A stretch of DNA of 64,000 nt from a bacterium (GTDB lineage Bacteria; JAJRZV01). Both the position numbers and the translations under genes were made by a program. This document shows, piece after piece, positions 1-64,000 of the stretch. The stretch spans positions 1,603-65,602 of the forward strand of contig JAJRZV010000050.1 in assembly GCA_024275095.1 (NCBI GenBank), given 5' to 3'. The notes under the pieces are model-generated. The model was not told the DNA's origin and ran no database searches. It saw only the letters and a list, made by a program, of their open reading frames with translations. How positions within the stretch are numbered: the first letter of the stretch is position 1; the number at the start of each line of letters is the position of its first letter.

Positions 1-146
1 AGGTTTTGAAGAAGTCATTTTCAAATCTTCCAAATGTGAAGGTTCTCAGAAAGGAAGGTATCAATGTGTACGATATTCTTAAATTTAAACAACTTATTCT
101 GCCTGTCGATGTGGTTGATTACATAAAGGAGGTTTATGCTCCGTGA
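1..146 (+). CDS. rplD: 50S ribosomal protein L4, 3' fragment (gene starts upstream of the window)
   Basis: Frame from nt 3 reads ...[40 protein letters not shown], stop TGA 144-146; sits immediately upstream of L23 as in the S10 operon. Confidence 0.6.
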
Positions 147-430
147 GGGAATACGACATCATCATCAGGCCGATTATTACTGAAAAGTCCACAATGCTGA
201 AGGAGAAGTACAACCAGGTAGCATTTGAAGTGGCTATGAATGCCAACAAAAAAGAGATTAAAGAAGCTGTGGAAAAACTCTTTAATGTAAAGGTTGTGAA
301 GGTTCGAACCATGATTATACGTGGTAAAAAAAGGCGCTTGGGGTTTTTTGAAGGTAAAAGACCCAACTGGAAAAAGGCCATTATTACCCTTGCCCCTGGT
401 TCTAAAATTGAATTCTTCGAGGGTGGATGA
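143..430 (+). CDS. rplW: 50S ribosomal protein L23
   Basis: 95-aa [19 protein letters not shown]..., GTG start overlapping the L4 stop; position between L4 and L2. Confidence 0.9.
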
Positions 431-1263
431 CGATGCCTGTAAAGAAATACAAACCCTATACTCCTTCACGGCGATATATTTCTACAGTGGATTTTTCTGT
501 GCTTACCAGAAAGGAGCCGGAAAAAAGCCTGCTCCTGCCCAAAAAGCGTTCTTCGGGTCGTAACAATCAGGGTCGCATTACTATACGGTTTCGAGGAGGA
601 GGCCACAAGCGACTTTACAGGATTATTGATTTCAGGCGGGGCAAATACGATGTGCCTGGAAAAGTAGAAGCAATTGAATACGATCCTAACCGTTCTGCAT
701 TTATTGCTCTTATTTTGTACGCGGATGGTGAGCGTAGGTACATTCTGTGTCCTGTAGGCTTAAACGTGGGCGATAGTGTTATCTCGAGTCGCTCGAGAGT
801 TGACATTCGTCCAGGTAACGCTATGCCTCTCAAGTACATCCCCACGGGAACTTTCGTACACAATGTGGAATTGAAGATTGGTAAGGGCGGACAGCTTGCG
901 CGGAGTGCCGGCGCTCAATGTCAGATAATGGCCAAGGAAAAAAGCTATGTGCTTTTGCGTGTACCTTCTGGTGAAATGCGTTATGTGCACGAGAACTGTA
1001 TGGCTACTGTAGGTCAGGTTGGTAACCTCGATCACGAAAACATCGTTATCGGGAAAGCTGGCAGGTCTCGCTGGCTCGGTCGAAGACCTCATAACCGTGG
1101 TGTATCAATGAACCCCTGTGATCATCCTCACGGTGGTGGCGAAGGGCGTGCTGGTCAGGGTAATCCTCATCCTGTAACCCCATGGGGTGTACCTACAAAA
1201 GGCTACAAGACCCGCAAGAAGGGCAAGGCTTCGGATAAATTTATCGTGAAACGGAGGAAGTGA
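427..1263 (+). CDS. rplB: 50S ribosomal protein L2
   Basis: 278 aa with the conserved L2 C-terminal block [18 protein letters not shown]; ATGA overlap with rplW. Confidence 0.95.
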
Positions 1264-1267
1264 ACTC

Positions 1268-1555
1268 ATGGGAAGGTCTCTTAAAAAGGGTCCGTATATT
1301 GATCCCAAATTGCTTAAAAAAGTGATGAAAGCAAAAGAGACAGGTGACAAACGCATGATCAAGACCTGGTCCAGACGCTCCACTATTATCCCTGAAATGG
1401 TGGGATTGACTTTTGCTGTTCATAACGGGAAAAGATTCATCACTGTGTATGTGACAGAGCAGATGGTGGGTCACAAATTAGGAGAATTTGCTCCCACGCG
1501 GACCTTCAGGGGGCATGCCGGCGACAGGAAAGCCAAAAAGGAGAAGGGGAGATAA
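1268..1555 (+). CDS. rpsS: 30S ribosomal protein S19
   Basis: 95 aa, [19 protein letters not shown]... is the canonical S19 N-terminus. Confidence 0.95.
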
Positions 1556-1558
1556 AAG

Positions 1559-1894
1559 ATGGCAGAGGCCAGAGCCATAGCAAGATATATTCGTATATCT
1601 CCTTTTAAGGCAAGACTTGTGGCTGATTTGATTCGTGGAAAGTCTGTGAATGAGGCATTTACAATTCTGACATTCACGAGGAAACGTGCTTCGAAAATTA
1701 TTGAGAAAGTTCTCAAGTCAGCAGTGGCCAATGCTTCTCAGGCGGGAGATATAGATCCTGATAATCTCTACATAAAGAAAATAACAGTAGATGAGGGTCC
1801 CACACTCAAACGGATTCGCCCCATGTCCCGGGGAAGAGCCGGGTTAATTCGGAAGAGAACAAGTCACATAACAATTGTGGTAGAGGAGAAATAG
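1559..1894 (+). CDS. rplV: 50S ribosomal protein L22
   Basis: 111 aa, [28 protein letters not shown]... Confidence 0.95.
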
Positions 1895-1902
1895 GAGGCA
1901 AC

Positions 1903-2550
1903 ATGGGCCAGAAGGTTCATCCCATAGGTTTTCGCCTGGGTATCACCAAAGACTGGAAATCCAAGTGGTTTTCGCACAAAGAGTATGCTGCACACCTGCA
2001 CGAGGATATACGAATTCGCAAGCGTATAAAGGAGAAGTACGGAACAAATGCCGGTGTCAGTCATATCGTTATTGAAAGGCGGGCTTCCACGGTAAAAATT
2101 TATATCCATACAGCGAGACCGGGAATTCTTATCGGACCAAGAGGTTCTAATATCGAGGCCTTGAAGCAGGACCTGCAGAAACTGACAGGTAAGGAGATTA
2201 TTCTCGAGATTGTTGAGATAAAGAAGCCCCAGCTGGATGCCCAGCTGGTGGCAGAAAACACGGCTCTTCAACTCGAACGACGCGTGTCTTACAGGCGAGC
2301 GATGAAGCGTGCGGTATCAGACTGTTTCAAGTTTGGTGGCGAGGGTATAAAAATTATGTGCAGCGGTCGTCTGGCAGGAGCGGAAATTGCACGCCGTGAG
2401 TGGTACATAGAGGGAAGGTTACCCCTCAATACTCTACGTGCAAATGTGGATTATGGATATGCAGTGGCGCGTACGAAATACGGTACTATAGGGGTAAAGG
2501 TCTGGATATATAAAGGTCAGATTCTGGAGAAAGGTAAACTCGTTCTCTGA
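1903..2550 (+). CDS. rpsC: 30S ribosomal protein S3
   Basis: 215 aa, [18 protein letters not shown]..., KH-domain region. Confidence 0.95.
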
Positions 2551-2564
2551 GGAGGGTTTGAGCC

Positions 2565-2990
2565 GTGTTGATGCCTAAGAAGGTAAAATATCGCAAGCAG
2601 CAAAGAGGCCGTGTCAGAGGCAAGGCTCAGAAGGGCAATCGTGTCTCTTTCGGAGAATATGGACTTCAGGTCCTGGAGCCCGGTTGGATTACTGCACGCC
2701 AGATAGAGGCAGCCCGTGTGGCTATTGTCAGATACCTCCGTAAAGGAGCTAAAATATGGATTCGCGTATTTCCAGATAAACCCGTGACCAAGAAGCCGCT
2801 TGAGACGCGAATGGGGAAAGGAAAGGGCAATGTGGAATACTGGGTGGCTCCTGTGAAGGCCGGGCGGATTATATTTGAACTCGAAGGGGCTCGTAAAGAA
2901 TTGGCGTATGAGGCATTGCGTCGTGCCGGGATGAAGATTGGTTTGAAAACTCGAGTGGTAGAAAGACTTGAGGAGGTATCAATACTGTGA
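2565..2990 (+). CDS. rplP: 50S ribosomal protein L16
   Basis: 141 aa, [16 protein letters not shown]... Confidence 0.95.
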
Positions 2991-3193
2991 TGAAGGCTCG
3001 AGAACTGAGAGAAATGTCAGATGTAGAGCTTGAAGCAAAGCTGGAGGAATTGAAGAAGGAATTGTTTAAGTTGCGTATTGAAAGATCTATTGGACAGGTT
3101 GCGAATCCCATGAGGAGACGGGATATACGTCGGGATATCGCAAGGATTAAAACCATACTCAATGAAAGAAGAAGGGGGCAGCAATCCAAATGA
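2987..3193 (+). CDS. rpmC: 50S ribosomal protein L29
   Basis: 68 aa, [29 protein letters not shown]; ATGA overlap with rplP. Confidence 0.9.
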
Positions 3194-3591
3194 GAACACG
3201 GAAGAAAGTTCTTGTTGGTACAGTTGTAAGTGACAAAATGGACAAAACCATTGTCGTGCGGGTGGAGCGCATAATGATGCATCCACGATACAAGAAGTAC
3301 ATCAAGCGTCACAAGAAATATTATGTTCATGATCCTCTCAATGAAGCCAGGGAAGATGATGTGGTCAAAATTATTGAATCGCGGCCTCTCAGTCGGTTGA
3401 AGAGGTGGAGACTGCTGGAAATTGTCAAACGCGGAGGCGTTAAGGTTGAAGTAGAAGATGTACCGGAAGAATTAAAGAAACTTGAAGGGGAAGTTAAAGA
3501 ACCAGAATCTGAGGGACAGAAAGTGGACGAAGGAAGTGAGGCCGCTGAGGGAGCCGGACAGGATGAGAGTTCAGGTGAAGAAGAGGGGTGA
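3190..3591 (+). CDS. rpsQ: 30S ribosomal protein S17 with acidic C-terminal extension
   Basis: 133 aa; S17 core ([18 protein letters not shown]...) followed by a ~45-aa Glu/Gly-rich tail. Confidence 0.9.
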
Positions 3592-3597
3592 GCAATC

Positions 3598-3966
3598 ATG
3601 ATTCAGCAGGAAACATACCTGAATGTGGCTGATAATTCTGGTGCGAAGAAAGTGTATTGCATTCGTGTGCTCGGAGGGTTCAAACGCAAATATGGTCGTA
3701 TTGGTGACATAGTGGTTGTGAGTGTGAAAGAGGCTCTTCCCAGGACGAAGGTGAAAAAAGGTGATGTGCTCAAAGCTGTTATTGTGAGGACACGAAAGGA
3801 AACGCGACGCGACGATGGGACATATATCCGTTTTGATGACAATGCCGTGGTTTTGCTCAATAATCAGCTGGAACCTCTTGGAACACGAATTTTTGGACCT
3901 GTAGCACGGGAACTTCGAGCAAAGGGGTTTATGCGCATTATTTCGCTGGCTCCGGAGGTGTTATAA
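3598..3966 (+). CDS. rplN: 50S ribosomal protein L14
   Basis: 122 aa, [19 protein letters not shown]... Confidence 0.95.
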
Positions 3967-3968
3967 AA

Positions 3969-4289
3969 ATGGCACTGCGCATTCGAAAGGGAGACCTCGT
4001 TCAGGTGATGACCGGAAAAGAGAAAGGGAGGCGCGGTAAGGTTCTTCGTGTTGATCCCGAAAAGAACAGGGTATATGTTGAAAAGGTCAACCTTGTAAAG
4101 AAACATCAGAGACCTACAGAACGGAATCCTCAGGGAGGTATTCTCGAAAAAGAAGCTCCCATTCACATTTCAAATGTAATGGTGGTGTGTCCCAAGTGTG
4201 ATAAGCCTCGTCGCTTTGGAGTAAAGTTTCTTTCTGATGGTTCAAAGGTGAGATGTTGCAAAAAATGTGGGGAGGTCTTTGAAAGCTGA
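3969..4289 (+). CDS. rplX: 50S ribosomal protein L24, C-terminus carries a CxxC...CxxC zinc-ribbon-like motif
   Basis: 106 aa; KOW region [12 protein letters not shown]...; C-terminus ...[33 protein letters not shown]. Confidence 0.9.
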
Positions 4290-4846
4290 TGGAAAGGAAA
4301 CGCGTTCCAGAACTGAAACGCATGTACGAAGAAGAAGTAGTGCCCAAATTGATGAAGGAACTCAACTACTCCAATCCTCTGCAGGTGCCCAGGTTGTATA
4401 AGGTGGTACTCAATATGGGTGTGGGTAATGCAAAGGAGAATATGAAAACGCTGGAGTCGGCTGTATATGAGCTTTCCACCATCACTGGACAGAAGGCTGT
4501 TGTTACCCGTGCTCGCAAATCAATTGCAGGGTTTAAAATTCGGCAGGGTGACCCTGTAGGAGTAAGAGTTACACTGAGAAAAACGCTGATGTACGAATTC
4601 CTTTACAGGCTCATACATGTGGCACTTCCAAGGGTAAGGGACTTTAAAGGACTGTCCACAAAGGGGTTCGACGGGAGGGGTAATTATAACTTTGGAATAC
4701 GGGAAGATATTATCTTTCCAGAGGTTGATTACAATAAGATAGATAGACCGAAAGGTTTGAACGTTACTGTTGTTACCACGGCTGAAACAGACGAAGAGGC
4801 GTACAGGCTTCTCAAGGCACTTGGATTTCCTTTTAGAGAGGTGTGA
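4289..4846 (+). CDS. rplE: 50S ribosomal protein L5
   Basis: 185 aa, typical L5 sequence; start overlaps L24 stop. Confidence 0.95.
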
Positions 4847-4848
4847 GA

Positions 4849-5034
4849 ATGGCGAGAAAGGCCCTTATTGTTAAGGCACAGCGCGAGCCGAAATTTAAGG
4901 TGAGAAAATACAATCGTTGCCCCTTGTGCGGGCGTGTGAGGGGATACCTCAGGAAGTTTCAGATGTGCAGAATTTGTTTCAGAAACCTTGCATTAAGGGG
5001 TGAAATCCCCGGTGTGAGAAAGGCCAGCTGGTGA
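4849..5034 (+). CDS. rpsZ: 30S ribosomal protein S14 type Z (zinc-binding)
   Basis: 61 aa from ATG 4849: [45 protein letters not shown] (C4 ribbon). The ORF-track start 4843 is a GTG overlapping the L5 stop. Confidence 0.9.
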
Positions 5035-5044
5035 GGTGTAGACC

Positions 5045-5440
5045 ATGATGACAGATCCTATCGCAGATATGCTCACCCGTATTAGAAACGCCTTGCAGGT
5101 TAGAAAGGAGTGCGTAGACATCCCCTCTTCAAAATTGAAGAGGCGGATAGTGGAAATTCTGAAGAATGAAGGATACATATCCAACTATGTACTTATAGAT
5201 GATGGTAAACAGGGGGTTCTCAGGGTATATCTCAAGTACGACGAGAATAATGAACCGGTAATCAAGAAGCTCATTCGAGTGAGCAAACCCGGACGACGGG
5301 TGTATGTTTCCAGAGCCAAGTTGCCCCGTCCATTAAGTGGCGTTGGTATTGCTATTATTTCTACGTCTAAGGGAATAATGTCTGACATCGAGGCCCGTAA
5401 ACTGGGCGTAGGCGGAGAAGTCATCTGCGAGGTCTGGTGA
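5045..5440 (+). CDS. rpsH: 30S ribosomal protein S8
   Basis: 131 aa, [16 protein letters not shown]... Confidence 0.95.
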
Positions 5441-5979
5441 TGTCGAAGATAGGAAAACGACCGGTAGAGCTGCCCCAAAAAGTAGTTTTTAAAGATGAAG
5501 GTGATGTGTATGTCATTGAAGGACCCAAAGGACGGTTGGAAGTTTTGAAACATGAAAAGGTGAAAGCTGAGCTTACCGATGGAAAGATTGTTGTGACGCG
5601 GCTGGACGAAACGAAATCAGCAAAAGCCATGCACGGAACAATGAGACAATTGATTGCGAACGCTGTTAAAGGAGTAAGCGAAGGTTTTGTCAAGACTCTC
5701 GAGGTGATGGGTATCGGATATCGTGTGGAACAAAAGGGCAATGATACGATTGTTCTTAGTGTGGGCTATTCCAAGCCGGTCGAGTTCAAGGCTCCTGAAG
5801 GGATAGAGTTTAAGGTTGAGGGTAGCAGGATAGAGGTTAGAGGCATTGATAAACAAAAAGTCGGTCAGGTGGCTTCTGATATAAGAGAAATCAGGCCGCC
5901 TGATCCGTACAAAGGAAAGGGGATCAGATATGTGGGCGAAATCCTGCGACTCAAGCCTGGTAAGCAGGCGAAGAAGTAA
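5437..5979 (+). CDS. rplF: 50S ribosomal protein L6
   Basis: 180 aa, [15 protein letters not shown]...; ATGA overlap with rpsH. Confidence 0.95.
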
Positions 5980-6009
5980 TGGTACCAAGCAAGTCTTTGA
6001 GGTGAGTAC

Positions 6010-6381
6010 ATGATAGGTGAGAAAGAAAAAAAATTAGAGCGGCGTTTGAGACGGAAAAAAAGAGTACGCAAAAAAATTTACGGAACCCCTGACAGGCCGA
6101 GACTGTCAGTGTACAAATCACTTAAACATATCTATGCACAAATTATAGATGATACCCAGGGAAGGACGCTGGTATTTGTTTCTACTCTGACCCCGGGTCT
6201 TCAGCTTAATAGTGCAAAACCCTGGACGGTGGAAGCAGCACGTAAAGTTGGTCTGGAACTTGGCAAACGAGCGGTTGAGAAAGGCATCAAAAAGGTTACA
6301 TTTGACAGGGGTGGATTTAAGTATCACGGGCGCATCAAAGCCGTGGCAGAAGGTGCCCGTGAGGCAGGACTTGAATTTTAA
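6010..6381 (+). CDS. rplR: 50S ribosomal protein L18
   Basis: 123 aa, ...[18 protein letters not shown]... Confidence 0.9.
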
Positions 6382-6401
6382 CATGGAAGAGGGAGGTAAA
6401 G

Positions 6402-6914
6402 TTGATGCACAATACCATCAATCCTGATGAACTTGAGCTGAAAGAAAGAGTTATTTATGTCAACCGTGTTTCCAAAGTTGTTGCAGGTGGCAAACGCTTC
6501 AGTTTTAGTGCACTTGTGGTGGTAGGTGATGAAAACGGCCACGTGGGATACGGATTGGGAAAGGCCAAGGAAGTTCCTGAGGCTGTTAGAAAGGCTATTG
6601 AAAAAGCGAAGAAGAATCTCATACGCATTCCCATTATCAATGGAACCATACCTCATTACGTGGTGGGTAAATTCTGTTCTGGCAAGGTGCTCCTTAAACC
6701 AGCAGCACCCGGAACAGGTGTTATTGCAGGCAGTACTGTCCGTGCTGTACTTGAGCTCGCTGGTGTAAAGAATGTGTTGACCAAGAGTTTACGCTCTACA
6801 AATCCACATAATCTTGTAAAAGCCACGTTCAATGGCTTGAAACAGTTACGCACCCTGCGTGATGCAGCGCGAGTCCGCGGGAAGAAACCCGAAGACCTTT
6901 TACTTAACAGGTGA
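6402..6914 (+). CDS. rpsE: 30S ribosomal protein S5
   Basis: 170 aa, ...[37 protein letters not shown]... Confidence 0.95.
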
Positions 6915-7120
6915 TAGCCGTGTCCGGAAGTACGAAAAAGGTTAAAGTCACACTTGTACGGGGAAGAGCCGGGAAAAATAAAAAAGTACTGGCAACCCTC
7001 GACTGCCTCAAGCTCAGAAAGCCGGGGTCTTCTGCTGTATTTGAGCTTACACCACCCATTAAAGGAATGCTTGAGAAAGTTGCTCATATGGTAAAAGTGG
7101 AGGAAGTAGACAATGCTTGA
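6911..7120 (+). CDS. rpmD: 50S ribosomal protein L30
   Basis: 69 aa (GTG start; alternative GTG at 6920); position between S5 and L15; ...[21 protein letters not shown]... Confidence 0.8.
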
Positions 7121-7553
7121 GATTTTAAAGCCACCACCAGGTGCAAAAAAGAAACGTAAACGGGTTGGCAGGGGAGCCGGCTCAGGACATGGTAAAACGT
7201 CCGCGCGTGGCCAGAAAGGGCAGGGGTCGCGTGCAGGTAAAGGTGTGAAACCATGGTTTGAAGGTGGCCAAACTCCCCTGTTCAGGCGCATACCCAAGAG
7301 GGGTTTTAATAACAGGTTTCGAGTAGAGTACCAGGAAGTGAATATTCGCCGATTAAACGTATTTAGAGACGGTGATGTTGTGGATAAAAAAGCGTTACTG
7401 GATAAGGGACTAATTTCTTCACTAAAGCAGCCCGTAAAAATTCTTGGTCTGGGGCATCTCAAGCGTAAAATTACTATCAAGGTAGAGGCCTGTTCTTCTT
7501 CCGCTCTTGAGAAAATCAAAGAAGCGGGCGCGGCCTTTGAGCCCATTACCTGA
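7113..7553 (+). CDS. rplO: 50S ribosomal protein L15
   Basis: 146 aa, Gly/Arg/Lys-rich N-terminus (KRVGRGAGSGHGKTSARGQKGQ). Confidence 0.9.
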   Translation: MLEILKPPPGAKKKRKRVGRGAGSGHGKTSARGQKGQGSRAGKGVKPWFEGGQTPLFRRIPKRGFNNRFRVEYQEVNIRRLNVFRDGDVVDKKALLDKGLISSLKQPVKILGLGHLKRKITIKVEACSSSALEKIKEAGAAFEPIT

Positions 7554-7568
7554 ATATTTTCTTAAAAG

Positions 7569-8879
7569 ATGAACGGCGCACTCAATATCACTAAAATCCC
7601 GGAACTGAGACGCCGCCTTCTTATGACAGCATTTATGCTGGCCATCTACAGACTCGGTGTATTTATCCCTACTCCTGGTATAGATACCGCTGTTCTTGGA
7701 GAGTTCTTCCAGCGTGCAGAGGGTACACTTTTTGGTCTTATTAATATGTTTTCTGGCGGGGCTCTCAGGAATTTTTCAATTTTCGCTTTGGGAATTATGC
7801 CTTACATTTCGGCCACCATCATCATGCAACTTTTAACAGCGGTGTTTCCTGCACTTGAGGAGTTGCAGAAAGAAGGAGAGGTGGGAAGAAAGAAAATTAC
7901 CCAGTACTCTCGATACCTTACCGTTGGTTTATGTATTTTCCAGGGATTTTTTATTGCTGTGGGACTTGAGCGCATGGAGGGTCCTGGAGGCCAGAGTGTT
8001 GTGTATCACCCTGGCTGGAATTTCCGGATTATGTCGGTCATTACTCTTACCACAGGCACTGCCTTCCTCATGTGGCTTGGAGAGCAGATTACCGAGAGGG
8101 GTATCGGTAATGGTATATCACTTTTGATTTTCGCAGGGATTGTGGCCCGAATGCCCTCGGCAACGGTAAATGTGTTCAGAATGATCCGTGCAGGGGAGCT
8201 GAGTCTGTTTACATTAATATTCCTGTTCCTTTTCATGGTATTGGTAGTTGCTGTGATTGTGTTTATGGAAAGAGCTCACCGACGCATTCCTGTACAATAT
8301 GCAAAACGTGTTATTGGCAGAAAGGTTTACGGAGGCACCAGTACTCATCTGCCATTAAAGGTTAATCCCGCAGGAGTGATTCCGCCAATATTTGCTTCTT
8401 CGTTATTGATGTTTCCCATGACCATTGCCAATTTTGGGGATTTTAAATGGCTGGAGTGGTTTCGGGTATATTTTTATCCAGGAAAACCCGTGCATGACAT
8501 TCTGTATGTTGTTCTCATCATATTTTTTACCTATTTTTACACAGCGGTAATATTTAACCCCGTGGATGTTGCAGATAATCTGAGGAAATACGGAGGCTTT
8601 ATCCCGGGTATTCGTCCCGGCAAGAGTACTGCTGATTACATTGACAGAGTGCTTTCTCGGATTACTCTATGGGGTGCATTGTACCTTTCGGCTGTGTGTG
8701 TGCTTCCGTTCTTTCTCATTAACGCGTTTAATGTGCCTTTCTATTTCGGTGGTACGGCACTTCTCATTGTCGTGGGTGTGGCCATGGATACGATGCAGCA
8801 GATAGAAGCTCATCTCATCATGCGAAATTACGAGGGCGTGATAAAGAAAACACGTGTAAGAGGGAGGAGAGGACTATAA
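7569..8879 (+). CDS. secY: preprotein translocase subunit SecY
   Basis: 436 aa polytopic membrane protein in the canonical slot after rplO. Confidence 0.95.
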
Positions 8880-9532
8880 TGGCCAAAAATGTAGTGCTTC
8901 TTGGACCTCCAGGTGCGGGAAAAGGTACGCAGGCAGAGAGAATTTCAAAGAAGTATGGACTTGTTCAGCTTTCCACCGGTGATATGCTTCGTGAGGCTGT
9001 CAAGAAAGGTACGCCTCTTGGTATGCAGGCAAAATCCTATATGGACAAAGGCGAACTTGTTCCCGACGATGTGGTAATCGGTATTGTTCGGGAAAAACTG
9101 AAAGAGCTTAAAAATGCCCCTGGAGTCCTGTTCGATGGCTTCCCGCGCACTGTTGAACAGGCTAAGGCTCTTGATTCCATGCTTGAGGAGGAGGAGCTTT
9201 CTCCTGTTATGGTCATTCAGATGGAAGTCGATGACTCAGAGATCATTGAGAGACTCACGGGAAGACGTGTTTGTGAGAAATGCGGTGCAAATTATCACGT
9301 GAAATTCAATCCTCCACAGAAAAACGGGACATGTGATGCCTGTGGAGGTCCCTTGGTTCAGAGAGCCGATGATAATGAAGAAACAGTTAGAAATCGTTTG
9401 AAAGTATATCATCAATCTACCAGTCCACTCGTTGGATATTATCGTGAAGCAGGGAAATTGAGAGTTGTTGGTGGAAGTGGTTCCATAGATGAGGTTTTTT
9501 CCAGGATCGACAGCATCCTTTCCTCTGTATGA
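8879..9532 (+). CDS. adk: adenylate kinase (zinc-binding LID)
   Basis: 217 aa, P-loop LLGPPGAGKGTQA; LID C4 motif CEKCGANYH...CDACGG. Confidence 0.95.
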   Translation: MAKNVVLLGPPGAGKGTQAERISKKYGLVQLSTGDMLREAVKKGTPLGMQAKSYMDKGELVPDDVVIGIVREKLKELKNAPGVLFDGFPRTVEQAKALDSMLEEEELSPVMVIQMEVDDSEIIERLTGRRVCEKCGANYHVKFNPPQKNGTCDACGGPLVQRADDNEETVRNRLKVYHQSTSPLVGYYREAGKLRVVGGSGSIDEVFSRIDSILSSV

Positions 9533-10281
9533 TTGTGTTGAAGACCGAAAAGGAGTTGAAGTACATGGCAATTGCCGGGCAGGTGGTGGCTGAAGTGTTG
9601 AGAGTGGTAAGTGAAAAGGTGAGTGATGGTGTTCCTGCGAGTACCTTTGATGAGCTTGCGGAAAAAGTAACTGCCAAGATGGGAGCTGTTCCAGCCTTTA
9701 AAGGATATAGAGGTTACCCTGCTTCAATATGTGTCTCTGTAAATGACGAGGTCGTTCATGGCATTCCTTCCAGGGAGAAAGTTGTTAAAGAGGGTGATAT
9801 TGTCAGTTTTGATTTTGGTGCAATTTACCGGGGGTATTATGCCGATGCAGCGGTGACAGTGCCGGTAGGGAACATTACCGAAAGGGCCAGACGTTTGATC
9901 CAGGTGACCGAAGAGTCATTTTGGGAGGCATTCAAGTTTATGCGGGAAGGTTACTCTGTGGGAGATATCTCAAATGTTGTCCAGAAATATGTCGAAAGTC
10001 ACGGGTTTTCAGTGGTTAGAACTTTCGTAGGACATGGAATAGGGAAAAGTTTGCATGAAGAGCCTCAGGTGCCTAACTTTGGTAAAAGGGGTACGGGGCC
10101 AAGGCTTCGCAGGGGTATGACTCTCGCTGTTGAACCAATGGTTAACGAGGGACACTGGCGTGTAAAAATTGAAAAGGATGGATGGACGGCGAGGACAGAG
10201 GACGGTTCACTTTCTGCGCATTACGAGCATACAGTTGTTATCACGGATGGTGAGCCGCTTATTTTGACTAAAAAGAAATGA
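9529..10281 (+). CDS. map: type I methionine aminopeptidase
   Basis: 250 aa, pita-bread fold sequence (HGIGKSLHEEPQV...). Confidence 0.95.
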   Translation: MIVLKTEKELKYMAIAGQVVAEVLRVVSEKVSDGVPASTFDELAEKVTAKMGAVPAFKGYRGYPASICVSVNDEVVHGIPSREKVVKEGDIVSFDFGAIYRGYYADAAVTVPVGNITERARRLIQVTEESFWEAFKFMREGYSVGDISNVVQKYVESHGFSVVRTFVGHGIGKSLHEEPQVPNFGKRGTGPRLRRGMTLAVEPMVNEGHWRVKIEKDGWTARTEDGSLSAHYEHTVVITDGEPLILTKKK

Positions 10282-10320
10282 TAGGATATAATTGAAAGAT
10301 TAAAGGAGGATTGGGTTAGA

Positions 10321-10548
10321 TTGGCACGTAAGGATAATCTTGTTGTAGAGGGTACAGTTATTGAGCCGTTGCCGAATGCGATGTTCAGAGTGGAACTCGA
10401 GAATGGGCACAGAATTCTTGCTCATGTTTCAGGAAAAATGAGGATGTATTACATAAAAATTATGCCAGGTGACAAGGTGGTTGTAGAACTTTCCCCTTAC
10501 GACCCCAATCGTGGTCGCATTATCTACAGGGGGAGTAAGAGTTCCTGA
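10321..10548 (+). CDS. infA: translation initiation factor IF-1 (apparent TTG start)
   Basis: 75 aa [40 protein letters not shown]...; AAGGAGGA 10 nt upstream of TTG 10321. Confidence 0.9.
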
Positions 10549-10561
10549 AAGAGGTGTTTTC

Positions 10562-10675
10562 ATGAAGGTGAGACCTTCGGTAAAACGCATGTGTAGCAAG
10601 TGTCGTATTATTCGGAGGCATGGCAGGGTAAGGGTGATATGTCCCAATCCCAAACACAAACAGCGTCAGGGTTGA
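10562..10675 (+). CDS. rpmJ: 50S ribosomal protein L36
   Basis: Not in the ORF track (37 aa). Hand-translated: [37 protein letters not shown], the C/C/C/H zinc-ribbon L36. Confidence 0.85.
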
Positions 10676-10686
10676 AGGGGGTAAAA

Positions 10687-11055
10687 ATGGCCAGAGTGGC
10701 TGGAGTTGACATTCCTGATAACAAGAAAATCTGGGTGGCACTTACATATATTTATGGTATTGGAAAATACAGAGCGTTTAAAGTCCTGGAAATGGCTGGT
10801 GTCTCACCTGATCGCAGGACCAGAGAACTCAGCGGAGAGGAAATTGCAAAAATTAACAAGGTAATTACCGAGAACTACAAGGTAGAAGGTGACCTGAGAA
10901 AAGAAGTAACCATGAATATCAAGCGTCTTATTGATATAGGGTGTTACAGAGGGCTCCGGCATCGTCTCGGTCTTCCTGTAAGAGGGCAACGTACAAGAAC
11001 CAATGCCCGCACCCGTAAGGGTCCCAGGCGGCGCATTGGAACCAAGAAAAAATAA
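10687..11055 (+). CDS. rpsM: 30S ribosomal protein S13
   Basis: Internal ATG of ORF 10600-11055 gives [26 protein letters not shown]..., the canonical S13 N-terminus (122 aa). Confidence 0.9.
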
Positions 11056-11082
11056 TAAACGTATTGAAGGAGGAGTGCTCCT

Positions 11083-11484
11083 ATGGCTGCAAAACCCAGG
11101 CGTCGGCGAAAAGGTGGAAGAAAGAAAATAAAAAAAGTGGTGGAAGAAGCCAACGTTTACATACAGTCCACTTTTAACAATACCATCGTTACTGTAACGG
11201 ATGCAGAAGGCAATACTCTCTGCTGGTCTTCAGGAGGAGTGATTGGATATAAAGGTTCGCGCAAGGGCACACCTTTTGCTGCGCAGATGGCGGCGGAAGA
11301 TGCGGCACAAAAGGCAAAAGATTTTGGAGTAAAACGCATTAAGGTGTTTGTTAAAGGCCCGGGGTCGGGTAGAGAAACAGCCATCCGGGCACTTCAGGCA
11401 TCGGGACTAAAAATTACATTTATAAAGGACATCACGCCCATTCCTCACAATGGTTGTCGTCCACCGAAAAGACGGAGAGTTTAA
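11083..11484 (+). CDS. rpsK: 30S ribosomal protein S11
   Basis: 133 aa, ...[21 protein letters not shown]... Confidence 0.95.
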
Positions 11485-11495
11485 AGGAGGTTTTC

Positions 11496-12125
11496 ATGGC
11501 TGTTGACCACAGTCCTGCCTGTAAAAAATGCAGAAGGGAAGGGATCAAGCTCTATCTTATAGGTACGCGCTGTTATACGGACAAGTGCGCGATGGAGCGG
11601 CGGCCTTACCCCCCGGGGCAGCATGGTCTGACGGGGCGCATCAGATTTTCGGACTATGGAGTGCGATTGAGAGAAAAGCAGAAGGTGAAACGAATTTACG
11701 GGGTGCTGGAGAGGCAGTTCAGACTCACATTTGAAAGGGCGCGCAGGCAACGGGGAAACATCGGGGAGAATTTCCTCATTCTTTTAGAAAGGAGGCTGGA
11801 TAACGTGGTGTACAGGCTGGGTTTTGCACGGTCACGGCGTGAAGCTCGTCAAATTGTAAGTCATGGCCATGTGCTCGTTAACGGTAGAAAAGTCAACATT
11901 CCTTCCTATACGGTACGCGAGGGTGACGTGATTGAACTTGATGATAAATTGAAAAAGGTGGAGTGGCTGGAGGAGGCATTTGAACTCGCGGAACGCCGGG
12001 TGGTGTCGGAATGGCTGGAGGTGGATATAGAACGCCGCAGGGGGGTTGTCAAATCACTGCCTCGCAGGGACCACATCACCTATCCCATTAATGAAAGTTA
12101 TATTGTCGAGCTTTATTCACGCTGA
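11496..12125 (+). CDS. rpsD: 30S ribosomal protein S4 (zinc-finger type)
   Basis: Start at internal ATG 11496 (GGAGG upstream; removes the overlap with rpsK): [36 protein letters not shown]..., 209 aa. Confidence 0.9.
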
Positions 12126-12182
12126 TAACTTTTCTGGAGTTTAGAAATATAATTGAGGGTCAGGTAAAAAGGAGGTTAAAAC

Positions 12183-13208
12183 ATGAAGGATGTGAAAACC
12201 CTCGGGCTTGTAGTTCCAGAGATTATTAAAGTTGAAAAAAACAGTTATTCTCGAACCTATGGAAAATTTTATGCAGAGCCCCTTGAAAGGGGATTCGGTA
12301 CCACTATCGGTAATGCTTTGCGTCGTATATTGCTCTCATACATAAAAGGTGCAGCGGTTACTGCGGTGAAAATTGAAGGTGCTGAACACGAGTTTACCTC
12401 TCTGCCCGGAGTATACGAGGATGTGACGGACATCATTCTCAACATCAAGCAAATTCGTATTGCTTACGACCGTGATGAAGAAAAAGAAATGAGGCTGGAT
12501 ATGTCGGGAGAGGGAGAGGTGCTTGCTGGTGATATTCAACATGATGATAGCATCAGAATTGTAAATCCAGACCTTCACATTGCCACACTTGAAAAAGATG
12601 GAAAACTTAACATTACCATGAAGGTAAAGACAGGCCGTGGGTTCATGCCCGCAGAAAGAAACAAAAGTGATGACCTTCCAGTGGGATACATTGCTATTGA
12701 CTCGATTTTTTCTCCCGTAACCAAGGCTGTATTCCGTGTGGAAAACATGATGTATGCCGGGCGAGCTGACTATGACCGTTTGATACTGGAGATATGGACA
12801 GACGGAACCGTAACCCCTGAAAGTGCGCTCAGACAGGCGAAGGATATTCTTCTGCGGCATGTGGACGTGTTTGAAAATATTGAATCAATGGAAGAGGATG
12901 AAGGAGATCTCTACGAAAAGCAGCGTCGCGAGAAGGTGAGGCGCTTGATGAGCCACCTGCTCAAACCGGTGAGCGAACTGGAACTTTCTGTGCGCTCGGC
13001 CAATTGCTTGAAGTCGGCAGGAATCAAGCAGATTAAAGACCTGGTTGTCAAGTCTGAATACGATTTGCTTAAAACCCCTAATTTCGGCCGTAAATCCCTC
13101 AGCGAGATTAAGGATGTTCTTTCGACCATGGGTTTGAGGCTCGGAATGACCCAGGAAGAAGTGGATATTATTCTCAAAGAGGGTGAGCGGCTGGAAATAA
13201 AGGAGTAG
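12183..13208 (+). CDS. rpoA: DNA-directed RNA polymerase alpha subunit
   Basis: 341 aa with N-terminal assembly domain and alpha-CTD (...[24 protein letters not shown]...). Confidence 0.95.
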
Positions 13209-13212
13209 TGCC

Positions 13213-13749
13213 ATGCGTCATCGAAAGGGATACAAAAAACTGGGAAGACCCACCCAGCATCGAATGATGATGTTTCGGAATATGGTAACATCCCTTATTC
13301 TCCAGGAGCGCATTGTGACAACAGTTGCCAAGGCCAAGGAAGCGCGCAAATTTGCCGACAAAATGATTACCCTTGCTAAAGACGGCTCACTGGAGTCACG
13401 TCGCCGGGCCCATGCTTTTCTCATGCGTAAAGACGCGGTGCGTAAACTTTTTGATGAACTTGCTGAAAGATATAAGGAAAGAAACGGTGGCTACACCAGG
13501 GTTATTCGACTGGGATGGCGAAGAGGAGACGGGGCAGAACAGGCGATCCTTGAGCTGGTTGACAGGGTTGAAAAGCCCAAAAAGAAAGAGGAGAAGCCAG
13601 AAAAGAAAACTCCCAGGAAGACGAAGGTTAAAGCAAAAGCTAAGGAAAAGAAAGCAGAGGTAAAACCTGAAGAAGAGAAAAAACCTCGCGAGAGCGAGGA
13701 GAAGAAGCGGCGTCGCTGGAGATGGTTCTTTAAGAAGAAGGGCACGTAA
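13213..13749 (+). CDS. rplQ: 50S ribosomal protein L17 with ~60-aa Lys/Glu-rich C-terminal tail
   Basis: 178 aa; L17 core MRHRKGYKKLGRPTQHR... followed by KPKKKEEKPEKKTPRKTKVKAKAKEKKAEVKPEEEKKPRESEEKKRRRWRWFFKKKGT. Confidence 0.9.
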   Translation: MRHRKGYKKLGRPTQHRMMMFRNMVTSLILQERIVTTVAKAKEARKFADKMITLAKDGSLESRRRAHAFLMRKDAVRKLFDELAERYKERNGGYTRVIRLGWRRGDGAEQAILELVDRVEKPKKKEEKPEKKTPRKTKVKAKAKEKKAEVKPEEEKKPRESEEKKRRRWRWFFKKKGT

Positions 13750-14853
13750 GGATTTGACTAGACTTTTTGTACACTTTTGAAAAGTACCTCCGGGATCTGG
13801 TCTCATGTATGAAAGCCTCCCATGATGTCAAGAAATAATTCGTTCAAGGTTTTTCTTAAGGGACTGTTATCACCTCTATATTTTGTTTCGGTGAATCACT
13901 TTTTGGCTCGTATGCCATATTCACGGCAATACATGTATGCGTCCTTAGAAGGACAAGAGCATTTTATGCGGGGGAGCTTCCCAATCATTTATCGGGTTAA
14001 AAAACGAGTTTCTAAAGGCAAATAAAAGTGCATTTTTTACCCATCAAGACCTCGGGCATGCTCCGCCGGAGAAATTATATCTCATAAACCTTTCAATATC
14101 ATAAGGAGATTTTTCCTTAAGCACGAAGAAGGAAGCTTTAACAAGTTCATGAGCGAGTGCGAGGGAGGCTTTTGCGTATTCTTTGGCTTTTTCATATTTT
14201 CATAAGAGTTTTTTGCATTGGCCCGGAAAAAAGCGAAACATTTTCTCTGAAAAAATATGAGAGACCTTCTTCTCATGTGTACATCTCCTGGATAGATGTT
14301 TTACATCCTGTCACACCTGAGTCAAAGCTTATTTTCCCTGTTCACTGTGAAGAGATTTAGTGAGATAAATCTCAGCCGGAGTTATGAGCCCAGATGATGA
14401 GCAGGGTTTTCGCCGATTAAACCCTGGAGAACCGTTCCCGGTGATACTGAATACCTCCTCGCTGCTTCTTCCACCGATAGCTTTCTTTTTAAAACACAAG
14501 CACGATCTCAAGTTTCTGCTCCAACGGTATTTCTGCTCTCCTGCCCGTGGCTCACTTCCTCCTTTGAAACTGTTTTTATTTTATCCCTGGCGGGCCATGA
14601 ACCTGCTCCGAAAGTCTCACTTATCAAATGTTCCGGTTTAGGTGAGGCAATACATCCGGCAATGTGTGAGTGGCGTGGGTCGTTGAGCATCCGGGAATGA
14701 ACGGAAACCATTGTAAGGCAGATGCCCAGTTGTAAGTAGTGACGGAGGATTTTTTGTACTTTTTCGAAAAACAGGAAGAAGTGACGCATTGCGTTGTCTC
14801 CTGAGGTTTTTATCTGGTAGTATAAAAACAACTTTTTGCGCGGGGGGTAACTT

Positions 14854-16086
14854 ATGGTTGTGGTGAGTGCAGAAGAGGCAATAGAAGAAATACGCAAAGG
14901 TAATATGGTGATTCTTGTTGACGACGAGGACCGTGAAAATGAAGGTGACCTCTGCATTGCTGCAGAAAAGGTGACACCTGAGGTTATAAATTTTATGGCC
15001 AAGTATGGCCGAGGTCTTATCTGCTTGGCCCTTACGGAAGAACGTTGCCGGGAGCTGGACCTCAAGCCAATGGTTACGGATAACACTGCTCCATTTCAGA
15101 CAGCCTTTACTGTATCGATAGATGCAAGGGAAGGCACCACCACCGGAATTTCCGCTTATGATCGCGCTCTCACCATTAAAAAAGCAGTGGATCCGAATGC
15201 CAGACCTTCGGATTTTGTACGGCCGGGTCACGTTTTTCCACTTATGGCCAGGAAAGGGGGTGTGCTGGTTCGGGCAGGTCAGACGGAAGGGTCTGTAGAT
15301 CTCGCAAGGCTTGCTGGCCTCACTCCCGCTGCGGTGATATGCGAGATTATGAAAGATGACGGCACCATGGCTCGCATGCCGGATCTGGAGAAATTTGCAA
15401 AAGGGCACGGGCTGAAGATTGTTACTATTGAAGAGATTATTCGCTATCGTCTGAAAACGGAAAAATTTGTACGTCGCGTGGTGGTATCGCGACTTCCCAC
15501 CTCAGATTACGGAGAATTCACCGTGATTGCGTATGAAAACGACATTGATACTTCCGTACACGTGGCCTTGGTGAAGGGAGAGGTTCGTGAAGATGAGCCG
15601 GTACTTGTACGCGTTCATTCTGAATGTCTTACCGGGGATGTTTTCGGCTCGTCGCGTTGTGATTGCGGCCCTCAACTGCGCAGGGCTATGGAACTTATCG
15701 CGGAGGAAGGTAAGGGTGTTCTTCTTTACCTTCGCCAGGAAGGCAGAGGCATCGGACTTGTAAACAAACTCAAGGCCTATAATCTCCAGGATGAGGGTCT
15801 GGATACAGTGGAGGCTAACGAAAGGCTCGGTTTTCCTCCTGACCTGCGGGATTACGGTATCGGTGCCCAGATTCTCGTGGATGTGGGAGTGAGAAAGATG
15901 AAGCTCATGACCAACAACCCGCGCAAGATCGTGGGACTGGAAGGATATGGGTTGACAGTGGTGGAGCGGGTTCCCTTGGAGGTATGTCCCACGGAAGAGA
16001 ACATGAAGTATATAATTGCAAAGAAGGAGAAACTTGGTCATCTTATAGATATTGAAAGCCTGAAGAAAAAGGCTTCCAAAAAATGA
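14854..16086 (+). CDS. ribBA: bifunctional 3,4-dihydroxy-2-butanone-4-phosphate synthase / GTP cyclohydrolase II
   Basis: 410 aa; DHBP synthase N-half ([14 protein letters not shown]) and GTP cyclohydrolase II C-half ([18 protein letters not shown]). Confidence 0.95.
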
Positions 16087-16096
16087 GGAGGTTGCG

Positions 16097-16594
16097 GTGA
16101 AAGGAGTGAACATCATAGAAGGTGGTTTTGATGCACGCGGCCTGAAGTTTTGCATTATTTCCAGCCGCTTCAATCATTTTGTCACAGACAGGCTGGTGGA
16201 GGGCGCGCTCGATGCGATTGTAAGACACGGGGGGAGGATAGAAGATGTGGATGTTGTACTTGTTCCCGGCTCGCTGGAGTTGCCTCTTGCTGCAAAGAAA
16301 GCTGCCCTGAGCGGTCGCTACGATGCAGTGGTGGCACTGGGAGCAGTGATCCGTGGTGATACGCCCCATTTCGAATACGTGGCGTCCCAGGCAGCAAAAG
16401 GGATAGCGCAGACGGCCCTGGATACAGGGGTTCCCGTGATATTTGGTGTTATCACGGCTGACGATGTCCAGCAGGCCATTGAGCGTGCAGGCACCAAGGC
16501 AGGCAACAAGGGATTCACGGCTGCAATGAATGCCATCGAAATGGCCAACGTAATGAAAAAGCTGAATACACGTAGAACAAAGAAAGGGAATTAA
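16097..16594 (+). CDS. ribH: 6,7-dimethyl-8-ribityllumazine synthase
   Basis: 165 aa, KFCIISSRFNHFVTDRLVEGALDAI... typical lumazine synthase. Confidence 0.95.
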   Translation: MKGVNIIEGGFDARGLKFCIISSRFNHFVTDRLVEGALDAIVRHGGRIEDVDVVLVPGSLELPLAAKKAALSGRYDAVVALGAVIRGDTPHFEYVASQAAKGIAQTALDTGVPVIFGVITADDVQQAIERAGTKAGNKGFTAAMNAIEMANVMKKLNTRRTKKGN

Positions 16595-16602
16595 TTGTTC
16601 GT

Positions 16603-18459
16603 TTATGGCGGCGGCATAAACTGGTCGTCAGCAGGATACAGATTGATTCGCAGTGCATACCTTAGAGCTTCATAGCCATCACTCGTGACGATATAGAACC
16701 GCCAGGTGAAGCTGTCTTCGGGAGACGTTTCGTCGCGTATGCGCACCTGTTGCTGGGCAGGATACACGCAGGCAGCAAGGTGCACGGTTGAATGGTCCAT
16801 TATCAGGTACGTGTTCTCACCAAGGGCGATTAATCCGTTCACAAGGGGTATGCATATATGGTCAAAGTCGAAGTTTCCCAGTGGAAACTGTACGAGATTT
16901 TCTTCGAGAAGGGCGGGTGAATATTCTACATAGCTTAGTGAAAAAGGGAAGGTTACGGACACTTCCCGATCGGTACCCTTGTTAACATTTAGTGTTACTG
17001 AATAAATATCCTGCTGCGTGGTACATCTTGAAACAGCCAGGGCATAATCGCGACTCGTTGTGACCAGTGAATATACCGGGAAAGAGGACGCAATTTCGAA
17101 TTCACTTTCTTCCAGGCAGTATTTCGGCAGGTCGGGTCTGATGTCCTGGTATGTACTTTCTGAAAACATCGTCGATATTTTTTGTGCCAGTAATTTTGCT
17201 GTTTTTTCAGCTTCTGCAGAGTGATAAAGGCTGTAGTTGACTTCCGTATAGGCAGGATTCCAGCCGGTTGAGTCACTGACTTCGGCCTTGAGCTGGTGCC
17301 GCCAGGCATCCCGGAGCATGTTTTTCCATTCCTCTGATACTGCTGCGCCGCTTGCCTCTGCATATTCCAGTGCCTGTTCGGCCTTCATCAGAGCGCGCCG
17401 ACTTTTCCAGTTCGCCACGCGGACAACATTGTCCATTTCGGTTCCGCCGAAAAGTCCTATGCCACCCATCCAGAGAAAAAGATTGTCTGAATACACCGGT
17501 CGCCAGTCTCCGTCAAAGACCAGAGGGAAAGGTCGTGGTTCAACACCAGCATCCAGAACGGTGTTCACATATTCTGAAATAGTTGCGATGGTATACCCTT
17601 CAGCTTCATAGGCCGATAGGCGTTCCTCGAATTCTTTAAAGTTTTCTTCGCGTGCTTTGAAACCGATAATAAAGTAGGGTGGGATGTCCCCTGTAGCCAG
17701 CAGTTCCCCGTCGTCGTAGTAGGCCCATCTCACTGAATAAGTCGTACCGTTAATTTCAAAGTCCAGGTTTTCAGGAGCTATGATGACGTATACGTTTCCT
17801 CGCTGGTAGAGAGGGTGGATGAAGGTTGTATCAGAAGAATAGTGGTACCTGAAAAGTCCGCGTGGAAAAGCAGCGATCCGGTATCCTTTTTCAGCCATGA
17901 AGTCCAGAGTGCCCAGCCCGAATTGGCCTTCCTGGGTGAAAACCACATCGCTGAAGGGCAAACACAACTCGCGTGAAAGGTCCATATTGAGCTTCCATGA
18001 CCATTCCATGTCTTCCCTTGGGAATGCCAGGTAGAGCTGATCGCTGTAGTGAAAGCTCATGAGCTCCACCTGGCCTCTTTCAACAAGAGTTTCCAGCTTT
18101 TTCAACACCTCGGGGTGACGCTCGGCCATTACTTCCAGCATGTAACCCTGAAGTTCAATGTTGGCTTTCCACCGTGGATGTTTCAGGTAAAAGTCAAGCA
18201 CCGGCTCAAAACTCTCGCGCACGATGAGGTCTTCCATGATTTCATTGGACACGGTATCACCGCCTTCACCGGTAAGTCCTCCTGCAATGTACTGGATGTT
18301 GAAGTGAAATAGAGAAAGTACGAAATGTGTACTGTCCGTTTTTTCAGTGTTGGCTCGAATGCCCCATGTTGCACACTCTTTGTTCGAACATCCCTGCACA
18401 GTAGAAAGGATGACAATGAGAAAATATGCCACTGGTATTGATAAGTTCGTTTTTTTCAT
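16603..18459 (-). CDS. exported (probable lipoprotein) glycoside-hydrolase-like protein of the GH38/GH57-type (beta/alpha)7-barrel family
   Basis: Start placed at internal ATG 18459 (MKKTNLSIPVAYFLIVILSTVQGC = signal peptide plus Cys); downstream FHFNIQYIAGG and RGQVELMSFHYSDQLYLAFP resemble GH57/GH38 N-terminal catalytic blocks. Family assignment from memory only. Confidence 0.5.
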   Translation of the reverse strand: MKKTNLSIPVAYFLIVILSTVQGCSNKECATWGIRANTEKTDSTHFVLSLFHFNIQYIAGGLTGEGGDTVSNEIMEDLIVRESFEPVLDFYLKHPRWKANIELQGYMLEVMAERHPEVLKKLETLVERGQVELMSFHYSDQLYLAFPREDMEWSWKLNMDLSRELCLPFSDVVFTQEGQFGLGTLDFMAEKGYRIAAFPRGLFRYHYSSDTTFIHPLYQRGNVYVIIAPENLDFEINGTTYSVRWAYYDDGELLATGDIPPYFIIGFKAREENFKEFEERLSAYEAEGYTIATISEYVNTVLDAGVEPRPFPLVFDGDWRPVYSDNLFLWMGGIGLFGGTEMDNVVRVANWKSRRALMKAEQALEYAEASGAAVSEEWKNMLRDAWRHQLKAEVSDSTGWNPAYTEVNYSLYHSAEAEKTAKLLAQKISTMFSESTYQDIRPDLPKYCLEESEFEIASSFPVYSLVTTSRDYALAVSRCTTQQDIYSVTLNVNKGTDREVSVTFPFSLSYVEYSPALLEENLVQFPLGNFDFDHICIPLVNGLIALGENTYLIMDHSTVHLAACVYPAQQQVRIRDETSPEDSFTWRFYIVTSDGYEALRYALRINLYPADDQFMPPP

Positions 18460-18523
18460 GTTTAAGCATTTTAACAAGAAAGGATGTTTCCATGAAGAAG
18501 TGATGGTGTATAGCTCAGGGTCT

Positions 18524-19714
18524 TTAAAGTCCGTACTCCCTGAGAAATGACTGAATGATGAGAACGGCGGATGCGCTGTGCACGACCCGTTTTCGACGCG
18601 TGCGCCTGGTGTGGCTGAGTAAAAGAGATGCATCCTTGGAAGTTAAAGATTCGTCAAAAGGAAATACTTTTATCTCTTTTCCAAGACGTCCCTGCAGGCG
18701 CTTTATAAATCGTAAATGTAGTGTTTCCTGCGAGGTATCATTAAATTCCCTGTTGTAGGGTACACCCACTACTACTGTGCAGGTGCGCTTTACCTTAGCA
18801 AGAGAAGCAATTTTTGTTAAAGCCTCTTTCCTGCTGTGCACGTCTATCGGGTTGAGAGGATACGGAGGAAGCTCCGGTTTTTCCTGAAGGGCGATGCCGA
18901 TGTGTCGTTCACCGAGATCCACAGCCATCACGGGAAAACGGAAAAAGTATCCCCAGTGAAAGGGAGGATAATCAGTGTGTGAGTGAATAATGCGTTCGCC
19001 TGCAGTGATGATATTGGTACTCAGGTAATGTGCTGTGAAGAATGCAGGAAGAGACGGCAGTCTCAGACGGGGGGTGAGACGGAGTTCTTCAACAAGTTTT
19101 AGAAGATGCTCTTCATCCTTTTGTGCTACGGCTCCTCCGTCACTGATTCCGGCTGAAGCAAGCAGCTCTTTGTACAGCTCTTCTGATATAACCCGCCTCC
19201 ACGACGAAAACGGCATTGAAAGTGTTACCTCAGCAGATGTAAAGGCTTTGAGAAGAGAGATTATGTGTCCGGTAGAAGGAATGTTCGAGGGAGGTGGTTC
19301 AAATACGAACTCCTGCACGGATTCCAGCAAGCTCCTCGCATGTTTCACAAGCTGTTGAAGGTGGGAGACTTTTATGGAGGAAAGAATTTTTATGCTGAGT
19401 GAGATAGGTACCGGATTGAGGATGCTTGCTGCAGAAAGGATTTTTTTGCAAGTTTCCATATCAGTGAGGGGTATGCCAAGTGATACGGAAGATATGTACT
19501 GCTTGATTGCACCAGGGATTTTGAAGCATTCAGTGTGTATTTGCAGAACAGGAAGCAGTCCATTTTTCAGAATGCCTTGTGCTTGCTCGAGAAGCGTATG
19601 CCCGGGAGTCGTGGAGCTTGTTTTCGGAAGTTTTTTGTTTGTAGCCCCCGGGATTACAGGGGCTGTGTGTAATTGATACGTGAAAAAACGTTTCGATGAC
19701 ATCTCAATCGCCAT
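18524..19714 (-). CDS. ruvX: Holliday-junction resolvase-like RuvX/YqgF domain (C-terminal 134 aa) preceded in frame by an uncharacterised ~260-aa N-terminal region
   Basis: C-terminal part MAVDLGERHIGIALQE...VVVGVPYN...HSASAVLIIQSFL matches YqgF/RuvX; the same frame stays open 786 nt upstream with no stop and no SD before the internal ATG at 18928. Confidence 0.6.
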   Translation of the reverse strand: MAIEMSSKRFFTYQLHTAPVIPGATNKKLPKTSSTTPGHTLLEQAQGILKNGLLPVLQIHTECFKIPGAIKQYISSVSLGIPLTDMETCKKILSAASILNPVPISLSIKILSSIKVSHLQQLVKHARSLLESVQEFVFEPPPSNIPSTGHIISLLKAFTSAEVTLSMPFSSWRRVISEELYKELLASAGISDGGAVAQKDEEHLLKLVEELRLTPRLRLPSLPAFFTAHYLSTNIITAGERIIHSHTDYPPFHWGYFFRFPVMAVDLGERHIGIALQEKPELPPYPLNPIDVHSRKEALTKIASLAKVKRTCTVVVGVPYNREFNDTSQETLHLRFIKRLQGRLGKEIKVFPFDESLTSKDASLLLSHTRRTRRKRVVHSASAVLIIQSFLREYGL

Positions 19715-19817
19715 TTTAACGTAGATTTAAGGGTTATTATACAGACTCTTCTCTGGCGAGGTCGTAAACCTTTCGAAAAAAATAAGGTTTGAAAATTACC
19801 GACTTTTCGTACAGAAC

Positions 19818-20900
19818 TTAAATAATTCCTTCTTCTTCCAGTGCCTCACGTACCTTTTTTTTGGTGTCTGCGAGACGCTCTTCCATATAACGGGTTACCG
19901 TGTCCATGATGGTTGGATACATGAGTAATATTTCCTTAAACCGCTCTTTTTCGATTTTCATAAGTTCGGATTTTTTCAATGCTGTAACTGTCGCTGTGGT
20001 TTTGTCATCGGTAAGAAGAGCTATTTCGCCGAAGAAATCTCCTTCTCTGAGTTCAGCCAGCCTTACTCGTTTGCCTCCACCGATGCCTCTCGATACAACA
20101 AATGCTCCGCTCCGGATCACGTAAAAAGCTTCTCCTGGAGTTCCCTCAATGATTACATGGTCTCCTTTTTCTACCTTCACCAGTACGAATCGCTTGGCAA
20201 TTTCCTGAAGGTCGTCTTCGTTCAGATCGCGGAACAGGGGGATGTTTGAAAGTGTCGGTAGAAATACATGGTGGAAATAGAGATTTTCAACGTATTTTTG
20301 AACCTGCGGATATTTGCGGGATATTTCTTTAAGGTGTTTTTCACTGACTTCCAGGACTTCGCAATCGCTTTCCGCCATCACAGAAGCGGGCAGGGGTGTT
20401 TTGGCAAAGAAGGAGTACTGGCCTATAAAGGACCCTGGTCCCAGCGTTTTGAGCACGCGCACCTCACCATTTTCGCTTTTTTCCACCCGCGCCTCTCCAG
20501 AGGTCAGGAGATAAATCGCCTTTGCCCTTTCTCCCTGTTCAAGTATCACATCCCCTGCGGGAAAAACATGCCTGTTGAGATGGCGAAGAACATCAATAAA
20601 TTCTTCGTTAGAAAGTGAAGAGAAGAACAGGATTTTGGGTATCTTGAGAGGTTTCTTTTTCGGTGTTTTTTCTTCTGCTGGCTCTTTTGCTTCCTCTGCA
20701 CCTTCCGCCGTAATTTCTTCTACGGCTGGTTCTGGCGGGCTTCCGGTGAGCATTTTTATGAGGTCTTCAACGCGGGGATCATCCGGCTTGAGGTCATAAA
20801 GAATCTTGCTGAGTGAAAGTGCCTGGGGAACGAAACCCTTGTTGTAATACGCAAAGGCAACATCCAGATATTTTTCAAAGGCCTCTTCCACTTTTTTCAA
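19818..20900 (-). CDS. protein with two cyclic-nucleotide-binding (CAP-like) domains, TPR-like N-terminus; ORF begins at TTG immediately after an in-frame TAA
   Basis: 360 aa; two cNMP-binding beta-barrel segments (…FGEIALLTDDKTTATVTA… and …FIGQYSFFAKTPLPASVMA…); no HTH. Confidence 0.7.
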   Translation of the reverse strand: MKKVEEAFEKYLDVAFAYYNKGFVPQALSLSKILYDLKPDDPRVEDLIKMLTGSPPEPAVEEITAEGAEEAKEPAEEKTPKKKPLKIPKILFFSSLSNEEFIDVLRHLNRHVFPAGDVILEQGERAKAIYLLTSGEARVEKSENGEVRVLKTLGPGSFIGQYSFFAKTPLPASVMAESDCEVLEVSEKHLKEISRKYPQVQKYVENLYFHHVFLPTLSNIPLFRDLNEDDLQEIAKRFVLVKVEKGDHVIIEGTPGEAFYVIRSGAFVVSRGIGGGKRVRLAELREGDFFGEIALLTDDKTTATVTALKKSELMKIEKERFKEILLMYPTIMDTVTRYMEERLADTKKKVREALEEEGII

Positions 20901-20912
20901 GCGGTGGAGGCA

Positions 20913-21054
20913 TTAGGCCACCTTCATCTGAATTTTGAGGTCCTCTTTTTTGAGCTTTTCGGCCTGGCGGAAAAGTTCGAGTGCTTTTTCATATTTCCCC
21001 TTCATGAAATGTTTATAAGCATCGTCAATAATTTTTCCTGCAGACTTTGCCATT
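20913..21054 (-). pseudogene. orphaned TPR-like N-terminal segment of the downstream cNMP-binding gene, separated from it by a frameshift in a G5 run and an in-frame TAA
   Basis: Minus strand: ATG 21054 with GGAGG 9 nt upstream reads MAKSAGKIIDDAYKHFMKG then stops. After a 1-nt shift at the G5 run (+ strand C-run 20997-21001) the reading continues KYEKALELFRQAEKLKKEDLKIQMKVA-TAA(20915-20913)-CLHRL-TTG, in frame with the 360-aa ORF. Confidence 0.35.
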
Positions 21055-21155
21055 TTTTTCATCCTCCTTGATAATGTTTAAATTTTATTGGACCTGTCCT
21101 CCCACTCAACGAGAACCATTTTACTACAAACTTTGTGTAAGAACACTGTATAATC

Positions 21156-21560
21156 ATGCCTGTGAAAAATTACGTTGATCATATTGCCTGGGCTCTCCGT
21201 GGTAAAGATAAGCACTCGTTAGGTGCGTTTGTAAACGAACATACAAAGTGGACGAGGGATGAAAAGCGACGTCTTGAAATTGGTTTTTTTCGCGCAGGTG
21301 GGAACGGAGCGGTGGAGTTTCTGGTACCCCAGGAAGGGGAGGGTACTGTGTCACGTTTTCTTGAGAAAAGGGGACCCGGATTTCACCATGTGTGCATAGC
21401 AGTTCCTGATGTGTATGAAGCATTCCACACCCTCAGTTCTGCAGGAGTAGAAGTCATCGGAGAACCTGAGCTCGGTGCTGAGGGACGACCGGTATTTTTT
21501 GTACACCCACGGGAGACAGGTGGAATTCTTCTGGAGTTCATTCAGGCGGAAGAAGATTAG
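21156..21560 (+). CDS. VOC-family protein, methylmalonyl-CoA epimerase-like
   Basis: 134 aa, ...VDHIAWAL... and ...FHHVCIAVPDVYEAFHTL...GEPELGAEGRPVFFVHP... typical glyoxalase/epimerase fold. Confidence 0.7.
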   Translation: MPVKNYVDHIAWALRGKDKHSLGAFVNEHTKWTRDEKRRLEIGFFRAGGNGAVEFLVPQEGEGTVSRFLEKRGPGFHHVCIAVPDVYEAFHTLSSAGVEVIGEPELGAEGRPVFFVHPRETGGILLEFIQAEED

Positions 21561-21594
21561 TAATATAGTTTATTTAGTCTCATGGAGGTGAGCA

Positions 21595-22398
21595 ATGGCT
21601 TTGCTGGAAGGTAAAGTGGCTGTAGTTACCGGTGCCGGACGCGGCATCGGCCAGGCAACCGCTGTAACATTTGCCCGCGAGGGGGCACTCGTGCTTGCTT
21701 CAGATATTGATGAGGAGCCGCTCCAGGAGACAAAGAAACTGATCGAGGAGGCCGGTGGGAAAGTTTTGTGTGTAAGGGCAGATGTGAGGTCTCGCGAAGA
21801 TTGTGAAAATATGATGAAAAAGGCTGCAGAGGAACTGGGAAGCGGTGCCATTGACATTCTTGCCAATATCGCTGGTATTACGCGCGATAGAGTCATTCAT
21901 AAAATGTCAGATGAAGACTGGGATTTTGTGATAGATGTGAACCTGCGGGGTACGTTTAACTGCATACGGGCAGTAGCACCGTATATGCGTGACGTGGCCA
22001 AAAAGGAAGTTGCAGAGGGCAAGGAATATCATCGTAAAATTATCAACACTGCGTCAACAGCTGCACTCAGGGGTAATCCTGGACAAATTAACTATACTGC
22101 CGCAAAGGGGGGCATCATTGGTATCACCCGTACAGTTGCCCGTGAGTGGGGGCCGTTTTATATTAATTGTAATTGTGTGGCTCCTGGTCTTACCGCCACA
22201 CGGCTTACACAGCCCAAGAAAAAAGGTGATGAGTACGGGATACCCGAAGAGTTGTTAAAGCGAACGATAGAGTCAATTCCTTTCAAGCGTGCTGGTACTC
22301 CTCAGGAACTTGCGAATGTATACCTTTTTCTCGCTTCTGACCTTTCCAATTACGTGACCGGGCAGGTTATAAATGTATCAGGAGGACTTGTAATTTGA
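21595..22398 (+). CDS. short-chain dehydrogenase/reductase, 3-oxoacyl-ACP reductase-like
   Basis: 267 aa, TGAGRGIGQA Rossmann motif, NIAGI and Y-x3-K catalytic region (YTAAKGG). Confidence 0.85.
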   Translation: MALLEGKVAVVTGAGRGIGQATAVTFAREGALVLASDIDEEPLQETKKLIEEAGGKVLCVRADVRSREDCENMMKKAAEELGSGAIDILANIAGITRDRVIHKMSDEDWDFVIDVNLRGTFNCIRAVAPYMRDVAKKEVAEGKEYHRKIINTASTAALRGNPGQINYTAAKGGIIGITRTVAREWGPFYINCNCVAPGLTATRLTQPKKKGDEYGIPEELLKRTIESIPFKRAGTPQELANVYLFLASDLSNYVTGQVINVSGGLVI

Positions 22399-22829
22399 GA
22401 AAGGACTCTGTAAGTAAGCCTGAGTTTGGCCCGTTCTTTTACAAGGTGTGTGCGGAAAAGTCGCGGGAAATTGCGCTTGCGATGAGGTGTTTTAATCCTG
22501 TTTTTACCAGTATCACCTACACAAAAAAAGGAAAATGCTCGAATCCCATTCATCCGTGTATGGTTCACGTGTTTGTGAGAGATGCACTGGAAAGTGCGCT
22601 TTCCTGGGAAGGCTTGCCCGTACTGCGTACGACCCTGAGAAATGCAGGGCAGGACATCCGTTTTTTCAGAGTTCTGAAAGACCAGGACGTGGTAGCAACC
22701 ACAGCACGCATTGAGTCGGTAAGGCGCTTGCCCGGACGCGTTATTGTTCGCATTCTGACTCAAACAACGCTTCATCCCAACGGAGAACAAGTAGCTGAGG
22801 GAATGTGGGAATATGAAAGCAAACAGTAG
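22395..22829 (+). CDS. hotdog-fold protein (MaoC-like N-terminal-type subunit)
   Basis: 144 aa, overlaps SDR stop by 4 nt; paired with the next MaoC-like gene as in two-subunit (R)-hydratases/dehydratases. Confidence 0.5.
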   Translation: MRKDSVSKPEFGPFFYKVCAEKSREIALAMRCFNPVFTSITYTKKGKCSNPIHPCMVHVFVRDALESALSWEGLPVLRTTLRNAGQDIRFFRVLKDQDVVATTARIESVRRLPGRVIVRILTQTTLHPNGEQVAEGMWEYESKQ

Positions 22830-22841
22830 AGAGGGTTAAAA

Positions 22842-23258
22842 GTGGCAGCTCGTACCTGTCTTGATCTCATGCGCGGTCAGGAGTTTCAGGTTGAGGTAGA
22901 GGTGGACCGGTATCGTGGCCTGTATTTTGCCAGCGCGGTGGGAGAATATCATCCTCTCTATATGGATGAAGGTCTTGCCAGAGCCCTGGATATGCCTTCA
23001 TCACCACTTCCCCTCTCGTACCTCACGTCTGTTCTCATGACCTATCTTATTGAATGGGCTGGTGACCCTACATGTATCGTTGAACTTCACGTTAAAACAA
23101 AATCCCTCGTGTTTCCCGGTGATGTCATCAGAATTAAAGGCCGCGTTGTATGGAAGAGTAAAAAGAAAGTAAAGGTTCTTTTTCAGGTTACCAATCAGGA
23201 GGGCAAGGATATTACGTCCTCTTGCTGGGCAATGCTGGAGTTTAACGATAGGGGCTGA
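22842..23258 (+). CDS. MaoC-like (R)-specific enoyl-CoA hydratase / dehydratase hotdog protein
   Basis: 138 aa, ...AVGEYHPLYMDEGLARALD...VFPGDVIRIKGRVVW... typical MaoC dehydratase. Confidence 0.6.
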   Translation: MAARTCLDLMRGQEFQVEVEVDRYRGLYFASAVGEYHPLYMDEGLARALDMPSSPLPLSYLTSVLMTYLIEWAGDPTCIVELHVKTKSLVFPGDVIRIKGRVVWKSKKKVKVLFQVTNQEGKDITSSCWAMLEFNDRG

Positions 23259-23925
23259 GGATTACCACTTTTGTTTTCGCGAGTTTGCGGAACGTTTCTG
23301 CATCCTCTGCGGTGCCTATAATGTCTCCCCAGTGCATGGGAATGGCGACGGCGGGTTTAATGGTGTTTGCAGCTTCTGCTGCCTCCCGGGCATCCATGGT
23401 GTATGTACCCCCTACAGGCAGGAGCGCAATGTCGACCTTGATGTTTTTCATTTCCGGGATAAAGTCAGTATCGCCGGCGTGATAAATTTTTACCCCATTC
23501 ACCGTGATGATGAACCCCACATATTTACTGGAGCGAGGATGAAAGAACTTGGCTATGTTGTAGGCAGGGACTGTTTCAATGGTGATGCCTTTCTTCTCGT
23601 ATTTCTGGCCCGGGATTACATGCGTCACATCACCGCTGAGTTTGGAAGCACATTTGCCCCCGGCGAGTATGGAGGTGTTTTTTGTCTGGATTTTCCTGAC
23701 GTCTTCAGGTGAGCAGTGGTCATAATGGTCGTGAGTGATCAGGATGATGTCTGCAGGTGGAAGGCCTGTTTTTAATTTCCAGGGATCAATGTAAATGACT
23801 TTTCCGTAATTGATGAGAAAGGAAGCGTGTCCGAGCCATGTAATTTTTTGAAGGACCTGGTCCACCATTTTGCCACCCCCCTTTGAAGAAGCTGCGATAA
23901 TCAACGCAGCCAGAAGGGTTTTCAT
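23242..23925 (-). CDS. secreted metallo-beta-lactamase-fold hydrolase
   Basis: 227 aa with signal peptide MKTLLAALIIAASS; HxHxDH motif (ITHDHYDHCS). Confidence 0.7.
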   Translation of the reverse strand: MKTLLAALIIAASSKGGGKMVDQVLQKITWLGHASFLINYGKVIYIDPWKLKTGLPPADIILITHDHYDHCSPEDVRKIQTKNTSILAGGKCASKLSGDVTHVIPGQKYEKKGITIETVPAYNIAKFFHPRSSKYVGFIITVNGVKIYHAGDTDFIPEMKNIKVDIALLPVGGTYTMDAREAAEAANTIKPAVAIPMHWGDIIGTAEDAETFRKLAKTKVVILSPYR

Positions 23926-23929
23926 GCTT

Positions 23930-25051
23930 TCACCCCCCTGCCATCATGTTTGCAAATTCGTCGAAAATGTCCGTAGAGTCGTGAGGACCCGGTGCTGCTT
24001 CTGGATGATATTGAACAGAATATGTATTGAGATCCTTTACCTGGATACCTTCTACCGTCAAGTCATTGAGATTAATGTGGGTAATCTGGGCACCAATTCG
24101 CCGTGCATCTTCAGGGGATACAGCAAATCCATGGTTCTGGGAGGTAATCTTGATGCGACCTGTGCGTTCGTCACGGACAGGATGGTTGATTCCGTGATGC
24201 CCGAATTTTAACTTATAAGTTTTCATGCCCAGTGCAAGAGACATGATCTGGTGTCCCAGACAAATGCCGAAAATGGGTAATTTCCCCAGCAGCTTTTTTA
24301 CGTTTTCAATTCCATACGATACCGCAGCAGGATCGCCAGGACCGTTGGAAAGAAACAGACCATCAGGTTTGAGTTCAAGCACCTTTTCTGCAGGCCAGTT
24401 TGCTGGTACCACTGTAACCGCCATTCCTTTTTTCCGCATGAGTCGCAGAATGTTCCATTTAATTCCGAAATCGTAAGCTACAACCTTGAATCGGACAGGA
24501 GGAGCTTCCATTTCTTTATGCAGTCCCGTGCTGACATCATCCCACTGGTATGACTCCTGTGTTGTTACATCTTTGACCAGGTCGAGTCCTACAATGGATG
24601 GAGTACGGTTCAAAATTTCACGCAGTTCTTCAGGATTTTTTCCCGTGCTATCCAGCACAGCGTTCATGGCACCTTTTTCGCGGATGCGAAGGGTTATGGC
24701 GCGCGTATCTACGTCCTCAATGCCCGGAATGCCGTGCTCTTCCAGAAGTTTTCCGAGGCTCTTGTGTGACCGCCAGTTTGAGGGTTCCGGATTGTATTTT
24801 CGCACCACGAACCCTTCGAGGTGAATTCCTGCAGATTCCACGTCTAGGTTGTTTGTACCGTAGTTCCCAATTTCAGGGTAGGTCATAACCACAATTTGGC
24901 CCCTGTAGGATGGATCGTAGAGAATTTCCTGGTACCCGACCATTCCGGTATTAAATATGATTTCACCTGCTGCAGTTCCCCGGGCGCCGAAGGGTTTACC
25001 TTCAAAAAGCGTCCCATCTTCCAGCATAAGCAGCGCCTTTTGTGAATGCAT
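23930..25051 (-). CDS. carA: carbamoyl-phosphate synthase small (glutamine amidotransferase) subunit
   Basis: Start at internal ATG 25051 (MHSQKALLMLEDGTLFEGKPFGA..., GAGGG SD upstream); GATase triad region GICLGHQ. Confidence 0.9.
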   Translation of the reverse strand: MHSQKALLMLEDGTLFEGKPFGARGTAAGEIIFNTGMVGYQEILYDPSYRGQIVVMTYPEIGNYGTNNLDVESAGIHLEGFVVRKYNPEPSNWRSHKSLGKLLEEHGIPGIEDVDTRAITLRIREKGAMNAVLDSTGKNPEELREILNRTPSIVGLDLVKDVTTQESYQWDDVSTGLHKEMEAPPVRFKVVAYDFGIKWNILRLMRKKGMAVTVVPANWPAEKVLELKPDGLFLSNGPGDPAAVSYGIENVKKLLGKLPIFGICLGHQIMSLALGMKTYKLKFGHHGINHPVRDERTGRIKITSQNHGFAVSPEDARRIGAQITHINLNDLTVEGIQVKDLNTYSVQYHPEAAPGPHDSTDIFDEFANMMAGG

Positions 25052-25223
25052 ACTCACCCTCGGAATAAGTGCTTTTATTAACTCAAAAAGGATTTTAACA
25101 GAAAGATGCATTCAGGCATAGAGATGATTTGCAGATTTGAAAAGGACGGCCTGGTGATAGCACCAGATTGGATTCGGATTTCGGGATTAAAGAGGCGTGT
25201 GTATGGTAATATTACACTTAACC

Positions 25224-28394
<3,171 letters not shown>

Positions 28395-28408
<14 letters not shown>

Positions 28409-28910
28409 TCAGCATCTGGAAAACAAACTCCGTCGTGTCGAATTGCTCGTTTTGGATGTGGATGGTGTGCTCAGTGACGGCCGGATTTACATCAGTGACG
28501 ACGGTCGTGAAATCAAAGCTTTTGACGCTCGTGATGGTCTTGCTATTGTGGCTTTGAAAAGGCGAGGCGTTGAAGTTGCCGTAATTTCAGGTCGCTACTC
28601 CAGGGCGGTGGAGATTCGCTGTTCTGATCTGGGAGTAGAACTCCTGTTTCAAGATGTCTCGGATAAGCTGGATGTGCTTAAAAAGATTCTCAAGCAATGC
28701 AACCTGTCCCCTGAAAGTGCAGCGGCGATGGGAGATGATATTAACGATATTTCCATGATGAAGTATTGCGGCGTGTGTGCTACCGTGCCGGAAGCTCATC
28801 CTGCCGTGCTGGAAGTGGCAGATTATGTCACTTCGCGCGCTGGCGGTCGGGGAGCAGTGAGGGAATTTTCCGAACTCATCATGAAAGCCAAAGGTATGTG
28901 GAAATATTGA
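28395..28910 (+). CDS. kdsC: KDO 8-phosphate phosphatase (HAD superfamily)
   Basis: ...RRVELLVLDVDGVLSDGRIY...GDDINDI... HAD-IIIA motifs; start uncertain (GTG 28395 or ATG 28341). Confidence 0.75.
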
Positions 28911-29767
28911 ATACAGGCCCCTCTCTTACAAAGCGCATCAGACGCAGTGTTGCGTACAGTCTGATAAGAATGTTTGTATTTTTTTTCAGGCTTCTGCCGC
29001 TCGAATTTGCTTGCAGGCTGGGCCGTTTGGCGGGCGAGGTCGCCTGGATGGTATTTCGTCGTGAAAGAAAGAAGGGCATTGAGAATTGTATCCGCAGTGA
29101 CAAGGCCCCTGATGAGGCCCGGAAGATTGTAAAAGCGGCTTTTGCACGTGTGGGCTGGAAGGTGGTTGAAGCTGTAAACGTGAAAAGGATTCTTACTCTG
29201 CCGTCCTTGAGCATTCAGGCGGAAGGTGAGCATCTGTTGAGAGCACTGGCTTGTTCCGGAGGAGGTATTGCATTTACAGCCCATTACGGCAACTGGGAGC
29301 TCCTTGCTGCCTGGGCCGTGGCCACCGGACTGCCGCTTACTGTTCTCGCACGGCCTCTTTACGACCCCAGGCTTTCACAATGGGTTCGCAAAGAAAGAGA
29401 AAACATCGGCGTGGAAACACTTTACGCAGAGGGTTCAGCGTATTTGCGTAAAGTGCTCGAGGCACTGCGTCGTGGACGAATCGTTGCTGTACTTCCAGAT
29501 GCCAGACCTTACGGAGACAGGGTGTGTGAGGTATCTTTTCTCGGCGGCTCTATGGTGTTGCCTCTCAGTCCTTTCAAGCTCGCCTTGAGAAATCAGAACA
29601 GGCCGGTTGTTGCTTTTATAAGGCAGGATGGGTGGTCTTTCAGATATCATATTTTAGTACGTAAAATAGAAGGAAGCAGCCCTGAGGAACTGGCGCAGAA
29701 TTACGCCTGCCATCTGGAGGAGGTAGTAAAGGAGAAGCCCGAGGATTGGATATGGTGGCTGAGATAA
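28898..29767 (+). CDS. lipid A biosynthesis acyltransferase (LpxL/HtrB family)
   Basis: ORF 28766-29767 trimmed to GTG 28898; ...FFFRLLPLEFACRLGRLAGEVAWMVFRRERKKGIENCIRSD... resembles the HtrB/LpxL N-terminus; sits between kdsC and lptCAB. Confidence 0.7.
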   Translation: MEILNTGPSLTKRIRRSVAYSLIRMFVFFFRLLPLEFACRLGRLAGEVAWMVFRRERKKGIENCIRSDKAPDEARKIVKAAFARVGWKVVEAVNVKRILTLPSLSIQAEGEHLLRALACSGGGIAFTAHYGNWELLAAWAVATGLPLTVLARPLYDPRLSQWVRKERENIGVETLYAEGSAYLRKVLEALRRGRIVAVLPDARPYGDRVCEVSFLGGSMVLPLSPFKLALRNQNRPVVAFIRQDGWSFRYHILVRKIEGSSPEELAQNYACHLEEVVKEKPEDWIWWLR

Positions 29768-30252
29768 TTTTATGTGCTCTGATAGGTGGTGGCCAGCCCT
29801 CTTTTAGTGCACTTTCAACAATTAAAAATGCCAAGAGCACCAATGGTTCCATTACACTCATACGTCATGAAAAGGCTGTTGTGAGGCTTCGCTTCCAGGA
29901 GGCTACCTTCAACAGTGAACAAAATTCTGTGCATCTTCGACGGGTTACAGGTGAGGCACAGCTGGAAAAAATGAAGAACAGAGTTCTATCGTTTGTTTTG
30001 CCCGAGATTCTTATTAAGCCTCAGGATAAAGCAGCCACTGTTTTGGGGAATTTAGAGATTTATCTCGAGCAATATTCAGCACGATGTACATCGCCGGTTG
30101 TTAAACACGCGAAGGAAAAGTGGGTAATCAATGGCGCATGTGTTCTGTCTGCCCCTGATGGCTCACGTGGCAGCTGTGCCCACATGGTGTATGACAGGGG
30201 AAAGGCGACTGTTTCGTGTGAAGGAGGGGTGGATATTAATTATGTCCCGTAA
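29746..30252 (+). CDS. LptC-like protein (putative)
   Basis: 168 aa with short N-terminal hydrophobic segment, directly upstream of and overlapping lptA; assigned by position only. Confidence 0.35.
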   Translation: MDMVAEIILCALIGGGQPSFSALSTIKNAKSTNGSITLIRHEKAVVRLRFQEATFNSEQNSVHLRRVTGEAQLEKMKNRVLSFVLPEILIKPQDKAATVLGNLEIYLEQYSARCTSPVVKHAKEKWVINGACVLSAPDGSRGSCAHMVYDRGKATVSCEGGVDINYVP

Positions 30253-30745
30253 GCAACCGGTCAAAATTGTATTGTTGTTGCTTCTGGTGATGTTTGCTTT
30301 TCAAAGTCGTGCACTCGCGGCTGTTGAAAAAGATAAAGATAAAGATAAGGTGGCCTTACCTTTTGAAAAAGCACCTGTTGAGATAAAGTCAAAGAAGGTT
30401 ACATATCATTTGAAAGAAAAGAAAGTGCTGTTTGAACAGGAAGTGATTGTTCGTCAAAGAGACCTTGTCATATATGCCGACAAGGCGTTTGCGTTTCTGG
30501 ATTCCAATAACGAAATTGAAAAGATCGTGCTCACTGGCCTCGTAAAGGTTGTCAAAGGAGACGTGGTGCTGGTGTCCACAAAGACTGTATATCTGAGGAA
30601 GGAGGGTCTCATTATCATTACCGGTGAGCCTCGAGCATGGAAAGGAAAAGATTTTCTGGAAGGAGAACGTATTACCTATGACCTGAACACAGGAGAGCTC
30701 AGGTTGGAAAATGCGAGTATCACCATTAACGAGGTAAAGCCCTGA
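30242..30745 (+). CDS. lptA: LPS export periplasmic protein LptA (OstA-like)
   Basis: Internal ATG 30242: MSRKQPVKIVLLLLLVMFAFQSRALA signal peptide, then an OstA-like beta-jellyroll sequence. Confidence 0.7.
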   Translation: MSRKQPVKIVLLLLLVMFAFQSRALAAVEKDKDKDKVALPFEKAPVEIKSKKVTYHLKEKKVLFEQEVIVRQRDLVIYADKAFAFLDSNNEIEKIVLTGLVKVVKGDVVLVSTKTVYLRKEGLIIITGEPRAWKGKDFLEGERITYDLNTGELRLENASITINEVKP

Positions 30746-31461
30746 TGCTTGAAGGTATTGACCTTAAAAAATCATTCGGTCGAAAGGTCGTTGTTCAGGA
30801 CGTAAACGTTCGAATTCCCCGTGGAATGGTGGTGGGTCTTCTCGGGCCTAACGGTGCAGGCAAAACGACCACTTTTCGGATGATTGCCGGTTTTTTACAA
30901 CCAGATACAGGGACTGTGTTGCTGGATGGTAAGGACATTACAACACGTGAGGTTCATGAGAGAGCCCTGCTCGGGATTACATATCTTTCCCAGGAGCCTT
31001 CTGTATTTAGAGGGTTAAGTGTCGAGGACAACATCATAGCCGTTCTTGAATTTCACGGGTACAGTCGTAAAGACGCAGTGAAAAAAGCGTGGGAACTTCT
31101 CGAACAGTTCGGTCTCCGCGGTAAGGAGAAACAGAAAGCATGGAGCCTCTCGGGCGGAGAGAGGCGACGACTGGAGGTGGCAAGGGCAATTGCGATAGAA
31201 CCCAAATATATTTTGATGGACGAGCCTTTCACGGGAATAGACCCAATCATGGTGGCAGAGCTGAAAACTATCATCCAGCAGCTTGCTCAGATGAACATAG
31301 GAGTGTTAATTTCTGACCACAACGTTCGGGATACTTTGAGTATTTGCAACAAAGCGTATATAATAGCTAATGGTATGATTATTGCTAAAGGGACATGCGA
31401 CGAGCTTGTTAACCATCCGGACGTGCGCAGGTATTACCTGGGTGAGGACTTTGAGATGTGA
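30745..31461 (+). CDS. lptB: LPS export ABC transporter ATP-binding protein LptB
   Basis: 238 aa, Walker A GPNGAGKTT, signature LSGGERRRLEVARA, Walker B ILMDEP. Confidence 0.9.
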   Translation: MLEGIDLKKSFGRKVVVQDVNVRIPRGMVVGLLGPNGAGKTTTFRMIAGFLQPDTGTVLLDGKDITTREVHERALLGITYLSQEPSVFRGLSVEDNIIAVLEFHGYSRKDAVKKAWELLEQFGLRGKEKQKAWSLSGGERRRLEVARAIAIEPKYILMDEPFTGIDPIMVAELKTIIQQLAQMNIGVLISDHNVRDTLSICNKAYIIANGMIIAKGTCDELVNHPDVRRYYLGEDFEM

Positions 31462-32894
31462 CCATGGACCAGAGACTTTCACTTAAGCAGTCTTTAAAAC
31501 TTCAACAAAAACTTATACTTACGCCCCAACTGCGCCTTGCGCTCGAGATCCTACAGATGAATCGCTTGGAACTCGAAGAGTCCATTTTTCAGGAACTGGA
31601 AGTTAATCCCTTTCTGGAAGCGGAAACGCCCGCTCCTGAGGAAGGGTCCCAGCATGAAGAAAACCCTCCGGTAGACCACGTTGCAGAACTTGAGCACCTT
31701 TCAAATTTGCTTGAAGAGGGCTTCAGGTCCTACCATGCCGAACAAACTGCGTTTCATTATGGCGGTGCCGAAGAAGACGAGGAAGAACGCGTGGACCCAT
31801 TGAGTCTGGCTACCCACACGGAAACGCTGAGCGAACACTTGGCTTGGCAGCTTCAGATGAACGATTTTTCATCGTATGAAGTAAAAATCGGTGCCGAGAT
31901 TATCGGCAACCTGGACTCTGACGGTTATCTGAGGGTAGAGCCTGAGGAGATTGCAAACGGACTGGGTGTTCCTCTCGAGGATGTTGAAAATGTGAGGCGG
32001 CGGATTCAGGAATTTGATCCTCCCGGTGTGGCCTCACGCAATCTTTCAGAGTCTCTCGCTGTTCAGCTTAAGGTTTCGAAGCTGGGAGACGAAATAGAAA
32101 TGAGAATGGTTACAGAACTTCTTCAGTATACTTTGAACCGGAATACCGAACAGCTGAAAAAGGTCCTGAAGGTTGACGATGACCGCTTGCGGAGGGCATA
32201 CGAAATTATTTCTCACCTTGATCCCAAGCCGGGCCGTAATTTTTCGACCACTCCGGTAGAAGCTGTGATTCCAGATTTAAAGGTGGTTCAGAAAGGAGAC
32301 GATTTCGATGTGATCCTCATGGACGAACGCATACCGCGATTGAGATTGTCTTCACACTACCGTAAATACTTGCAGGCTGCAAAAGATAACCCTGATATTG
32401 CAAAATTTCTTCTCGAGCGTTATCAGCGGGCCCAGGGGATTATTAAAGGAATTTTTCAGAGAAATGACACGCTGCTCAAGGTGGGTCGCAGCATCGTGAA
32501 ATTTCAAAAGGAATTCATGCTTCAGGGGCCTGAACACATGACACCCCTGACCCTGAAAGATGTTGCAGCTGATGTGGACATGCACGAGTCTACCATCAGT
32601 CGCATCACCACGAATAAGTGGATTGATACACCCTGGGGCATATTTCCTCTCAAGCACTTTTTTTCCAGCAAGGTCCGGGGTGCTGGGGGTGAAACACATT
32701 CTTCCATTGCAGTGAAGGAGAAAATCAAAAAACTGATTAAATATGAAGACCCGGCACGCCCCCTCAGTGACGATGAAATTGCACGTCGGTTGAAAAGCGA
32801 GGGTATCAACATCGCGCGAAGAACCGTGGCCAAATATCGTGATGCGCTGGGTATACCTTCATCATCACAGCGCAGGCGCTTAAAATCCGGGTAG
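31458..32894 (+). CDS. rpoN: RNA polymerase sigma-54 factor
   Basis: 478 aa; C-terminal RpoN box ARRTVAKYRDALGIPSS and an acidic N-terminal region. Confidence 0.9.
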   Translation: MTMDQRLSLKQSLKLQQKLILTPQLRLALEILQMNRLELEESIFQELEVNPFLEAETPAPEEGSQHEENPPVDHVAELEHLSNLLEEGFRSYHAEQTAFHYGGAEEDEEERVDPLSLATHTETLSEHLAWQLQMNDFSSYEVKIGAEIIGNLDSDGYLRVEPEEIANGLGVPLEDVENVRRRIQEFDPPGVASRNLSESLAVQLKVSKLGDEIEMRMVTELLQYTLNRNTEQLKKVLKVDDDRLRRAYEIISHLDPKPGRNFSTTPVEAVIPDLKVVQKGDDFDVILMDERIPRLRLSSHYRKYLQAAKDNPDIAKFLLERYQRAQGIIKGIFQRNDTLLKVGRSIVKFQKEFMLQGPEHMTPLTLKDVAADVDMHESTISRITTNKWIDTPWGIFPLKHFFSSKVRGAGGETHSSIAVKEKIKKLIKYEDPARPLSDDEIARRLKSEGINIARRTVAKYRDALGIPSSSQRRRLKSG

Positions 32895-32903
32895 CAGGAT
32901 GTT

Positions 32904-33287
32904 ATGGGTGTAAAGATTTTAGGGTCAGAGAGGGGCTATTCCAAGGTTACAAATTTTTTCCTGATAGTAGTTATTGCACTTGGTATATATGTCGCCTGGA
33001 TTGTGGCCCCACCTTTTATGCACAACTCGACCATTAAGGGCAATATGAAAGAGGCCCTTCGAGAGGTGGTTAAATACATGGACGAGAATGAAACACGTTA
33101 TTATTTGATGAAAAAACTTGACCTCTGGGGCATAAGATATAACCCTGAAACCATATACGTATGGGATGAAGAAGGATACCGTCATGTGGAAATGACCTAC
33201 AGTGAGCCCATCACTTTTTTCGGTCAATGGACGTTTGAGTTGACGTTTCATCCTAAAATTGCCATCAAACTTTTACGACGACATTAA
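32904..33287 (+). CDS. hypothetical membrane-anchored protein
   Basis: 127 aa, N-terminal TM FFLIVVIALGIYVAWIVAPPF; no family recognised. Confidence 0.4.
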   Translation: MGVKILGSERGYSKVTNFFLIVVIALGIYVAWIVAPPFMHNSTIKGNMKEALREVVKYMDENETRYYLMKKLDLWGIRYNPETIYVWDEEGYRHVEMTYSEPITFFGQWTFELTFHPKIAIKLLRRH

Positions 33288-33289
33288 GG

Positions 33290-33826
33290 ATGCCAGAAAA
33301 AATCATTATTCAACGGGCAGAATTTGAAAATACGCTTCGGCGCATGGCGTATGAACTCGTGGAGAAATGCGGAGGCCTGGAAAATGTCGTTCTGGTAGGT
33401 GTGCACCGCGGCGGTGTGTGGCTTGCCTACCGCATTGCTACGATTATTCAAGCAGAAAGGGGGCACGAATTGCCCCGAGGAGAGCTGGACATCAACCTCT
33501 ACCGGGATGACCTCAGCCGCATTGGATATCATCCTGAAATCAGGCGGACGGAAGTTCCGGTACCCATTGATAATGCTTTCGTTGTGCTCGTGGATGATGT
33601 TATATACACCGGGCGGACAGCGAGAGCTGCACTGGATGCACTTATGGATCTGGGAAGGCCCCAGAAGGTTCTATTATGCGTGATGGTGGATAGAGGGGGC
33701 AGGGAACTCCCTATTCAGCCAGATATATACGGGGTGAAAGTTCCGGTAGACAGCACCGGATTAATCGAGGTACGCTTTCGTGAAATTCACGGGGAAGATG
33801 CTGTGGTCGTGAGGCCGAGGTCATGA
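33290..33826 (+). CDS. pyrR: bifunctional pyr operon regulator / uracil phosphoribosyltransferase PyrR
   Basis: 178 aa, PRTase motif VVLVDDVIYTGRTARAAL. Confidence 0.9.
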   Translation: MPEKIIIQRAEFENTLRRMAYELVEKCGGLENVVLVGVHRGGVWLAYRIATIIQAERGHELPRGELDINLYRDDLSRIGYHPEIRRTEVPVPIDNAFVVLVDDVIYTGRTARAALDALMDLGRPQKVLLCVMVDRGGRELPIQPDIYGVKVPVDSTGLIEVRFREIHGEDAVVVRPRS

Positions 33827-34749
33827 GTTTTCCCGAAAGGGGACTGATAGGCATAAGAGCGTTGCGCAGGGAAGATATCGAGCTGATACTCAGAACAGCT
33901 CGCTCAATGAAAGACATTAGCAAACGGGATGTAAAAAAGGTACCGGCATTGCGTGGAAAAACCGTGGCCAATCTTTTTTTTGAACCTTCAACACGCACGA
34001 GAACTTCCTTTGAACTTGCTGCCAAGCGCCTGAGTGCGGACGTGGTCAACTTTTCACCTTCGGGAAGCAGTATGGCCAAGGGCGAGCTGATGCTCGATAC
34101 GGTGAAGAATATTCTTGCCATGAACGTGGATGCCCTTGTTATACGTGCCAAACCAGAAGGTGCCTGTGAATTCATATCGCAACACGTGGATGTGCCGGTT
34201 ATCAATGCAGGTGATGGAATGCACGAACATCCCACCCAGGCACTTCTCGACGCCCTCACAATGGAGGAGCAGTTCGGCACACTTGATGGCCTCAAGGTGC
34301 TCATTGTAGGAGATATACTTCATAGCCGTGTGGCCCGTTCCAACATTTATCTTCTCAAGAACTTTGACATCGAAATCCGCGTGTGCGGACCGCCCACACT
34401 CATACCCCGAGGAATAGAGAGTATGGGGGTTAAGGTGTTTTATCATCTCCAGGAAGCACTTGAGGGTGTGAATGTTATTATGATGCTTCGAATTCAAATG
34501 GAACGCATGCAGGGAGGACACTTTCCGAGTATTCACGAATATTCAAAATTCTGGGGTCTCACCGCAGAGATTCTTGACCGGCATGCACCTCCAGATGCGG
34601 TGGTCATGCATCCCGGTCCGCTCAATCGGGGCGTGGAAATTACCCCTGACGTGGCGGATGGTGCTCGTTCGGTAATACTCTATCAGGTGGAGAACGGTGT
34701 GGCTGTGCGTATGGCTGTTCTGTACCTTGTTGTGGGCGGAGGGCGATGA
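33823..34749 (+). CDS. pyrB: aspartate carbamoyltransferase catalytic subunit
   Basis: 308 aa, STRTR carbamoyl-phosphate motif (FFEPSTRTRTSFE), HPTQ. Confidence 0.95.
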   Translation: MSFPERGLIGIRALRREDIELILRTARSMKDISKRDVKKVPALRGKTVANLFFEPSTRTRTSFELAAKRLSADVVNFSPSGSSMAKGELMLDTVKNILAMNVDALVIRAKPEGACEFISQHVDVPVINAGDGMHEHPTQALLDALTMEEQFGTLDGLKVLIVGDILHSRVARSNIYLLKNFDIEIRVCGPPTLIPRGIESMGVKVFYHLQEALEGVNVIMMLRIQMERMQGGHFPSIHEYSKFWGLTAEILDRHAPPDAVVMHPGPLNRGVEITPDVADGARSVILYQVENGVAVRMAVLYLVVGGGR

Positions 34750-36041
34750 CGGCGATTGTTCTCAAAAAGGGGCGTGTGATTGACCCCTCTCAGCATCTGG
34801 ACACAGAACGGACGGTCATTATTCGCGATGGACGAATTTCGGGAATATACCCACCAGGTGATGAACCTCCTGTTGAGGAAGATGTGCTCGAGTTCAATGT
34901 GGACGGCCTTGTGGTATGTCCAGGTTTTATTGACCTGCACGTTCATCTGCGCGATCCCGGTGAGGAATGGAAAGAGGATATTGCTTCTGGAACCCTTGCA
35001 GCGGCACGCGGGGGATTTACCACTGTTGTAGCTATGCCCAATACGATACCTCCAAATGATACTCCTCAGGTTACTGCTTACATCGTGAGGAGGGCACGTG
35101 AGGTAGGGCATGTACGGGTTGTTCCTGCAGGCCGCATTGTTCGTGCTGATGGCACAGCTCTATCGCCCTTTGGAGAGATGGTGGAAGCGGGCGCGTGTGC
35201 GTTTACGGACGATGGTTCCTGGACGAGTGACGCACAGCTTATGGAACGGGCGATGGAGTATGCGAAAGCATTTGGGGTTCCACTCCTGTCACACCCCGAA
35301 GAGCCGGCTCTTTCCTGCGGTGGCCAGATCAACGAGGGACAAATGTCACTTCTTCTTGGTCTGAAGGGCATTCCCTCGCAGGCTGAAGAAGTTGCTGTCT
35401 TCCGGGATATTAAATTAGCTGAACTTACGGGTGGTCATCTTCACCTGCAGCATATTTCTACAAAGGGTTCTGTTGAACTCGTGAAGCTCGCCAAAGAAAA
35501 AGGCATGAAAAACATTACATGCGAGGTAACTCCTCACCACTTCAGCCTTACGGAAGAAGCTGTTGAAGGGTTTAATACCAGTGCAAAGGTGAAACCGCCT
35601 TTGCGTACAGAAGATGATCGCCAGGCTCTTCTTCTGGGGCTCAGGGACGGCACTATAGATTGCATTGCCACGGATCATGCGCCCCACTCCGAACTCGAGA
35701 AAAAACGAGAGTTCAACGAAGCAGCTTTTGGTATTTCGGGACTGGAGACAGCATTGCCCCTTTCTTTGAATCTTGTTCGCAATGGTCACATCTCCCTTTC
35801 CCGATTGGTGGAACTTCTCTCTGTCAATCCAGCCCGCATTATCTCTTCCAGGGGAGGCACACTCAAACCAGGTGCACCTGCTGACGTGACGGTTTTCGAT
35901 CCCGACCTCGAATGGGAGGTGACACCGGAAGCTCTTGCCTCAAGAGGTAAAAACACTCCCTTTCTCGGTAAAAAGTTGCGCGGGCGTGTGGTAATCACCA
36001 TTGTAGAAGGCAGGATTGTTCATTCCGTGTTGAAGGTGTGA
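34746..36041 (+). CDS. pyrC: dihydroorotase
   Basis: 431 aa, amidohydrolase motifs (PGFIDLHVHLRDPG, ...DHAPH...). Confidence 0.9.
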   Translation: MTAIVLKKGRVIDPSQHLDTERTVIIRDGRISGIYPPGDEPPVEEDVLEFNVDGLVVCPGFIDLHVHLRDPGEEWKEDIASGTLAAARGGFTTVVAMPNTIPPNDTPQVTAYIVRRAREVGHVRVVPAGRIVRADGTALSPFGEMVEAGACAFTDDGSWTSDAQLMERAMEYAKAFGVPLLSHPEEPALSCGGQINEGQMSLLLGLKGIPSQAEEVAVFRDIKLAELTGGHLHLQHISTKGSVELVKLAKEKGMKNITCEVTPHHFSLTEEAVEGFNTSAKVKPPLRTEDDRQALLLGLRDGTIDCIATDHAPHSELEKKREFNEAAFGISGLETALPLSLNLVRNGHISLSRLVELLSVNPARIISSRGGTLKPGAPADVTVFDPDLEWEVTPEALASRGKNTPFLGKKLRGRVVITIVEGRIVHSVLKV

Positions 36042-36348
36042 TTGAAGGTGTGAGAATAAGAGCGCTTTTCAGTTCCAGGCAGTGTAGAACGTTAACCGCG
36101 AAGCAGCCTTGGTAATTTTGATAATATAACCGAGCGATTATTGGCAGTTGTTTCTCCCGGGGAACCCATGCTTTTTTATGTGATTTCATAATCCCTGTGT
36201 GTGTTTGCAGGAGAAGGCCTGTCTGCATTGCTTGAGTTAGCCTTTTGATTTCAGAAGGCAAGCCGGACCAGAACGGGACTTGAAAGCAGCGGAGCATTAA
36301 AGTATGTTGGGTGAGCGTATTTAACCTGGACGTGATGGAGAGAGGAAA

Positions 36349-37809
36349 ATGAAAGAATTGCTGTTCATGTCAGGCAGAGAGATAGCACGACGTATTCAGA
36401 ACATGGAGATCACATCTGTGGAGGTGACACAGGTTCACATCGAGGCCGTAAAGAAGGTCAACCCCTTACTTAATGCAGTCGTGGCTGACCGTTTTGAAGA
36501 GGCATTGAGGGAAGCCGAAAGAGCCGATGAGCAGGTAAGGTCCGGCGACATGGAGTCTCTTCCCCCCTATCACGGGGTGCCGTGTACGGTTAAGGAATCC
36601 ATTGGTGTGAAGGGTTTACCTCAGACCGGAGGTGTATATTATCGCAAGAAGTATGTTTTGGAAAATGACCCACCTGTTGTTTCACGGTTGCGTTCAGCCG
36701 GAGTTATCGTGATGGGCGTAACAAATGTGCCTGAACTTTGCATGTGGATGGAAACAAGCAATACGTTTTACGGTCGCACACGTAATCCATACAATCCGGA
36801 TCGAATTGTTGGAGGAAGTTCAGGTGGAGAAGGAGCCATTATCGGTGCCGGAGCTTCTCCTTTTGGACTTGGCTCGGATATTGGCGGTTCCATTCGCATG
36901 CCTTCATTTTTCAACGGGATATTTGGACATAAACCTTCAGGTGGACTTGTGCCAAATACCGGACAGTTTCCAAACGCAGAAAATGAAGCTCTTTTTTATC
37001 TAAATATCGGTCCCATGGCTCGTCGAGCCGAAGACCTTATGCCCCTCCTCCGTCTTATTGCCGGCCCGGATGGTCAGGACCCGGTGTGCCGGGAGATACC
37101 TCTTGGAGACCCTGAAACTGTAAACATATCGACACTCCGGGTTATCAGTGTTCCGGATAACGGCCGAACACCTGTAAGCAGGGACCTCCGGGAAGCTCAG
37201 AAAAAGGCAACACAGTACCTGAGCACTCGGGGTGCATCAGTGAAAGAAATGCGCATTGAAGAACTGAAGAGTTCACTCGCCATCTGGAGTTCAATGCTTA
37301 CTGCAGCAGAAGGTACGCCTTTTGGAGTTCTCATGGGGAACGGTAAGAGAATTAACGCGCTGCTCGAGCTTCTCAAGTGGGCTCTGCGTGTATCTGAACA
37401 TACGTTTCCGGCCATTATGCTTAGCATCTTTGAACGTTTTACAGAACTTAACAGAAAAAAAATGGAACGGTTTGTGGAGGAGGGCAGAAATCTCAGAAAG
37501 CAACTTGAAGAGCTCATGGGAGAAAACGGGGTAATACTTTATCCACCTTACTCAAGGCCTGCACCACGTCATCACATGCCTTTACTCACGCCTTTTCACT
37601 GGGTTTACACAGCCATTGTCAACGTCATGGGATTTCCGGCGACTCAGGTGCCTTTGGGACTTAATAGAGACGGCCTTCCGGTGGGGGTTCAGGTAATTGC
37701 TGCTCATGGGAATGACCATCTCGCCATTGCCGTAGCGATGGAGCTCGAGAAGGGCTTTGGAGGATGGGTACCACCGCCCATTTTTCGCGAGAAAATTCTT
37801 CAAGAATAA
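36349..37809 (+). CDS. amidase (amidase-signature family, GatA-like)
   Basis: 486 aa, GGSSGGEGAIIGAGASPFGLGSDIGGSIRMPS amidase signature. Confidence 0.8.
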   Translation: MKELLFMSGREIARRIQNMEITSVEVTQVHIEAVKKVNPLLNAVVADRFEEALREAERADEQVRSGDMESLPPYHGVPCTVKESIGVKGLPQTGGVYYRKKYVLENDPPVVSRLRSAGVIVMGVTNVPELCMWMETSNTFYGRTRNPYNPDRIVGGSSGGEGAIIGAGASPFGLGSDIGGSIRMPSFFNGIFGHKPSGGLVPNTGQFPNAENEALFYLNIGPMARRAEDLMPLLRLIAGPDGQDPVCREIPLGDPETVNISTLRVISVPDNGRTPVSRDLREAQKKATQYLSTRGASVKEMRIEELKSSLAIWSSMLTAAEGTPFGVLMGNGKRINALLELLKWALRVSEHTFPAIMLSIFERFTELNRKKMERFVEEGRNLRKQLEELMGENGVILYPPYSRPAPRHHMPLLTPFHWVYTAIVNVMGFPATQVPLGLNRDGLPVGVQVIAAHGNDHLAIAVAMELEKGFGGWVPPPIFREKILQE

Positions 37810-37816
37810 CAGATGT

Positions 37817-38803
37817 TTATCCTCTCTTGAGTATCACCTGAAGTTTTTCTGCGTACTTTCGACTTTCTTCATCAGCGGTAATAAATTCTATCTGCGCGGG
37901 TGAGCTTACACCGAGTCCCAGTTCCACGGCCCGCTTTATCTGGTCTTGCTGAAAAACGGGGGTATTCATAATGTGGCGGTTACTGCCGAGAAACTTGAGC
38001 ACTGCCAGCCCCGCTGCATCTATGGCAACGCGATCTGTACCCGCGAGTATAATATCACCATGCTTGAGTTCGCCTTTTTCCGGGCCACCGTCCGTGAACA
38101 CGTCCACCCCGTCCATGACAATGATGTGTGGTGTAAAGGCGGTATTAATTTCGGCAATCATCTTTCGCATACTGAAAACAGATGCGTGAAGTTCGGGCAT
38201 GTACGATTTTTTTACCGCACCTACCGCGAGCTTGAGCGACATCGTAAACACGCCACCGAAGCGATGGGTTTTCAGGCACGGTGTCCAGATAAGTGCCTCT
38301 GCTTCGACGACGGGCCTTGCAATTTTGAACCCGTTAATCCAGTGACCTGAAGGGGGGTTAATTTTTATCCAGTCGTTCTCTTCTAAATTATCGAAATTAA
38401 TGATTTTTGCATTGTACCTTTGGGCAAGGGGGTATATTCTCTTTTTTTTCAACACGCTTTCGGTGGTAATGAGTCCAGCGAACCCGCTTCTTTCACCGAT
38501 GGCCAGTGACCGTGCTCCCATATCCCTGGCCACTTCCATTAATGCCTCGAGCACACGATCGTGAGTGGACGCTGGTGGTGGGTCAGCGCTGTTGAAATTG
38601 GGCTTAATAAGGACATTTTTTGATTTAAGCGGATTAATTCCGAGGAGTTCTACAGCCTTTTTGACGCCGTGTTTTCTGTCCCGCGTTTTTACCAGGGCTA
38701 TCCGGGATACCCTGATTCTTTCCTGTTTTACAGCTGAGGCGAAGACCTCTTTTGCCCACAGGATGGCTCCTGCTGAGGTGGTAAGGAATTCGCGTCGATT
38801 CAT
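37817..38803 (-). CDS. Tat-signal DUF362-like protein
   Basis: 328 aa, MNRREFLTTSAGAILWA twin-arginine signal; rest resembles DUF362 as recalled. Confidence 0.55.
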   Translation of the reverse strand: MNRREFLTTSAGAILWAKEVFASAVKQERIRVSRIALVKTRDRKHGVKKAVELLGINPLKSKNVLIKPNFNSADPPPASTHDRVLEALMEVARDMGARSLAIGERSGFAGLITTESVLKKKRIYPLAQRYNAKIINFDNLEENDWIKINPPSGHWINGFKIARPVVEAEALIWTPCLKTHRFGGVFTMSLKLAVGAVKKSYMPELHASVFSMRKMIAEINTAFTPHIIVMDGVDVFTDGGPEKGELKHGDIILAGTDRVAIDAAGLAVLKFLGSNRHIMNTPVFQQDQIKRAVELGLGVSSPAQIEFITADEESRKYAEKLQVILKRG

Positions 38804-39088
38804 GAAAATAATTATACCTTTTCTGTACGAGAGAGGGAGCCAGAAAATCCAGGGAATATGAAAGATTGAAAATGTACTGCCAGGTAGAAATTTAATTGAA
38901 GCTGGATCAGAAAAAAATCAAAAAATTGATTCCTGTCATATGTTTGCATTTTATGTACTTCAATTTCATTTCCGTGACTACCAGGGGTATTTATATATAA
39001 TTATTAAATTGCGGTTTTTTAAAAAAATTGAATTGAGAGGTTTTTTGTGATAAAAAAGTAAGAATTCAACTCAAGGAGGTATCCTTTC

Positions 39089-39388
39089 ATGAGTGAGAAA
39101 AAACTCAATTGCTGGGAATTCATGAAGTGTGGACGTGAGCCAGGAGGTTCTAAGGTTCACGAGCTGGGTGTTTGTCCTGCAGCTACTGCTGAGAAGGCGG
39201 ACGGTCTCAACGGAGGTAAAAACGGTGGACGTATTTGCTGGGCCATAGCAGGCACTATTTGCGGCGGGAAAATTACAGGTACATTTGCACAAAAGAAAGA
39301 GACCTGCCTCAAGTGCGAGTTTTACAAGCGTGTGCGCAAGGAAGAGGGTATTTATTTTCAGGTGCTCATGCCTGGTCAGACAGCATAA
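39089..39388 (+). CDS. small cysteine-rich protein with duplicated CW...CG motif (two-CW-like)
   Basis: 99 aa, strong SD AAGGAGG; MSEKKLNCWEFMKCGREPGG...GVCPAA...GGRICWAIAGTICGGK...CLKCEFYKRV; 7 Cys; isolated between AT-rich intergenic DNA and a convergent gene. Confidence 0.6.
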   Translation: MSEKKLNCWEFMKCGREPGGSKVHELGVCPAATAEKADGLNGGKNGGRICWAIAGTICGGKITGTFAQKKETCLKCEFYKRVRKEEGIYFQVLMPGQTA

Positions 39389-39390
39389 AC

Positions 39391-40752
39391 CTACAGGCCG
39401 ATTTCCTGTTTGAGTTTGTTGAGTGACTGTTTTATGGCTTCTTCCGGATAGGCATAATCTTCCAGTTTTCCGGCAAGGTAGCTTTCATAGGCTGCCATGT
39501 CGAAGTGGCCATGACCTGAAAGATTGAAGAGAATTACCCGCTCTTTGCCTTCCTCTTTTGCTTTAAGTGCTTCATCTATTGCGGCTTTTACTGCATGGGC
39601 GGTTTCAGGTGCAGGTATAATCCCTTCTGTCCGTGCAAATGTAACGGCTGCTTCGAATACCTCGCGCTGGTGATATGCTGTTGCTTCAATGATGCCGTCA
39701 CTGTACAGCCGGCAGAGCAGTGGCGCGTCTCCGTGATAGCGGAGACCTCCCGCGTGAATGGCAGGAGGAACAAAATCATGCCCCAGGGTGTACATCTTGA
39801 GCAAAGGAGTAAGTTTGCCCGTGTCTCCGAAGTCGTATGTGTATTCTCCTTTGGTGAGAGTTGGACACGCTGCAGGTTCTACCGCGAGCAATCTCACATC
39901 GCGTCCGTTAATTTTGTCTCTGGCAAATGGAAATGCAATACCCGCAAAATTGCTTCCACCTCCGACACACCCGATAACCACATCGGGGTAGTCACCTGTT
40001 ATCTCCAGCTGTTTTTTTACCTCCAGGCCGATGATGGTCTGGTGAAGCAGTACATGGTTGAGCACGCTGCCCAGGGAATACTTTGTGTCATCGTGGGTGG
40101 CAGCATCCTCGATGGCTTCTGAGATGGCGATGCCGAGACTTCCGGGGGAGTCTGGATTCTGCTGGAGAATTTGGCGTCCTGCGTTGGTTTTATCTGATGG
40201 TGATGGAATTACGCTGGCACCCCATGTTTCCATGAGCACTCGACGGTAAGGTTTCTGACCGTAACTGACTTTCACCATGTAAACTGTGATCTCTAAACCA
40301 ATGAGCGCCCCTGCCATGGCAAGGGCACTTCCCCACTGTCCGGCTCCGGTTTCAGTGGTCAGGCGCCTCACACCTTCTTTTTTGTTGTAATAGGCCTGTG
40401 CAACGGCTGTGTTGGGTTTGTGACTTCCGGCTGGGGAGACGCTTTCATTTTTGTAATATATGCGCGCAGGAGTGCCGAGGTGCTTCTCCAGGTTCAGGGC
40501 CCGGTGCAGAGGGGTTGGTCTCCACAGGGCGTAGATGTCAAGGATTTCTTCAGGTATGGGAATTTCGCGCTGGGTGGAGACTTCCTGCTCGATGAGTCCC
40601 ATGGGGAAGATAGGAGCAAGGTCGTCTGGCCCGGCCGGCTGTTTTGTTTGGGGGTTGAGAGGTGGCTCAGGTGGTGTGGGCATGTCCGGGATGATGTTGT
40701 ACCAGAATCGTGGAATCTCGCTCTCTTTAAGTAAAATTTTTCTCTGGGACAT
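39391..40752 (-). CDS. TrpB2-type tryptophan synthase beta-chain-like PLP enzyme
   Basis: 453 aa; long TrpB2-type N-terminus (…[40 protein letters not shown]…) and GGGSN PLP-binding loop. Confidence 0.9.
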
Positions 40753-40861
40753 TTTTGTACCTCCCGCGGAAAAGTGCCGTAATAATAGCAGATGAAGAGC
40801 CTACTGTGAAAGGGTTTGAAGTATTTTTTCTATTAGGTTGAAGAAAATTCCCGGGGTATTC

Positions 40862-40890
40862 TTGACAAAATTCCTAAGAAATTGTTAAAA
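40862..40890 (+). promoter_or_regulatory. candidate sigma70-type promoter for the moeB/dsrEFH/tusA operon (weak -10)
   Basis: TTGACA (40862-40867), 17-nt spacer, TTAAAA (40885-40890), 11 nt before ATG 40902; in the divergent intergenic region between trpB2 and moeB. Confidence 0.2.
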
Positions 40891-40901
40891 AGGCCCTCAC
40901 C

Positions 40902-41711
40902 ATGAAACTCGATTTTACAGAAGAACAGATCAAGCGATACGCACGGCACATTATCCTTCCGGAAGTGGGAGGAGTGGGCCAGAAGAAACTTCTTTCTTCG
41001 AGGGTACTGGTAGTGGGTGCGGGAGGACTTGGTTCACCCGCGGCATATTATCTTGCGGCAGCTGGGGTGGGAACCATAGGTATTGTGGATTTCGATACCG
41101 TGGAGCTGTCCAATCTTCAACGGCAGATCCTCCATTCCACGTCCCGCCTGGGGATGAGTAAGGTTGAATCTGCAAAGAAGACCATAGAAGATTTGAATCC
41201 TGACGTGAAGGTGATAATTCATCAGGAAATGCTCACCAGCGAGAACATCTTTGATGTTATTGATGCATACGATATTGTTGTTGATGGAACGGATAATTTC
41301 CCGGTGAGGTATCTTCTTAACGACGCATGTTATTTTCGGAAGAAACCCCTTGTTCACGGAAGCGTATTTCGTTTTGAAGGCCAGGCGACGGTTTTTAAGC
41401 CGGATGATGGACCGTGTTACCGCTGCCTTTATCCTGAACCTCCTCCCCCCGGGATGGTGCCATCATGTCAGGAGGCGGGAGTACTGGGTGTGCTCCCCGG
41501 TGTGATCGGAGTGATTCAGGCAACCGAGACAATTAAGCTCGTCCTTTCCACCGGTAGACCTCTCATCGGTCGGCTGCTGATTTACAATGCACTTGATATG
41601 GAGTTCAGGGAACTGCAGTTAAGGAGACATTCTCAGTGTCCATTGTGTGGCGAGAATCCCACCATTACAGAGCTTATTGATTATGAAGAATTCTGCCAGG
41701 TCCGGATTTAA
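40902..41711 (+). CDS. ThiF/MoeB-family E1-like adenylyltransferase with C-terminal CxxC...CxxC
   Basis: 269 aa, nucleotide-binding VLVVGAGGLGSPAAYYLAAAGVG, two CxxC pairs (CYRC...CPLC); no rhodanese domain. Confidence 0.85.
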   Translation: MKLDFTEEQIKRYARHIILPEVGGVGQKKLLSSRVLVVGAGGLGSPAAYYLAAAGVGTIGIVDFDTVELSNLQRQILHSTSRLGMSKVESAKKTIEDLNPDVKVIIHQEMLTSENIFDVIDAYDIVVDGTDNFPVRYLLNDACYFRKKPLVHGSVFRFEGQATVFKPDDGPCYRCLYPEPPPPGMVPSCQEAGVLGVLPGVIGVIQATETIKLVLSTGRPLIGRLLIYNALDMEFRELQLRRHSQCPLCGENPTITELIDYEEFCQVRI

Positions 41712-41713
41712 AC

Positions 41714-42025
41714 ATGAGACGACTCGGCATTCTTCTCACGCGTTCACCGGAACAGGGAGAGTTTTCACTTGCACTGAGACTCGCGCGCACAGCCCTGAAA
41801 AAAGGTGTTGATGTTCAGCTTTTTCTCATGGGAGAAGGTGTATACGGGCTTTTGCATTCTGAAATTCAAAAGCTTGCAGCCGAGGGCGTGCGCATTATGG
41901 TGTGTCGTTACAGTGCAGAAAGAAAAGGAATACCCCGGGATTTTTACGGGAATGTGGACTCTGGCAGTCAGTATGACCTTTCCCATATGGTAGCACAATG
42001 TGATCGTTTTATTCCTCTCACGTGA
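41714..42025 (+). CDS. DsrE/TusD-like sulfur relay protein
   Basis: 103 aa; ...GVRIMVCRYSAERKGI... and C-terminal ...QCDRFIPLT align with TusD active-Cys and C-terminal motifs. Confidence 0.7.
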   Translation: MRRLGILLTRSPEQGEFSLALRLARTALKKGVDVQLFLMGEGVYGLLHSEIQKLAAEGVRIMVCRYSAERKGIPRDFYGNVDSGSQYDLSHMVAQCDRFIPLT

Positions 42026-42345
42026 GGTTTTACATGGCAAAAAACGTTGTAGTGGTAATACGTGATCATCCATTGTCTGGAGACTCCTTCAGCGAGGGAC
42101 TTCGCATGAGTGTTGGTATGACCATTGCGGGTAATCGTGTAACAGTAATATTGCCGGAAGGTTCTGATACTGATCCACGACCCGAAAAGGTGGGCCTCGG
42201 AGAGATAGACATGCACTTTGAAGGTCTCAGTGAGTTAAAAGTGACGGTATTGACCCGGGGAATATGCTCTGAAAGAGCGCGCATGATTGACCACATTGAA
42301 TTTAGAAATATTTTGGACACCAGCGATGTCATCATATTCTGGTGA
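42022..42345 (+). CDS. DsrF/TusC-like sulfur relay protein
   Basis: 107 aa, DsrE/F-family fold; 4-nt overlap with the previous gene. Confidence 0.65.
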   Translation: MRFYMAKNVVVVIRDHPLSGDSFSEGLRMSVGMTIAGNRVTVILPEGSDTDPRPEKVGLGEIDMHFEGLSELKVTVLTRGICSERARMIDHIEFRNILDTSDVIIFW

Positions 42346-42607
42346 ACACAACAGAACCCTCTTTATTGTGAAAAGGGTATTCGGCCATAAGGGTGAATTT
42401 GTTAAGCAACTTATGCGTTCAGGAGATATAGTTGTTCTCTCAATGGAAGGTGTTTCAGAGTTGCAAGGGAAGTGGCCTGAAGGTGTGACTCTAAGGGTTG
42501 TAAAAGAGGATGCTGAGGCTGCAGGGATTGAATGCAGTGATATGATTGTAAAAATGGAAGAGCTGGTGGAATTGATTTTCAGCTGTCGTAAAGTTGTTAT
42601 CTGGTAA
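42326..42607 (+). CDS. DsrH/TusB-like sulfur relay protein
   Basis: ORF 42287-42607 trimmed to internal ATG 42326 (MSSYSGEHNRTLFIVKRVF...), ~93 aa, third member of the DsrEFH triplet. Confidence 0.55.
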   Translation: MSSYSGEHNRTLFIVKRVFGHKGEFVKQLMRSGDIVVLSMEGVSELQGKWPEGVTLRVVKEDAEAAGIECSDMIVKMEELVELIFSCRKVVIW

Positions 42608-42617
42608 GGAGGTGGAT

Positions 42618-42863
42618 ATGAGAAAGAAGGTGAAAGTGGATGATGAGATAGACATACGTGGAGAAGTATGTCCGTACACCTTTGTGAAGGCAAAAGTGGC
42701 TTTGGAGCAGCTTCCATCAGGAGCTGTCTTGAAGGTTATACTGGACCATCCACCAGCACGTGAAAACGTACCGCGTAGCATGAAAAGTGAGGGCCATGAA
42801 ATTATTGAAATAGAAAATATCAATGATACAGATTTTTATATTCTTATTCGCAAAAAGAAGTGA
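42618..42863 (+). CDS. tusA: TusA-like sulfurtransferase
   Basis: Internal ATG 42618 after GGAGG; MRKKVKVDDEIDIRGEVCPYTFVKAKVALEQL carries the TusA CPxP-type motif. Confidence 0.75.
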   Translation: MRKKVKVDDEIDIRGEVCPYTFVKAKVALEQLPSGAVLKVILDHPPARENVPRSMKSEGHEIIEIENINDTDFYILIRKKK

Positions 42864-42933
42864 GATGTTGCAGAATTTTTATTACAGGAAAAGTAGCATC
42901 TGGCACACCCCATAAGAGAAAATAGTTAAAATA

Positions 42934-43887
42934 GTGGAAGAGTTGAAAAAAATCAGGGTGGTTTTTTACGGCAGTCCTGCGGAGGCTGTGCCTGTGCTGG
43001 AATCTTTATGGAAAGATGGAGATGTAGAAGTTTGTCTTGTTGTGACAAAGGAAGATGCACCGCGAGGGAGAGGCCTGAAACTCCAACCCACTCCTGTCAA
43101 AACCTTCGCCGTTGAAAAGGGTATTCCTGTGTTGACCCCTCGTAAACTCTCGGACCGCGAATTTATCAATAAGATAGAAACTCTTGCTCCTCACGTTGGT
43201 GTATGTGCAGCTTTTGGGCGCATTGTTCCGGTAGAAGTGATAAACGCACACCAGAAAGGAATTGTAAACATTCATCCATCACTCCTCCCACGGTGGCGTG
43301 GTGCAGCGCCGGTTCAGAGAGCCATTGAAAATGGGGACACTGTTACAGGAGTTACCTTTATGTTGATGACAGAGGGCCTCGATGAAGGACCGATCCTTTA
43401 TCAGGAAAGCACGGAAATTGCACCTGATGAAACAGCCCGGGAGCTTTTTCAGCGGTTGATGAATGCGGCTGCGGAGAGGATATGTTATGTGATCAGGGCA
43501 TACATGGCCGGACGGCTTAAACCCGTGCCCCAGGAGGGTGATGTTTCCTATGCCCGAAAAGTGGAAAAGGGAGAGGGCCTTATCTGCTGGGAAGAACCAG
43601 CCCGTAAAATTTACAATAAACTCAGAGCTTTTACACCGTGGCCCGGTGTTTACACCGTGTTTCAGGGCAAGCGTTTGAGAATTCACCGTGGCAGCGTGGT
43701 GGAGAATGTTGTGGTTGATTGCGGGAGACCCGGCGAAATTGTAAAAACTGCATCTGAAGGCATAGATGTGCAAACAGGGAGAGGATTGTTTAGAATAACG
43801 GAACTTCAGATGGAGGGCAGGAAAAGAATTACCGCCGATGAATTCTTACGTGGATACAGAATCAGGAAAGGAGATACGCTGGGTTGA
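42934..43887 (+). CDS. fmt: methionyl-tRNA formyltransferase
   Basis: 317 aa, GTG start; formyltransferase N-domain (...IHPSLLPRWRGAAPVQRAI...). Confidence 0.95.
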   Translation: MEELKKIRVVFYGSPAEAVPVLESLWKDGDVEVCLVVTKEDAPRGRGLKLQPTPVKTFAVEKGIPVLTPRKLSDREFINKIETLAPHVGVCAAFGRIVPVEVINAHQKGIVNIHPSLLPRWRGAAPVQRAIENGDTVTGVTFMLMTEGLDEGPILYQESTEIAPDETARELFQRLMNAAAERICYVIRAYMAGRLKPVPQEGDVSYARKVEKGEGLICWEEPARKIYNKLRAFTPWPGVYTVFQGKRLRIHRGSVVENVVVDCGRPGEIVKTASEGIDVQTGRGLFRITELQMEGRKRITADEFLRGYRIRKGDTLG

Positions 43888-45244
43888 GGGACCTTCTGGC
43901 GACATCGCCAGAAGGCTTGCCCTTGATGCGGTGAATGTTATTCTTGCGGGCCGTGGTGATTCGGATCGTACCGTTGACCGCTTTATACGTCGTTATCGTC
44001 TTAAAGGGCACACACGCTCGTTTTTCACCAATCTGGTATACGGCACGGTGAGGATGAAGGGTGCACTGGATTACGTTCTCGAGCTTTATTCCAGGCGCAA
44101 AATGGAAAAAACTGAAGATGTGTTTGCCAACATTTTGCGCCTGGGAGCTTTCCAGATTCTGTATACTGATGGAGTACCACCCTATGCCGCTGTTGATGAG
44201 TCAGTGGAACTTGCGCGGACAGTAAGCAGAGAGTGGGCCGCTGGAGCCGTCAACGCGATTCTGCGGAGGGTAGCAGCGGAGAAGGCGCTTATCCGCTGGC
44301 CATCTCCTGATAAGGGTCTCGTAGAACACATAGCGTTTGTGCATTCCTACCCCCGGTGGATGGTGGAAAGATTGATTCAGCAGTACGGGCCGGATGAAGC
44401 ACACGCACTCGCCAGGGCAATGAATGAAATACCTGTACTGACCATCAGGGTCAATACTCTGCGCAAGGCCCCGGAGTACGTGTATAAAATCCTCAGAAGG
44501 AAGTATGGAAATGTCCAGAAGGGGCGATACCTTAAAGAGGCCATCAGGCTTGAAGGAGTCAGCGTGACAGATCTTGTATACTACCTGAAGAAAGGTTCTT
44601 TCCACGTTCAGGATGAAGGCTCCATGCTGGTGAGCCTTCTTGTGAAGCCTCGAAGTGGCTTGCACATTCTCGATATGTGTGCGGCTCCTGGAGGAAAAAC
44701 GTCATATATCGCCGCACTCACGGATAACAGAGCGAGAATATGGGCAGCAGATAGAAACTGGAAGCGCTTGCAGGCCATGAAGAAACACATGAAAGAGCTG
44801 GGGGTGCGGGTGGGAAAGTACGTTTATGCAGACATGACGGGTATACCCCATGAATTAAAAGGAAAAAAATTTCACCGCATTCTCATTGATGCACCATGCA
44901 GTGGTACAGGAACCATCAGGCGCAACCCGGAAATCAAATGGAGAGCCTCTGTTGAAGAACTCGAGAAGCTCGCGGGAATTCAACTGAGACTTTTGAAAAA
45001 CGCTTTGAAAATGCTGCGTGATGACGGATTTATTGTGTACGTCACATGCAGTATATTGAGTGACGAGAATGAGAAGGTGATTGAACAGTTAATGGAAGAT
45101 GAAAAAGTGGAACTGGTAACGCCTGATTTTGGGTCCTCGGAGCTGAACAAACAGTTGCTGGGAGAGGAATCTTACTATGTGAGACTTCTTCCCCATCGTC
45201 ATGGTACCGACGGTTTTTTTGCTGCTGTATTGAGGAGGAGATGA
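43838..45244 (+). CDS. rsmB: 16S rRNA (cytosine967-C5)-methyltransferase RsmB/Sun
   Basis: 468 aa, NusB-like N-domain and SAM MTase (DMCAAPGGKT, ...DAPCSGTGT...); start overlaps fmt by 50 nt, not certain. Confidence 0.85.
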   Translation: MNSYVDTESGKEIRWVEGPSGDIARRLALDAVNVILAGRGDSDRTVDRFIRRYRLKGHTRSFFTNLVYGTVRMKGALDYVLELYSRRKMEKTEDVFANILRLGAFQILYTDGVPPYAAVDESVELARTVSREWAAGAVNAILRRVAAEKALIRWPSPDKGLVEHIAFVHSYPRWMVERLIQQYGPDEAHALARAMNEIPVLTIRVNTLRKAPEYVYKILRRKYGNVQKGRYLKEAIRLEGVSVTDLVYYLKKGSFHVQDEGSMLVSLLVKPRSGLHILDMCAAPGGKTSYIAALTDNRARIWAADRNWKRLQAMKKHMKELGVRVGKYVYADMTGIPHELKGKKFHRILIDAPCSGTGTIRRNPEIKWRASVEELEKLAGIQLRLLKNALKMLRDDGFIVYVTCSILSDENEKVIEQLMEDEKVELVTPDFGSSELNKQLLGEESYYVRLLPHRHGTDGFFAAVLRRR

Positions 45245-45894
45245 TGGTATTTGTGGCACCCAGCATTCTTTCAGCTGACTTTTCGTGTCTCAAGGAAGAC
45301 ATACGGCGTGTGGAAGAGGGAGGTGCTGATTTCATCCACGTGGATGTGATGGATGGACGTTTCGTGCCGAACATCACCGTTGGCGTTCCGGTGGTGAAGT
45401 CTTTGAAGAGCATCACTTCTCTTCCGCTGGATGTACACCTTATGATTGAAGAACCCGACAAGTACATAAACGCTTTTGCTGAGGCAGGTGCTCACGTGAT
45501 TACTGTTCACCAGGAAGCGTGTACGCACCTGCACAGGACAGTCACGAATATCAAAGAGCTTGGTGTAAAAGCCGGGGTTGCCCTCAATCCTGCCACGCCT
45601 GTGGAGCTCCTGGATGACATACTTGAAGAGGTGGACCTCGTTCTCATTATGCTGGTGAACCCGGGCTTTGGTGGGCAGAGCATGATCACCAGTGCCCTGA
45701 AGAAAGTGATGCGTCTTAAAAGGATAAAGAAAGAAAAACGCCTTCCTTTTCTTATCGAAGTTGACGGCGGAGTGAAAGTGGAAAATGCACACCAGGTGGT
45801 AGAAGCTGGAGCGGAGATTATCGTGTCAGGTTCAGGAATATTTAATACAAAGAATCCTGCTGATGCTGTGCGTACTTTGAAAAGCCTTGGGTGA
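45241..45894 (+). CDS. rpe: ribulose-phosphate 3-epimerase
   Basis: 217 aa, APSILSADF...HVDVMDGRFVPN... Confidence 0.95.
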   Translation: MMVFVAPSILSADFSCLKEDIRRVEEGGADFIHVDVMDGRFVPNITVGVPVVKSLKSITSLPLDVHLMIEEPDKYINAFAEAGAHVITVHQEACTHLHRTVTNIKELGVKAGVALNPATPVELLDDILEEVDLVLIMLVNPGFGGQSMITSALKKVMRLKRIKKEKRLPFLIEVDGGVKVENAHQVVEAGAEIIVSGSGIFNTKNPADAVRTLKSLG

Positions 45895-46588
45895 AGCCAG
45901 CGTACCCAGTGGTGCCCTTTTTGTTGTGGCCACTCCTATAGGTAACCTTACGGATATATCTCAAAGAGCTCTTGATGTTTTGAAGAAGGTGGATTTTATC
46001 GTATGCGAAGACACGCGGGTGACCAGACGGCTGCTCACTTATTTTGGAATAAAAAACAAACCACTGTATTGTTTTCATCAGCATTCTTCTGTCCACAAGC
46101 TCTCAAAAATTGTGGAACGACTCGAAAGAGGTGAAAGGGGAGCGCTTGTTACTGATGCAGGAACTCCCGGAATTTCTGATCCCGGCAGGCCGCTTGTACG
46201 CGAGTGTATTCGAAGGAACATCGCCGTTCACCCTGTGCCTGGCCCTTCGGCAGTGATGGCTGCGCTTATGGCATCGGGAGCAGAGTGCGGTAGAGGATTC
46301 GTGTTTGCAGGATACCTTCCCTCCACACGGCGCAAAAAACGCAAAACTCTGGAAGCACTGGCCCGGGAGAAAAGGCCTGTTGTGGTTTTTGAGTCCCCAC
46401 ATCGTCTGTTAGAGACCCTGGATATGCTTGTGGACATTATGCCGGATAGAGAGATTTGCGTGTGTCGTGAGATGACAAAAATGTACGAAGAATTTATAAG
46501 AGGATGTCCCGAAAACGTGAAGACGCGTCTTCAGGGAACGGTACGTGGGGAATGCACCTTGGTGTTCATGGAAAAAAGGGGGGCATAG
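45887..46588 (+). CDS. rsmI: 16S rRNA 2'-O-methyltransferase RsmI
   Basis: 233 aa, tetrapyrrole-methylase fold, LFVVATPIGNLTDIS... Confidence 0.9.
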   Translation: MGEASVPSGALFVVATPIGNLTDISQRALDVLKKVDFIVCEDTRVTRRLLTYFGIKNKPLYCFHQHSSVHKLSKIVERLERGERGALVTDAGTPGISDPGRPLVRECIRRNIAVHPVPGPSAVMAALMASGAECGRGFVFAGYLPSTRRKKRKTLEALAREKRPVVVFESPHRLLETLDMLVDIMPDREICVCREMTKMYEEFIRGCPENVKTRLQGTVRGECTLVFMEKRGA

Positions 46589-46658
46589 AAAAAAATTCCC
46601 CATGGCGTGCGCTTGTGTCTCATGGTATATTTAATGCAACATTTTTCAGGAGGCTGGA

Positions 46659-47507
46659 ATGGGTATCCTTTCCTTTATTTGGTGGGTTATTGTTCTCATT
46701 ATCAAGATAGATATACTGATGGTGGTGCTCACATGTCTGGTGGGTGTTTATGAGCTCAGGAACGACTCTGAACTTTCGGAAAAGGTGGGATGGCTGGATG
46801 TGGCATTTGGTCTTCTCAGCGAGATTTTCGCGTCACTTTTCAATCTTTTTGTGTTCCCCTTAGGTTATTTCCGCATTGAAAAATGGTTCAGGGCGTATGT
46901 CGACGAAGGCGTGGTTGACGCGCCCGTGCTTCTTCTGCACCCGTATTTTGGAAATCCGACCAATGTGTGGTTCCTCCTGTTTCGATTCCGCAAGTCCGGG
47001 TTCAACAATGTTTTTACCATTTCTTTACGGCCCCGCCTGGCCGGTCTTGACCAGTTTCTCCAGCAGGTTGATGATAAGGTTACGCAGATTCTTGAAAGGA
47101 CAGGTGCTTCTAAAATAGCCCTTGTTGGACACAGCATGGGAGGCCTGCTGGCACGGATGTACGCGCTGGAAAACCCTGACAGGGTTTTTGCAGTTGTAAC
47201 TGTTGGTGCTCCCCATCGCGGCTCTAAACTTGCCGTTTTTGGGCTCGGGAGATGTGCCAGGGACATGGAACCGGGAAGTTCAATTATTCAGGAAATCGAA
47301 GGTAAGTATCCGGATGTTCCGTTTCTCTCCGTGTATTCACCAGTGGATAACCTTGCATTACCGCAGCGCACAGCGATTGTGCCCGAGGATGGACTCCGGG
47401 TGAATTATGAGGCACCGTGCGTGGGACATCTTGCCATGATGTTTACACCCTCTGTGGCTGATGCCATAGTGGGATTCGTGAGAAGTAAAGCGCAGCCCGG
47501 TGAGTGA
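46659..47507 (+). CDS. membrane-anchored alpha/beta-hydrolase (lipase-like, GHSMGG)
   Basis: 282 aa, two N-terminal TM helices, nucleophile elbow GHSMGG; first gene of a 4-gene overlapping operon. Confidence 0.6.
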   Translation: MGILSFIWWVIVLIIKIDILMVVLTCLVGVYELRNDSELSEKVGWLDVAFGLLSEIFASLFNLFVFPLGYFRIEKWFRAYVDEGVVDAPVLLLHPYFGNPTNVWFLLFRFRKSGFNNVFTISLRPRLAGLDQFLQQVDDKVTQILERTGASKIALVGHSMGGLLARMYALENPDRVFAVVTVGAPHRGSKLAVFGLGRCARDMEPGSSIIQEIEGKYPDVPFLSVYSPVDNLALPQRTAIVPEDGLRVNYEAPCVGHLAMMFTPSVADAIVGFVRSKAQPGE

Positions 47508-48384
47508 TTTTCCAAGCCTGATTTTTATCACTGGTAAGGGCGGCGTAGGCAAGACCACCGTTGCCCTGTCCGTGTGTCTCGCCCTCGCCCGGAAGGGCAG
47601 GAAAGTCATGTACATTGAATGGGGACGCAACAATGCGTCTTCAGCTTTCTGGAACAGGCGTGTTCGACCTTACGAGCGTGTACGGGTACAGGAAAATATA
47701 GAAGCATTTCGCATTACTCCTGATAAGGCAATGGAAGAGTATGTAAAAATTCGGTTGCGCAGCCCGTTACTTTATTATCCCTTTCTCCGCAGCAAAGTCT
47801 GGAAAGGTTTTTCACAGACAATGCCGGCGCTTAAAGAGTCCGTAATTCTCGGTAAACTCTGGTTTATGATTTACGGTGAGGGACAATTCAGTGATGTGGA
47901 GGTATTTGTGTTTGACGGTCCATCTACCGGAGTGGCTACCGGTATGATAGATGTGCCTTATCGCATGAAAGAGGCTTTTGTAGTGGGACCAATGCGCGCG
48001 GAGGCTCAGAAGCTTATTGACCTGCTGGAGGCTCCCGGCACGGTTTTCTGGGTGGTTACGTATGGTGAAGAACTGGCAGTGGAAGAATGCCTGGAATTTG
48101 TTGAATATATTCGACCAAAGCAGTACAGAATCATATTCAACAGATATTACACCATGGATGTTAACACACATGAACTGGGAAAGCTTGAGGGGTCTCTTCG
48201 AGAACGCGCCAGGGGGGTCATTGATTATTATTCATTTCGCAAAAAACTTATTGATCATCATCTGAAGCGGCTTCAGGATTTCAATCCCCTCATAGTGCCG
48301 AATGTGTTTCATGCATTTGACATGAAAGAAATTGTTCAATGGACGTCACAGACGTTTGAGGAGGAGAGAGTATGGACAGGTTAA
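47500..48384 (+). CDS. ArsA/Get3-family ATPase, single-domain (half-size)
   Basis: 294 aa, deviant Walker A ITGKGGVGKTTVA, switch-II-like FDGPSTGVATGM; no arsB/arsD/arsR nearby. Confidence 0.75.
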   Translation: MSDFPSLIFITGKGGVGKTTVALSVCLALARKGRKVMYIEWGRNNASSAFWNRRVRPYERVRVQENIEAFRITPDKAMEEYVKIRLRSPLLYYPFLRSKVWKGFSQTMPALKESVILGKLWFMIYGEGQFSDVEVFVFDGPSTGVATGMIDVPYRMKEAFVVGPMRAEAQKLIDLLEAPGTVFWVVTYGEELAVEECLEFVEYIRPKQYRIIFNRYYTMDVNTHELGKLEGSLRERARGVIDYYSFRKKLIDHHLKRLQDFNPLIVPNVFHAFDMKEIVQWTSQTFEEERVWTG

Positions 48385-49205
48385 GAATAGGCACTGCTGG
48401 AGTACCTCACTCAGCAAAGAAACGGGATTCGATCTCGGGAATAAAGCGCATTCACGAACTGGGCTTGGACGCCATGGAACTCGAGTTTGTTCGTGGAGTG
48501 AAAATGAAGGCCTCTGTCGCGGAAGAAGTACGCCGGATCGCGGATGAATACGACGTAAGGCTGACCGTTCACGCTCCTTATTATGTAAACCTGGCATCAG
48601 AGGAAAAGAACAAACGTGAAGCGAGCATCAAGCGCGTGGTGGACTCTGCCGAGGTTGGACAGCTCTGTGGAGCTGTATCTGTAACATTTCACGCTGGTTA
48701 CTACGGGAAAAATCCGCAGGCGGCAGGTGAGCTTATAAGGGAGGGGATCCTGCAAGTTCTTGAGCAACTATCAGGATGTTACATCACCATCAGCCCGGAG
48801 ACCACAGGGAAACCTTCTCAATACGGGACACTTGAAGAATTATTGAATATAAGTCGTGAACTGCGCGTTGGTCTGTGTGTTGATTTTTCCCATCTTTATG
48901 CACGGAGCCTGGGAGCCATTAACGGGAAGGATGCTTTTCGCAAGGTCATAAAACAGGTAAAAAAGGTTCTTGGCCCACGAGTAGTTAAAAATATGCATAT
49001 CCACGTTTCCGGAATGGAGTTTTCAAGCAAGGGAGAGGTCAGACACCTCAATTTTCGCGAGTCAAGTTTTGATTACGTGGGACTTGTTGACGCACTGGTA
49101 GAAGAGAAGGTGACAGGGATTGTTATCATTGAAAGTCCAAATCTGGAAGAAGACGCCCTGCTTTTTAAAGACCTTTATACAAAATTTTCAGGTGGCCGTG
49201 TCTGA
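48372..49205 (+). CDS. xylose-isomerase-like TIM-barrel protein (AP endonuclease family 2 / sugar-phosphate isomerase-like)
   Basis: 277 aa, IGTAGVP...ELGLDAMELEF... resembles the Nfo/TIM-barrel family; overlaps the ArsA-like gene by 13 nt. Confidence 0.55.
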   Translation: MDRLRIGTAGVPHSAKKRDSISGIKRIHELGLDAMELEFVRGVKMKASVAEEVRRIADEYDVRLTVHAPYYVNLASEEKNKREASIKRVVDSAEVGQLCGAVSVTFHAGYYGKNPQAAGELIREGILQVLEQLSGCYITISPETTGKPSQYGTLEELLNISRELRVGLCVDFSHLYARSLGAINGKDAFRKVIKQVKKVLGPRVVKNMHIHVSGMEFSSKGEVRHLNFRESSFDYVGLVDALVEEKVTGIVIIESPNLEEDALLFKDLYTKFSGGRV

Positions 49206-50544
49206 AAAGCCTTCACACAGCCTGAAAGAAGGGAATGTTTTTTTTACCGTATCAGCGGTTATTTTTCTTCTGCTGATTGTCCTTGATATTTCGCGGATTC
49301 CCGATATGCGGGCCAACGCCCATCGCGCCCTTGCCGATGTTGCGGTTTTAAGTATTTGCTTCGTGTATTTGTACGTCCGCCGTCCGCTTCCCGGATGGGC
49401 TGTGTTGTTGGTGGTACTGGTGGTCAAATTCATTTCATATACCGGGAGGCACCAGGTTTTGTCCGGACCACCTGTCCCTTATATGATGACTATGGAAGCG
49501 GCAACTCTCGTGCTTTTCTTCATTCTCAATAGAATTGACGATTTGATCATATTCGGTCTGCACCCTATACCTGTTCTTTTATCCGGCAGTACAGGCAATA
49601 TTTATGTTGTTTCACTCATGCTTCTTCGCTGCGGCTGGGCACTTTCTGCGAAACGCCAGCGTATAGCCGGCGTGCTTTCACATTTTTTTTACGGTGCAGG
49701 TGCCATAATGTCGCTGCCTGCATTTTTGATTACGCCGCTTGTTGTAAAGGGAAAAAGAAGAATTTTGTTAACACTGGGTATTACTGTTGTCGGAAGCGGC
49801 TTGATATTTTTTTCAGGCCATACCCCTCCGTGGGTGCTTCATTTAACCGGGTATTTTAAAGGAGAAACATGCGCATCCCTTGCGGGTGAAATATTTGGGT
49901 CGATGGGCTTCCGTTACTATCCTGCTATCGGGGCTCTTGCAGTGCTTGCAGCGCTTGTGGGTAACTCGTCACGCTCACGCGAACAGGATGTGCTGCCTCT
50001 TTACCTGATGTTTGCTCCGTTTATGGGCGGTGGACTTGAGGGTGTTAGCTTGTACGGTTTTTTTAGCCAGGAAAAAAGCCTTGTTTATTTCAGTTTCTCT
50101 TTCCTCTTGCTGCTGGGAGCAGGTGAGTGGCCGCAGGGGCTGTGTCACCCTCCGGTTCCGTATCTCATCATGATGTTTTTGCCACTGCTGGTTGTATATG
50201 TAATATCGCGGTTTCCCGGGTGTTTCCCGGGTCCGCGCGGGAAACAGTACGACGTGACATTTCAACTGGAAGGAATGTGCATTGAAAAAGCAGCGAAAAA
50301 GTACCTGAAAAGAATGATGGAGGAGGGCCTGGAAGGGAAAAGTATACCTGAGAGCGAGTATGAAGTGCTCCGGGAATTTGTGGAAACAGCAGATTTCAGA
50401 ACTCTCAGAAGCAGTTACCCGGTGCTTGATGGGAGCAAATCGGTGAAAGTGAAACTTTTTCAGAAGAAGCAACGTTTATATATAAAGGTGGAGGAGACAG
50501 ACGGTGGGGTTCAGGAGATTCCTGTTTTGAAAAAAAAGACTTGA
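49198..50544 (+). CDS. large polytopic membrane protein with C-terminal soluble domain, unknown function
   Basis: ORF 49120-50544; start placed at in-frame GTG 49198 overlapping the previous stop; many hydrophobic helices and a ~100-aa charged C-terminal domain. Confidence 0.45.
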   Translation: MSEKPSHSLKEGNVFFTVSAVIFLLLIVLDISRIPDMRANAHRALADVAVLSICFVYLYVRRPLPGWAVLLVVLVVKFISYTGRHQVLSGPPVPYMMTMEAATLVLFFILNRIDDLIIFGLHPIPVLLSGSTGNIYVVSLMLLRCGWALSAKRQRIAGVLSHFFYGAGAIMSLPAFLITPLVVKGKRRILLTLGITVVGSGLIFFSGHTPPWVLHLTGYFKGETCASLAGEIFGSMGFRYYPAIGALAVLAALVGNSSRSREQDVLPLYLMFAPFMGGGLEGVSLYGFFSQEKSLVYFSFSFLLLLGAGEWPQGLCHPPVPYLIMMFLPLLVVYVISRFPGCFPGPRGKQYDVTFQLEGMCIEKAAKKYLKRMMEEGLEGKSIPESEYEVLREFVETADFRTLRSSYPVLDGSKSVKVKLFQKKQRLYIKVEETDGGVQEIPVLKKKT

Positions 50545-50616
50545 CAGGGAGGGTGTTGATAAATATTAGAATGTGTATATGTGTTTTGTGTGAAAACATA
50601 CCTTAGGGGGTGAAGC

Positions 50617-51720
50617 ATGAGAAAAGTAAGTATTTTCATGGCGGTTGCCATGGTGCTGGTAATGGGTTGCGAAAAACTGGCAAAGGTAAAACAGGAAAAT
50701 GCCACACCCGTGGCAACTGTTCAGGGCATTGTAACAGATGAATTCCAGTCTCCCATTGCAAATGCCAATGTGAAAATTTTGATAGAGGGAGTGTGGAGAG
50801 AGGGGTATGTGACCGACGAGCAGGGTGTGTTTGTTATTCCTGATATTCCAGCCGGATCTGTCTACACTGTGGAAATTGATGCTTCGGGTTATTTCACTGT
50901 ACAGTTCTCCGTGAACGTGCCCCTTCCTTCCAATTTCTTCCCCACAGGCAATCAGGTCTTGGACCTGGGTAACATCATTCTTTTCCATGACAATGGAGGG
51001 TTGAAAGGGTGTTTTACCATCCAGTTGCCCAATGCGACCAATCCGTGGCCTGCAACAAATGCAACCGTTGTACTTACGGTTAATCAGCTTGGTTCTAACA
51101 GCGTGGTCATCACCGGCATTCAGGCAGATGCAAACGGGTGTTTTGACATTGCTCCTACATCCGGAAGGTTACCGGCATCCAGTTTTGGGAATGTAACGGT
51201 CAATATTCTTGCAGTGAAGCAACAGGAGTACGTTGTTGGAACAACCGGTAGTGTAACAGTGCCGTATTCCTGGACGCTCAACAACCTCCCTCTGACTCCC
51301 GATCTGACAACCTACCTGGGATACAATACCATGACGCAAAACTGTGCTTACGCAGGAAATCCGATTATTGTTAACCTCACCCAGAATTTTGACCGCTGCA
51401 ACCCCATTGATGGATCGTGCCTCAAGAATTCCTCCGCGAACAATTCCGGAACCGGAATTACCGATAACAAGGTGATAAGGCTGAACGTAAAGTTTGACCA
51501 GGTGATGGATATGAGCACTTCTCCTAACTTCAGTTGCGATGGATGCGCAGGAGTTGTCACGTGGGGCTGGTACTGGTCGAACGATTTTGAAGGATACTTT
51601 CTCATTGAATTCGTCGCAGGCTCTGATGACTCGGGCCAGGCATATAAGATTACAGCCAATGGCAGCGCTGCTAACTACTGTGGCAACCTCTTGCAGACAT
51701 ACAACGGCGTTTTTAAATGA
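50617..51720 (+). CDS. lipoprotein with carboxypeptidase-regulatory-like domain, unknown function
   Basis: 367 aa, MRKVSIFMAVAMVLVMGC lipobox; ...VKILIEGVWREGYVTDEQGVFVIPDIPAGSVYTVEIDASGYF... transthyretin-like domain. Confidence 0.5.
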   Translation: MRKVSIFMAVAMVLVMGCEKLAKVKQENATPVATVQGIVTDEFQSPIANANVKILIEGVWREGYVTDEQGVFVIPDIPAGSVYTVEIDASGYFTVQFSVNVPLPSNFFPTGNQVLDLGNIILFHDNGGLKGCFTIQLPNATNPWPATNATVVLTVNQLGSNSVVITGIQADANGCFDIAPTSGRLPASSFGNVTVNILAVKQQEYVVGTTGSVTVPYSWTLNNLPLTPDLTTYLGYNTMTQNCAYAGNPIIVNLTQNFDRCNPIDGSCLKNSSANNSGTGITDNKVIRLNVKFDQVMDMSTSPNFSCDGCAGVVTWGWYWSNDFEGYFLIEFVAGSDDSGQAYKITANGSAANYCGNLLQTYNGVFK

Positions 51721-51738
51721 GACGGACCCAGTGCTGTC

Positions 51739-52863
51739 GTGAAAGCGCCTAAGCTGATTCCTGTAGTGATTGTTTTTGCGCTGGTGGGAGGATTGCCTCC
51801 CACCAGTTTTTCTGCATGGGCAAAAACGAAGAAGCCCAGATCTAAGGTCAGATATGTTGTGGTGGATGGAGAGAGGTGGAGTGTTGCTGTTAAAAACAGG
51901 GTTTTTAAGGTAAGGGTTGAGGGGCCTGCCCGTGTAGAGGTGCGTGTGAGAGCCCTTGCATCCCGTAGGAAGATGAAGAACAGGCCGTTTAACGTGAAGC
52001 TTGCGACACCTGAAAAGCGGATGAATTTAAACGTACCCGTTTTGGAAGTACCCGCGGGTATTCGTTATGCAGGTTTGAAGCGTTCTGTTCCAACACGCGC
52101 TATTTCCCTTATAAAGGACGTTGATATACCCGCCGGAATGCATGTTATCTCGCTGGTCCCGGAACGGACATGTCTTGTACAGGTAAAGGTCAGAAAGGTA
52201 CCTGCTCGCAAGAGAGAAGCACCGTCAGTGACTGCAGAAAAGAAAGGTTCTTTTCTCAACGTCAAAGCAGGCGCAGGCCCGTTATATTTTTCCCAAACAG
52301 GCTTCACATCTCCGGGCTTTAACCTGTGGGGCCAGGTGTATCTCCGTTCATTTTCTCCCCGGTTACAACTGGGAGGAACCATTGAGTACATGTTTTATCA
52401 GGCCGCGTACTTTTACCAGGACCCCGCCACAGTATCTTTTTATCCTCGCACTGCAGTGGTCAACGAGAGTCGAATAACGTTTTCTGCCACGGGTGATGTG
52501 TCACTTGTACGGTCTTCCACGTTTAAATTTTCACTTGGTGGAGGATATACAGGAGATTATTTCCTGAACAATTTTTCGAGAATTAATTTTCAAGGCATTG
52601 TTGCCCGGGGGAGGGTATTTCTGAATGTGAGTCCCACATGGATATTTAACACGGGCGCATCTGTGGCATTTCGTCTTGGAGGTACATCCTACACGCCTGC
52701 ATTTGAAGGTTTACCGCGCCTGCGTGTACGTGTTCCTCTTGTACTGAGCATTCCTCTTCGTTGGAACAATGTGAACATGCGGGTGGGTTATCGTTTTGAG
52801 TATCTGGATTTTGAATACAGTAGTCGGTTCTACAATGTGTTGATGCTGGCCCTGGCCATTTAG
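51739..52863 (+). CDS. exported (possibly outer-membrane) protein, unknown function
   Basis: 374 aa, signal peptide MKAPKLIPVVIVFALVGG; C-terminal half rich in alternating aromatic/Gly beta-strand-like segments. Confidence 0.4.
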   Translation: MKAPKLIPVVIVFALVGGLPPTSFSAWAKTKKPRSKVRYVVVDGERWSVAVKNRVFKVRVEGPARVEVRVRALASRRKMKNRPFNVKLATPEKRMNLNVPVLEVPAGIRYAGLKRSVPTRAISLIKDVDIPAGMHVISLVPERTCLVQVKVRKVPARKREAPSVTAEKKGSFLNVKAGAGPLYFSQTGFTSPGFNLWGQVYLRSFSPRLQLGGTIEYMFYQAAYFYQDPATVSFYPRTAVVNESRITFSATGDVSLVRSSTFKFSLGGGYTGDYFLNNFSRINFQGIVARGRVFLNVSPTWIFNTGASVAFRLGGTSYTPAFEGLPRLRVRVPLVLSIPLRWNNVNMRVGYRFEYLDFEYSSRFYNVLMLALAI

Positions 52864-52931
52864 ATAGAAACGTAAAGAACGGCTCGCACGGATTATTTTA
52901 TTTGTTTTTTCGAAGCTTCGATAGTGAGAGG

Positions 52932-54425
52932 TTAGAGAATTGCAAGTACCCCTTCTGCAGCGTGATACCCTGCAGCCATAGCGGTGAGCATGGGGTTGAC
53001 TCCCGTGGGATAGGGAAAAATGCTGGTATCAGCAACAAATATTCTTTCACTGTAACGGAGTGACAGATCAGGTCTCACCGGATAACGCTCGGGGTTCTCT
53101 CCCGCACAGCATGTGCCCTGTGGATGGGCGGAGTATATGAATCCCTTCCCTTTTCTGAAAGAGATCGTATGTTCGTTTATTTCTTTTTCTCGTCTGTAAC
53201 GAATACCACCAGATGCGAGGATTACCACTTCCTTAGCACCTGAACGCAGCAATCCCCGAGCACATATAGCCACACCTCTGACAATACCTGTTTCGTCATC
53301 CGGAGCGAGATTGTAGAAAGGAAAGGGCCGATCGGCCCAGTGCGTGATAAAGCCCGAATGTGAATCGTATCGCTGAACAATAAACATGCTCATGTGACGG
53401 TACCTTTTCATGAGCTGCAGGTGTTCGGCGGGAGTGCCGGGTAATGCCACAGAGGTTGTTACCGGTAGCAGAAACATGCTTTCTATAACACATCCTGTTT
53501 CTTCAAAGAAGCTGTCGCAGTAGCCCTGCATTGGTATTCCGTCAAATCCATCCACAGTTTCTTCATGAATTCCAAATACAATGGCTGTGGGGTGTGTATA
53601 AAATCCTTTTCCTATACGCCCGTGTGGGTCTGGATGATCTGACATAAAAAGCAGCAAAGGGGTAAAGAGAGCTCCACATGAGATAACAACGGTACGGGCG
53701 GAGATGTGAAAGTAGGATATAGGAGAACCGTACTGGTCAATGAGTTGGCCTTTCACGTGGACGCGGCCATTCCTTTCTTTTACTTCTGTAGCTTTTGCAC
53801 CACAAAAGACTGTCAGGCCATTTTTCAACCCCTCAGGTATAAAGGTCATATCTGTTGACCTTTTCTTAAATGTAGGGCATCCGGTAATGCATGTGCCGCA
53901 ACCGTCACATCCAGGAGCATTTCTGCGCATGAGCTCGGGGGTGCCACCTGCTGCTTTCATGGCTTCCATGAAAATTTCACCGTTGCGATTGAGCATGTTC
54001 TCCGGTACTGGTCCTACTTTAAGTAGCTGTTCAATATCATCGTAATATTCGTCGAGTTTTTTCTCGGCCCAGCCGAGTCCTGCTTTGATCCATTTTTTTC
54101 GATGCTTTTGCGGCATCCTGAGAGCGCACGCCTGGTTGATGCGGGATGCTCCTCCTAAGGTCCGGCCCATAAGTACGGGTATGGGGGGATCGCCCATTGC
54201 TGCTGTAAGTCCGCCATCCCGGTAAAAGTGTATAAGAGCAAATGCTTCATCTCGTCCGTGGTATGTATATGAATGGTGCCAGCCTTCCTCCAGGAGGTAC
54301 ACTTTTTTACCAGCCATGGCCACCCGATAGGCACACGCTGCTCCTCCTGGTCCTGACCCAATTATTACTGTATCAGGTGTGGTATCAATAAAGGGGTGTT
54401 TGATAGTAAATGAGTCAAGAATCAC
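52932..54425 (-). CDS. GMC-family FAD-dependent oxidoreductase
   Basis: 497 aa, VIIGSGPGGAACAYRVAMAGKKVYLLEEG dinucleotide fold, GMC-like C-terminus. Confidence 0.8.
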   Translation of the reverse strand: MILDSFTIKHPFIDTTPDTVIIGSGPGGAACAYRVAMAGKKVYLLEEGWHHSYTYHGRDEAFALIHFYRDGGLTAAMGDPPIPVLMGRTLGGASRINQACALRMPQKHRKKWIKAGLGWAEKKLDEYYDDIEQLLKVGPVPENMLNRNGEIFMEAMKAAGGTPELMRRNAPGCDGCGTCITGCPTFKKRSTDMTFIPEGLKNGLTVFCGAKATEVKERNGRVHVKGQLIDQYGSPISYFHISARTVVISCGALFTPLLLFMSDHPDPHGRIGKGFYTHPTAIVFGIHEETVDGFDGIPMQGYCDSFFEETGCVIESMFLLPVTTSVALPGTPAEHLQLMKRYRHMSMFIVQRYDSHSGFITHWADRPFPFYNLAPDDETGIVRGVAICARGLLRSGAKEVVILASGGIRYRREKEINEHTISFRKGKGFIYSAHPQGTCCAGENPERYPVRPDLSLRYSERIFVADTSIFPYPTGVNPMLTAMAAGYHAAEGVLAIL

Positions 54426-54437
54426 AGTAAGTTTTTA

Positions 54438-55583
54438 TTACACCAATTTCCCCAGAATATCCATAAATTCGGAAATTGTGGTGCTGTGTTTGTCAAATTT
54501 AAACATTGACTGCAGCCGGTTCATGATCCCGTCCGCTGAAATAAAGTCGGCAATAAGTGTTACTTTCGCAAGCGAGAGAGAGGAGACGACCTTTCTTATG
54601 CGAAAACCTGCTTCTATTTCAGCATGAAATTCTGATGCAAACGCTGTTGTTACAGAACGCAGGTCACTTTGACCTCTGTGAAAAACGCGCATGAGTTCAC
54701 AAGCGAGAATTTCTGCGGATTTCATCCCGAACGATATGCCGCCGCCGGTGGTGGTTTTGACAAGTCCCGCCGCCTCTCCTGCAAGGGCAATGCGCCCTTT
54801 CGCAGCAAGGGGAGAAAGTCCCTGATTGATACGTCTTTTGAGAGGGCGAAAGTTTTTCTCGTTTCCGTTTATGTTGTGGCGCCTCAGGAATTCTTTAAAT
54901 ACTGCAAGAGGGGCATTGCCGGGTGTGAGTATACCTGTGCGGTATTGTGATTTTTTTTCAGGGATGATCCAGCCAAATCCCGACCCGAGTAATGATGGAG
55001 CATAATATACAAGCGTGTATTCGTCCTTCCATAAGCCCGGTAGTATCTGGTGAAACCCTGTGAATTGAACAGGTGGAGGCTTGAGCCCTGAACGCACTGC
55101 GAGCGTATTATCTGAGCCTGTAGCAAGCACTACAAAACGAGCCTTTATCAATTTCTGGCGCTCCTGATGGCGATATGTAATGTACACACAATGCTTGTTC
55201 TCAAGAACTCCTTCTGTACGCGCCTCTGTAACGATTTTTGCTCCATGGCACAGCGCACGCTGTTCTAAGTGATGATTGAAGCCTTCTCTGTCGATGATTA
55301 CACCTGCGGAATGGCTGATATCAACAAAGTATTCTTTCCCATTTTCCAGAAGCACCTTTACGCCGCCCATTTTTTTTCGTATTAAATGGGCGGGAATGTC
55401 GTACTCGTGTACGGTATTGAGGCTGATGACGCCTGCACATGCGACATCGGAACTCACACTCTTTTTTCGTTCAATTACACATACTTCCAGACCCTTTTCT
55501 GCCAGCAGTCCTGCAAGGTGAAGTCCGGTTGGGCCTGCTCCGATAATGACAACATCATAAAGTGACGAAGGAACTGTAACCAT
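54438..55583 (-). CDS. geranylgeranyl-reductase-family FAD-dependent oxidoreductase
   Basis: Internal ATG 55583 (GGAGG SD): MVTVPSSLYDVVIIGAGPTGLHLAGLLAEKGLEVCVIE..., 381 aa. Confidence 0.75.
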   Translation of the reverse strand: MVTVPSSLYDVVIIGAGPTGLHLAGLLAEKGLEVCVIERKKSVSSDVACAGVISLNTVHEYDIPAHLIRKKMGGVKVLLENGKEYFVDISHSAGVIIDREGFNHHLEQRALCHGAKIVTEARTEGVLENKHCVYITYRHQERQKLIKARFVVLATGSDNTLAVRSGLKPPPVQFTGFHQILPGLWKDEYTLVYYAPSLLGSGFGWIIPEKKSQYRTGILTPGNAPLAVFKEFLRRHNINGNEKNFRPLKRRINQGLSPLAAKGRIALAGEAAGLVKTTTGGGISFGMKSAEILACELMRVFHRGQSDLRSVTTAFASEFHAEIEAGFRIRKVVSSLSLAKVTLIADFISADGIMNRLQSMFKFDKHSTTISEFMDILGKLV

Positions 55584-56109
55584 TGAGTATAACCTCCGCT
55601 GCTTGTTCAAAATTTTCACAAATATGGTCAAATACTTCACGAGCATTCTTCTCATCCGGAGTTTTGGGACCTGTTTTCACAAGGATTGTTGTAACTCCTG
55701 CCCTCTTTCCTGCGAGTCCGTCTTCGATGCGGTCGCCAATCATAAAGGAATTTCGAGGGTCAGCGCCTGCATCTTTTAACGCTTTTTCCACCAGCAAAGG
55801 AGAAGGTTTGCGACACCTGCACCCCTCATCGGGAGTGTGGGGACAGAAGTAAAAGCGGTCTATGGTGATCCTGTACTTGGACAGAAGCATGCTCAATGCT
55901 TCATTGAAACAGTGCATCTCTTTTTCTGTATAAATGCCGCGACCGATCCCCGACTGATTGGTCACTACTGTAAAACGAAATCCTGCTCTTTGCAACAAAA
56001 TTAATCCTTTTATAACTCCGGGTAAAACTTGAAGTTCTTCTACCCTGTACGTGAACCCCGTATCTTTGTTAATCGTGCCGTCTCTGTCGAGGATAACAAG
56101 CTTCTTCAT
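55555..56109 (-). CDS. gmhB: D-glycero-D-manno-heptose-1,7-bisphosphate phosphatase (HAD-IIIA)
   Basis: 184 aa, ILDRDGTIN...VVTNQSGIGRG...CxC zinc site (CPHTPDEGCRCRKP). Confidence 0.75.
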   Translation of the reverse strand: MKKLVILDRDGTINKDTGFTYRVEELQVLPGVIKGLILLQRAGFRFTVVTNQSGIGRGIYTEKEMHCFNEALSMLLSKYRITIDRFYFCPHTPDEGCRCRKPSPLLVEKALKDAGADPRNSFMIGDRIEDGLAGKRAGVTTILVKTGPKTPDEKNAREVFDHICENFEQAAEVILNGYSSFVTL

Positions 56110-56711
56110 GTGGATTCCTCTATGTGTTCGTCAATGTAACGGCACAGTGCATGTATGAGGAATAGATGGGCTTCCTGTACAAGCGCCGTTTCTTCCGAGG
56201 GCACGCGAATGATATGCAGACCCCTTGGACATCGCGTGCGCTCTGGTTGAAAACTGTGACCGGTAAAAAGTGCGGTTTTCATTTGAAGTTTTCCTGCTTC
56301 TTCCAGTGCCATCAGTATGTTGGGGCTTCTACCAGAGGCGGAAAAAGCAATAAGCATATCCTCTGGATTACCCAGTGCTTTTATCTGAACGGCAAATATT
56401 TGTTCATAACTTTTATCATTAGCAACTGCCGTGATTATCGCGGGGTCTGTGGAAAGGGCTATGCATGGAACGTGTTGCCTTTTCCTTTGAAATCTCCAGA
56501 CAAGCTCTGACGCAAGGTGAGATGCCTGAGCAGCGCTGCCTCCATTTCCACACGTGAGAATTTTCCGGCCTTTGAGAATTGTCTCGAGCACAGCATTGCA
56601 TAGTGTTGAGAAATCTTCTTCTATGCAGGAAAGCTGTTGAATTACGTTTATGTGATTGTTTATCAGGTGCGTCAATTCAAGATTTTTCATTTTTATTTTC
56701 TTTCGTGTCAT
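56106..56711 (-). CDS. gmhA: phosphoheptose isomerase (SIS domain)
   Basis: 201 aa, ...ILTCGNGGSAAQASHLASEL...; ATGA overlaps on both sides. Confidence 0.85.
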   Translation of the reverse strand: MTRKKIKMKNLELTHLINNHINVIQQLSCIEEDFSTLCNAVLETILKGRKILTCGNGGSAAQASHLASELVWRFQRKRQHVPCIALSTDPAIITAVANDKSYEQIFAVQIKALGNPEDMLIAFSASGRSPNILMALEEAGKLQMKTALFTGHSFQPERTRCPRGLHIIRVPSEETALVQEAHLFLIHALCRYIDEHIEEST

Positions 56712-59470
56712 TTAAAGTAAAAATCCACAATCGGCCTTAATGCTTCTACAGTACATAAATTATGATGGCATTTTACCTCAGCTGCCTTTTCTCCTGCCAT
56801 GTTTATTGCGCGGGCAAAGCTGGCTCCCCGGGGAAGCTGTACTTTTGCGCTCTGGAGGCCTTCGGCAAATCCGGGGAAGAGTATCCGGAGCCTGAAAGCA
56901 TTATTTGTGGGCATGAGTGATGTGGCGATCCCATCGCCGTACACGGAAACAAACCCGTTTTCTTTCTCTGGTGCTGAATACATACCGAGTAATTTTTCGT
57001 ATGCAGGTTCTCCGTTAAAGGCTATTGCGGCTTTCCATGCCGCTACATGATCGAATGTCTGACGGGGCACGATGCGAAGGGTGCGCGTGTAGGTTCCGGA
57101 ACTCGAGGCATAAAATGTGGGCACGGTGAGAAGGCGGCACTTTTCCAGGCTCACGTTTCTCAGGATTACCGCTTCTATACTTCCGTCTTCCTCGTAATGC
57201 CAGGCCTGAATGCCCCGGTTGAGGATCAGCACGTTTCCATCTGCATTTCCAAAGGCAACCCATTCTGATGACGGCCAGAAGGTGGGGTTGAATATTTTTT
57301 GGGACACTCGCTTGACCTGTCCAAAAGGAGCTGAAAACCACGCCTCGTCCACAGGTGATTGTACAGATAGCTGGAGCGTGACCGTTGTCCCTTCATAGGC
57401 CCGGCCCGAAACTTCCAGGTCCAGGTATTTCTGGTAAGCATAAAAATGATATTCAACCGTTACACCAAGGTCCTGATACTCGATTTTTACTGTAATGCGG
57501 CTTTTTCCTGCCTTGACCGTTATATTTTGCTGTGCTTCTGAGGGTTTCTTTGAGAGCTGAAATGTGCAGCCTTCCATCTCGTGCCCGAATTCCCAAGGTC
57601 CTCCATCATCCTTGTAAGAGGCGGGATAGAACGAGCTGTCACCAAGATACTCATGACCTTCAGAGTCTTCAAGTGACCTGAGGGCCCAGAAAGGCTCGGA
57701 GGTGAATTCGGCTTTCAGGTAAGGGGTGGATACGCGGATTTCGTTATATGAGGCTGAGGTGGAAGGAGAACCATTACGGTAGTAGGTGATGGTGATGGGA
57801 GAGGGTACAGTGGTTGCAAGAAGTTTGACTTTTTTATAACCATACGCAGGGACGTCAAGTACATCAGCTTCGTATATATTGGCAAATGTGCCGCTCGTGG
57901 TTTTTACTGAGTAACGGTAATCTGCTGGTACGGTAACAGAAGCCCCGTTTACGTAAAATGTGGCAGCGGTGAATTGTGACAGTTCCTGACCCTGGGAATA
58001 CGTGATTAACTGAGCATGTATTGAGGAAGTAACTCCCGCGGGATTAAACACGACCGCTTCGTTTCCCACAGGTGAAAGTTCTATCCATCCGCTGGTGGCA
58101 AGGCGCGAAAGAAAGTGACGGGCTGTTTGGGAAGCTAAGGAGTTCAGGTTTTCCAGCCAGGGGAGTTGCTCGGTTTCAAACACAGGGTCCGGACTTGTGC
58201 CTGTAATAAAATCGTGGTGATTCGTAAAGGAGTTTTTCCACCACAAATCCTTTATTTCTTCGGCGCGGTCTTCACGTGAAGCCGCTCCGAAAAAGATCGC
58301 CTCTGTTCTCAATGCCTCCATGGTCAGGAGAAGGTAAAGGTTTTCACGCGCCATGTCCTTGATTTCCGGCCTTGAGGCGTAAAACCCCATAAAGTATGGA
58401 TTGAGATCTGCTGTCATTACCGGGATCTCATCCCTGTGTTCCCACACGAGCTCCCCGTAATCCTGAAAAGAGGCAAGCACAACATAGGTTCCTGTTGAGG
58501 GGTACCGGTACTCGTTCCACCATTTTACGTACAGGTCGAGTCCTTTTTTGGGCATTTCAAAATCACATCCTATGGGAATAAATATGTAGGGCGTGGGTGA
58601 TAGGGGTTGCATGAGATTGATAAGGTGTTGCATTTCTTCGAGTACCAGTTTTTTGTTGGTGGAGCCGGGCGTGAATACGTTGTTTACCACTGATATTGGT
58701 ACCCCGCTGTCAATGCTTCCACCGAGGCAGTAGAGATTGTAAGGCATCCAGTGTGCGACGACCTCTCCACCCATGGGACCACGCCACAGAAAATCTGCAG
58801 AACCTGAATTTTTCAGGATCCATGCGGTGGAATATGGAACGGGGTCAAGGGACTCAAGTCCCATTACCTGCTGGATAGCCTCGTCCAGTTCGGAAGTGGT
58901 ACCGTCTATTCGCGCGAAGGCGACTGATCTGTAACCCATGTAGGAAAGAATATCCGGCAGGGTTGGGGTATGGCCGAATGAATCGGGGAGCCACGCTGCG
59001 GATATGTTTACCTTTTCTATGTGTTCTGCAAGCCACTGCATTCCCATTTCGTAGTCCATGAGGAGGGACTCACCGGAAGGAAGCAGTGTATCTGGAGATG
59101 TAAATCCTCCTCCTATTATGCGGAATTTGCCTCTCGCAACAGCACTTTTAAGTACGTCCCGGTATTCCGGGTGGTCTTCGTAAAACTTTTTCAAGAAGGC
59201 AAGAATGCCTGCTGTGTAGACATAATTGCTACGCGTATTTACCAGCTCCAGTGCGCTGATATATATGTTTTCGACGACTTTTTCGTAGTAGTCTTCAAAT
59301 GTCATGAGCCAGTCCGGATCAAGATGAGCCGTCTGCTGGAGGATTACAACGGTTTTCGCACTGTCGGGAACGCCGAGCCGATGCCTGATTTCTTTTTCCT
59401 TGCCGGTGCCGCCGCATGATGAAAGGAGAAGGAGAGTCACGAGAGCTGAAATTCCATATTTGATTTTCAT
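56708..59470 (-). CDS. GH38-like alpha-mannosidase-family lipoprotein
   Basis: 920 aa, MKIKYGISALVTLLLLSSCGG lipobox; N-terminal QQTAHLDPDWL and WLPDSFGHT match GH38 metal-site and catalytic blocks. Confidence 0.7.
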   Translation of the reverse strand: MKIKYGISALVTLLLLSSCGGTGKEKEIRHRLGVPDSAKTVVILQQTAHLDPDWLMTFEDYYEKVVENIYISALELVNTRSNYVYTAGILAFLKKFYEDHPEYRDVLKSAVARGKFRIIGGGFTSPDTLLPSGESLLMDYEMGMQWLAEHIEKVNISAAWLPDSFGHTPTLPDILSYMGYRSVAFARIDGTTSELDEAIQQVMGLESLDPVPYSTAWILKNSGSADFLWRGPMGGEVVAHWMPYNLYCLGGSIDSGVPISVVNNVFTPGSTNKKLVLEEMQHLINLMQPLSPTPYIFIPIGCDFEMPKKGLDLYVKWWNEYRYPSTGTYVVLASFQDYGELVWEHRDEIPVMTADLNPYFMGFYASRPEIKDMARENLYLLLTMEALRTEAIFFGAASREDRAEEIKDLWWKNSFTNHHDFITGTSPDPVFETEQLPWLENLNSLASQTARHFLSRLATSGWIELSPVGNEAVVFNPAGVTSSIHAQLITYSQGQELSQFTAATFYVNGASVTVPADYRYSVKTTSGTFANIYEADVLDVPAYGYKKVKLLATTVPSPITITYYRNGSPSTSASYNEIRVSTPYLKAEFTSEPFWALRSLEDSEGHEYLGDSSFYPASYKDDGGPWEFGHEMEGCTFQLSKKPSEAQQNITVKAGKSRITVKIEYQDLGVTVEYHFYAYQKYLDLEVSGRAYEGTTVTLQLSVQSPVDEAWFSAPFGQVKRVSQKIFNPTFWPSSEWVAFGNADGNVLILNRGIQAWHYEEDGSIEAVILRNVSLEKCRLLTVPTFYASSSGTYTRTLRIVPRQTFDHVAAWKAAIAFNGEPAYEKLLGMYSAPEKENGFVSVYGDGIATSLMPTNNAFRLRILFPGFAEGLQSAKVQLPRGASFARAINMAGEKAAEVKCHHNLCTVEALRPIVDFYFK

Positions 59471-60396
59471 TTTCTCACGTACCTTCCATCACCTGTTTTT
59501 TCTATGAGCCCTTTTTTCAACAACCTTTGCATGTGTTTTTCTATCATCTGGGCCTCCATAAAGTTAATCATGAAATCATTTTTCATGCCGCTTTTACCGT
59601 ATATAGGGTGCAGGTTGAGCAGAGAATTCAAATCCATCGGCTTTTTCAAAAGTTCCAGAAACATTTCATCCCTTTGCTGAATGATATTTTGATACCGCCG
59701 AATTTCTTCTTCCAGTTCCTCTGCGTAAACCACCCATCTTTCGTGTGCGGTTACCACGTATCGTGGTGACATTTGGCGAATTTTTTCGAGGGTAGCAATG
59801 AAGTCTTCTATACTGGAACAGGCGTTTCCGTACCAGGGTCCGAAGTCGGTAAAGTCCACGTCGGCGGTGAAGAGCAGGTTGTATTCGGGAATGAGGAAAC
59901 CTGAATGACCTTTTGTGTGGCCGGGCAGATGTACGACCTGCAGAGTGACAGACCCAAGGGAGAAGGAGTCTCCGTCTTTGTAAAAGTTGTGAACTTCCGG
60001 CATGCGCCAGCTACGGCTTTCCAGACGCTTAAACCATTGAGTTTCGTAAGGTGACCCCAAAATTCCTGTATGTTGGGCCAATCCTTCAATACCGGAGAAA
60101 GCGAGCCGGTCTGGTGCCGGTGCATAGAATTCACAGTGAAAGAGCTGGTGATACCTGATATGGTCAGTGTGATAGTGGGTGAAAAGTAACATTTCAGTTC
60201 GAGAAGTAATTGCTTCTATTGCACTCCGGGATGAATGGGGGTCAACGACAACTACTCTGTCTTCTCCGATGACGAGTGTATTGCAGTAAGGGTACCGCCC
60301 CGTGTTGTCTCCCCTGAGTATGAGCAGACCGGGAGCCTCTATTTTCTCCTCCGATATAATGAGTTCACCATTGTGTACAGCGGTTCTGCACATCAT
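59467..60396 (-). CDS. metallo-beta-lactamase-fold hydrolase
   Basis: 309 aa, HYHTDHI motif; ATGA overlaps both neighbours. Confidence 0.7.
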   Translation of the reverse strand: MMCRTAVHNGELIISEEKIEAPGLLILRGDNTGRYPYCNTLVIGEDRVVVVDPHSSRSAIEAITSRTEMLLFTHYHTDHIRYHQLFHCEFYAPAPDRLAFSGIEGLAQHTGILGSPYETQWFKRLESRSWRMPEVHNFYKDGDSFSLGSVTLQVVHLPGHTKGHSGFLIPEYNLLFTADVDFTDFGPWYGNACSSIEDFIATLEKIRQMSPRYVVTAHERWVVYAEELEEEIRRYQNIIQQRDEMFLELLKKPMDLNSLLNLHPIYGKSGMKNDFMINFMEAQMIEKHMQRLLKKGLIEKTGDGRYVRK

Positions 60397-60914
60397 TTTT
60401 CTCCCGGGGTATAAGCAATCCCTCTCTTTTCAAGCGCTTCTTTCCACGCTTCAACCATTCTTTCATCTATATCTACAAAAATGATGTCCAGGTTTTCAGG
60501 TTGAACCTCGCTGATTGCTTTTATCATAGCATTTGCAGAGTCTGCATGTGAAACACCTCCAACACCTGTGCCCATTCCCGGGACGGCGATACTTTTGAAC
60601 CCGTTTTCGACCGCTACCCGCAACGCAGCCGCTGTGGCTTTCTTGATTTTTTCGGGTGTTGACGGCATGGCCGGTTGTTCCATCGTAGGGGCATGTATAA
60701 TACCTTTAAAGGGAAGTGACCCTGCTGTTGTCAGTACTGCCCGGCCTACAGGCGTGGGCCCCTTTTTCACGGCTTCCTCTTCTATCTCTTTGCCACCAGC
60801 GCGTTTTATTACCCCTGCAACACCACCCCCCATGTAACCCATGGAATTGGCGGCATTGACGATAACGTCCGCTTCAACCTCCAGGATGCTCCCTTTAACA
60901 ACCCTTATTTTCAT
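60393..60914 (-). CDS. macro-domain protein (ADP-ribose / O-acetyl-ADP-ribose processing)
   Basis: 173 aa, ...ADVIVNAANSMGYMGGGVAGVIKRAGG... canonical macro motifs. Confidence 0.85.
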   Translation of the reverse strand: MKIRVVKGSILEVEADVIVNAANSMGYMGGGVAGVIKRAGGKEIEEEAVKKGPTPVGRAVLTTAGSLPFKGIIHAPTMEQPAMPSTPEKIKKATAAALRVAVENGFKSIAVPGMGTGVGGVSHADSANAMIKAISEVQPENLDIIFVDIDERMVEAWKEALEKRGIAYTPGEK

Positions 60915-61921
60915 TGCACGGACCTCCTCAACTCTTCAAGTTTGTCACGGGCAGCGCCCGATTTCAAAACTTCTTCCATTAAGGCCAGGCCGTCTTCCAG
61001 CGAAGCGGCGAGACCTGCCGCCAGTGCAGCGAGACCTGCATTGATAAGGAAGAATTCTACGCGTGCAGGTTGCCCCTTTCCTGATAGTAAATCAATGATG
61101 ACCTCTGCACTTTCACCGGGAGATCGAACCCTCAGTTCTTCAATGTCGCGTTTTCTGAATCCGTACTCTTCGGGCCTGATGGTGTATTCGTTTTCAATGC
61201 CTTCGATGCGGGACCATACAGTTGACGGCCCTGTAACAGAGGCTTCGTCAAGGCCACTGCCGTGAACTATCAGGAGTCGCTGGAAAGGGATATGCGAAGC
61301 TGCTTTAAAGATTTTTTCTGCGGTGTAACCGTCGAATACCCCGATGAGCTGACAGGTAGCACCCGCTGGATTGGTCAGAGGGCCCAGTATGTTGAAGATC
61401 GTTCTTGTGCCGAGAGATCGTCTTACCGGCATGGCGTGCTTCATGGCAGGGTGATAAAGCGGGGCGAATAGAAATGTATATCTGTACTCGTTGAGCTGGC
61501 GCGCAGCTTCTTCCGGAGGATTTTCAATGGGAACACCGAGAGCTTCCAGTACATCCGCGCTGCCGGTGCGTGAAGACACTGACCGGTTCCCGTGTTTGGC
61601 CACCTTTGCTCCCGCTGCAGCCAGAGCTATGGACACGGCTGTGGATACGTTGAATGTTCCTGTGCCGTCTCCCCCTGTTCCACAGGTGTCGCATACTGTA
61701 AACTCGCCGGTGTCCACTTTAAGTGCTGCATTCCTCATTGCCATAGCTGCTCCCGCAATCTCATCCGGACTTTCCCCTTTCATTCGCAGGGCAGTGAGCA
61801 CAGCAGAGATTTTTGCCTCGTCCAGTTCTCCTGACATGATAGAGGAGAACAGGTCTCTGGATTCTGTGAAGGAAAGATTTTCTTTGTTAAAAAGTTTTTC
61901 AAGGATTTTTGAAAATTCCAT
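60911..61921 (-). CDS. trpD: anthranilate phosphoribosyltransferase
   Basis: 336 aa, DTCGTGGDGTGTFNVSTA...KHGNRSVSS TrpD signature. Confidence 0.9.
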   Translation of the reverse strand: MEFSKILEKLFNKENLSFTESRDLFSSIMSGELDEAKISAVLTALRMKGESPDEIAGAAMAMRNAALKVDTGEFTVCDTCGTGGDGTGTFNVSTAVSIALAAAGAKVAKHGNRSVSSRTGSADVLEALGVPIENPPEEAARQLNEYRYTFLFAPLYHPAMKHAMPVRRSLGTRTIFNILGPLTNPAGATCQLIGVFDGYTAEKIFKAASHIPFQRLLIVHGSGLDEASVTGPSTVWSRIEGIENEYTIRPEEYGFRKRDIEELRVRSPGESAEVIIDLLSGKGQPARVEFFLINAGLAALAAGLAASLEDGLALMEEVLKSGAARDKLEELRRSVQ

Positions 61922-61923
61922 CT

Positions 61924-63060
61924 TTATCGCTCCTGAAGATATTTGCGAATGCGCTTAAAACCTTCTTTTATTTTATCTTCAGAAACAGAATATGAAAAAC
62001 GTAGATGCCCTTCCGAAACTTCGCCGAAATCCACGCCGGGTGTCACTGCGACATGAGCTTTTTCCAGAAGTTCAAAAGCTCCTTCCAGGGAGCGGGGGAA
62101 AAGTTTTTTTACATTAACGAGAAAGTAGAAAGCTCCGCTTGGACGATATCTCACTTCAAACCCCGTATTGATCAACTCTTCGTACATGATGTCTCGACGT
62201 TTCATGTATTCATGTTTAACTTTTTCTACAAAATTTTTACCTTCTCTCAAAGCAACAATCCCTGCGTGCTGAACAAAGGCATTGGTGGAGATAAAAAAGT
62301 TTTGCTGCATTTTCTGGACGGCGTCGAGGTAGGGCCTGGGAACGATGAGGTAGCCCAATCTCCAGCCTGTCATGGCATAGGCCTTGGAAAATCCGTTGAC
62401 CACAAAGGCGTCTTCTGAAAAGCACAGGGCCGAAGTAACCTCGGTTCCGTAGTTGAGACCGTGATAGATCTCGTCCGAAATGATCGTGGGGCCGAGGTTG
62501 CAGATTTCCTTCAACACATCTTCCGGAATCACTGCTCCTGTTGGATTGGCCGGTGAGTTGATGATAATGGCACGCGTGCGAGGTGTAATATGTTTTTTGA
62601 GCAGCGAGGGGTTGGGTATATATCCTTCATCCTCTCGTAATGGTACACGCCGGATCTTCCCGCCCAGAAATCTGACAAAGTTGTGATAACATGGATATCC
62701 AGGATCGGTGATAATAACTTCTTCATTTTCATTGAGAAGGCAGCCGAATGCCAGCAACATGGCAGGTGATGTTCCAGGCGTGACCACCACACATTCAGGG
62801 TCCACATGGACACTGTAGGTGGTGGCATAATGGCGCGCAATTTCCTCCCTTAATTCCTGAATTCCCAAACTGTGAGTGTAACGTGTCTCACCTCTTTCTA
62901 CAGCTTCCCGTAATGCGATGACCACCTCTGAAGGTGTATCGAAGTCGGGTTCTCCCACTTCCATGTGGACAATATCCACCCCCTGTTTTTCCAGCTCCTG
63001 GGCTCTCTCGAGAACGTCCATCACTTTAAAAGTGGTCATATGCTTAAGATGGGCTCTCAT
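61924..63060 (-). CDS. class I/II PLP aminotransferase (aspartate/aromatic type)
   Basis: 378 aa, ...NSPANPTGAV... and SKAYAMTGWRLGY (PLP lysine region). Confidence 0.85.
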   Translation of the reverse strand: MRAHLKHMTTFKVMDVLERAQELEKQGVDIVHMEVGEPDFDTPSEVVIALREAVERGETRYTHSLGIQELREEIARHYATTYSVHVDPECVVVTPGTSPAMLLAFGCLLNENEEVIITDPGYPCYHNFVRFLGGKIRRVPLREDEGYIPNPSLLKKHITPRTRAIIINSPANPTGAVIPEDVLKEICNLGPTIISDEIYHGLNYGTEVTSALCFSEDAFVVNGFSKAYAMTGWRLGYLIVPRPYLDAVQKMQQNFFISTNAFVQHAGIVALREGKNFVEKVKHEYMKRRDIMYEELINTGFEVRYRPSGAFYFLVNVKKLFPRSLEGAFELLEKAHVAVTPGVDFGEVSEGHLRFSYSVSEDKIKEGFKRIRKYLQER

Positions 63061-63169
63061 GATTTCTGGCCTCCTTAAAGACTCTCATGTGCACGTTTTA
63101 CTATATTTTTATACTTTACTCTCGTCTGTGGCCGTAATATAAAAAGCACAATCTGGGGAGGAGGGACAA

Positions 63170-64000
63170 ATGATCAGTATGTGGGCTCTACTGGCATCTT
63201 CACTTCTTGTTGCCACTCCCTCGTTCAACGTGAACGGTGATGCGCGTTTGGCCGGGGGTTACATTTCTCATCCATCGGCTGTGGAACCTGCCGGTGGTGG
63301 AGAAGGGGATAAACGCTTTGTAGAAATGCGCGTAAGGGTTGATCCTGAAATACACTTTTCTTCTTCGCTCACGCTTCATGTATCAGCAGATATTGCTTCC
63401 AATATTCATTACGGAAGTACCGGTTTTAATTCTACAGGTGACAGTGTGAATTTTTATCTCCGCAGGGCTTATATCAAATGGCGTACTCCTGTGGGATTAC
63501 TGGAAATAGGGCGGATGCCCAATCACTGGGGACTTGGTGTTTTTGTTAACAGTGGAGACGGTTATGATACCCCTTTCGGAATAAAACGTTATGGTGACAC
63601 GGCAGACAGAATTGTCTTTGCAACCAAACCCCTCGGGCCGGAGTCGCACCTGATCGTGGCAATTGGTTACGATAAAGTATCGGAAGAAAGGATTATTAAC
63701 CCGCAGGATGACGCAGATGACTGGCTGGCCGTGCTTTTTTATAAAACACGCACGGTTGAAACGGGCACATATGCCGTCGTTCGTGTCCAGAACAGTACGC
63801 GCACAAAACTTTTTATCCCTGATTTTTTTGCGCGTGTACATTTGCCCGGCGAAGCTGTAGGTTTAAACACTTTGCGGTTCCTGAGATTTGAGACAGAGGC
63901 GGTTGTAATTATGGGGAGTACGCAAGCCGCTCCTTCGGTCAATGATGGTTTGATAAAAAGAGATGCGTTTATGGTTGGCGCTGCCGGGCGTTTTTCGGCA
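63170..64000 (+). CDS. exported protein, possibly outer-membrane porin-like; runs off the 3' end of the window
   Basis: Hand-translated (not in ORF track, no stop): GGGGAGGAGGG SD, MISMWALLASSLLVATPS signal peptide, ...LRRAYIKWRTPVGLLEIGRMPNHWGLGVFVNSGDGYDTPFG... Confidence 0.4.
   Translation, partial: MISMWALLASSLLVATPSFNVNGDARLAGGYISHPSAVEPAGGGEGDKRFVEMRVRVDPEIHFSSSLTLHVSADIASNIHYGSTGFNSTGDSVNFYLRRAYIKWRTPVGLLEIGRMPNHWGLGVFVNSGDGYDTPFGIKRYGDTADRIVFATKPLGPESHLIVAIGYDKVSEERIINPQDDADDWLAVLFYKTRTVETGTYAVVRVQNSTRTKLFIPDFFARVHLPGEAVGLNTLRFLRFETEAVVIMGSTQAAPSVNDGLIKRDAFMVGAAGRFSA

Follow-up and report, generated by a model that had tools for sequence, protein, structure and literature searches.

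A decayed IS3-family insertion sequence and an AT-rich spacer in the ORF-free gap between rplQ and ribBA

Introduction

What occupies the unusually long stretch between rplQ and ribBA in this bacterial contig? In the 64-kb piece of DNA that we analysed (the whole stretch, hereafter the window), 1104 nt separate the two genes, as compared with a median intergenic distance of 30 nt between ORFs with a positive coding score. A sequence-only reading of the locus had remarked on about 1.1 kb without a credible ORF in otherwise tightly packed surroundings, and had offered a structured non-coding RNA, a divergent riboswitch or leader, or a decayed gene as its possible content. Here, we report that the gap holds no riboswitch, known RNA family or host gene. 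An internally deleted relic of an IS3-family insertion sequence makes up 40% of it (441 of 1104 nt), and the remainder is AT-rich spacer, which is an ordinary finding. It is very probable that the whole gap is a non-functional spacer around a dead mobile element. The features of the locus are listed in Table 1.

Table 1. Positions in the window of the features in and around the gap between rplQ and ribBA.
Feature	Position	Strand	Description or basis
rplQ	13213-13749		Ribosomal_L17, Pfam E = 2.6e-40
ORF-free gap	13750-14853	.	Between rplQ stop (13749) and ribBA start (14854)
AT-rich spacer	13750-14213	.	464 nt, about 39% G+C; matches nothing searched
Direct repeat, copy 1	13761-13783	+	23 nt, GACTTTTTGTACACTTTTGAAAA
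IS3-family insertion-sequence relic	14214-14654	-	441 nt, internally deleted, inactivated; blastn against L090 and L089
Right terminal inverted repeat (IRR)	14214-14243	-	Element end ...CCGGGCCAATGCA / ...GCCAATGCA; sequence alignment
orfB C-terminal remnant	14282-14421	-	Codons 260-305; tblastn, alignment
Junction of the internal deletion (about 1.0 kb)	14422-14432	-	orfA codon ~41 fused to orfB codon ~259
orfA remnant	14430-14548	-	HTH, codons 1-40; tblastn, alignment
Left terminal inverted repeat (IRL)	14626-14654	-	TGTATTGCCTCACCTAAACCGGAACATTT; sequence alignment
199 nt upstream of ribBA	14655-14853	+	Presumed promoter and short leader; no Rfam or protein match
Direct repeat, copy 2	14748-14770	+	GATTTTTTGTACTTTTTCGAAAA; 19/23 identical to copy 1, spacing 987 nt
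ribBA	14854-16086		Pfam DHBP_synthase and GTP_cyclohydro2

Results

Coding signal and composition

ORFs were scored with a third-order, 3-periodic Markov model for which the long ORFs of the window itself served as the training set. The longest ORFs of the gap (85, 67, 67, 64 and 60 aa) all scored negative, at -7 to -19 bits, as compared with +43 bits for rplQ and +127 bits for ribBA. When segments of 120 nt were scored, the interiors of rplQ and ribBA gave +10 to +17 bits, and values in the gap were negative or near zero in all six frames. Nowhere else in the 64 kb is there a real ORF-free stretch of this length; note that the other listed gaps of more than 400 nt were products of the overlap filter and are occupied by ORFs of at least 100 aa. 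These values bear out what the sequence-only reading had said of missing ORFs and packed surroundings, and its two remarks on composition were equally accurate. Specifically, the G+C content of the first half, described as AT-rich, is 39.4% (13750-14389) against 47.5% for the whole window, and the + strand of the second half, described as pyrimidine-rich, is 61% pyrimidine at 14390-14640. Both GC skew and AT skew become negative at 14400-14600. The + strand is rich in pyrimidines there because the IS3-family relic sits on the minus strand.

Riboswitch and RNA-gene signatures

The gap resembles an FMN riboswitch (RFN element, RF00050) in genomic position only, directly upstream of riboflavin biosynthesis genes, and differs from it in having no covariance-model match at any threshold tried. 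A cmscan search of the whole window with Rfam 15 returned neither RF00050 nor any other family at the gathering score, and no FMN element was found in 13600-15000 at E ≤ 10 with permissive filters. Two weak matches in the latter search, to the Dictyostelium snoRNA DdR6 and to NEAT1_2, concern eukaryotic families and are at chance level. ARAGORN detected no tRNA or tmRNA. In addition, FMN elements and all other Rfam matches were absent from 14 of the 14 loci of RibBA relatives that were scanned (up to 6 kb of flank on each side), so that among these relatives, too, ribBA does not as a rule have an FMN riboswitch beside it. The 199 nt adjoining ribBA fold like shuffled sequences (z = +0.98 to -0.86, + strand), and past them lies the IS relic in the opposite orientation. 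The proposal of a cis-regulatory leader for ribBA hidden in the gap, be it a divergent FMN riboswitch or another type, has only its position in its favor; given these results, we attach next to no probability to it.

The structured non-coding RNA envisaged earlier found no positive evidence. Folding z-scores for 32 segments of 140 nt across the gap ranged from +1.3 to -2.6, which is not evidence of structured RNA. One could nevertheless read the AT-rich 464 nt after rplQ as encoding a novel structured RNA, with the minus strand as the best candidate, since that strand folds with z = -2.25 (1 of 100 shuffles was as stable; the + strand gave -0.36), local segments reach -2.3 to -2.6, and a sigma-70-like site matching 10 of 12 positions at 14102-14074 is directed the same way. 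However, these z-scores are modest given 32 segments, and the most stable 201 nt of this part gave -1.9 only. Promoter-like and terminator-like sites were not commoner than in shuffled sequences, with 1 promoter-like site found against 2.1 expected. Furthermore, the AT-rich segment has no Rfam match and no homologous sequence in anything searched, hence no covariation support. We therefore regard a novel RNA in this segment as very unlikely.

Identification of an IS3-family relic

The decayed gene proposed from the sequence was correct for 441 of the 1104 nt, as the relic of a mobile element and not of a host gene; the other 60% of the gap is spacer that matches nothing searched. The sequence-only reading had held that a BLASTX match would make the region a pseudogene, and a search of this type did reveal a transposase pseudogene in the 441-nt part. 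On the minus strand, a peptide read across one frameshift (18 residues on one side and LKRKLSVEEAARRYSVSPGTV on the other) forms a helix-turn-helix (HTH) motif. Pfam gave sub-threshold HTH matches only for this peptide. In a search of 5.8 billion proteins, the reconstructed peptide matched two 100-aa proteins, one with 78% identity (E = 2.2e-10) and the other with 71% (E = 4e-7); their annotations are HTH_Tnp_1, HTH_28 and DUF1153. One of them (P0123) is encoded on the metagenome contig L090, where the gene immediately after it specifies a 307-aa protein that carries HTH_21, rve and rve_3 domains. L090 carries an intact element made up of this 100-aa HTH protein (OrfA) and the 307-aa rve protein (OrfB).

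The intact L090 element is a remote member of the IS3 family because its OrfB (Pfam rve and rve_3) scores 162 bits against the NCBIfam model NF033516 for IS3 family transposases (cut-off 160), its OrfA (Pfam HTH_28 and HTH_Tnp_1) aligns with the 82 positions at the N-terminal end of that model, and the relatives of OrfB annotated on plasmids are IS3-family transposases (<33% identity). As in known IS3-family elements such as IS911, IS150 and IS2, an HTH OrfA is followed by a rve/DDE OrfB; the OrfB identity to annotated plasmid transposases sets this lineage apart as remote from the named elements. What is new here is limited to this remote IS3-family lineage and its deletion derivative. In the IS3 family, orfA and orfB are joined by a programmed -1 frameshift at an A-rich slippery site. 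In L090, the orfB frame opens right at a run of eight A residues (641-648). As assembled, however, orfB lies in the +1 and not in the -1 phase, reflecting either an unusual frameshift or an error in homopolymer length. The general structure of IS3-family elements has been described previously (PMC5771124, PMC11708052), including the presence of inverted repeats (PMC5771124).

Anatomy and decay of the relic

When the intact L090 element was compared with the window by blastn, L090 positions 215-274 matched 14654-14595, positions 328-485 matched 14589-14433 (E = 1e-25), and positions 1522-1699 matched 14393-14214 (E = 1e-32). Global DNA alignment to L090 gave 77.2% over 228 nt for the left part and 75.8% over 211 nt for the right part. 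A second contig, L089, matched the relic at 81% over 162 nt in blastn (E = 2e-39). Similarity starts exactly at TGTATTGCC in three independent copies (the window, L090 and copy 2 of L089) and stops at ...GGCCAA(T/G)GCA in the window and L090; the element is therefore delimited as given in Table 1, on the minus strand. Its termini are TG...CA, and the arms of IRL and IRR are complementary, imperfect and about 29 nt long. Imperfect terminal inverted repeats that end in 5'-TG...CA-3' belong to the IS3 family in ISfinder descriptions, and the element ends share this likeness.

Between these termini, little of the two genes is left. In tblastn with P0122, the orfA remnant gave 75% identity over aa 2-21 and, in another frame, 77% over aa 19-40. 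Its start codon was altered from ATG to ACG (14548-14546), and a T4A5 run has lost 1 nt after 14497, which brings a TAA into frame at 14491-14489. The equivalent of L090 positions from about 490 to 1490 is absent from the window, which leaves the relic with no DDE (rve) core, no frameshift region and nothing of orfA beyond codon ~41. What follows the junction matched the L090 OrfB at residues 260-284 (14421-14347, 56%) and 288-305 (14335-14282, 72%), with E = 1e-6; these matches, too, fall in two frames, and a small insertion near 14340-14350 breaks the frame. Relative to L090, the leader of the relic also has a deletion of about 51 nt. The relic cannot encode a transposase because the catalytic core is gone, the start codon is mutated and two small indels break the frame. 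An active IS3-family member needs an intact DDE domain, and insertion in this family duplicates a short target of 3-5 bp. In contrast, the window copy is frameshifted, has lost the catalytic core, most of orfA and the start codon, and shows no visible target duplication; it is a relic and not an active member of the family.

With regard to the target site, the sequences flanking the relic are GGA and AAA in element orientation. As no target-site duplication of 3-5 bp flanks the relic, a clean insertion in situ is not demonstrated. The missing duplication fits decay, an adjacent deletion or recombination between IS copies, and proves none of them. Degeneration, recombination between IS copies and adjacent deletion are the usual causes of such a loss, and IS150, a member of the IS3 family, often gives adjacent deletions (PMC11708052). 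No further copy of the relic occurs elsewhere in the 64-kb window, and neither the IS end nor OrfB has a copy on the viral contigs searched.

The intact L090 element also suggests how the core may have been lost. A short direct repeat (ACAYCGGTGG-like; copies ATACATCGGTGG and TTACACGTGG) is present at both of its break points, ACATCGGTGG (about 490) and ACACGTGG (about 1485). Slippage or microhomology recombination between these two short repeats would have produced the internal deletion.

A second copy with the same deletion junction

L089, which derives from a different metagenome, holds a copy in which ...VSPKTM is fused to YYNSQR...LKTPARVY, and this junction equals that of the window relic to within a few nucleotides. 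Positions 1-560 of L089 contain a head-to-head pair of copies of the same IS; one of them has an intact orfA and cuts off the deleted copy at its left end. Two copies with a shared junction reflect either non-autonomous spread or recurrent deletion at microhomology, and n = 2 cannot decide between them.

The first of these accounts would make the 441-nt element a non-autonomous, MITE-like derivative that was deleted once, was mobilised in trans by intact copies and reached the present locus already deleted. Like MITEs, the relic is short, keeps both terminal inverted repeats and lacks a transposase, and the recurrence of its junction in another metagenome agrees with such an origin. However, only two instances were found, the direct repeat at the break points lets the same deletion recur independently, and the L089 copy has itself been shortened, by truncation and by a further deletion. 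An active MITE family is defined by multi-copy status within a genome and by target-site duplications. The present element differs in that it has one further copy with the same junction, on L089, no other copy in the 64-kb window, and no target duplication; a recurrent microhomology deletion is an equally good account of the shared junction. We consider the MITE-like origin possible but unlikely.

The remaining spacer and a 23-nt direct repeat

The 464-nt and 199-nt segments on either side of the relic resemble nothing searched. Pfam gave no match at E ≤ 10 in any + frame of the 13741-14390 part of the gap, six-frame pseudo-proteins of both segments had no match at E ≤ 10 among 5.8 billion proteins, and neither segment matched the IS itself or any of the 82 loci L001-L082. 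Plasmid DNA gave no match to the 464-nt spacer. The 199-nt segment contains a weak putative promoter of ribBA, noticed by eye (TTGTCT-N18-TGgTAGTAT at 14795-14824), which agrees with 8 of 12 hexamer positions, is below the scan threshold and would leave a leader of about 25 nt.

Several candidates in the spacer were rejected. A second transposase (rve) relic, suspected by eye on the + strand at 13800-14200, had no Pfam match at E ≤ 10, even as a stitched peptide, and its Smith-Waterman scores against L089 and L090 were at shuffle level. The longest stop-free stretch, 13813-14025 (70 codons, holding a 67-aa ORF), had a sole match in an exhaustive HMMER search, P0124, which proved to be an adapter-concatemer artefact. 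This 500-aa "protein" consists of nine tandem 53-aa units with a translated Nextera adapter (CLLYTS), and its score sums the repeats. Joining the two flanks of the relic, as if an interrupted gene could be restored, gave no convincing ORF.

The best direct repeat in the gap is the 23-nt pair given in Table 1, with the pattern GAYTTTTTGTAC..GAAAA and an A/T palindrome inside each copy. Only 2 of 200 dinucleotide shuffles reached 19/23. The repeat occurs nowhere else in the 64 kb, it brackets nearly the whole gap, and an IS3 insertion does not account for it. It may be the duplicated target or the att site of a larger lost element. In the fuller form of this idea, 13784-14747 (964 nt) would be the stump of an element integrated site-specifically after rplQ, with the repeats as attL and attR and the IS relic as cargo or a later arrival. 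The rarity of such a repeat in shuffles, its uniqueness and the shared palindrome speak for this, but no integrase or other cargo relic was found in any frame, and the repeat itself is T/A-rich and of low complexity. We judge an integrated element of this kind decidedly improbable. Likewise, it is doubtful that the locus represents either an IS3-derived family of mobilisable mini-elements with a fixed orfA/orfB junction or a stump of about 964 nt left after rplQ by a site-specific element that split the riboflavin genes from their usual partners.

Synteny of the riboflavin genes

We next turn to the gene order around the gap. Of the 10 RibBA relatives examined (65-70% identity), 9 have ribE (Lum_binding) immediately before ribBA, and in L009 ribD precedes ribE-ribBA. 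In the present locus, ribBA and ribH stand alone (14854-16594); neither ribE nor ribD occurs anywhere in the 64-kb window, and the gap contains no remnant of them. On the other side, the nearest RplQ relative on a long contig has ksgA (RrnaAD) after rplQ, and not ribBA. As ribE is missing upstream of ribBA and the neighbour of rplQ is different in the relative, synteny is broken at either end of the gap. It is probably the scar of an old rearrangement, possibly mediated by the IS, a reading that is drawn from synteny in relatives about 65-70% identical in RibBA. The collections searched contain no close relative with this locus; GTDB genomes matched at about 45% identity in RpoA and metagenomes at 70% or less in RibBA.

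A plausible course of events can be outlined. The IS element, or a rearrangement via this element or a partner copy, would have parted ribBA-ribH from ribD-ribE and placed ribBA-ribH after the ribosomal alpha operon. In its present position, ribBA would be transcribed from a promoter of its own within the final ~200 nt of the gap, with a leader too short for a riboswitch.

IS sequences are classic points of mis-joining in assemblies, and the adjacency of rplQ and ribBA could in principle be a chimera, joined at a repeat in this metagenome-assembled contig. In favor of this, the three short contigs of the closest RplQ relatives all break off 22-81 nt after rplQ; the relatives with 89% and 69% identity in RplQ are on such contigs, of about 1 kb. 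However, the relic is single and diverged with unique flanks, and both sides of the gap have the same G+C content and score well under one codon model. A chimera is exceedingly unlikely.

Several points follow for annotation and for the biology of this lineage. The appropriate annotation for the gap is transposase pseudogene, or IS3-family relic, together with spacer; labels such as candidate riboswitch or RNA gene should be avoided. Beside the ribosomal alpha operon, the relic flags what is likely an old breakpoint of rearrangement. In a poorly sampled lineage, the locus provides a case in which ribBA-ribH are apart from ribD-ribE with no adjoining FMN riboswitch; therefore, control of riboflavin synthesis must work differently or lie elsewhere.

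The contigs of the three closest RplQ relatives (L083, L084 and L085) stop 22-81 nt after the rplQ stop codon, and these ends may hint at a repeat or variable region after rplQ there too. A resemblance between the 81 nt after rplQ in L083 and the upstream end of ribBA, which would imply an empty site, was rejected since 131 of 300 shuffles scored as well. Finally, the C-terminus of RplQ (13570-13749) carries a Lys/Glu-rich extension of L17 of about 60 aa that ends in RRRWRWFFKKKGT. The aromatic motif at this end, RRW[RYF][WS]FF[KR]K, is absent from more distant L17 proteins with charged tails and is kept in the four closest homologues (P0001-P0004).

Follow-up and report, generated by a model that had tools for sequence, protein, structure and literature searches.

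A RuvX/YqgF-family gene with an open N-terminal extension, very likely translated at least in its domain-proximal part, in an apparently little-sampled bacterium

RuvX/YqgF proteins are nearly universal, often essential and consist of a single domain. Characterised members process the 5' leader of pre-16S rRNA or cleave branched DNA, and their cellular role is debated, with rRNA maturation, Holliday-junction resolution and transcription all under discussion. The family (PF03652, TIGR00250), which includes E. coli YqgF, B. subtilis YrrK and M. tuberculosis RuvX, usually has alaS and mltG as genomic neighbours. YqgF contains three conserved carboxylates, i.e. an Asp in strand β1, an Asp/Glu in strand β5 and an Asp in the C-terminal helix (PMC3985635). 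Larger architectures are found in Tex/Spt6, which belong to the YqgF family, and in the RuvC-like mitochondrial TEFM, where the RNase H-fold domain lies beside helix-hairpin-helix (HhH) modules (PMC3105396, PMC3985635); in TEFM the extra module sits N-terminal to the RNase H fold (PMC3105396).

The ruvX gene described here deviates from the single-domain scheme. Whereas RuvX/YqgF proteins have a size of ~130-160 aa, its product would comprise 230-396 aa, the relatives listed in our searches ranging from 127 to 250 aa. The gene lies in a window, i.e. the whole stretch of DNA that was analysed, of 64,000 nucleotides, and the features of the locus are as follows.

18524..19714, minus strand: open reading frame of the extended RuvX, a single frame of 396 codons (396 aa)
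18524..18931, minus strand: RuvX/YqgF RNase H-fold domain and stop codon, aa 262-396 of the long ORF
18932..19318, minus strand: proximal half of the extension, coding-like, aa 133-261, beginning with GTG 19318
19319..19714, minus strand: distal half of the open frame, aa 1-132, stop-free, coding status doubtful
19715..19817, minus strand: 103-nt spacer from the cNMP-binding gene to the first ATG, containing TGTATAAT, without a Shine-Dalgarno sequence
19818-20900, minus strand: gene for a TPR-like protein with a double cNMP-binding region, upstream neighbour of the ruvX ORF
18459 (likely start), minus strand: GH57-like lipoprotein gene, neighbour of the ruvX ORF

The gene order on the minus strand is thus cNMP-binding gene, ruvX ORF, GH57-like gene, followed by a convergent ribBA-ribH pair and the end of a ribosomal-protein operon; alaS and mltG are not adjacent to the ruvX ORF at this locus. 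SecY, RpoA, PyrG, RpoN, CarA and RibBA, all encoded in the window, match their profiles from end to end, and as these conserved genes are intact the assembly looks sound rather than error-ridden.

The C-terminal part had been assigned to YqgF/RuvX in a first-pass annotation of the sequence, and this assignment is borne out by PF03652 (aa 262-392, E 8.6e-24, 84.8 bits vs. a cutoff of 29.2) and by the NCBIfam equivalog TIGR00250 (54.3 vs. a cutoff of 43.25), both of which exceed their curated cutoffs. The C-terminal 135 aa align with the family end to end and keep the invariant D, G, G, G-x-P and D-E. An exhaustive phmmer search of 1.84 billion representatives yielded 1310 matches, the best 150 of which cover only aa ~251-396, have lengths of 127-250 aa and, apart from the protein itself, are at most 39% identical to the target. 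When the domain is aligned with the 149 best relatives (the best rows of these 1310 matches), D266, G268, G273, G317, P319, D354, E355 and T358 fit invariant or near-invariant columns. The third catalytic position, located in the C-terminal helix, is His379 (codon at 18578-18580), whereas the family mostly has Asp there (Asp 136, His 12 and Tyr 1 among the 149 homologues). A His is also present at this position in P0002, the closest homologue. Comparison of these sequences suggests that His379 is a recurrent minority state and not a loss confined to the target protein, the putative active-site pattern being D266, D354/E355 and H379. P0002 itself (39% identity) follows an unrelated gene on a high-GC contig of 1 kb and is not a relative; short RuvX sequences elsewhere, with identities of 39% or less, are likewise too distant to count as close relatives.

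The gene differs from the family in the region ahead of this domain. Depending on the start used, 133-265 residues precede the catalytic Asp, in contrast to a median of 7, and never more than 68, among the best 149 RuvX relatives, whose start coincides with V262/M263 and whose homology to the target begins at aa 258-263. From ATG 18928 the frame can be followed upstream for 786 nt (18929-19714) without a stop, just as the first-pass annotation had claimed, and runs on the minus strand, which had been left unstated there; the in-frame stop preceding it, a TAA, has its first base at 19729, 15 nt ahead of the first ATG (19714). The probability of 262 codons without a stop is 8e-6 to 6e-5 and that of 132 codons 3e-3 to 9e-3. 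Moreover, the remaining five frames contain 6-18 stops each over the extension and all have negative coding scores, in line with the earlier statement that there is no convincing alternative ORF. In this genome, ORF length alone is weak evidence for a gene, the 64-kb window containing 64 stop-free stretches of at least 100 codons, and up to 321, that lie off-frame or antisense to real genes. As long spurious open frames are this common, ORF length overstates the size of the extension. Examples of antisense open frames are 26716-27675 (minus strand) opposite pyrG and 14638-15408 (minus strand) opposite ribBA.

Coding potential was scored with a three-periodic second-order Markov model, calibrated on leave-one-out windows of real genes (mean 0.172, sd 0.086) and on spurious open windows (mean -0.084, sd 0.083, maximum 0.100); stop-free spurious ORFs served as null, an off-frame null being skewed by stop codons. 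The RuvX domain has a gene-like score of 0.155. With a score of 0.150, a value that 0 of 66 spurious open windows attain and that corresponds to the 32nd percentile of real-gene windows, aa 133-262 look like real coding sequence. The score of aa 1-132 is -0.076, which is equalled or exceeded by 48% of the spurious windows and as low in only 2.4% of the real ones, i.e. by the calibrated score this part is indistinguishable from spurious open frames. The cumulative score reaches its minimum at codon 129, adjoining GTG133, the start chosen by NCBI, and then climbs, steeply from about codon 181; the segment aa 133-262 adds +19.4 bits, aa 1-132 sum to -11.5 bits, and the coding signal is unbroken across the junction between extension and RuvX. 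In a codon-phase test, aa 133-262 reach p=0.0005 and aa 1-132 p=0.02. Thus, calibrated score, cumulative score and codon-phase test taken together identify the proximal half of the extension as coding and leave the distal half doubtful. The N-terminal region of ~260 aa proposed in the first pass consequently holds for aa 133-262, which are gene-like, but is doubtful for aa 1-132, which score like spurious frames. Given this sequence evidence, an N-terminally extended RuvX is very likely made.

Where translation would begin can be narrowed down to the following candidates.

ATG 19714, codon 1: no Shine-Dalgarno sequence, TGTATAAT ~22 nt upstream, least structured initiation region
GTG 19318, codon 133: GAGGAG 13 nt upstream, start in the NCBI protein P0001
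ATG 19216, codon 167: GAGGT 9-10 nt upstream
GTG 18931 / ATG 18928, codons 262 / 263: no Shine-Dalgarno sequence, canonical-length starts

Judged by their sequence context, none of these starts is compelling. No upstream start has a well-spaced Shine-Dalgarno sequence. For ATG 18928 the first-pass annotation had noted the lack of such a site, and none is indeed present in the 22 nt before it ('atactttttccgttttcccgtg'), although the genome uses them: in the same window rpoA, rplQ, ribH, fabG and adk are all preceded by GGAGG-type sites. By inspection of the sequence, TGTATAAT is an extended -10-like motif, and a consensus scan gave no full -35/-10 promoter. The region from -30 to +30 around ATG 19714 has a folding energy of -6.7 kcal/mol and is thus the least structured among the candidate starts. 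All starts except 18931/18928 give an extended RuvX of 230-396 aa, with 396 aa for the complete ORF, 264 aa for P0001, the NCBI model, and 230 aa if translation begins at ATG167; P0001 corresponds to aa 133-396 and already carries 130 extra residues.

The extension is without detectable relatives. Pfam searches at E<=10 with aa 1-262, aa 1-132, aa 133-262 and aa 165-225 gave no family, the NCBIfam, PHROGs and PADLOC profiles did not match the extension, PDB sequences gave nothing below E 1.5, and Rfam had no match to the 5' part at E<=1, all of which agrees with the initial impression that the extension contains no recognisable motif. A homology search with residues 1-262 had been suggested as a check, and billion-scale protein searches return only the organism's own protein: a word-indexed search of 5.8 billion protein clusters finds P0001 only, whether queried with the whole ORF or with aa 1-262 (E<=10), and in the exhaustive phmmer search of the 1.84 billion representatives the extension likewise matches nothing but the organism's own protein. 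Neither GTDB species genomes nor JGI metagenomes yielded a locus when pattern-scanned with the ORF, and exact look-ups of P0001 and RpoA returned no contig on record. The sampling of the lineage has to be considered here. RpoA (rpoA, 12183-13208) has a single relative with 76% identity, on a 3-kb Logan contig (L004, SRR21619490), all other matches among billions of proteins being 57% identical or less and the named ones deriving mostly from Nitrospirota; the GTDB and JGI pattern scans gave no close RpoA either, and a genome scan with RpoA for syntenic relatives only matches of 44-45%. By these sequence comparisons the source organism appears to be almost unsampled, and thus an orphan extension is to be expected, be it functional or not.

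As stated in the first pass, the extension is rich in Ser, Leu and Pro, all three exceeding the window averages of 5.8, 9.5 and 5.5%, respectively, in both halves (Ser 12.1/10.0%, Leu 13.6/11.5%, Pro 6.8/8.5% for aa 1-132/133-262). The distal half, aa 1-132, has a basic pI of 9.8 and abundant Ser, Leu, Ile and Lys, and aa 133-262 are mildly acidic (pI 6.1); no transmembrane segments were detected in the extension. AlphaFold models from the single sequence have low confidence (pLDDT 41-45), with the best values (55-74) at aa 40-140. Two runs agree on alternating β-strand and helix elements over aa 37-165, which cross the GTG133 start, and after aa 148 the extension is predicted to be mostly helical. 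Structural matches of the model are generic β/α folds, as expected at low confidence. A motif in the extension, 'LLASAGISDGGAVAQ', loosely resembles an HhH, a resemblance that is without statistical support. An RNA element behind the 5' part was rejected, Rfam being empty at E<=1, the fold z-score being -1.5 and repeats being absent.

Based on these findings we consider it on balance probable that the gene encodes a functional RuvX with a D/DE/H site, fused to at least 100-130 lineage-specific, largely helical residues that may act as an adaptor. A single gene would thereby give rise to an RNase H-fold nuclease of the RuvX/YqgF family with an N-terminal extension that has no detectable relatives, and as there is no stop between extension and nuclease domain, any ribosome starting upstream would make the fusion protein. 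Very likely, the translated part of the extension comprises the 100-130 residues beside the domain, from which we infer GTG 19318 or ATG 19216 as the true start codon, and the further 132 codons to ATG 19714 would either be part of the protein or a 5' region that is open by chance. Rather than being a second catalytic unit, the extension might bring the nuclease to a substrate, the ribosome or a partner protein. A more far-reaching version, in which the extension, be it all 262 aa or just the proximal half, forms a folded domain restricted to this lineage that retargets or regulates RuvX, e.g. as a ribosome or DNA tether, is plausible but somewhat doubtful; if true, it would represent a new RuvX architecture in a nearly unsampled deep branch.

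The most serious competitor, albeit a rather unlikely one and at the same time a special case of the extended RuvX, is translation of all 396 aa from ATG 19714, with codons 1-132 being a real yet atypical part of a larger, two-part N-terminal domain that is perhaps young or fast-evolving, basic and possibly RNA-binding. It is supported by the position of the first ATG just 15 nt past the upstream stop, by TGTATAAT 22 nt upstream of it and by a start region that is less structured than those of the other candidates, as well as by the low chance of 132 open codons (3e-3 to 9e-3), the codon-phase signal of aa 1-132 (p=0.02) and the predicted elements at aa 37-165 that have the highest pLDDT (55-74) and cross GTG133. 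However, a score of -0.076 is what spurious open frames have on average, only 2.4% of real windows lie as low, aa 1-132 sum to -11.5 bits, and the structural matches are of the generic β/α type. Moreover, in a window of ~55 genes it would not be very surprising to meet one extension this long by chance, and other long gene-free spacers exist, e.g. the 1.1 kb at 13750-14853.

Quite unlikely, in our view, is a RuvX of canonical length starting at GTG 18931/ATG 18928, with a separate orphan gene or remnant upstream whose stop was lost by recent mutation or assembly error, i.e. an accidental or artefactual fusion. The 149 nearest RuvX proteins are all short, homology sets in at aa 258-263 where the junction 'cccGTGATGgct' provides a pair of neighbouring start codons right at the canonical position, and the extension has no homologue, be it fused or free. 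Yet 262 codons are free of stops, the other frames are non-coding and thus provide no frameshift partner, and ATG 18928 lacks a Shine-Dalgarno sequence in a genome that uses them; the other genes of the window are intact, which speaks against an accident of assembly, and even after the loss of a stop the organism would make the fusion protein. The near-equal length of the three segments (~130 + 130 + 134 aa) and two weak local similarities, 'ISSVSLGIPLTD' and 'VTLSMPF' against the RuvX strand 'VVVGVPY', might suggest that the extension is built from the RuvX fold itself, in one or two degenerate copies arranged in tandem and forming an intramolecular pseudo-dimer or pseudo-trimer. This idea is highly improbable and effectively refuted at the sequence level: the hhalign probability is 0.2% and the BLASTP E value 0.56, and an HMM built from 150 RuvX sequences gives -1.4 bits for aa 1-132 and -2.5 bits for aa 133-262, scores that shuffled copies equal or exceed in 31 and 22% of cases, respectively.

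If a RuvX with at least 100-130 additional residues is made, Tex/Spt6 and TEFM may be regarded by analogy as precedents for resolvase-like domains that work beside nucleic-acid-binding modules. Like these proteins, the target would have an RNase H-fold, resolvase-like domain joined to extra, largely helical sequence; in contrast to them, its extension gives no match to Tex_N, HhH or S1 profiles even at E<=10, and its nuclease domain matches the RuvX model itself. Membership in the Tex/Spt6/TEFM group was therefore rejected, as no HhH, Tex_N or S1 module is found by Pfam at E<=10. In general, a natural RuvX with a built-in module could reveal the partner or substrate to which the nuclease must be brought. 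Here this value is limited, as the extension has neither relatives nor a confident fold and half of it is perhaps non-coding, and the practical lesson is rather one of annotation, i.e. that the length of an open frame alone inflates the estimate of an extension.

Several further features of the region were noted. Codons 17-26 of the long ORF contain a GC-rich hairpin at ~19640-19665 on the minus strand (AGCCCC, 8-nt loop, GGGGCT); an A-rich run follows on the mRNA strand, so that the hairpin is not a terminator in either orientation. The upstream neighbour (19818-20900, minus strand) has a TPR-like N-terminus and two cNMP-binding domains, with no recognisable output domain. Its interpretation as part of a defence system was dropped, as the PADLOC Pycsar effector and cyclase models match via the cNMP domain only. 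The longest form of the GH57-like ORF (16603-18633, minus strand) overlaps the 3' end of ruvX by 110 nt; translation more likely begins at 18459, with a lipoprotein-type start (MKKTNLS...LSTVQGC). The GH57 Pfam match is weak (E 2.2e-5) and spans only ~80 of 676 residues. Between rplQ and ribBA, the 1.1 kb at 13750-14853 contain no ORF of more than 85 aa and no Rfam match at E<=1, and an FMN riboswitch is not recognisable upstream of the riboflavin genes. Ribosomal protein L17 (13213-13749, plus strand) comprises 178 aa, of which ~60 form a Lys/Glu-rich C-terminal tail; its match to the NCBIfam 'L17 sunset domain variant' is only partial and stays below the cutoff.

Follow-up and report, generated by a model that had tools for sequence, protein, structure and literature searches.

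The window, that is, the whole 64-kb stretch of DNA which we have analyzed, contains at positions 39089–39388 (+) a gene coding for a 99 amino acid stand-alone two-CW protein. The assignment is based on the list of open reading frames, on the sequence and on a match to the NF045718 family, and the gene is the longest reading of its frame. A Shine-Dalgarno sequence, AAGGAGG (39073–39079, +), is found nine nt 5′ of the ATG. The spacer preceding the gene (38804–39088, 285 nt) has 30.2% GC, compared with 47.5% for the 64-kb window, and the upstream gene is divergent. The strong ribosome binding site and the AT-rich upstream region described in the first-pass annotation are therefore both present.

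The protein has a mass of 10.7 kDa and is basic (pI 9.0, 16 K+R against 10 D+E), as had been noted for its tail. It contains seven cysteines (positions 8, 14, 29, 50, 58, 73 and 76) and two tryptophans (positions 9 and 51). The duplicated CW...CG element reported previously corresponds to the motifs NCWEFMKCG and ICWAIAGTICGG, and the CPAA and CLKC motifs are also found. The sequence has neither a hydrophobic segment nor a signal peptide.

Both flanking genes are on the − strand, so the two-CW gene is monocistronic. A weak sigma-70-like promoter candidate, GTGACT-16-TATAAT (38974–39001, +), agrees with the consensus in 10 of 12 positions and lies within the AT-rich divergent spacer, but the promoter scan is at chance level: one such site was found, compared with 1.8 expected in shuffled sequence. 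At the other end, the two-CW gene and the TrpB-like gene which follows it are convergent and only 2 nt separate their stop codons (39386–39393), therefore any terminator must sit within the coding region of the opposite gene. A weak hairpin with a T-run is present at 39393–39409 (+), and a terminator scan gave only chance-level results. The 5′-leader does not fold better than shuffled sequence (z = −0.31). No Rfam family, including tRNA, rRNA and riboswitches, reaches its gathering threshold in the 64-kb window, which is somewhat unusual for that length. A thermometer-like match below the threshold is found on the opposite strand only.

The genes which surround the two-CW gene are those previously described, as judged by Pfam. 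The upstream flank is a DUF362 gene (−) with a Tat-like N-terminus (RREFL), and an amidase gene is also found nearby. The downstream flank is a gene for a 453 amino acid PALP/TrpB-like protein (−). It is followed by a cluster (40902–42863, +), 1.5 kb from the two-CW gene, which contains genes for ThiF/MoeB and DsrE, two small open reading frames and a TusA gene. This cluster had been named MoeB-DsrEFH-TusA. The ThiF, DsrE and TusA assignments are supported by Pfam; on the other hand, the two small reading frames which had been taken for DsrF and DsrH (42022–42345 and 42287–42607) have no Pfam match at E ≤ 1e-3. As called, they overlap by 59 nt.

The rest of the window is a housekeeping region, with rpoN, pyrR/B/C, carA, pyrG, ribBA, fmt, rsmB and rpe, in which we have found neither a second two-CW protein nor any gene for a receiver, a kinase, an MCP, a che product or a hemerythrin. 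The only gene of a signalling type which we have detected in the window is located at 19818–20900 (−), 18 kb from the two-CW gene: Its product, of 360 amino acids, has a pair of cyclic-nucleotide-binding domains, and Pfam recognizes nothing else in it. The cNMP_binding domain is also the commonest partner of two-CW in its closest fused homologues. Two long open reading frames, at 16603–18633 (−) and 49120–50544 (+), coding for 676 and 474 amino acids, do not belong to any Pfam family at E ≤ 1e-5.

The two-CW family and its cysteine framework

The two-CW family, which the first-pass annotation had named, is indeed the correct one. A profile search shows that residues 6–85 (39104–39343, +) match positions 1–80 of the 80 positions in the NCBIfam model NF045718, named "two-CW domain", with a score of 117.2 bits (E = 3.1e-34). 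The score is well above the curated cutoff of 35 bits, the match covers the full model, and both CW motifs and the Cys framework are present. A Pfam scan of the protein at E ≤ 1 did not find any family, so there is no Pfam entry for this domain. A word-indexed protein search detected 1597 homologues, and an exhaustive search found 1825 clusters at 50% identity which match at E ≤ 1e-3. In a collection with one genome per species, at least 591 stretches encode a relative of the protein. It had been considered that the reading frame might be spurious or restricted to one lineage; both the family match and the number of homologues contradict this, and the reality of the gene and its membership of the family are far beyond chance.

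From this collection we have kept the 80 loci most similar to the window protein. They are distributed among about 20 phylum-level lineages, including the archaeal Methanospirillum and Thermoplasmata. Desulfobacterota, Nitrospirota/Thermodesulfovibrionia, methanogens, Brocadiia, Elusimicrobia and Omnitrophota are among the lineages which contain two-CW proteins. The lineages named in the titles of these loci are mostly anaerobic. The closest homologue has 72% identity with the window protein. Some database homologues already have the product name "two-CW domain-containing protein", and a literature search on the two-CW family and NF045718 found no relevant publication. The window protein has both CW motifs and all the conserved cysteines, and presents no structural difference from NF045718. 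It belongs, as an ordinary member, to a family which is already catalogued though uncharacterised. Since the window gene is a typical member it adds little by itself, and what is of interest is the family rather than the locus.

The cysteines and tryptophans form a strictly conserved framework. An alignment of 41 stand-alone homologues from many phyla has 21 invariant positions, which include the seven cysteines, both tryptophans, R16, R48, T56, K69 and E86. Identity to the window protein is 60–74% across phyla, over the whole length. When fused domains are also considered, all seven cysteines are kept in 261 of 278 domain copies. The only cysteine which is recurrently substituted is C58, replaced by S, R, I, F, A or G in 10 of the 278 copies; leaving truncated copies aside, C8 is replaced once and C14 never. 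This pattern corresponds to six obligatory cysteines and a nearly fixed seventh.

The framework may be followed along the gene. The first CW motif, C8-W9-x4-C14-G15 (39110–39133, +), has C8, W9 and C14 invariant in the alignment of 41 sequences. It is followed by C29-P30 in the GVCPAA segment (39173–39178, +), where C29 does not vary and the conservation of P30 is 90% or more. The second CW motif, C50-W51-x6-C58-G59 (39236–39265, +), has an invariant C50 and a variable C58. The last two cysteines, both invariant, form the C73-x2-C76 pair (39305–39316, +), at the start of a long basic C-terminal helix. The spacings between successive cysteines in the window protein are 5, 14, 20, 7, 14 and 2 residues.

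The presence of two CW motifs might suggest an internal duplication. We have compared the profiles of the N-terminal and C-terminal halves with hhalign, which aligns only the four columns of the CW motif, with a probability of 0.7%, so that a tandem repeat cannot be demonstrated in the two-CW domain. The distances from C14 to C29 and from C58 to C73 are both 15, yet C58 is dispensable and its counterpart C14 is not.

The structure predicted by AlphaFold2 from an alignment of 146 sequences has a mean pLDDT of 90.2 and a pTM of 0.81, and all five models reach at least 77.7. The model has short helices at residues 8–12, 23–26 and 30–33, a beta-hairpin at 56–63 which bears C58, and helices at 66–74 and 77–89; the rest is irregular. 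Such a compact model with few regular elements would be as expected for a metal-stabilised fold. A profile search of PDB sequences gave only noise (E > 1). A Foldseek search of the model against the PDB gave only matches with E ≥ 2 and TM ≤ 0.22.

Stand-alone proteins, fusions and gene neighbourhoods

Two-CW domains are found either alone or fused to other domains. Stand-alone proteins (up to 165 amino acids) are found in 59 of 81 non-redundant loci and fusions in the remaining 22, and nearly all of the best 120 among the 1597 matches have 93–125 amino acids. The isolated small protein had been seen as a departure from the norm, but the stand-alone form of about 100 amino acids is the commonest one among the sampled loci.

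Some stand-alone proteins have characteristic C-terminal tails. The tail of the window protein, FQVLMPGQTA (39356–39385, +), is of the "LLKPGQxY" type, which is that of one stand-alone subfamily. Among 117 close stand-alone homologues, 82 have a PGQ-type tail, placed 22–23 residues past the CxxC motif whenever both motifs could be located; it is absent in a set of 52 fused representatives. A second type of tail found in stand-alone proteins is amphipathic ("S..LLKKL").

Some proteins consist solely of two-CW domains, two or three of them in tandem (L062, P0121, P0122, P0123, P0002 and P0003). The L062 protein, from Latescibacterota (882–1931, 349 amino acids), scores 359 bits, about three domains' worth. 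Paralogous two-CW genes are found side by side in L010 (5815–8629), L035 (5485–6861) and L071 (5530–6324), either as two fused kinases or as a tandem pair of small copies. In several MAGs of Nitrospirota at least two stand-alone copies are found on separate contigs (L036/L061, L064/L066, L050/L073 and L043/L070).

All the fusion partners which we have found are signal-transduction modules, and none of them is an oxidoreductase. Among the 22 closest fusions, cNMP_binding together with a Ser/Thr kinase (Pkinase) is found in 13, HisKA/HATPase_c in three and hemerythrin in two; HD-GYP, STAS, GAF, REC and Hpt are found in others. In 49 long cluster representatives we have found HATPase_c (16), HisKA (11), PAS (9), Pkinase plus cNMP (8), Response_reg (7), PP2C (3), PilZ (3), GGDEF (2) and cyclase (2) domains. 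The two-CW domain is usually N-terminal in these proteins. In other cases it is C-terminal: NIT+MCPsignal+two-CW, PAS+HisKA_2+HATPase_c+two-CW, GGDEF+two-CW, and REC+two-CW, the latter found three times. The two-CW domain had been described as normally the N-terminal module of histidine kinases. It does occur on them, usually at the N-terminus, but histidine kinases are only one of many partners, and the C-terminal cases do not agree with this description.

The neighbourhoods of the stand-alone genes point in the same direction as the fusions. We have carried out a census of 59 stand-alone loci, with crude gene calls (a greedy choice of the longest open reading frames) and a limited set of HMMs. 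Of 111 immediate neighbours, 24 (22%) are signalling genes, compared with 33 of 302 genes (11%) placed at least three genes away (odds ratio 2.25; p = 0.005 in a one-sided Fisher test). By position, the share of loci with a signalling gene is 24% at −1 and 19% at +1; from the third gene outwards it is mostly 5–14%, yet it is still 19–24% at positions −5 and −6. The top Pfam families among the 111 immediate neighbours are Response_reg, PAS, GAF, MCPsignal, HATPase_c and HAMP. A control of the same size with distant genes gave Response_reg (7), HATPase_c (4) and CheW (3), while PAS, GAF and MCP were not among its top families. When all neighbours up to three genes away are clustered, only three annotated families stand out by their recurrence: the RR/HK superfamily, in 20 loci, MCPs, in 6, and CheW, in 3. 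Three unannotated clusters of neighbours are found in three loci each.

A chemotaxis gene is located up to two genes away in 9 of the 59 loci. For chemotaxis genes alone the difference between near and far positions (12 of 208 against 11 of 302, p = 0.18) is not significant. This contrast is weak because che genes cluster, so we rely instead on the broader contrast for signalling genes and on the fusions. About two thirds of the stand-alone loci, including the window, have no adjacent signalling gene detectable with our limited set of HMMs.

Some individual loci are more explicit. A che operon in Nitrospiraceae ends with CheB followed by two-CW. One locus has the order RR-GAF, two-CW, PAS-HAMP-MCP and PAS-HK; it is probably archaeal, since it contains nitrogenase-like and archaeal ThrRS-editing genes. 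The Methanospirillum locus L038 matches it, with RR, two-CW and PAS-HAMP-MCP. An operon in Elusimicrobia contains CheW, two-CW, PBP and MCP, and in another locus the two-CW gene is accompanied by receivers, cyclases and GGDEF genes. Arrangements of this kind on a single strand, such as CheW-two-CW-PBP-MCP, RR-two-CW-MCP and CheB-two-CW, are found in several lineages: They mirror the fusion of MCP and two-CW.

Possible function of the two-CW protein

In our opinion the two-CW protein is probably a cytoplasmic signalling module with a Cys-ligated metal centre, either Fe-S or Zn, made here as a separate subunit which acts in trans. To judge from the sequence and the model, the seven cysteines probably hold a metal centre: We infer metal binding because the cysteines are fixed and the model is compact, with little secondary structure. 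The six strictly fixed cysteines and the nearly fixed seventh would hold an Fe-S cluster or one or more Zn-thiolate sites. An Fe-S centre is favoured because the set of ligands is composed only of cysteines and the distribution appears to be anaerobic; a Zn-thiolate would be the main alternative. The two-CW module would then be an input or coupling part of signal-transduction proteins. The window gene would have a promoter of its own and give rise to a free 10.7-kDa protein, which would bind in trans to a partner encoded elsewhere, of the chemoreceptor, kinase or cyclase type, possibly docking through its conserved tail. The signal would be the state of the metal-thiolate centre, which might reflect redox, O2/NO, metal or sulfide status. 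A role in redox or metal sensing had been suggested before, and in this generic form it is plausible. What stands against this reading is, first, the locus itself, as the two-CW gene is monocistronic among housekeeping genes and no receiver, kinase, MCP, che or hemerythrin gene was detected in the window. The stand-alone loci in which no signalling gene was detected next to two-CW, and the non-significant contrast for chemotaxis genes, also count against it. We should also note that proteins with the REC+two-CW architecture fit a role in output or interaction as well as a role as sensor.

A more specific proposal, which we put forward tentatively, is that two-CW may be a hitherto unrecognised sensor with a new fold, in which an Fe-S or Zn-thiolate centre responds to redox, O2, NO or sulfide status, and that its stand-alone copies may be diffusible subunits which dock through their conserved tails onto chemoreceptors, kinases and cyclases.

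An alternative which we consider rather unlikely is a structural Zn-knuckle adaptor: Zn would hold the fold, and the module would mediate contacts or oligomerisation in signalling complexes, without any sensing. REC+two-CW, GGDEF+two-CW and the histidine kinases with a C-terminal two-CW do place the domain where output or interaction domains are usually found. The proteins with two or three tandem domains and the two conserved types of tail in the stand-alone forms also suit an adaptor, and so does the lack of a classical Fe-S motif and of any Fer4 match in Pfam. However, the fixed cysteines are seven, an odd number which does not suit a pair of Cys4 Zn sites, and in fusions the domain is found N-terminal to PAS/HisKA or to cNMP plus kinase, a position typical of input domains. 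The bias towards anaerobic lineages would not be expected of a plain Zn fold either.

It is improbable that the protein is a small ferredoxin-like Fe-S carrier which transfers electrons to nearby redox enzymes. The locus of the closest homologue (L090–L092) would agree with such a role: In the stretch 7548–8300 of L090 a gene for a 135 amino acid hemerythrin precedes the two-CW gene by 45 nt, and downstream there are Fer4, Pyr_redox and glutamate-synthase genes, all on one strand. The upstream DUF362 gene of the window, with its Tat-like N-terminus, might also be mentioned in its favour. Nevertheless, the domain is fused to signalling modules and never to an oxidoreductase, and no family of redox enzymes recurs among the neighbours of two-CW genes. 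The protein also differs from the ferredoxins of the Fer4 clan, since the canonical CxxCxxCxxxCP motif is absent (there is not even a CxxCxxC) and it does not match any ferredoxin family in Pfam. A GMC-oxidoreductase gene is found both in the window (52932–54425, −) and in L090 (3158–4714), which may hint at a related lineage.

The position of the gene had led to the suggestion of a sulfur-related role, as a sensor or relay accessory of the ThiF/MoeB-DsrE-TusA cluster. This is highly improbable and largely refuted by synteny, in spite of the abundance of cysteines in the protein and the distance of only 1.5 kb. The TrpB-like gene intervenes in the opposite orientation, so the genes do not belong to the same operon. 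In the other two-CW loci no homologues of DUF362, TrpB2, ThiF, DsrF/H-like or amidase genes are found within about 6–8 kb of the two-CW gene; there is a single DsrE-like match and a single TusA match, in separate loci. The converse comparison agrees: None of 80 metagenomic loci with relatives of TrpB2 (67–74% identity) contains a two-CW, DUF362, ThiF, DsrE or TusA gene. Homology at the Pfam level is also absent. There is no link between the two-CW protein and the adjoining sulfur-relay genes.

Finally, the suggestion that the protein might be a Cys-rich precursor peptide, that is, a RiPP precursor of the SCIFF or ranthipeptide kind, has practically negligible probability: These precursors are likewise short and Cys-rich and are found in comparable lineages, but the two-CW protein has no leader/core pattern, is conserved over its full length across phyla, has a confidently predicted globular fold and forms an integral domain of signalling proteins of 300–800 amino acids, while no maturase family recurs among its neighbours, where Radical_SAM is outside the 25 commonest families.

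Taking up again the reading as a metal-centre signalling module, several known systems may be compared with it. The zinc-binding domain CZB (PF13682), the hemerythrin of DcrH-type MCPs and PilZ are accessory cytoplasmic sensor modules of chemoreceptors and c-di-GMP enzymes, and their combinatorial use is the same. Two-CW is likewise a small module, of a metal or ligand type, found at the C-terminus of an MCP, on GGDEF, kinase and receiver proteins, and alone in genes beside MCP and che genes. The resemblance is an analogy in the way they work: At E ≤ 1 in Pfam there is no detectable homology of the two-CW protein to CZB, hemerythrin, PilZ or Wbl.

The WhiB-like (Wbl) proteins offer a possible mechanistic analogy. 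They are stand-alone, Cys-rich proteins of about 80–120 amino acids with a basic C-terminal helix and an O2/NO-sensitive [4Fe-4S] cluster, which bind to a partner protein. They differ in having four cysteines instead of seven and in not being known as fusions to signalling domains, and their Pfam family (Whib, PF02467) is not matched by the two-CW protein. Wbl proteins are not known outside Actinobacteria and their phages, unlike two-CW proteins, whose approximately 20 lineages include archaea. As for the eukaryotic zf-CW domain (PF07496), in which four cysteines bind one Zn and which reads histone tails, the resemblance to two-CW lies in the name and in the fact that Cys and Trp residues are conserved in both. 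There is no Pfam match between them, and they are unrelated as far as we have tested.

In summary, few small domains of anaerobes are conserved as strongly as two-CW, which is present in hundreds of species-level genomes and forms part of kinases, phosphatases, cyclases and chemoreceptors. Pfam has no entry for it, and our searches of solved structures and of the literature did not find a match or a paper, so the family is a good target for experiments. Knowledge of its cofactor and of its signal would annotate thousands of genes now called "hypothetical". It could also show that taxis and regulation receive a new cytoplasmic input in sulfate reducers, Nitrospirota, anammox bacteria and methanogens. 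If the stand-alone copies are in fact diffusible sensors, they would represent an overlooked trans-acting input to chemotaxis and to other signalling in anaerobic bacteria and archaea.

Follow-up and report, generated by a model that had tools for sequence, protein, structure and literature searches.

A five-gene operon encoding a rhodanese-less MoeB/ThiF-type E1 enzyme, three DsrE/F/H-like proteins and TusA, and its probable role in biosynthetic sulfur activation

Introduction

Operons that combine an E1-like enzyme lacking a rhodanese domain with a ThiS/MoaD-like carrier, a JAB peptidase and a SirA/TusA protein were compiled by Iyer, Burroughs and Aravind (2006, Table 1, row 4e; PMC1779556), and the HcyS/HcyF/HcyD methionine system of Wolinella succinogenes is included in this row (PMC1779556). 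In such sulfur-assimilation operons a rhodanese-less E1 never occurs without SirA/TusA, for which the role of a rhodanese substitute was predicted (PMC1779556). More recently, a thiocarboxylate route to homocysteine involving MetO, MetM, Mec and MoeZ has been established (10.1101/2024.10.14.618325). TusA is also found next to the DsrE-fold complexes, among which DsrEFH type II depends on a single essential cysteine in DsrE and is poorly recognised by sequence models (PMC13293266).

Here we describe a locus in which these elements meet, found in a window of 64,000 nucleotides of bacterial DNA, which is the whole stretch that was analysed. We consider, with a probability of about 0.6, that the module serves biosynthetic sulfur activation, in which TusA and a DsrEFH-like trimer act as a persulfide relay in place of the rhodanese domain of MoeZ-type enzymes.

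Organization of the operon

Five intact and near-contiguous genes occupy positions 40902-42863 on the plus strand of the window, encoding in this order a MoeB/ThiF-type E1 (moeB/thiF, 40902-41711, 269 aa), a DsrE/TusD-like subunit (41714-42025, 103 aa), a DsrF/TusC-like subunit (42034-42345, 103 aa), a DsrH/TusB-like subunit (42326-42607, 93 aa), and TusA (tusA, 42618-42863, 81 aa). The dsrF-like gene starts at the ATG at 42034, preceded by GAGG, the dsrH-like gene at the ATG at 42326, and tusA at the ATG at 42618 that follows the strong ribosome-binding site AGGAGGTG, the longest open reading frames of the three starting at GTG 42022, TTG 42287 and TTG 42594, respectively. The moeB and dsrE-like genes are thus separated by 2 nt and the dsrE-like and dsrF-like genes by 8 nt (or overlap by 4 nt if the GTG start is used), the dsrF-like and dsrH-like genes overlap by 20 nt, and 10 nt lie between the dsrH-like gene and tusA. 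The starts of all five genes agree with those recorded for them in the protein collection, and the tight spacing of 2-20 nt given in a preliminary description of this DNA is confirmed. A site scan found no terminator-like and no convincing promoter-like site inside the block, and the five genes are, as judged from their arrangement, one unit. All five products are singleton clusters (the small three at 90% identity) and come from one 73,832-bp NCBI contig.

The gene listing of the window is one of housekeeping functions, including a ribosomal protein operon, pyr genes, fmt, rsmB and rpe, and an Rfam scan of the entire 64-kb window revealed no known RNA element. A TrpB-like PLP enzyme, a two-CW protein, a DUF362 protein, an amidase and fmt were considered as parts of the system and rejected, none of them being conserved beside the cluster in relatives. 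Searches of the window by tblastn, profile HMMs and C-terminal motif scans detected no ThiS/MoaD-like, DsrC/TusE-like, CysM, JAMM or ThrC-like gene, in agreement with the earlier remark that TusE/DsrC and a MoaD/ThiS-type acceptor are missing from it.

The E1-like enzyme and TusA

The product of the first gene covers the ThiF domain in full length (PF00899, 292 bits; residues 13-247, profile positions 1-237 of 238), and its Gly-rich ATP loop can be read from the sequence as GAGGLGS. Two CxxC pairs, Cys172/175 and Cys246/249, make up the zinc site, and the non-zinc cysteines are Cys189 in the crossover loop and Cys265 near the C-terminus; all six are invariant among 81 aligned orthologues, whose lengths peak at 267-275 aa. 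The protein ends 20 residues past the second CxxC and, in alignments to the MoeB/MoeZ models of 387-392 positions, covers the E1 part only, so the zinc site and the lack of a rhodanese domain noticed in the preliminary description are both borne out; the rhodanese domain is absent from all 80 closest MoeB orthologues as well. At the subfamily level the protein passes the NCBIfam model PRK05690 (328 bits, cut-off 266) and stays below the cut-offs of PRK08762 (434.6 bits, cut-off 449) and TIGR02355 (259.3 bits, cut-off 376.55), and despite 373 bits on the UbaA model, the MoeB, MoeZ and UbaA equivalog models all remain below cut-off.

Given that the top NCBIfam matches are MoeB models, with PRK05690 above its cut-off, the enzyme could be taken for an ordinary MoaD or ThiS adenylyltransferase, with TusA and the DsrEFH-like trimer feeding molybdenum cofactor or thiamine synthesis. 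Indeed, the five-gene block stands without cysteine or homocysteine genes in the window and in two archaeal loci, and TusA of E. coli is known to give sulfur for molybdenum cofactor synthesis (cited in PMC11094781). We nevertheless regard this alternative as unlikely, since moaA/C/D/E and thiG/H/C are absent from the block in the gene listings of related loci and none is evident in that of the window (thiC of Methanoperedens lies in a divergent neighbouring operon), and the partners of the orthologues, namely CysM, a ThrC-like enzyme, JAMM and carriers with C-terminal extensions, are not features of the MoaD or ThiS pathways.

The fifth gene was correctly recognised as tusA at the outset: its product scores 84 bits against PF01206 (cut-off 28.6), and the conserved cysteine is Cys18, in GEVC18PYTF at the start of helix 1. 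The CPYT motif, in which Thr replaces the second Pro of the usual CPxP, is shared by the MoeB-linked homologues. The protein falls below the cut-offs of the NCBIfam equivalogs TusA, YedF and YeeD, and its identity is 44-58% to the MoeB-adjacent TusA of relatives versus 35-41% to a second type that lies beside another DsrEFH set.

The three DsrE/F/H-like subunits

The DsrE-like protein matches Pfam DsrE (PF02635, 47.3 bits), and the best matches of its family profile are YchN, DsrE (2hy5_A) and TusD (2d1p_A). Its predicted sulfur-binding residue is Cys64 (MVC64RYSAERKG), the equivalent of Cys78, which aligns with the cysteine of YchN and is invariant in DsrE-like homologues (15 aligned sequences, and 19 in a scripted alignment); the closest fragment retains it as CC.

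The DsrF-like protein keeps the family motif SExLRMxVGxT, has no conserved cysteine, and is missing the DGVY motif as well as some 14 residues found in most homologues. As a single sequence it matched nothing in Pfam or PDB; the profile of its family reaches DsrF (2hy5_B, E=2.7e-9), members of the family belong to PF02635 and carry the JGI name 'TusC/DsrF', and its AF2 model (pLDDT 77) resembles the YchN, DsrF and DsrE folds with TM 0.73-0.78. The DsrH-like protein is a divergent member of its family, in which SMEGV replaces IHDGVY and the C-terminal Trp is kept. It matches TIGR03011 (TusB/DsrH) weakly and below the cut-off (22.9 bits, E=7e-5), its family profile finds TM0979 (3.6e-9), TusB (2d1p_C, 1e-5) and DsrH (2hy5_C, 1.9e-5), family members carry PF04077, and the sole confident match of its AF2 model (pLDDT 75.5) is DsrH (2hy5_C, probability 1.00, TM 0.57). 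Cys20 of DsrH (A. vinosum numbering) has no counterpart, as the H-family alignments contain no conserved cysteine and the window protein has Cys70 and Cys87 only.

The identity of the DsrF-like and DsrH-like proteins is therefore drawn from family profiles and AlphaFold models and not from single-sequence matches. Single-sequence PDB searches with the small proteins were uninformative, a word-index search with the DsrE-like protein matched only itself, an exact-protein look-up yielded no contig, and a HMMER scan with the DsrF-like protein gave 15 weak relatives only, so that single-sequence searches were of little use and profiles from syntenic loci were needed. By these profiles and models, the three small proteins are one each of the E/D, F/C and H/B subunits. 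By their scores they are divergent paralogues and not an equivalog-level TusBCD/DsrEFH set, as they reach 18.7 bits for TusD (cut-off 89.25), no match for TusC, and 22.9 bits for TusB (cut-off 49.2). In the window, F and H show unusual divergence or truncation, and decaying pseudogenes were considered for this reason; the idea was rejected, since all the small ORFs are intact and keep the invariant family residues, and their deletions and gene order are shared with the nearest relative (46% identity in F). The full DsrEFH/TusBCD set of the preliminary description thus survives as three distinct subunit types, though not at equivalog level, and the active-site cysteine conservation on which it laid weight is found in the DsrE-like subunit but not in the DsrH-like one.

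The kinship with TusBCD, the closest functionally characterised biosynthetic homologue of DsrEFH, brings up tRNA 2-thiouridine synthesis, either by TusA-TusBCD-TusE-MnmA or by a TtuC/UbaA-type E1 acting on a TtuB/SAMP2 carrier with a TtuA/NcsA thiolase, and thiouridine had been named earlier as an end use. H-family members in relatives do reach the TusB domain cut-off, MoeB reaches 373 bits on the UbaA model, and genes related to translation (fmt, rsmB and rsmI) lie downstream. However, fmt and rsmB are not conserved beside the cluster in relatives, the TusB/C/D equivalog scores are far below cut-off, no TusE-like gene was detected in the window, and about 90 related loci contain no TusE/DsrC and one MnmA-like PP-loop gene only. 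We hold this alternative to be very improbable. The context in relatives is that of cysteine and homocysteine, and the most likely end use, judged from the clusters of relatives (the window having no carrier, CysM, JAMM or ThrC-like gene), is thiocarboxylate-dependent synthesis of these two amino acids rather than of thiouridine.

Synteny in relatives

The neighbourhood of the 80 closest MoeB loci (64-74% identity) contains TusA in 49 cases by phmmer and 62 by tblastn, and at least one of ThiS/MoaD-like carrier, JAMM, CysM and ThrC-like enzyme in 56. A homologous DsrE/F/H set is present in 18 of the 80, about a quarter, and as far as ORF starts can be judged, the DsrE-like gene lies directly 3' of moeB in about 13 of these 18, as it does in the window. 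Most of the closest loci, such as the Nitrospirota clusters of TusA-MoeB-JAMM-ThiS-NIL, lack the DsrEFH-like set, which suggests that the trimer is dispensable for this E1 in general; as far as gene neighbourhood tells, the core conserved partner of this MoeB is TusA together with the carrier. Among the partners, the SAMP1/MoaD-family carrier, cysteine synthase B and threonine synthase score above their NCBIfam cut-offs, and the JAMM protein is desampylase-like and below its own. The carriers end in GG followed by extra residues, as expected for JAMM-processed carriers of the CysO/HcyS/MetO type.

A second sample, centred on DsrF and thus not biased toward MoeB, comprises nine contexts, six of which have a ThiF gene in the cluster. 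The same five gene types (ThiF-TusA-E-F-H) form one block in Methanoperedens and in a second archaeal genome, a ThiF/MoeB gene directly adjoins DsrE/F-like genes in several bacterial phyla and in archaea, and the F and H genes of Nitrospinota have cysM between them. The comparison of gene order thus favours the coupling of E1 and DsrEFH suspected in the preliminary description, which on this synteny is not incidental. The E-F-H set occurs without a nearby ThiF in Brocadiia and ANME, and in several relatives it adjoins a second DsrEFH set, a DsrM-like/DsrK-like pair, a GcvH-like protein, and lipoate-assembly, lipoate-ligase and radical-SAM genes; in only two relatives is a Sulf_transp gene found at a distance of up to 3 kb from the cluster. 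The ThiF-free and the lipoate/DsrMK-like contexts hint at other or additional roles of E-F-H.

The latter neighbours would suit a dissimilatory relay of type I or II, in which TusA and the DsrEFH-like proteins pass sulfur to DsrC/DsrAB or an sHdr-like system during sulfur oxidation or disproportionation, moeB being a mere neighbour. DsrEFH type II, likewise a small trimer of about 33 kDa, has its active cysteine close to position 67 and tusA as a syntenic gene (PMC13293266), and dsrEFH copies of Nitrospinota have been taken as markers of sulfur oxidation (PMC10839748). Against this, no DsrC/TusE-like gene is found in the window or in about 90 related loci, the neighbouring genes are housekeeping ones with no dsr, apr or yeeE gene in the window listing, the linkage to ThiF recurs across phyla and domains, and cysM is nested within the E-F-H genes of Nitrospinota. 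Moreover, the cysteine motif MVCRYSAERKG, with the spacing of TusD and type I DsrE, departs from EKICPFRGF of the Electronema type II protein as deduced from published mutagenesis primers. A dissimilatory relay is accordingly judged quite unlikely, and a biosynthetic relay serving MoeB agrees better with the recurring ThiF and CysM linkage.

Proposed function and mechanism

Because relatives place the pairing of E1 and relay among cysteine and homocysteine genes, the module probably supplies sulfur to biosynthesis and not to energy metabolism. The scheme proposed here is built on the observed gene content and boundaries, subunit assignments, conserved cysteines and conserved synteny. MoeB would adenylate the C-terminal glycine of one or more ThiS/MoaD/SAMP-type carriers, which would be encoded outside the window in the source genome. 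Since MoeB has no rhodanese domain, the sulfur would come from the co-transcribed relay, in which each transfer, the direction it takes and the final product are inferred. First, Cys18 of TusA would be persulfidated from sulfide or polysulfide, thiosulfate, a product of sulfite reduction, or a cysteine desulfurase. The sulfane sulfur would then move from TusA to Cys64 of the DsrE-like protein, which would be part of a compact DsrE-F-H heterotrimer. For DsrEFH type II, such a transfer from TusA to DsrE takes place in vitro and needs the equivalent cysteine (PMC13293266). Finally, the persulfide would attack the carrier acyl-adenylate on MoeB, either directly or via Cys189 or Cys265, and reduction would leave a carrier thiocarboxylate. 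Its users would mainly be a CysM-type cysteine synthase with a JAMM peptidase and a ThrC-like homocysteine synthase of the MetM type, and in the source genome the module may share in molybdenum cofactor synthesis, thiamine synthesis or tRNA thiolation. Delivery to an adenylated ubiquitin-like carrier, as first suggested in the preliminary description, fits the neighbours seen in relatives (SAMP1/MoaD-type carriers, JAMM, CysM and ThrC-like enzymes).

Several points count against this scheme. The window has no carrier, CysM, JAMM or ThrC-like gene, most of the closest MoeB loci lack the DsrEFH-like set, the E-F-H set has the further contexts described above, and the F and H proteins of the window are strongly diverged. 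To our knowledge, the sulfur acceptor in known DsrEFH/TusBCD systems is DsrC/TusE and not an E1. Furthermore, sulfide alone can convert acyl-adenylates to thiocarboxylates in vitro. The exact role of the trimer may be that of a relay, a buffer or a specificity factor.

Significance

The E1-plus-relay arrangement had been presented as non-classical; the E1 plus SirA/TusA operon type has in fact been known since 2006 (PMC1779556), and it is the DsrEFH-like component, together with the stand-alone five-gene module, that is new. Given that TusA replacing the rhodanese beside an E1 was proposed at that time, the gain is incremental, consisting of a new component and a new module and no new principle. 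A literature search returned no paper linking DsrE or DsrEFH with ThiF or MoeB.

Rhodanese-less E1s need an external persulfide donor, and for the many anaerobes and archaea to which no such donor has been assigned, the operon, conserved as E1, TusA and DsrEFH-like genes from Nitrospinota and Thermodesulfobacteriota to Methanoperedens, provides a concrete candidate open to in vitro tests. Annotations of dsrEFH/tusBCD are widely used to infer sulfur oxidation in metagenomes, and since the present DsrEFH-like clade sits in cysteine/homocysteine clusters, it would be misleading to count it among dissimilatory markers. More tentatively, TusA and the miniature DsrE-F-H might be a dedicated, rhodanese-replacing persulfide donor for stand-alone E1s of the MoeB/ThiF/UbaA type in anaerobic Bacteria and Archaea including Methanoperedens. 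If so, they would be the missing donor of the sulfur with which such organisms form protein thiocarboxylates, and a whole clade of 'dsrEFH' now read as a sulfur-oxidation marker would be biosynthetic.

Comparison with known systems

Like the TusA-TusBCD-TusE-MnmA relay of E. coli, the locus combines TusA with three paralogous DsrE-fold subunits and one active cysteine in the TusD/DsrE subunit, and the C-x7-G spacing from cysteine to glycine is the same in TusD as in the DsrE-like protein of the window. Unlike TusBCD (128, 119 and 95 aa), the subunits are of 103, 103 and 93 aa, and unlike the Tus relay, the operon partner is an E1, with no TusE in the window or the related loci.

The small size (103 + 103 + 93 aa), the position of the cysteine (Cys64 versus about 67) and the adjacent tusA recall DsrEFH type II of the YTD cluster (about 33 kDa; Plum-Jensen 2026). 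On the contrary, type II is syntenic with yeeE/yedE and co-occurs with reductive dsrAB, while the window listing has no yeeE/yedE or dsr gene, there is no DsrH cysteine, and the linkage in relatives is to ThiF, CysM and carrier, whereas that of type II is to dsr genes. The type II motif SGEKI-C-PFRGF, deduced for Electronema from published Cys67Ser primers, also differs from MVCRYSAERKG; one metagenome scan for cable-bacterial dsrE with the primer-deduced motif gave no match, and a looser motif scan gave 43 loci whose motif-bearing ORFs were all spurious, mostly antisense ORFs of gut bacteria.

The operons described in 2006 share with this locus a stand-alone rhodanese-less E1 encoded with TusA/SirA, and the relatives of the window MoeB lie in such clusters with carrier, JAMM and sulfhydrylase-type PLP enzymes. 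Their description contains no DsrE/F/H proteins, while no carrier, JAB peptidase or PLP enzyme is encoded in the window operon; relatives have PLP partners of the CysM and ThrC-like types, whereas that of the 2006 operons is O-acetylhomoserine sulfhydrylase. In CysO-CysM-Mec-MoeZ of Mycobacterium tuberculosis and MetO-MetM-Mec-MoeZ of Streptomyces, which serve cysteine and homocysteine synthesis, the protein thiocarboxylate formed by an E1 is consumed by a CysM-type or ThrC-like PLP enzyme and the carrier is processed by a JAMM peptidase. The roles of E1, CysM-type or ThrC-like enzyme, JAMM and carrier are all encoded in relatives; the window itself has no CysO, CysM, Mec or MetM gene. Unlike MoeZ, which has its own rhodanese domain, the E1 of the window has none, and TusA and a DsrEFH-like trimer are encoded instead. 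TtuC of Thermus thermophilus, with its separate rhodanese TtuD, and UbaA of Haloferax are, like MoeB of the window, stand-alone E1s of about 270 aa, and serve ubiquitin-like sulfur carriers; their sulfur donor, where known, is a separate rhodanese, whereas the window encodes a TusA-DsrEFH-like relay in its place.

Organization of the Five-gene Block

The five genes occupy positions 40902-42863 of the plus strand and all of them are intact, namely moeB/thiF (40902-41711, 269 aa), a DsrE-like gene (41714-42025, 103 aa), a DsrF-like gene (42034-42345, 103 aa), a DsrH-like gene (42326-42607, 93 aa), and tusA (42618-42863, 81 aa). The tight spacing noticed in the preliminary description was measured as +2, +8, -20, and +10 nt. 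For the DsrF-like gene, the DsrH-like gene, and tusA, internal ATG codons preceded by plausible ribosome-binding sites give the recorded proteins; the GTG or TTG starts of the longest ORFs do not yield them. A site scan found neither a plus-strand terminator-like site nor a convincing promoter-like site in the interior of the block, and an Rfam scan of the entire window gave zero family matches. By eye, a promoter-like site unlisted by the consensus scan can be recognized at 40862-40891 (+) (TTGACA, 17-18 nt, TG-T-TAAAAA), ending ~10 nt before the moeB ATG; if it is real, the moeB mRNA would have almost no leader, consistent with the weak ribosome-binding site of this gene. Divergent from moeB and 149 bp apart is the gene of a TrpB-like (TrpB2-type) enzyme (39391-40752, minus strand; NF009057, 765 bits, far above cut-off), a fold-type II PLP enzyme beside a sulfur-activation operon; this arrangement is not conserved across about 90 related loci, and thus the TrpB-like gene is probably unrelated. 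A 99-aa cysteine-rich "two-CW domain" protein is encoded convergently at 39089-39388 (+), 2 nt from the TrpB-like stop (NF045718, 117 bits).

Identity of MoeB and the DsrEFH-like Proteins

The ThiF domain of MoeB is complete (292 bits) and carries two CxxC pairs, Cys172/175 and Cys246/249. As had been proposed from the sequence, MoeB is a stand-alone E1, since, in the rhodanese-containing MoeB/MoeZ models of ~390 positions, it aligns with the E1 portion alone, and rhodanese is likewise absent from all MoeB orthologs at 80 related loci. It scores above the cut-off of a single model, a MoeB subfamily, and below the MoeB, MoeZ, ThiF, and UbaA equivalog cut-offs, so its carrier specificity is not readable from sequence. 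Besides the four zinc cysteines, two further cysteines are invariant in 81/81 rhodanese-less orthologs: Cys189 (41466-41468, +) at the E1 crossover-loop position, and Cys265 (41694-41696, +), five residues from the C-terminus (EEFC-QVRI). The latter, conserved on the C-terminal tail, is a plausible candidate persulfide acceptor.

The three small proteins are barely recognizable when taken singly. Only the DsrE-like protein has a Pfam DsrE match (47 bits), the DsrH-like protein matches TusB/DsrH below threshold, and the DsrF-like protein has no match in single-sequence domain and PDB searches, with 15 weak relatives in a full HMMER scan. Their identity as E-, F-, and H-type subunits is settled by family profiles assembled from syntenic loci. 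YchN, DsrE (2hy5_A), and TusD are the best matches of the E-family profile, that of the F family matches DsrF (2hy5_B, E=2.7e-9), and that of the H family matches the DsrH-like protein TM0979, TusB, and DsrH (E 4e-9 to 2e-5). AlphaFold models agree, in which the DsrF-like protein (pLDDT 77) resembles the YchN, DsrF, and DsrE folds at TM 0.73-0.78, and the DsrH-like protein (pLDDT 75.5) has DsrH as its sole confident match. In the databases, relatives of the F family carry PF02635 and those of the H family PF04077, and some sources call them TusC/DsrF and TusB/DsrH, respectively.

Of the active-site cysteines expected for such a relay, the DsrE-type residue is retained as Cys64, invariant in every homolog examined and with the same cysteine-to-glycine spacing as TusD/DsrE; the DsrH-Cys20 feature is absent, and neither the F nor the H family has any conserved cysteine. 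The F and H copies in the window are the most reduced members of their families, having both lost the DGVY motif, and the DsrF-like protein has lost ~14 further residues. The same deletions, and likewise the order E-F-H, are found in the nearest relative (46% identity in F), a finding that argues for selection rather than decay.

Conservation of the Gene Neighborhood

A MoeB-query scan of species-representative genomes gave 80 loci (64-74% identity), whose neighbors were mapped by family. TusA lies beside MoeB in 49 of these loci by phmmer and in 62 by tblastn, a ThiS/MoaD-like carrier in 53, a JAMM peptidase and a NIL-domain protein in 38 each, a ThrC-like enzyme in 30, CysM in 21, and a homologous E/F/H set in 18. 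The constant partner of MoeB is TusA together with a carrier, and the DsrEFH-like trimer is an accessory that about one in four of the closest MoeB loci have. As far as ORF starts allow, the DsrE-like gene lies directly 3′ of moeB, as in the window, in ~13 of those 18 loci. The typical order is TusA-MoeB-JAMM-(ThrC-like)-ThiS-NIL in Nitrospirota and ThrC-like-ThiS-MoeB-E-F-CysM-H-TusA-NIL-Rrf2 in Nitrospinota, where cysM separates the F gene from the H gene (related loci L020, L045, L076, L078, and L080, at about 6.8-9.2 kb in locus coordinates), which ties a cysteine synthase to a DsrEFH-type trimer unusually closely in gene order. In Thermodesulfobacteriota it is Rrf2-ThiF-ThrC-like-ThiS-NIL-MoeB-CysM-JAMM-E-F-H, and after this come another E-F-H set and another TusA, as well as genes for a GcvH-like protein and for lipoate assembly.

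In a second sampling, started from the DsrF-like family so as not to favor MoeB loci, 6 of the 9 distinct contexts have a ThiF gene within the cluster. The five gene types of the window also occur, as ThiF-TusA-E-F-H, in Candidatus Methanoperedens and in another archaeal genome, with neither carrier nor CysM nearby. When relatives were checked for a synteny break that would make the E1-relay coupling incidental, the genes flanking the block in the window were found not to be conserved beside the cluster, and therefore the five genes form a unit and the coupling is not incidental. The trimer is not exclusively tied to E1, since its family also occurs without nearby ThiF in Brocadiia (L084, 5607-8645) and ANME/Methanosarcinales (L088, 5771-6710), one case adjoining lipoate-ligase and radical-SAM genes and the other standing alone.

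Such ThiF-less sets lend some support to a dissimilatory function of E-F-H and TusA, as do sets adjoining a DsrM/DsrK-like pair, a GcvH-like protein, and lipoate-assembly genes, and the recent tying of the small tusA-linked DsrEFH "type II" to sulfur oxidation in sulfate reducers (PMC13293266). However, the window context is housekeeping, with dsr, apr, and yeeE not evident in its gene listing, the ThiF linkage crosses domains, and the cysteine motif differs from the one that published primers imply for the Electronema type II protein. A tRNA-thiolation role, which the preliminary description had raised as thiouridine synthesis, is weak, because TusE/DsrC occurs in none and an MnmA-like gene in only one of about 90 related loci. 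Service of a shared E1 in Moco, thiamine, or tRNA thiolation is possible in the source genome.

Several related clusters carry additional sulfur genes. A second, larger DsrE-F-H set (117, 116, and 90 aa), nearer to the TusD/C/B models, lies beside MoeB clusters in L001, L002, L006, and L086 (about 9.0-10.5 kb), in L007, L012, and L079 (6.8-8.4 kb), and in L132 and L134. It has its own TusA of CPYTL/CPYPL type and is accompanied by DsrM-like (Nitrate_red_gam) and DsrK/HdrD-like (CCG) proteins, paired or fused, by a GcvH-like protein, and by lipoate-assembly genes of the LplA-like and radical-SAM kinds; it looks like an uncharacterized membrane-linked sulfur-handling system joined to the biosynthetic cluster. 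A ~338-aa sulfite/nitrite-reductase-like Fe-S protein is encoded upstream of TusA and MoeB in L006 (1778-2794) and in Poribacteria loci (e.g., L032 and L037), a position suggesting that the relay may be loaded via sulfite reduction in some lineages. On two related metagenomic contigs (L087 and L133), a MoeB-E-F-CysM-JAMM-TusA cluster continues (about 10.1-12.7 kb) with a second ThiF, a YeeE/YedE-type Sulf_transp, another TusA, rhodanese, and Rrf2, which looks like a thiosulfate-uptake front end of the same pathway.

A Candidate Sulfur Relay for Stand-alone E1 Enzymes

E1-like enzymes, TusA as sulfur donor to MoeB/MoaD in E. coli, rhodanese-less E1 + SirA operons, and TusBCD/DsrEFH relays are all already known, so the underlying principle is not new. 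Literature searches found neither a DsrE-F-H heterotrimer wired to an E1 nor a stand-alone five-gene module common to bacteria and Methanoperedens. Iyer, Burroughs and Aravind (2006) reported that rhodanese-less-E1 sulfur-assimilation operons always encode SirA/TusA and proposed it in the rhodanese role (PMC1779556), and DsrEFH type II performs TusA-to-DsrE transfer in vitro, dependent on the cysteine equivalent to Cys64 (PMC13293266). On these grounds, and from the observed gene content, conserved residues, and synteny, we infer every transfer of the following relay and their order. TusA would be persulfidated at Cys18 by a sulfur source and pass the sulfur to Cys64 of the DsrE-like subunit within the E-F-H trimer, from which the persulfide would reach the carrier acyl-adenylate on MoeB, possibly via Cys189 or Cys265, and yield a carrier thiocarboxylate. 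The module is thus a testable candidate sulfur donor for stand-alone E1 enzymes. It also calls for caution in annotation: Nitrospinota dsrEFH copies have been interpreted as sulfur-oxidation markers (PMC10839748), and genes of the E-F-H clade of the window may be among those counted.

As the preliminary description had stated, DsrC/TusE and a MoaD/ThiS-type carrier were not found in the 64-kb window, nor were CysM, JAMM, and ThrC-like genes. The carriers in relatives have a C-terminal GG followed by one to several residues, the form on which Mec/HcyD-type JAMM peptidases act. The SAMP1/MoaD-family carrier, cysteine synthase B, and threonine synthase partners of relatives all score above cut-off, and the JAMM peptidase is desampylase-like, below cut-off; threonine synthase is the usual mis-annotation of the homocysteine synthase MetM (GapMind 2026). 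Such a partner set is what cells use to make cysteine and homocysteine by way of thiocarboxylates, as with CysO-CysM-Mec-MoeZ of M. tuberculosis, HcyS-HcyF-HcyD of Wolinella, and MetO-MetM of Streptomyces, and the module probably serves a pathway of this kind. Whereas MoeB of the window has no rhodanese domain, in the CysO, HcyS, and MetO systems the persulfide sulfur is given by an E1-fused rhodanese domain where one is present.

Follow-up and report, generated by a model that had tools for sequence, protein, structure and literature searches.

Organization of the gene string

Four open reading frames (g1 to g4) are located on the + strand at positions 46659-50544 of the window, the 64-kb stretch of DNA that was analysed. 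Neighboring frames overlap by 8, 13 and 8 nt, which agrees with the four overlapping same-strand genes (8-13 nt) described in the sequence-only reading, and the homologues that each of them has elsewhere show that the genes are real. The features of the region are listed below, with L086 indicating one of the related genomes.

46622..46631, + strand: candidate extended -10 promoter element TGgTATATT, about 28 nt 5' of the g1 start, read from the sequence
46659..47507, + strand: g1, putative membrane-anchored serine hydrolase, family-I bacterial lipase-like, 282 aa
47500..48384, + strand: g2, predicted BagA-type single-domain ArsA/Get3-fold P-loop ATPase without a BagB partner, 294 aa
48372..49205, + strand: g3, predicted endonuclease-IV-like TIM-barrel metallo-phosphodiesterase, 277 aa
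49198..50544, + strand: g4, lineage-restricted polytopic membrane protein with an AF_2379-type soluble domain, 448 aa
50617..51720, + strand: g5, lipoprotein-like, with a CarboxypepD_reg domain; neighbor co-conserved only in L086
51739..52863, + strand: g6, secreted protein, family unknown; neighbor co-conserved only in L086

The g1 frame starts with ATG, with AGGAGG in front of it, g2 with GTG, and g3 with ATG preceded by GAGGAGGAG. The GTG start of g4 at 49198 agrees with the database protein P0124, and alternative starts are located at 49192 and 49120. The candidate promoter element is a consensus match only and is absent from the promoter-scan output. A TATAAT box is found at the corresponding position in L086, in a 69-nt gap 5' of g1. 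The gene upstream of this gap is different in the two genomes, and yet the gap of about 70 nt and the -10-like box have been retained. The four genes are probably co-transcribed, in a housekeeping region of a diderm bacterium.

Core genes predominate in the window, and the string comes directly after fmt-rsmB-rpe-rsmI, whose members are unrelated and have overlaps of 4-8 nt as well. Thirteen further same-strand pairs in the window, including the functionally unrelated rpe/rsmI, overlap by 1-8 nt. Overlap is therefore common here and is by itself no sign of a functional unit. This setting favors an explanation in which four unrelated genes were packed into one operon and share their order through common descent only, as does the finding that PADLOC matched no known system at the locus. 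We consider such a fortuitous adjacency unlikely, however. The retained gap and -10-like box next to a changed 5' flank argue against it, and so does the pairing of a hydrolase with a BagA-like gene in four other scattered lineages (see below), which is difficult to attribute to descent or chance.

The hydrolase and the ATPase

A profile search of the four proteins gave Pfam matches for g1, g2 and g3, while g4 has no match in the local Pfam or NCBIfam libraries. The domains assigned earlier to the four genes are confirmed by these matches and, for g4, by its hydrophobic segments and soluble tail.

By its sequence, g1 is a serine hydrolase resembling family-I lipases, and its catalytic triad is intact. 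It carries a GHSMGG motif and matches Abhydrolase_1 (1.3e-12) as well as PGAP1, Palm_thioest, Lipase_3 and LCAT. Ser159, Asp230 and His257 are invariant across its homologues. Two hydrophobic segments are present at the N terminus (residues 1-33 and 48-68). Other g1-like hydrolases are adjoined by patatin, phasin and acyl-CoA-reductase-type genes.

The g2 protein has the P-loop GKGGVGKT and matches Pfam ArsA_ATPase (PF02374) at 4.6e-14. Its top NCBIfam match is BagA (NF053622, 2.3e-25), with a score of 89.7 bits that is far under the equivalog cut-off of 400. The top PDB sequence match is 6bs3_A (M. tuberculosis Rv3679; 7.6e-17, residues 7-273). The same entry is the best fold match (E 2.9e-16, TM 0.75) of the AlphaFold model (pLDDT 89.6), followed by archaeal and yeast Get3. 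From the sequence match, the modeled fold and shared departures from the Get3 and ArsA signatures, g2 is assigned as a divergent member of the BagA/BagB 'bacterial Get3-like' family. This family has already been described, and the ATPase is not of an unknown kind.

A Get3-like client-binding groove or the metalloid-site cysteines of ArsA had been proposed as structural hallmarks to look for in g2. Helical elements are indeed present in the model where the client-binding subdomain is located. There are just two helices between switch II and the next strand, however, so the TRC40-insert lid cannot fit in this model, and the ArsA metalloid cysteines are missing.

The Pfam name ArsA_ATPase is the one point in favor of arsenite/antimonite efflux, with g2 as the ArsA ATPase that drives the pump. 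ArsA shares this Pfam family and the P-loop with g2. On the other hand, g2 is a single half of 294 aa rather than a two-domain protein of about 580 aa, and it scores 33.4 bits against TIGR04291 (cut-off 650). Neither of its two cysteines is conserved within the clade. No second ArsA-like gene is found in the window, which has a single ArsA-type P-loop across its 64 kb. Moreover, arsB/Acr3, arsC, arsD and arsR are absent from the roughly 55 annotated ORFs of the window, and also from the two related loci, L001 and L086. An arsenite pump at this locus was rejected on these grounds, as the sequence-only reading had also concluded, and its probability is negligible.

Conservation of the block and its parts

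The g3 protein matches AP_endonuc_2 (6.4e-36). Its family numbers more than 3540 proteins from both archaea and bacteria, with identities of about 50%, and these are annotated 'TIM barrel protein' or 'deoxyribonuclease IV'. Outside the clade, the neighbors of family members include endonuclease V (L088) and Nre (L089). Because the family is huge and its gene contexts elsewhere are unrelated, g3 is judged to be generic. Probably, g3 is a housekeeping enzyme that simply shares the transcription unit here.

In g4, a membrane region (residues 1-346) that contains at least six hydrophobic segments is followed by a charged C-terminal domain, about 100 aa long, in which the AF_2379-type soluble domain spans residues ~353-433. 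Relatives of this domain occur as standalone proteins ~90 aa in length, and one of them bears Pfam PF27306 'AF_2379'. The membrane part has only two homologues (P0125 and P0126) among 1.84 billion representative proteins, and both come from the L001 and L086 copies of this cluster. The structure model of g4 is poor (pLDDT 47.5), and no fold match was found with it.

Downstream, g5 has a signal peptide with LVMGC and matches Pfam CarboxypepD_reg (3.4e-12), while g6 has a signal-like N-terminal segment and no Pfam match. Syntenic genes are present in L086, with 39% identity for g5 and 30-31% for g6, and both genes are absent from L001.

The block of g1 to g4 is intact, with its order and tight junctions kept, in all three genomes of the related set (the window, L001 and L086/L002), which differ widely in G+C content (48%, 39% and 35%) and share 53-66% protein identity. 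Synteny between the window and L086 breaks exactly 5' of g1, and that between L001 and the other two breaks exactly 3' of g4. This conservation with breakpoints at both ends could mean that g3 and g4 belong to the system, although three genomes are insufficient to prove a four-part machine. The synteny with L086 also continues past the four genes, through a GMC oxidoreductase on the opposite strand, as shared ancestry alone predicts; the extended synteny weighs for a fortuitous adjacency.

A set of 83 distant loci of g2-like ATPases gives a different picture. A BagB partner is adjacent in 69 of the 83, whereas g2 has no adjacent BagB. A g1-type hydrolase gene is found directly upstream of a BagA-like gene at four loci (L044, L052, L073 and L085), or 4 of about 79 when those with enough upstream sequence are counted, and these loci fall on four separate branches of a neighbor-joining tree of 86 ATPases. 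The hydrolase of L085 has 32.5% identity to g1 over 283 aa (E 1e-52). Homologues of g3 and g4 are found at none of the 83 loci. Co-occurrence of the four genes therefore holds for the three related genomes, and beyond them for the hydrolase-ATPase pair only.

Only a minority of the ATPase loci have the hydrolase link, which counts against a functional core of g1 and g2. Sampling from the hydrolase side gave no ArsA-like ATPase at 80 metagenome loci, among the matches listed, which would favor a fortuitous adjacency; this sample was drawn from no more than 600 pattern matches and is skewed to generic hydrolases.

The genes could instead form an integrated envelope system of four members, in which an orphan Get3-like ATPase has swapped BagB for g4 as its receptor or partner, and g2 and g4 together with the hydrolase and the TIM-barrel phosphodiesterase would handle membrane lipids or membrane-protein insertion. 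A six-gene version might extend to the outer membrane through the lipoprotein g5 and the secreted protein g6. The block conserved across the three G+C contents, the breaks at its ends, the restriction of g4 to this cluster and the co-conservation of g5 and g6 in L086 are consistent with such a system. In addition, BagB is lost where g3 and g4 are present, and other BagAB loci have a membrane-protein gene (for example EI24 or a 152-aa transmembrane protein) just 3'. However, g4 is unrelated to EI24, thousands of g3-family members are found in organisms that lack g2 and g4, with DNA-repair-type neighbors, and the absence of g3 and g4 from the distant loci, the small number of genomes, the shared synteny with L086 and the commonness of overlapping junctions also argue against it. 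An integrated system is thus doubtful. The dedicated membrane-protein or lipid delivery system proposed from the sequence is in the same position, with the block present in three genomes but g3 and g4 missing from the distant loci.

Proposed function and comparison with known systems

We favor, with a probability of about 0.5, a composite gene string with a two-gene functional core, g1 and g2. These two are the best-supported functional pair, since on four other branches of the family a g1-type hydrolase gene directly precedes a BagA-like one. If Get3, ArsA and BagAB are taken as models, g2 may function as a nucleotide-driven dimeric clamp, and it would be a homodimer here as BagB is absent. 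The helical subdomain of g2 would clamp and release a hydrophobic partner at the inner membrane, on the cytoplasmic side. This partner may be the hydrolase itself, contacted via its conserved hydrophobic hairpin at the N terminus, or the lipid substrate of g1. Such a scheme fits the neutral-lipid gene neighbors of other g1-like hydrolases. It also fits the published link between bagAB mutation in M. tuberculosis and glycerol toxicity (PMC10597346). Of the other two genes, g3 would most likely be a housekeeping endonuclease-IV-type phosphodiesterase (AP endonuclease) that joined the transcription unit in this lineage only, and g4 a lineage-specific membrane protein that may partner g2 at the membrane.

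The LipA-Lif operons of Pseudomonas and Burkholderia encode a family I.1/I.2 lipase with a dedicated foldase gene. The solved lipases of these genera are the closest relatives of g1 among known structures (1e-11 to 1e-12) and share with it the region GHSxGG...T(V/I)G(A/T)PHRGS, and a putative chaperone-type gene is located directly 3' of the lipase-like gene here as well. In comparison, g1 is held by its N-terminal hydrophobic segments whereas those lipases are secreted, its similarity to family-I lipases is confined to the nucleophile core (query residues ~135-207), and the 3' gene encodes a cytoplasmic P-loop ATPase rather than a periplasmic Lif foldase.

Endonuclease IV (Nfo) belongs to the same TIM-barrel family as g3, and several annotation sources call members of the g3 family 'deoxyribonuclease IV'. 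The g3 family keeps eight of nine metal-ligand positions invariant (H67, H107, E143, D171, H174, H209, H225 and E254), and these align with the motifs of endonuclease IV (HAPY..NL, FHxG, PETxGK..G, DxxH and ESP in g3). The Asp229 position is not kept, however, and the g3 family has an invariant Glu three residues before the His where endonuclease IV has an Asp two residues before. The score of g3 against the NCBIfam nfo subfamily (6.9e-18, 64.9 bits) is below the curated cut-off of 129.65, and MJ1311, of unknown function, scores as well against g3 as endonuclease IV does.

The Get3/TRC40 proteins of eukaryotes and archaea share with g2 the fold (Foldseek TM 0.62-0.70, TMq, for archaeal and yeast Get3) and the deviant Walker A motif. 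They differ in that g2 scores 48.4 bits against TIGR00345 (cut-off 135), lacks the CxxC zinc motif and has no known Get1/2-type receptor. A review of bacterial Get3 homologues covers several bacterial groups, none described with the gene context of g1 to g4 (PMC6593721).

BagA and BagB (Rv3679/Rv3680 of M. tuberculosis; PDB 6bs3-6bs5; Hu et al. 2019 and Whitaker et al. 2020, as cited in PMC10597346) are closest to g2 both by sequence and by fold. Citing Whitaker et al. 2020, PMC10597346 ties bagAB mutants to glycerol and nitric oxide toxicity. Both BagA and g2 have a single-domain ArsA/Get3 fold whose helical subdomain is reduced, a replaced STDPAH motif ('IEWGRN' vs 'VEVEGRQ'), a switch II without His after 'TG', and no link to arsenic. 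Nonetheless, their identity is just 22% in a structure-based alignment. Unlike BagA, g2 has no BagB gene beside it; the 3' positions are taken instead by g3, of the endonuclease IV type, and by the lineage-specific membrane protein gene g4, and a lipase-like hydrolase gene stands 5'. The hydrolase-ATPase adjacency is a modest new clue to the role of the poorly understood BagA-type family.

Layout and setting of the cluster

Four genes on the forward strand (g1 to g4) span positions 46659-50544 of the window, and two more follow them (g5 and g6, at 50617-51720 and 51739-52863).

Genes of the cluster
46659-47507, + strand: g1, alpha/beta hydrolase of 282 aa; start 7 nt past AGGAGG
47500-48384, + strand: g2, ArsA/Get3-like ATPase of 294 aa; GTG start; 8-nt overlap with g1
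48372-49205, + strand: g3, TIM-barrel protein of 277 aa; GAGGAGGAG box ahead of it; 13-nt overlap with g2
49198-50544, + strand: g4, membrane protein of 448 aa; GTG start; 8-nt overlap with g3; in-frame alternative starts at 49192 and 49120

The sequence-only reading described a string of four pairwise overlapping reading frames and assigned a domain to each. The overlaps are indeed present (8, 13 and 8 nt), and the domain assignments agree with the Pfam and NCBIfam profiles and with hydropathy. Such overlaps are nothing special in the window, because 13 other same-strand gene pairs overlap by 1-8 nt. These include the unrelated genes directly upstream of g1, with a 4-nt overlap between rsmB and rpe and an 8-nt overlap between rpe and rsmI. 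Promoter, terminator, Rfam and tRNA scans found nothing that marks out the limits of a transcription unit.

Judging by its annotated ORFs, the window belongs to the core chromosome of a diderm bacterium, with a ribosomal-protein operon and genes of riboflavin and pyrimidine biosynthesis. The genes fmt-rsmB-rpe-rsmI are located immediately 5′ of g1, and carbohydrate and redox genes are located downstream of the cluster. A contiguous LPS/envelope block at 25197-32894 contains kdsB, pyrG, kdsA, a kdsC-like HAD gene, a lipid A acyltransferase gene, lptA, lptB and rpoN, and the organism is therefore a diderm with LPS. Leader motifs are often present in ribosomal-protein operons. No tRNA, tmRNA or Rfam family reaches the threshold anywhere in positions 1-64000, the large ribosomal-protein operon notwithstanding.

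Three other reading frames of the window deserve mention. A small cysteine-rich ORF (39089-39388, + strand, 99 aa, starting MSEKKLNCWEFMKCGREPGG) has no Pfam match and adjoins the gene of a PLP-dependent enzyme on the opposite strand. A 676-aa ORF without a Pfam family (16603-18633, − strand) overlaps by 110 nt with an ORF at 18524-19714 (− strand). In the latter, listed with 396 aa, the RuvX domain is confined to residues 262-392, and translation probably starts far downstream of the listed start. As naive ORF calling yields many spurious antisense ORFs in high-GC loci, the conclusions here are based on homology searches instead.

The ATPase and its relatives

The g2 protein matches the Pfam family ArsA_ATPase (4.6e-14). 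Its top NCBIfam match is the model for BagA (NF053622, 2.3e-25), which was made for mycobacterial orthologues; the score of 89.7 bits does not pass the equivalog cut-off of 400. BagA and BagB (Rv3679 and Rv3680) are the Get3-like ATPase pair of M. tuberculosis (PDB 6bs3-6bs5). The protein also fails the cut-offs of TIGR00345 (GET3_arsA_TRC40; 48.4 bits versus 135, with residues 9-157 alone covered) and TIGR04291 (ArsA; 33.4 bits versus 650). Among solved structures, the best relative by sequence is Rv3679 (6bs3_A, 7.6e-17, residues 7-273).

The AlphaFold model of g2 draws on 26 sequences and is of high confidence (pLDDT 89.6). It has the ArsA/Get3 fold and the deviant Walker A motif GKGGVGKT, in agreement with the sequence-only reading. 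Foldseek, too, ranks 6bs3_A first (E 2.9e-16, TM 0.75); archaeal TRC40 and yeast Get3 come next (E 1e-13 to 1e-15, TMq 0.62-0.70).

Arsenic resistance can be discarded as the role of the cluster, and the earlier statement that it is not an arsenite pump holds. None of the genes arsB/Acr3, arsC, arsD and arsR is found among the about 55 annotated ORFs of the window. The 64 kb contain only one ArsA-type P-loop and no second ArsA-like ORF. ArsA has two homologous ATPase halves, about 580 aa in total, and conserved metalloid-binding cysteines, whereas g2 is half that size, with a single P-loop and without those cysteines. The only cysteines in g2, Cys26 and Cys197, are both replaced in its closest relatives (P0002 and P0003). 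The probability that g2 serves as the ArsA of an arsenite pump is negligible. The cluster was also rejected as an anti-phage defence system. PADLOC gave nothing meaningful, with weak P-loop-level matches for g2 (1.8e-5 and weaker) and none for g1, g3, g4, g5 and g6.

Only two close relatives of g2 are found among 5.8 billion proteins, with 54% and 53% identity; the next has 31%. Three related genomes are available, the window included. In the first of the others (locus L001, G+C 35%), g1 (partial), g2, g3 and g4 are followed by unrelated genes. In the second (loci L086, L002 and L087, G+C 38-39%), g1 to g6 are followed by a GMC oxidoreductase gene on the opposite strand, and the upstream neighbor is an FG-GAP protein gene, versus rsmI in the window (G+C 47-49%). 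Because the flanks differ both upstream and downstream among the three genomes, g1 to g4 are exactly bracketed by breakpoints. A −10-like box is present in the gap of ~70 nt ahead of g1, in the window (at 46622) and in L086 alike.

Distant homologs of g2 were examined at 83 loci, among the matches listed, with 24-35% identity. A longer, BagB-type ArsA-like gene is located immediately 3′ in 68 of them and after a gap of ~500 nt in one more; the other loci comprise nine true singletons and five truncated ones. The partners were counted by homology, and the BagB P-loop reads G(T/A/P)GGVGKT. No BagB-like gene is found nearby in the window, L001 or L086.

At four of the distant loci (L044, L052, L073 and L085), which lie on separate branches of a rough neighbor-joining tree, a g1-type hydrolase gene is directly upstream of the BagA-like gene. 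That the cluster is fortuitous packing is unlikely, and this recurrent adjacency argues against it. On the other hand, homologs of g3 and g4 are absent at all 83 loci. The expectation that the four genes travel together is therefore borne out in the three related genomes, but for g3 and g4 it fails at the distant ones.

Seen from the hydrolase side, no ArsA-like ATPase gene is present at any of 80 sampled metagenome loci, among the matches listed, most of which span the catalytic core only. The hydrolase family is thus broader than its link to the ATPase, which is a recurrent minority arrangement.

The Bdellovibrio-type loci, with the order BagA-BagB-TPR-EI24-GshA, are nearest to the window clade in the neighbor-joining tree. 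At seven loci of this type (L083 and L084, also L035, L069, L074, L080 and L082), the genes for BagA and BagB have a conserved set downstream, which encodes a TPR lipoprotein, a membrane protein of the EI24 family and a GshA-family protein. For the BagA/BagB family, this neighborhood is different and apparently undescribed.

The hydrolase, the TIM-barrel protein and the membrane protein

The g1 protein is an alpha/beta hydrolase with the motif GHSMGG (Pfam Abhydrolase_1, 1.3e-12; also PGAP1, Palm_thioest, Lipase_3 and LCAT). The nucleophile elbow G-x-S-x-G is present, and the triad Ser159-Asp230-His257 is invariant in six homologs. Hydropathy indicates two hydrophobic segments at the N-terminus; E55 and P67 in the second are invariant as well. 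Among solved structures, g1 is nearest to family I.1/I.2 lipases from Burkholderia and Pseudomonas (about 1e-11 to 1e-12), with GHSxGG...GTPHRGS as the common region.

At the loci of several of the best g1-like metagenome matches, transmembrane-anchored hydrolases are located beside patatin, phasin and fatty-acyl-CoA-reductase-type genes (L094, L095 and L099). These neighbors suggest a lipid theme. A GMC oxidoreductase gene is beside the hydrolase gene in L095. Another is found in the window two genes past g4 (52932-54425, − strand), a place that is kept in L086. Together with the hydrolase neighbors, the oxidoreductase may indicate a theme of neutral lipids or fatty alcohols.

The g3 protein belongs to Pfam AP_endonuc_2 (6.4e-36) and has more than 3540 homologs, named 'TIM barrel protein' or 'deoxyribonuclease IV'. 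Homologs with ~50% identity occur in Sulfolobales, Archaeoglobales, Thermofilum, WOR-3, Planctomycetota and Hydrothermota. An alignment of 24 family members shows H67, H107, E143, D171, H174, H209, H225 and E254 as invariant, and these residues align with the endonuclease IV motifs. They occupy eight ligand positions of the trinuclear metal site; the ninth (Asp229 of E. coli Nfo) is shifted in the g3 family to an invariant Glu. The family profile fits endonuclease IV structures (6e-14) about as well as it fits MJ1311 (1.9e-13), an uncharacterised protein. The cut-offs of TIGR00587 (nfo; 64.9 bits versus 129.65) and of the PRK01060 variants (31-56 bits versus 244-376) are not passed. Outside the clade, g3-type genes adjoin endonuclease V in a WOR-3 genome (L088) and Nre in an archaeon (L089), and no ATPase or hydrolase gene is near them at these two loci. 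Such neighbors are a hint of activity on DNA. The simplest reading is a housekeeping phosphodiesterase co-transcribed in this cluster, probably an AP endonuclease; a non-DNA substrate is conceivable.

Hydropathy gives the g4 protein at least six hydrophobic segments and, after them, a charged tail of about 100 aa. It matches no family in the local copies of Pfam or NCBIfam. Searched exhaustively with HMMER, 1.84 billion representatives contain only two homologs of the membrane part, both in the same cluster (L001 and L086) and both without the C-terminal domain. A three-sequence structural model is poor (pLDDT 47.5) and has no Foldseek match in the PDB at E ≤ 0.001. The protein was also considered as a divergent EI24-type protein, similar to the one encoded at the Bdellovibrio-type loci, and this was rejected (hhalign probability 0.7%).

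Residues about 353-433 of g4 resemble standalone proteins of ~90 aa with the motif L.G.CIETAAK...EFL.T.DF..LR..P.L.G. PF27306 ('AF_2379'), a recent Pfam entry not in the local copy, is assigned to one of these and is a precomputed match for g4 as well. The family of the tail (50257-50544, residues about 353-448) includes P0127-P0139 and L170:1329-1601. Fusion of the tail to the membrane protein is seen in the window genome only, not in L001 or L086.

In the block that follows (50617-52863), g5 is lipoprotein-like with CarboxypepD_reg, and g6 (374 aa) bears a signal and has no family. Their counterparts in L086, likewise located after g4, have 39% and 30% identity; neither is present in L001, where BLASTP rejects the gene next to g4 as a diverged form of either.

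An integrated envelope system of four to six genes would fit both the exact bracketing of g1 to g4 by breakpoints and the exclusive co-occurrence of g4 with the cluster. The bracketing comes from three genomes, however, and g3 is ubiquitous, which weakens the case; such a system is unlikely.

Proposed function and comparison with known systems

The best-supported reading, at about even odds, is a composite operon, with the hydrolase and an orphan BagA-type ATPase as its functional core. By analogy with Get3, ArsA and BagAB, g2 would form a dimeric clamp that is driven by nucleotide and works on a hydrophobic partner at the inner membrane. The hydrophobic N-terminus of g1, or its lipid substrate, would be the most plausible partner. 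The g3 protein would be a housekeeping enzyme hitch-hiking in the operon, and g4 would be a membrane protein specific to the lineage.

A bolder proposal has the ATPase of this lineage dropping BagB and taking on g4 as its dedicated membrane receptor. The ATPase would then join g1, as a membrane lipase facing the cytoplasm, and g3, put to a new use on a non-DNA phosphodiester, in a self-contained, ATP-driven system that remodels membrane lipids or inserts membrane proteins. This is very unlikely; if true, an identifiable membrane partner and client would be in hand for a bacterial Get3-type ATPase for the first time. Should g4 turn out to partner g2 at the membrane, bacterial Get3 homologs would have their first known receptor-like component.

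Crystal structures of BagA/BagB-type ATPases exist from mycobacteria. To our knowledge, no biochemical function, client or partner has been established for them. The cross-phylum adjacency to a membrane-anchored, lipase-like hydrolase, on which the composite-operon reading draws, is a testable lead: the BagA family may act at the membrane, either on a lipid hydrolase or together with one. Bacterial Get3 homologs are described as in general uncharacterised (PMC6593721). Mutants in bagAB are linked to glycerol and nitric oxide toxicity and to altered citrate tolerance and drug survival, and no biochemical mechanism behind these phenotypes is known (PMC10597346, PMC12216072). The lipid-hydrolase lead could relate to the glycerol phenotype. 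Moreover, a lineage with BagA and without BagB offers a minimal system for asking whether the ATPase works as a homodimer.

All four proteins have recognisable folds or relatives, save the membrane domain of g4, and the ATPase family itself is already described. The searched literature seems not to mention a BagA-type ATPase that lacks BagB, its repeated association with a lipase-like hydrolase anchored in the membrane, or the addition of g3 and g4 in this lineage. As a lead on this enigmatic ATPase family the cluster is useful, but it does not amount to a demonstrated new system.

Several differences from known systems are apparent. Family I lipases are secreted with a signal peptide, whereas g1 has two hydrophobic segments instead of a signal-peptide-like charged N-terminus. 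In families I.1/I.2 the lipase has a Lif foldase, while the gene 3′ of g1 encodes the ATPase. Get3/TRC40 has a CxxC zinc dimerisation motif and a TRC40-insert lid over its hydrophobic groove. In comparison, g2 has no CxxC, and its model has no lid, because only two helices (143-159 and 164-177) are located between switch II and the next strand (181-187). Get3/TRC40 also binds tail-anchored clients and hands them over to the membrane by way of a receptor; no Get1/2-like protein is recognisable within the window. BagA adjoins its longer paralog and heterodimer partner BagB, whereas g2 has no adjacent BagB. By sequence and by structure, BagA is the nearest relative of g2, and its departures from the Get3/ArsA motifs are common to g2.
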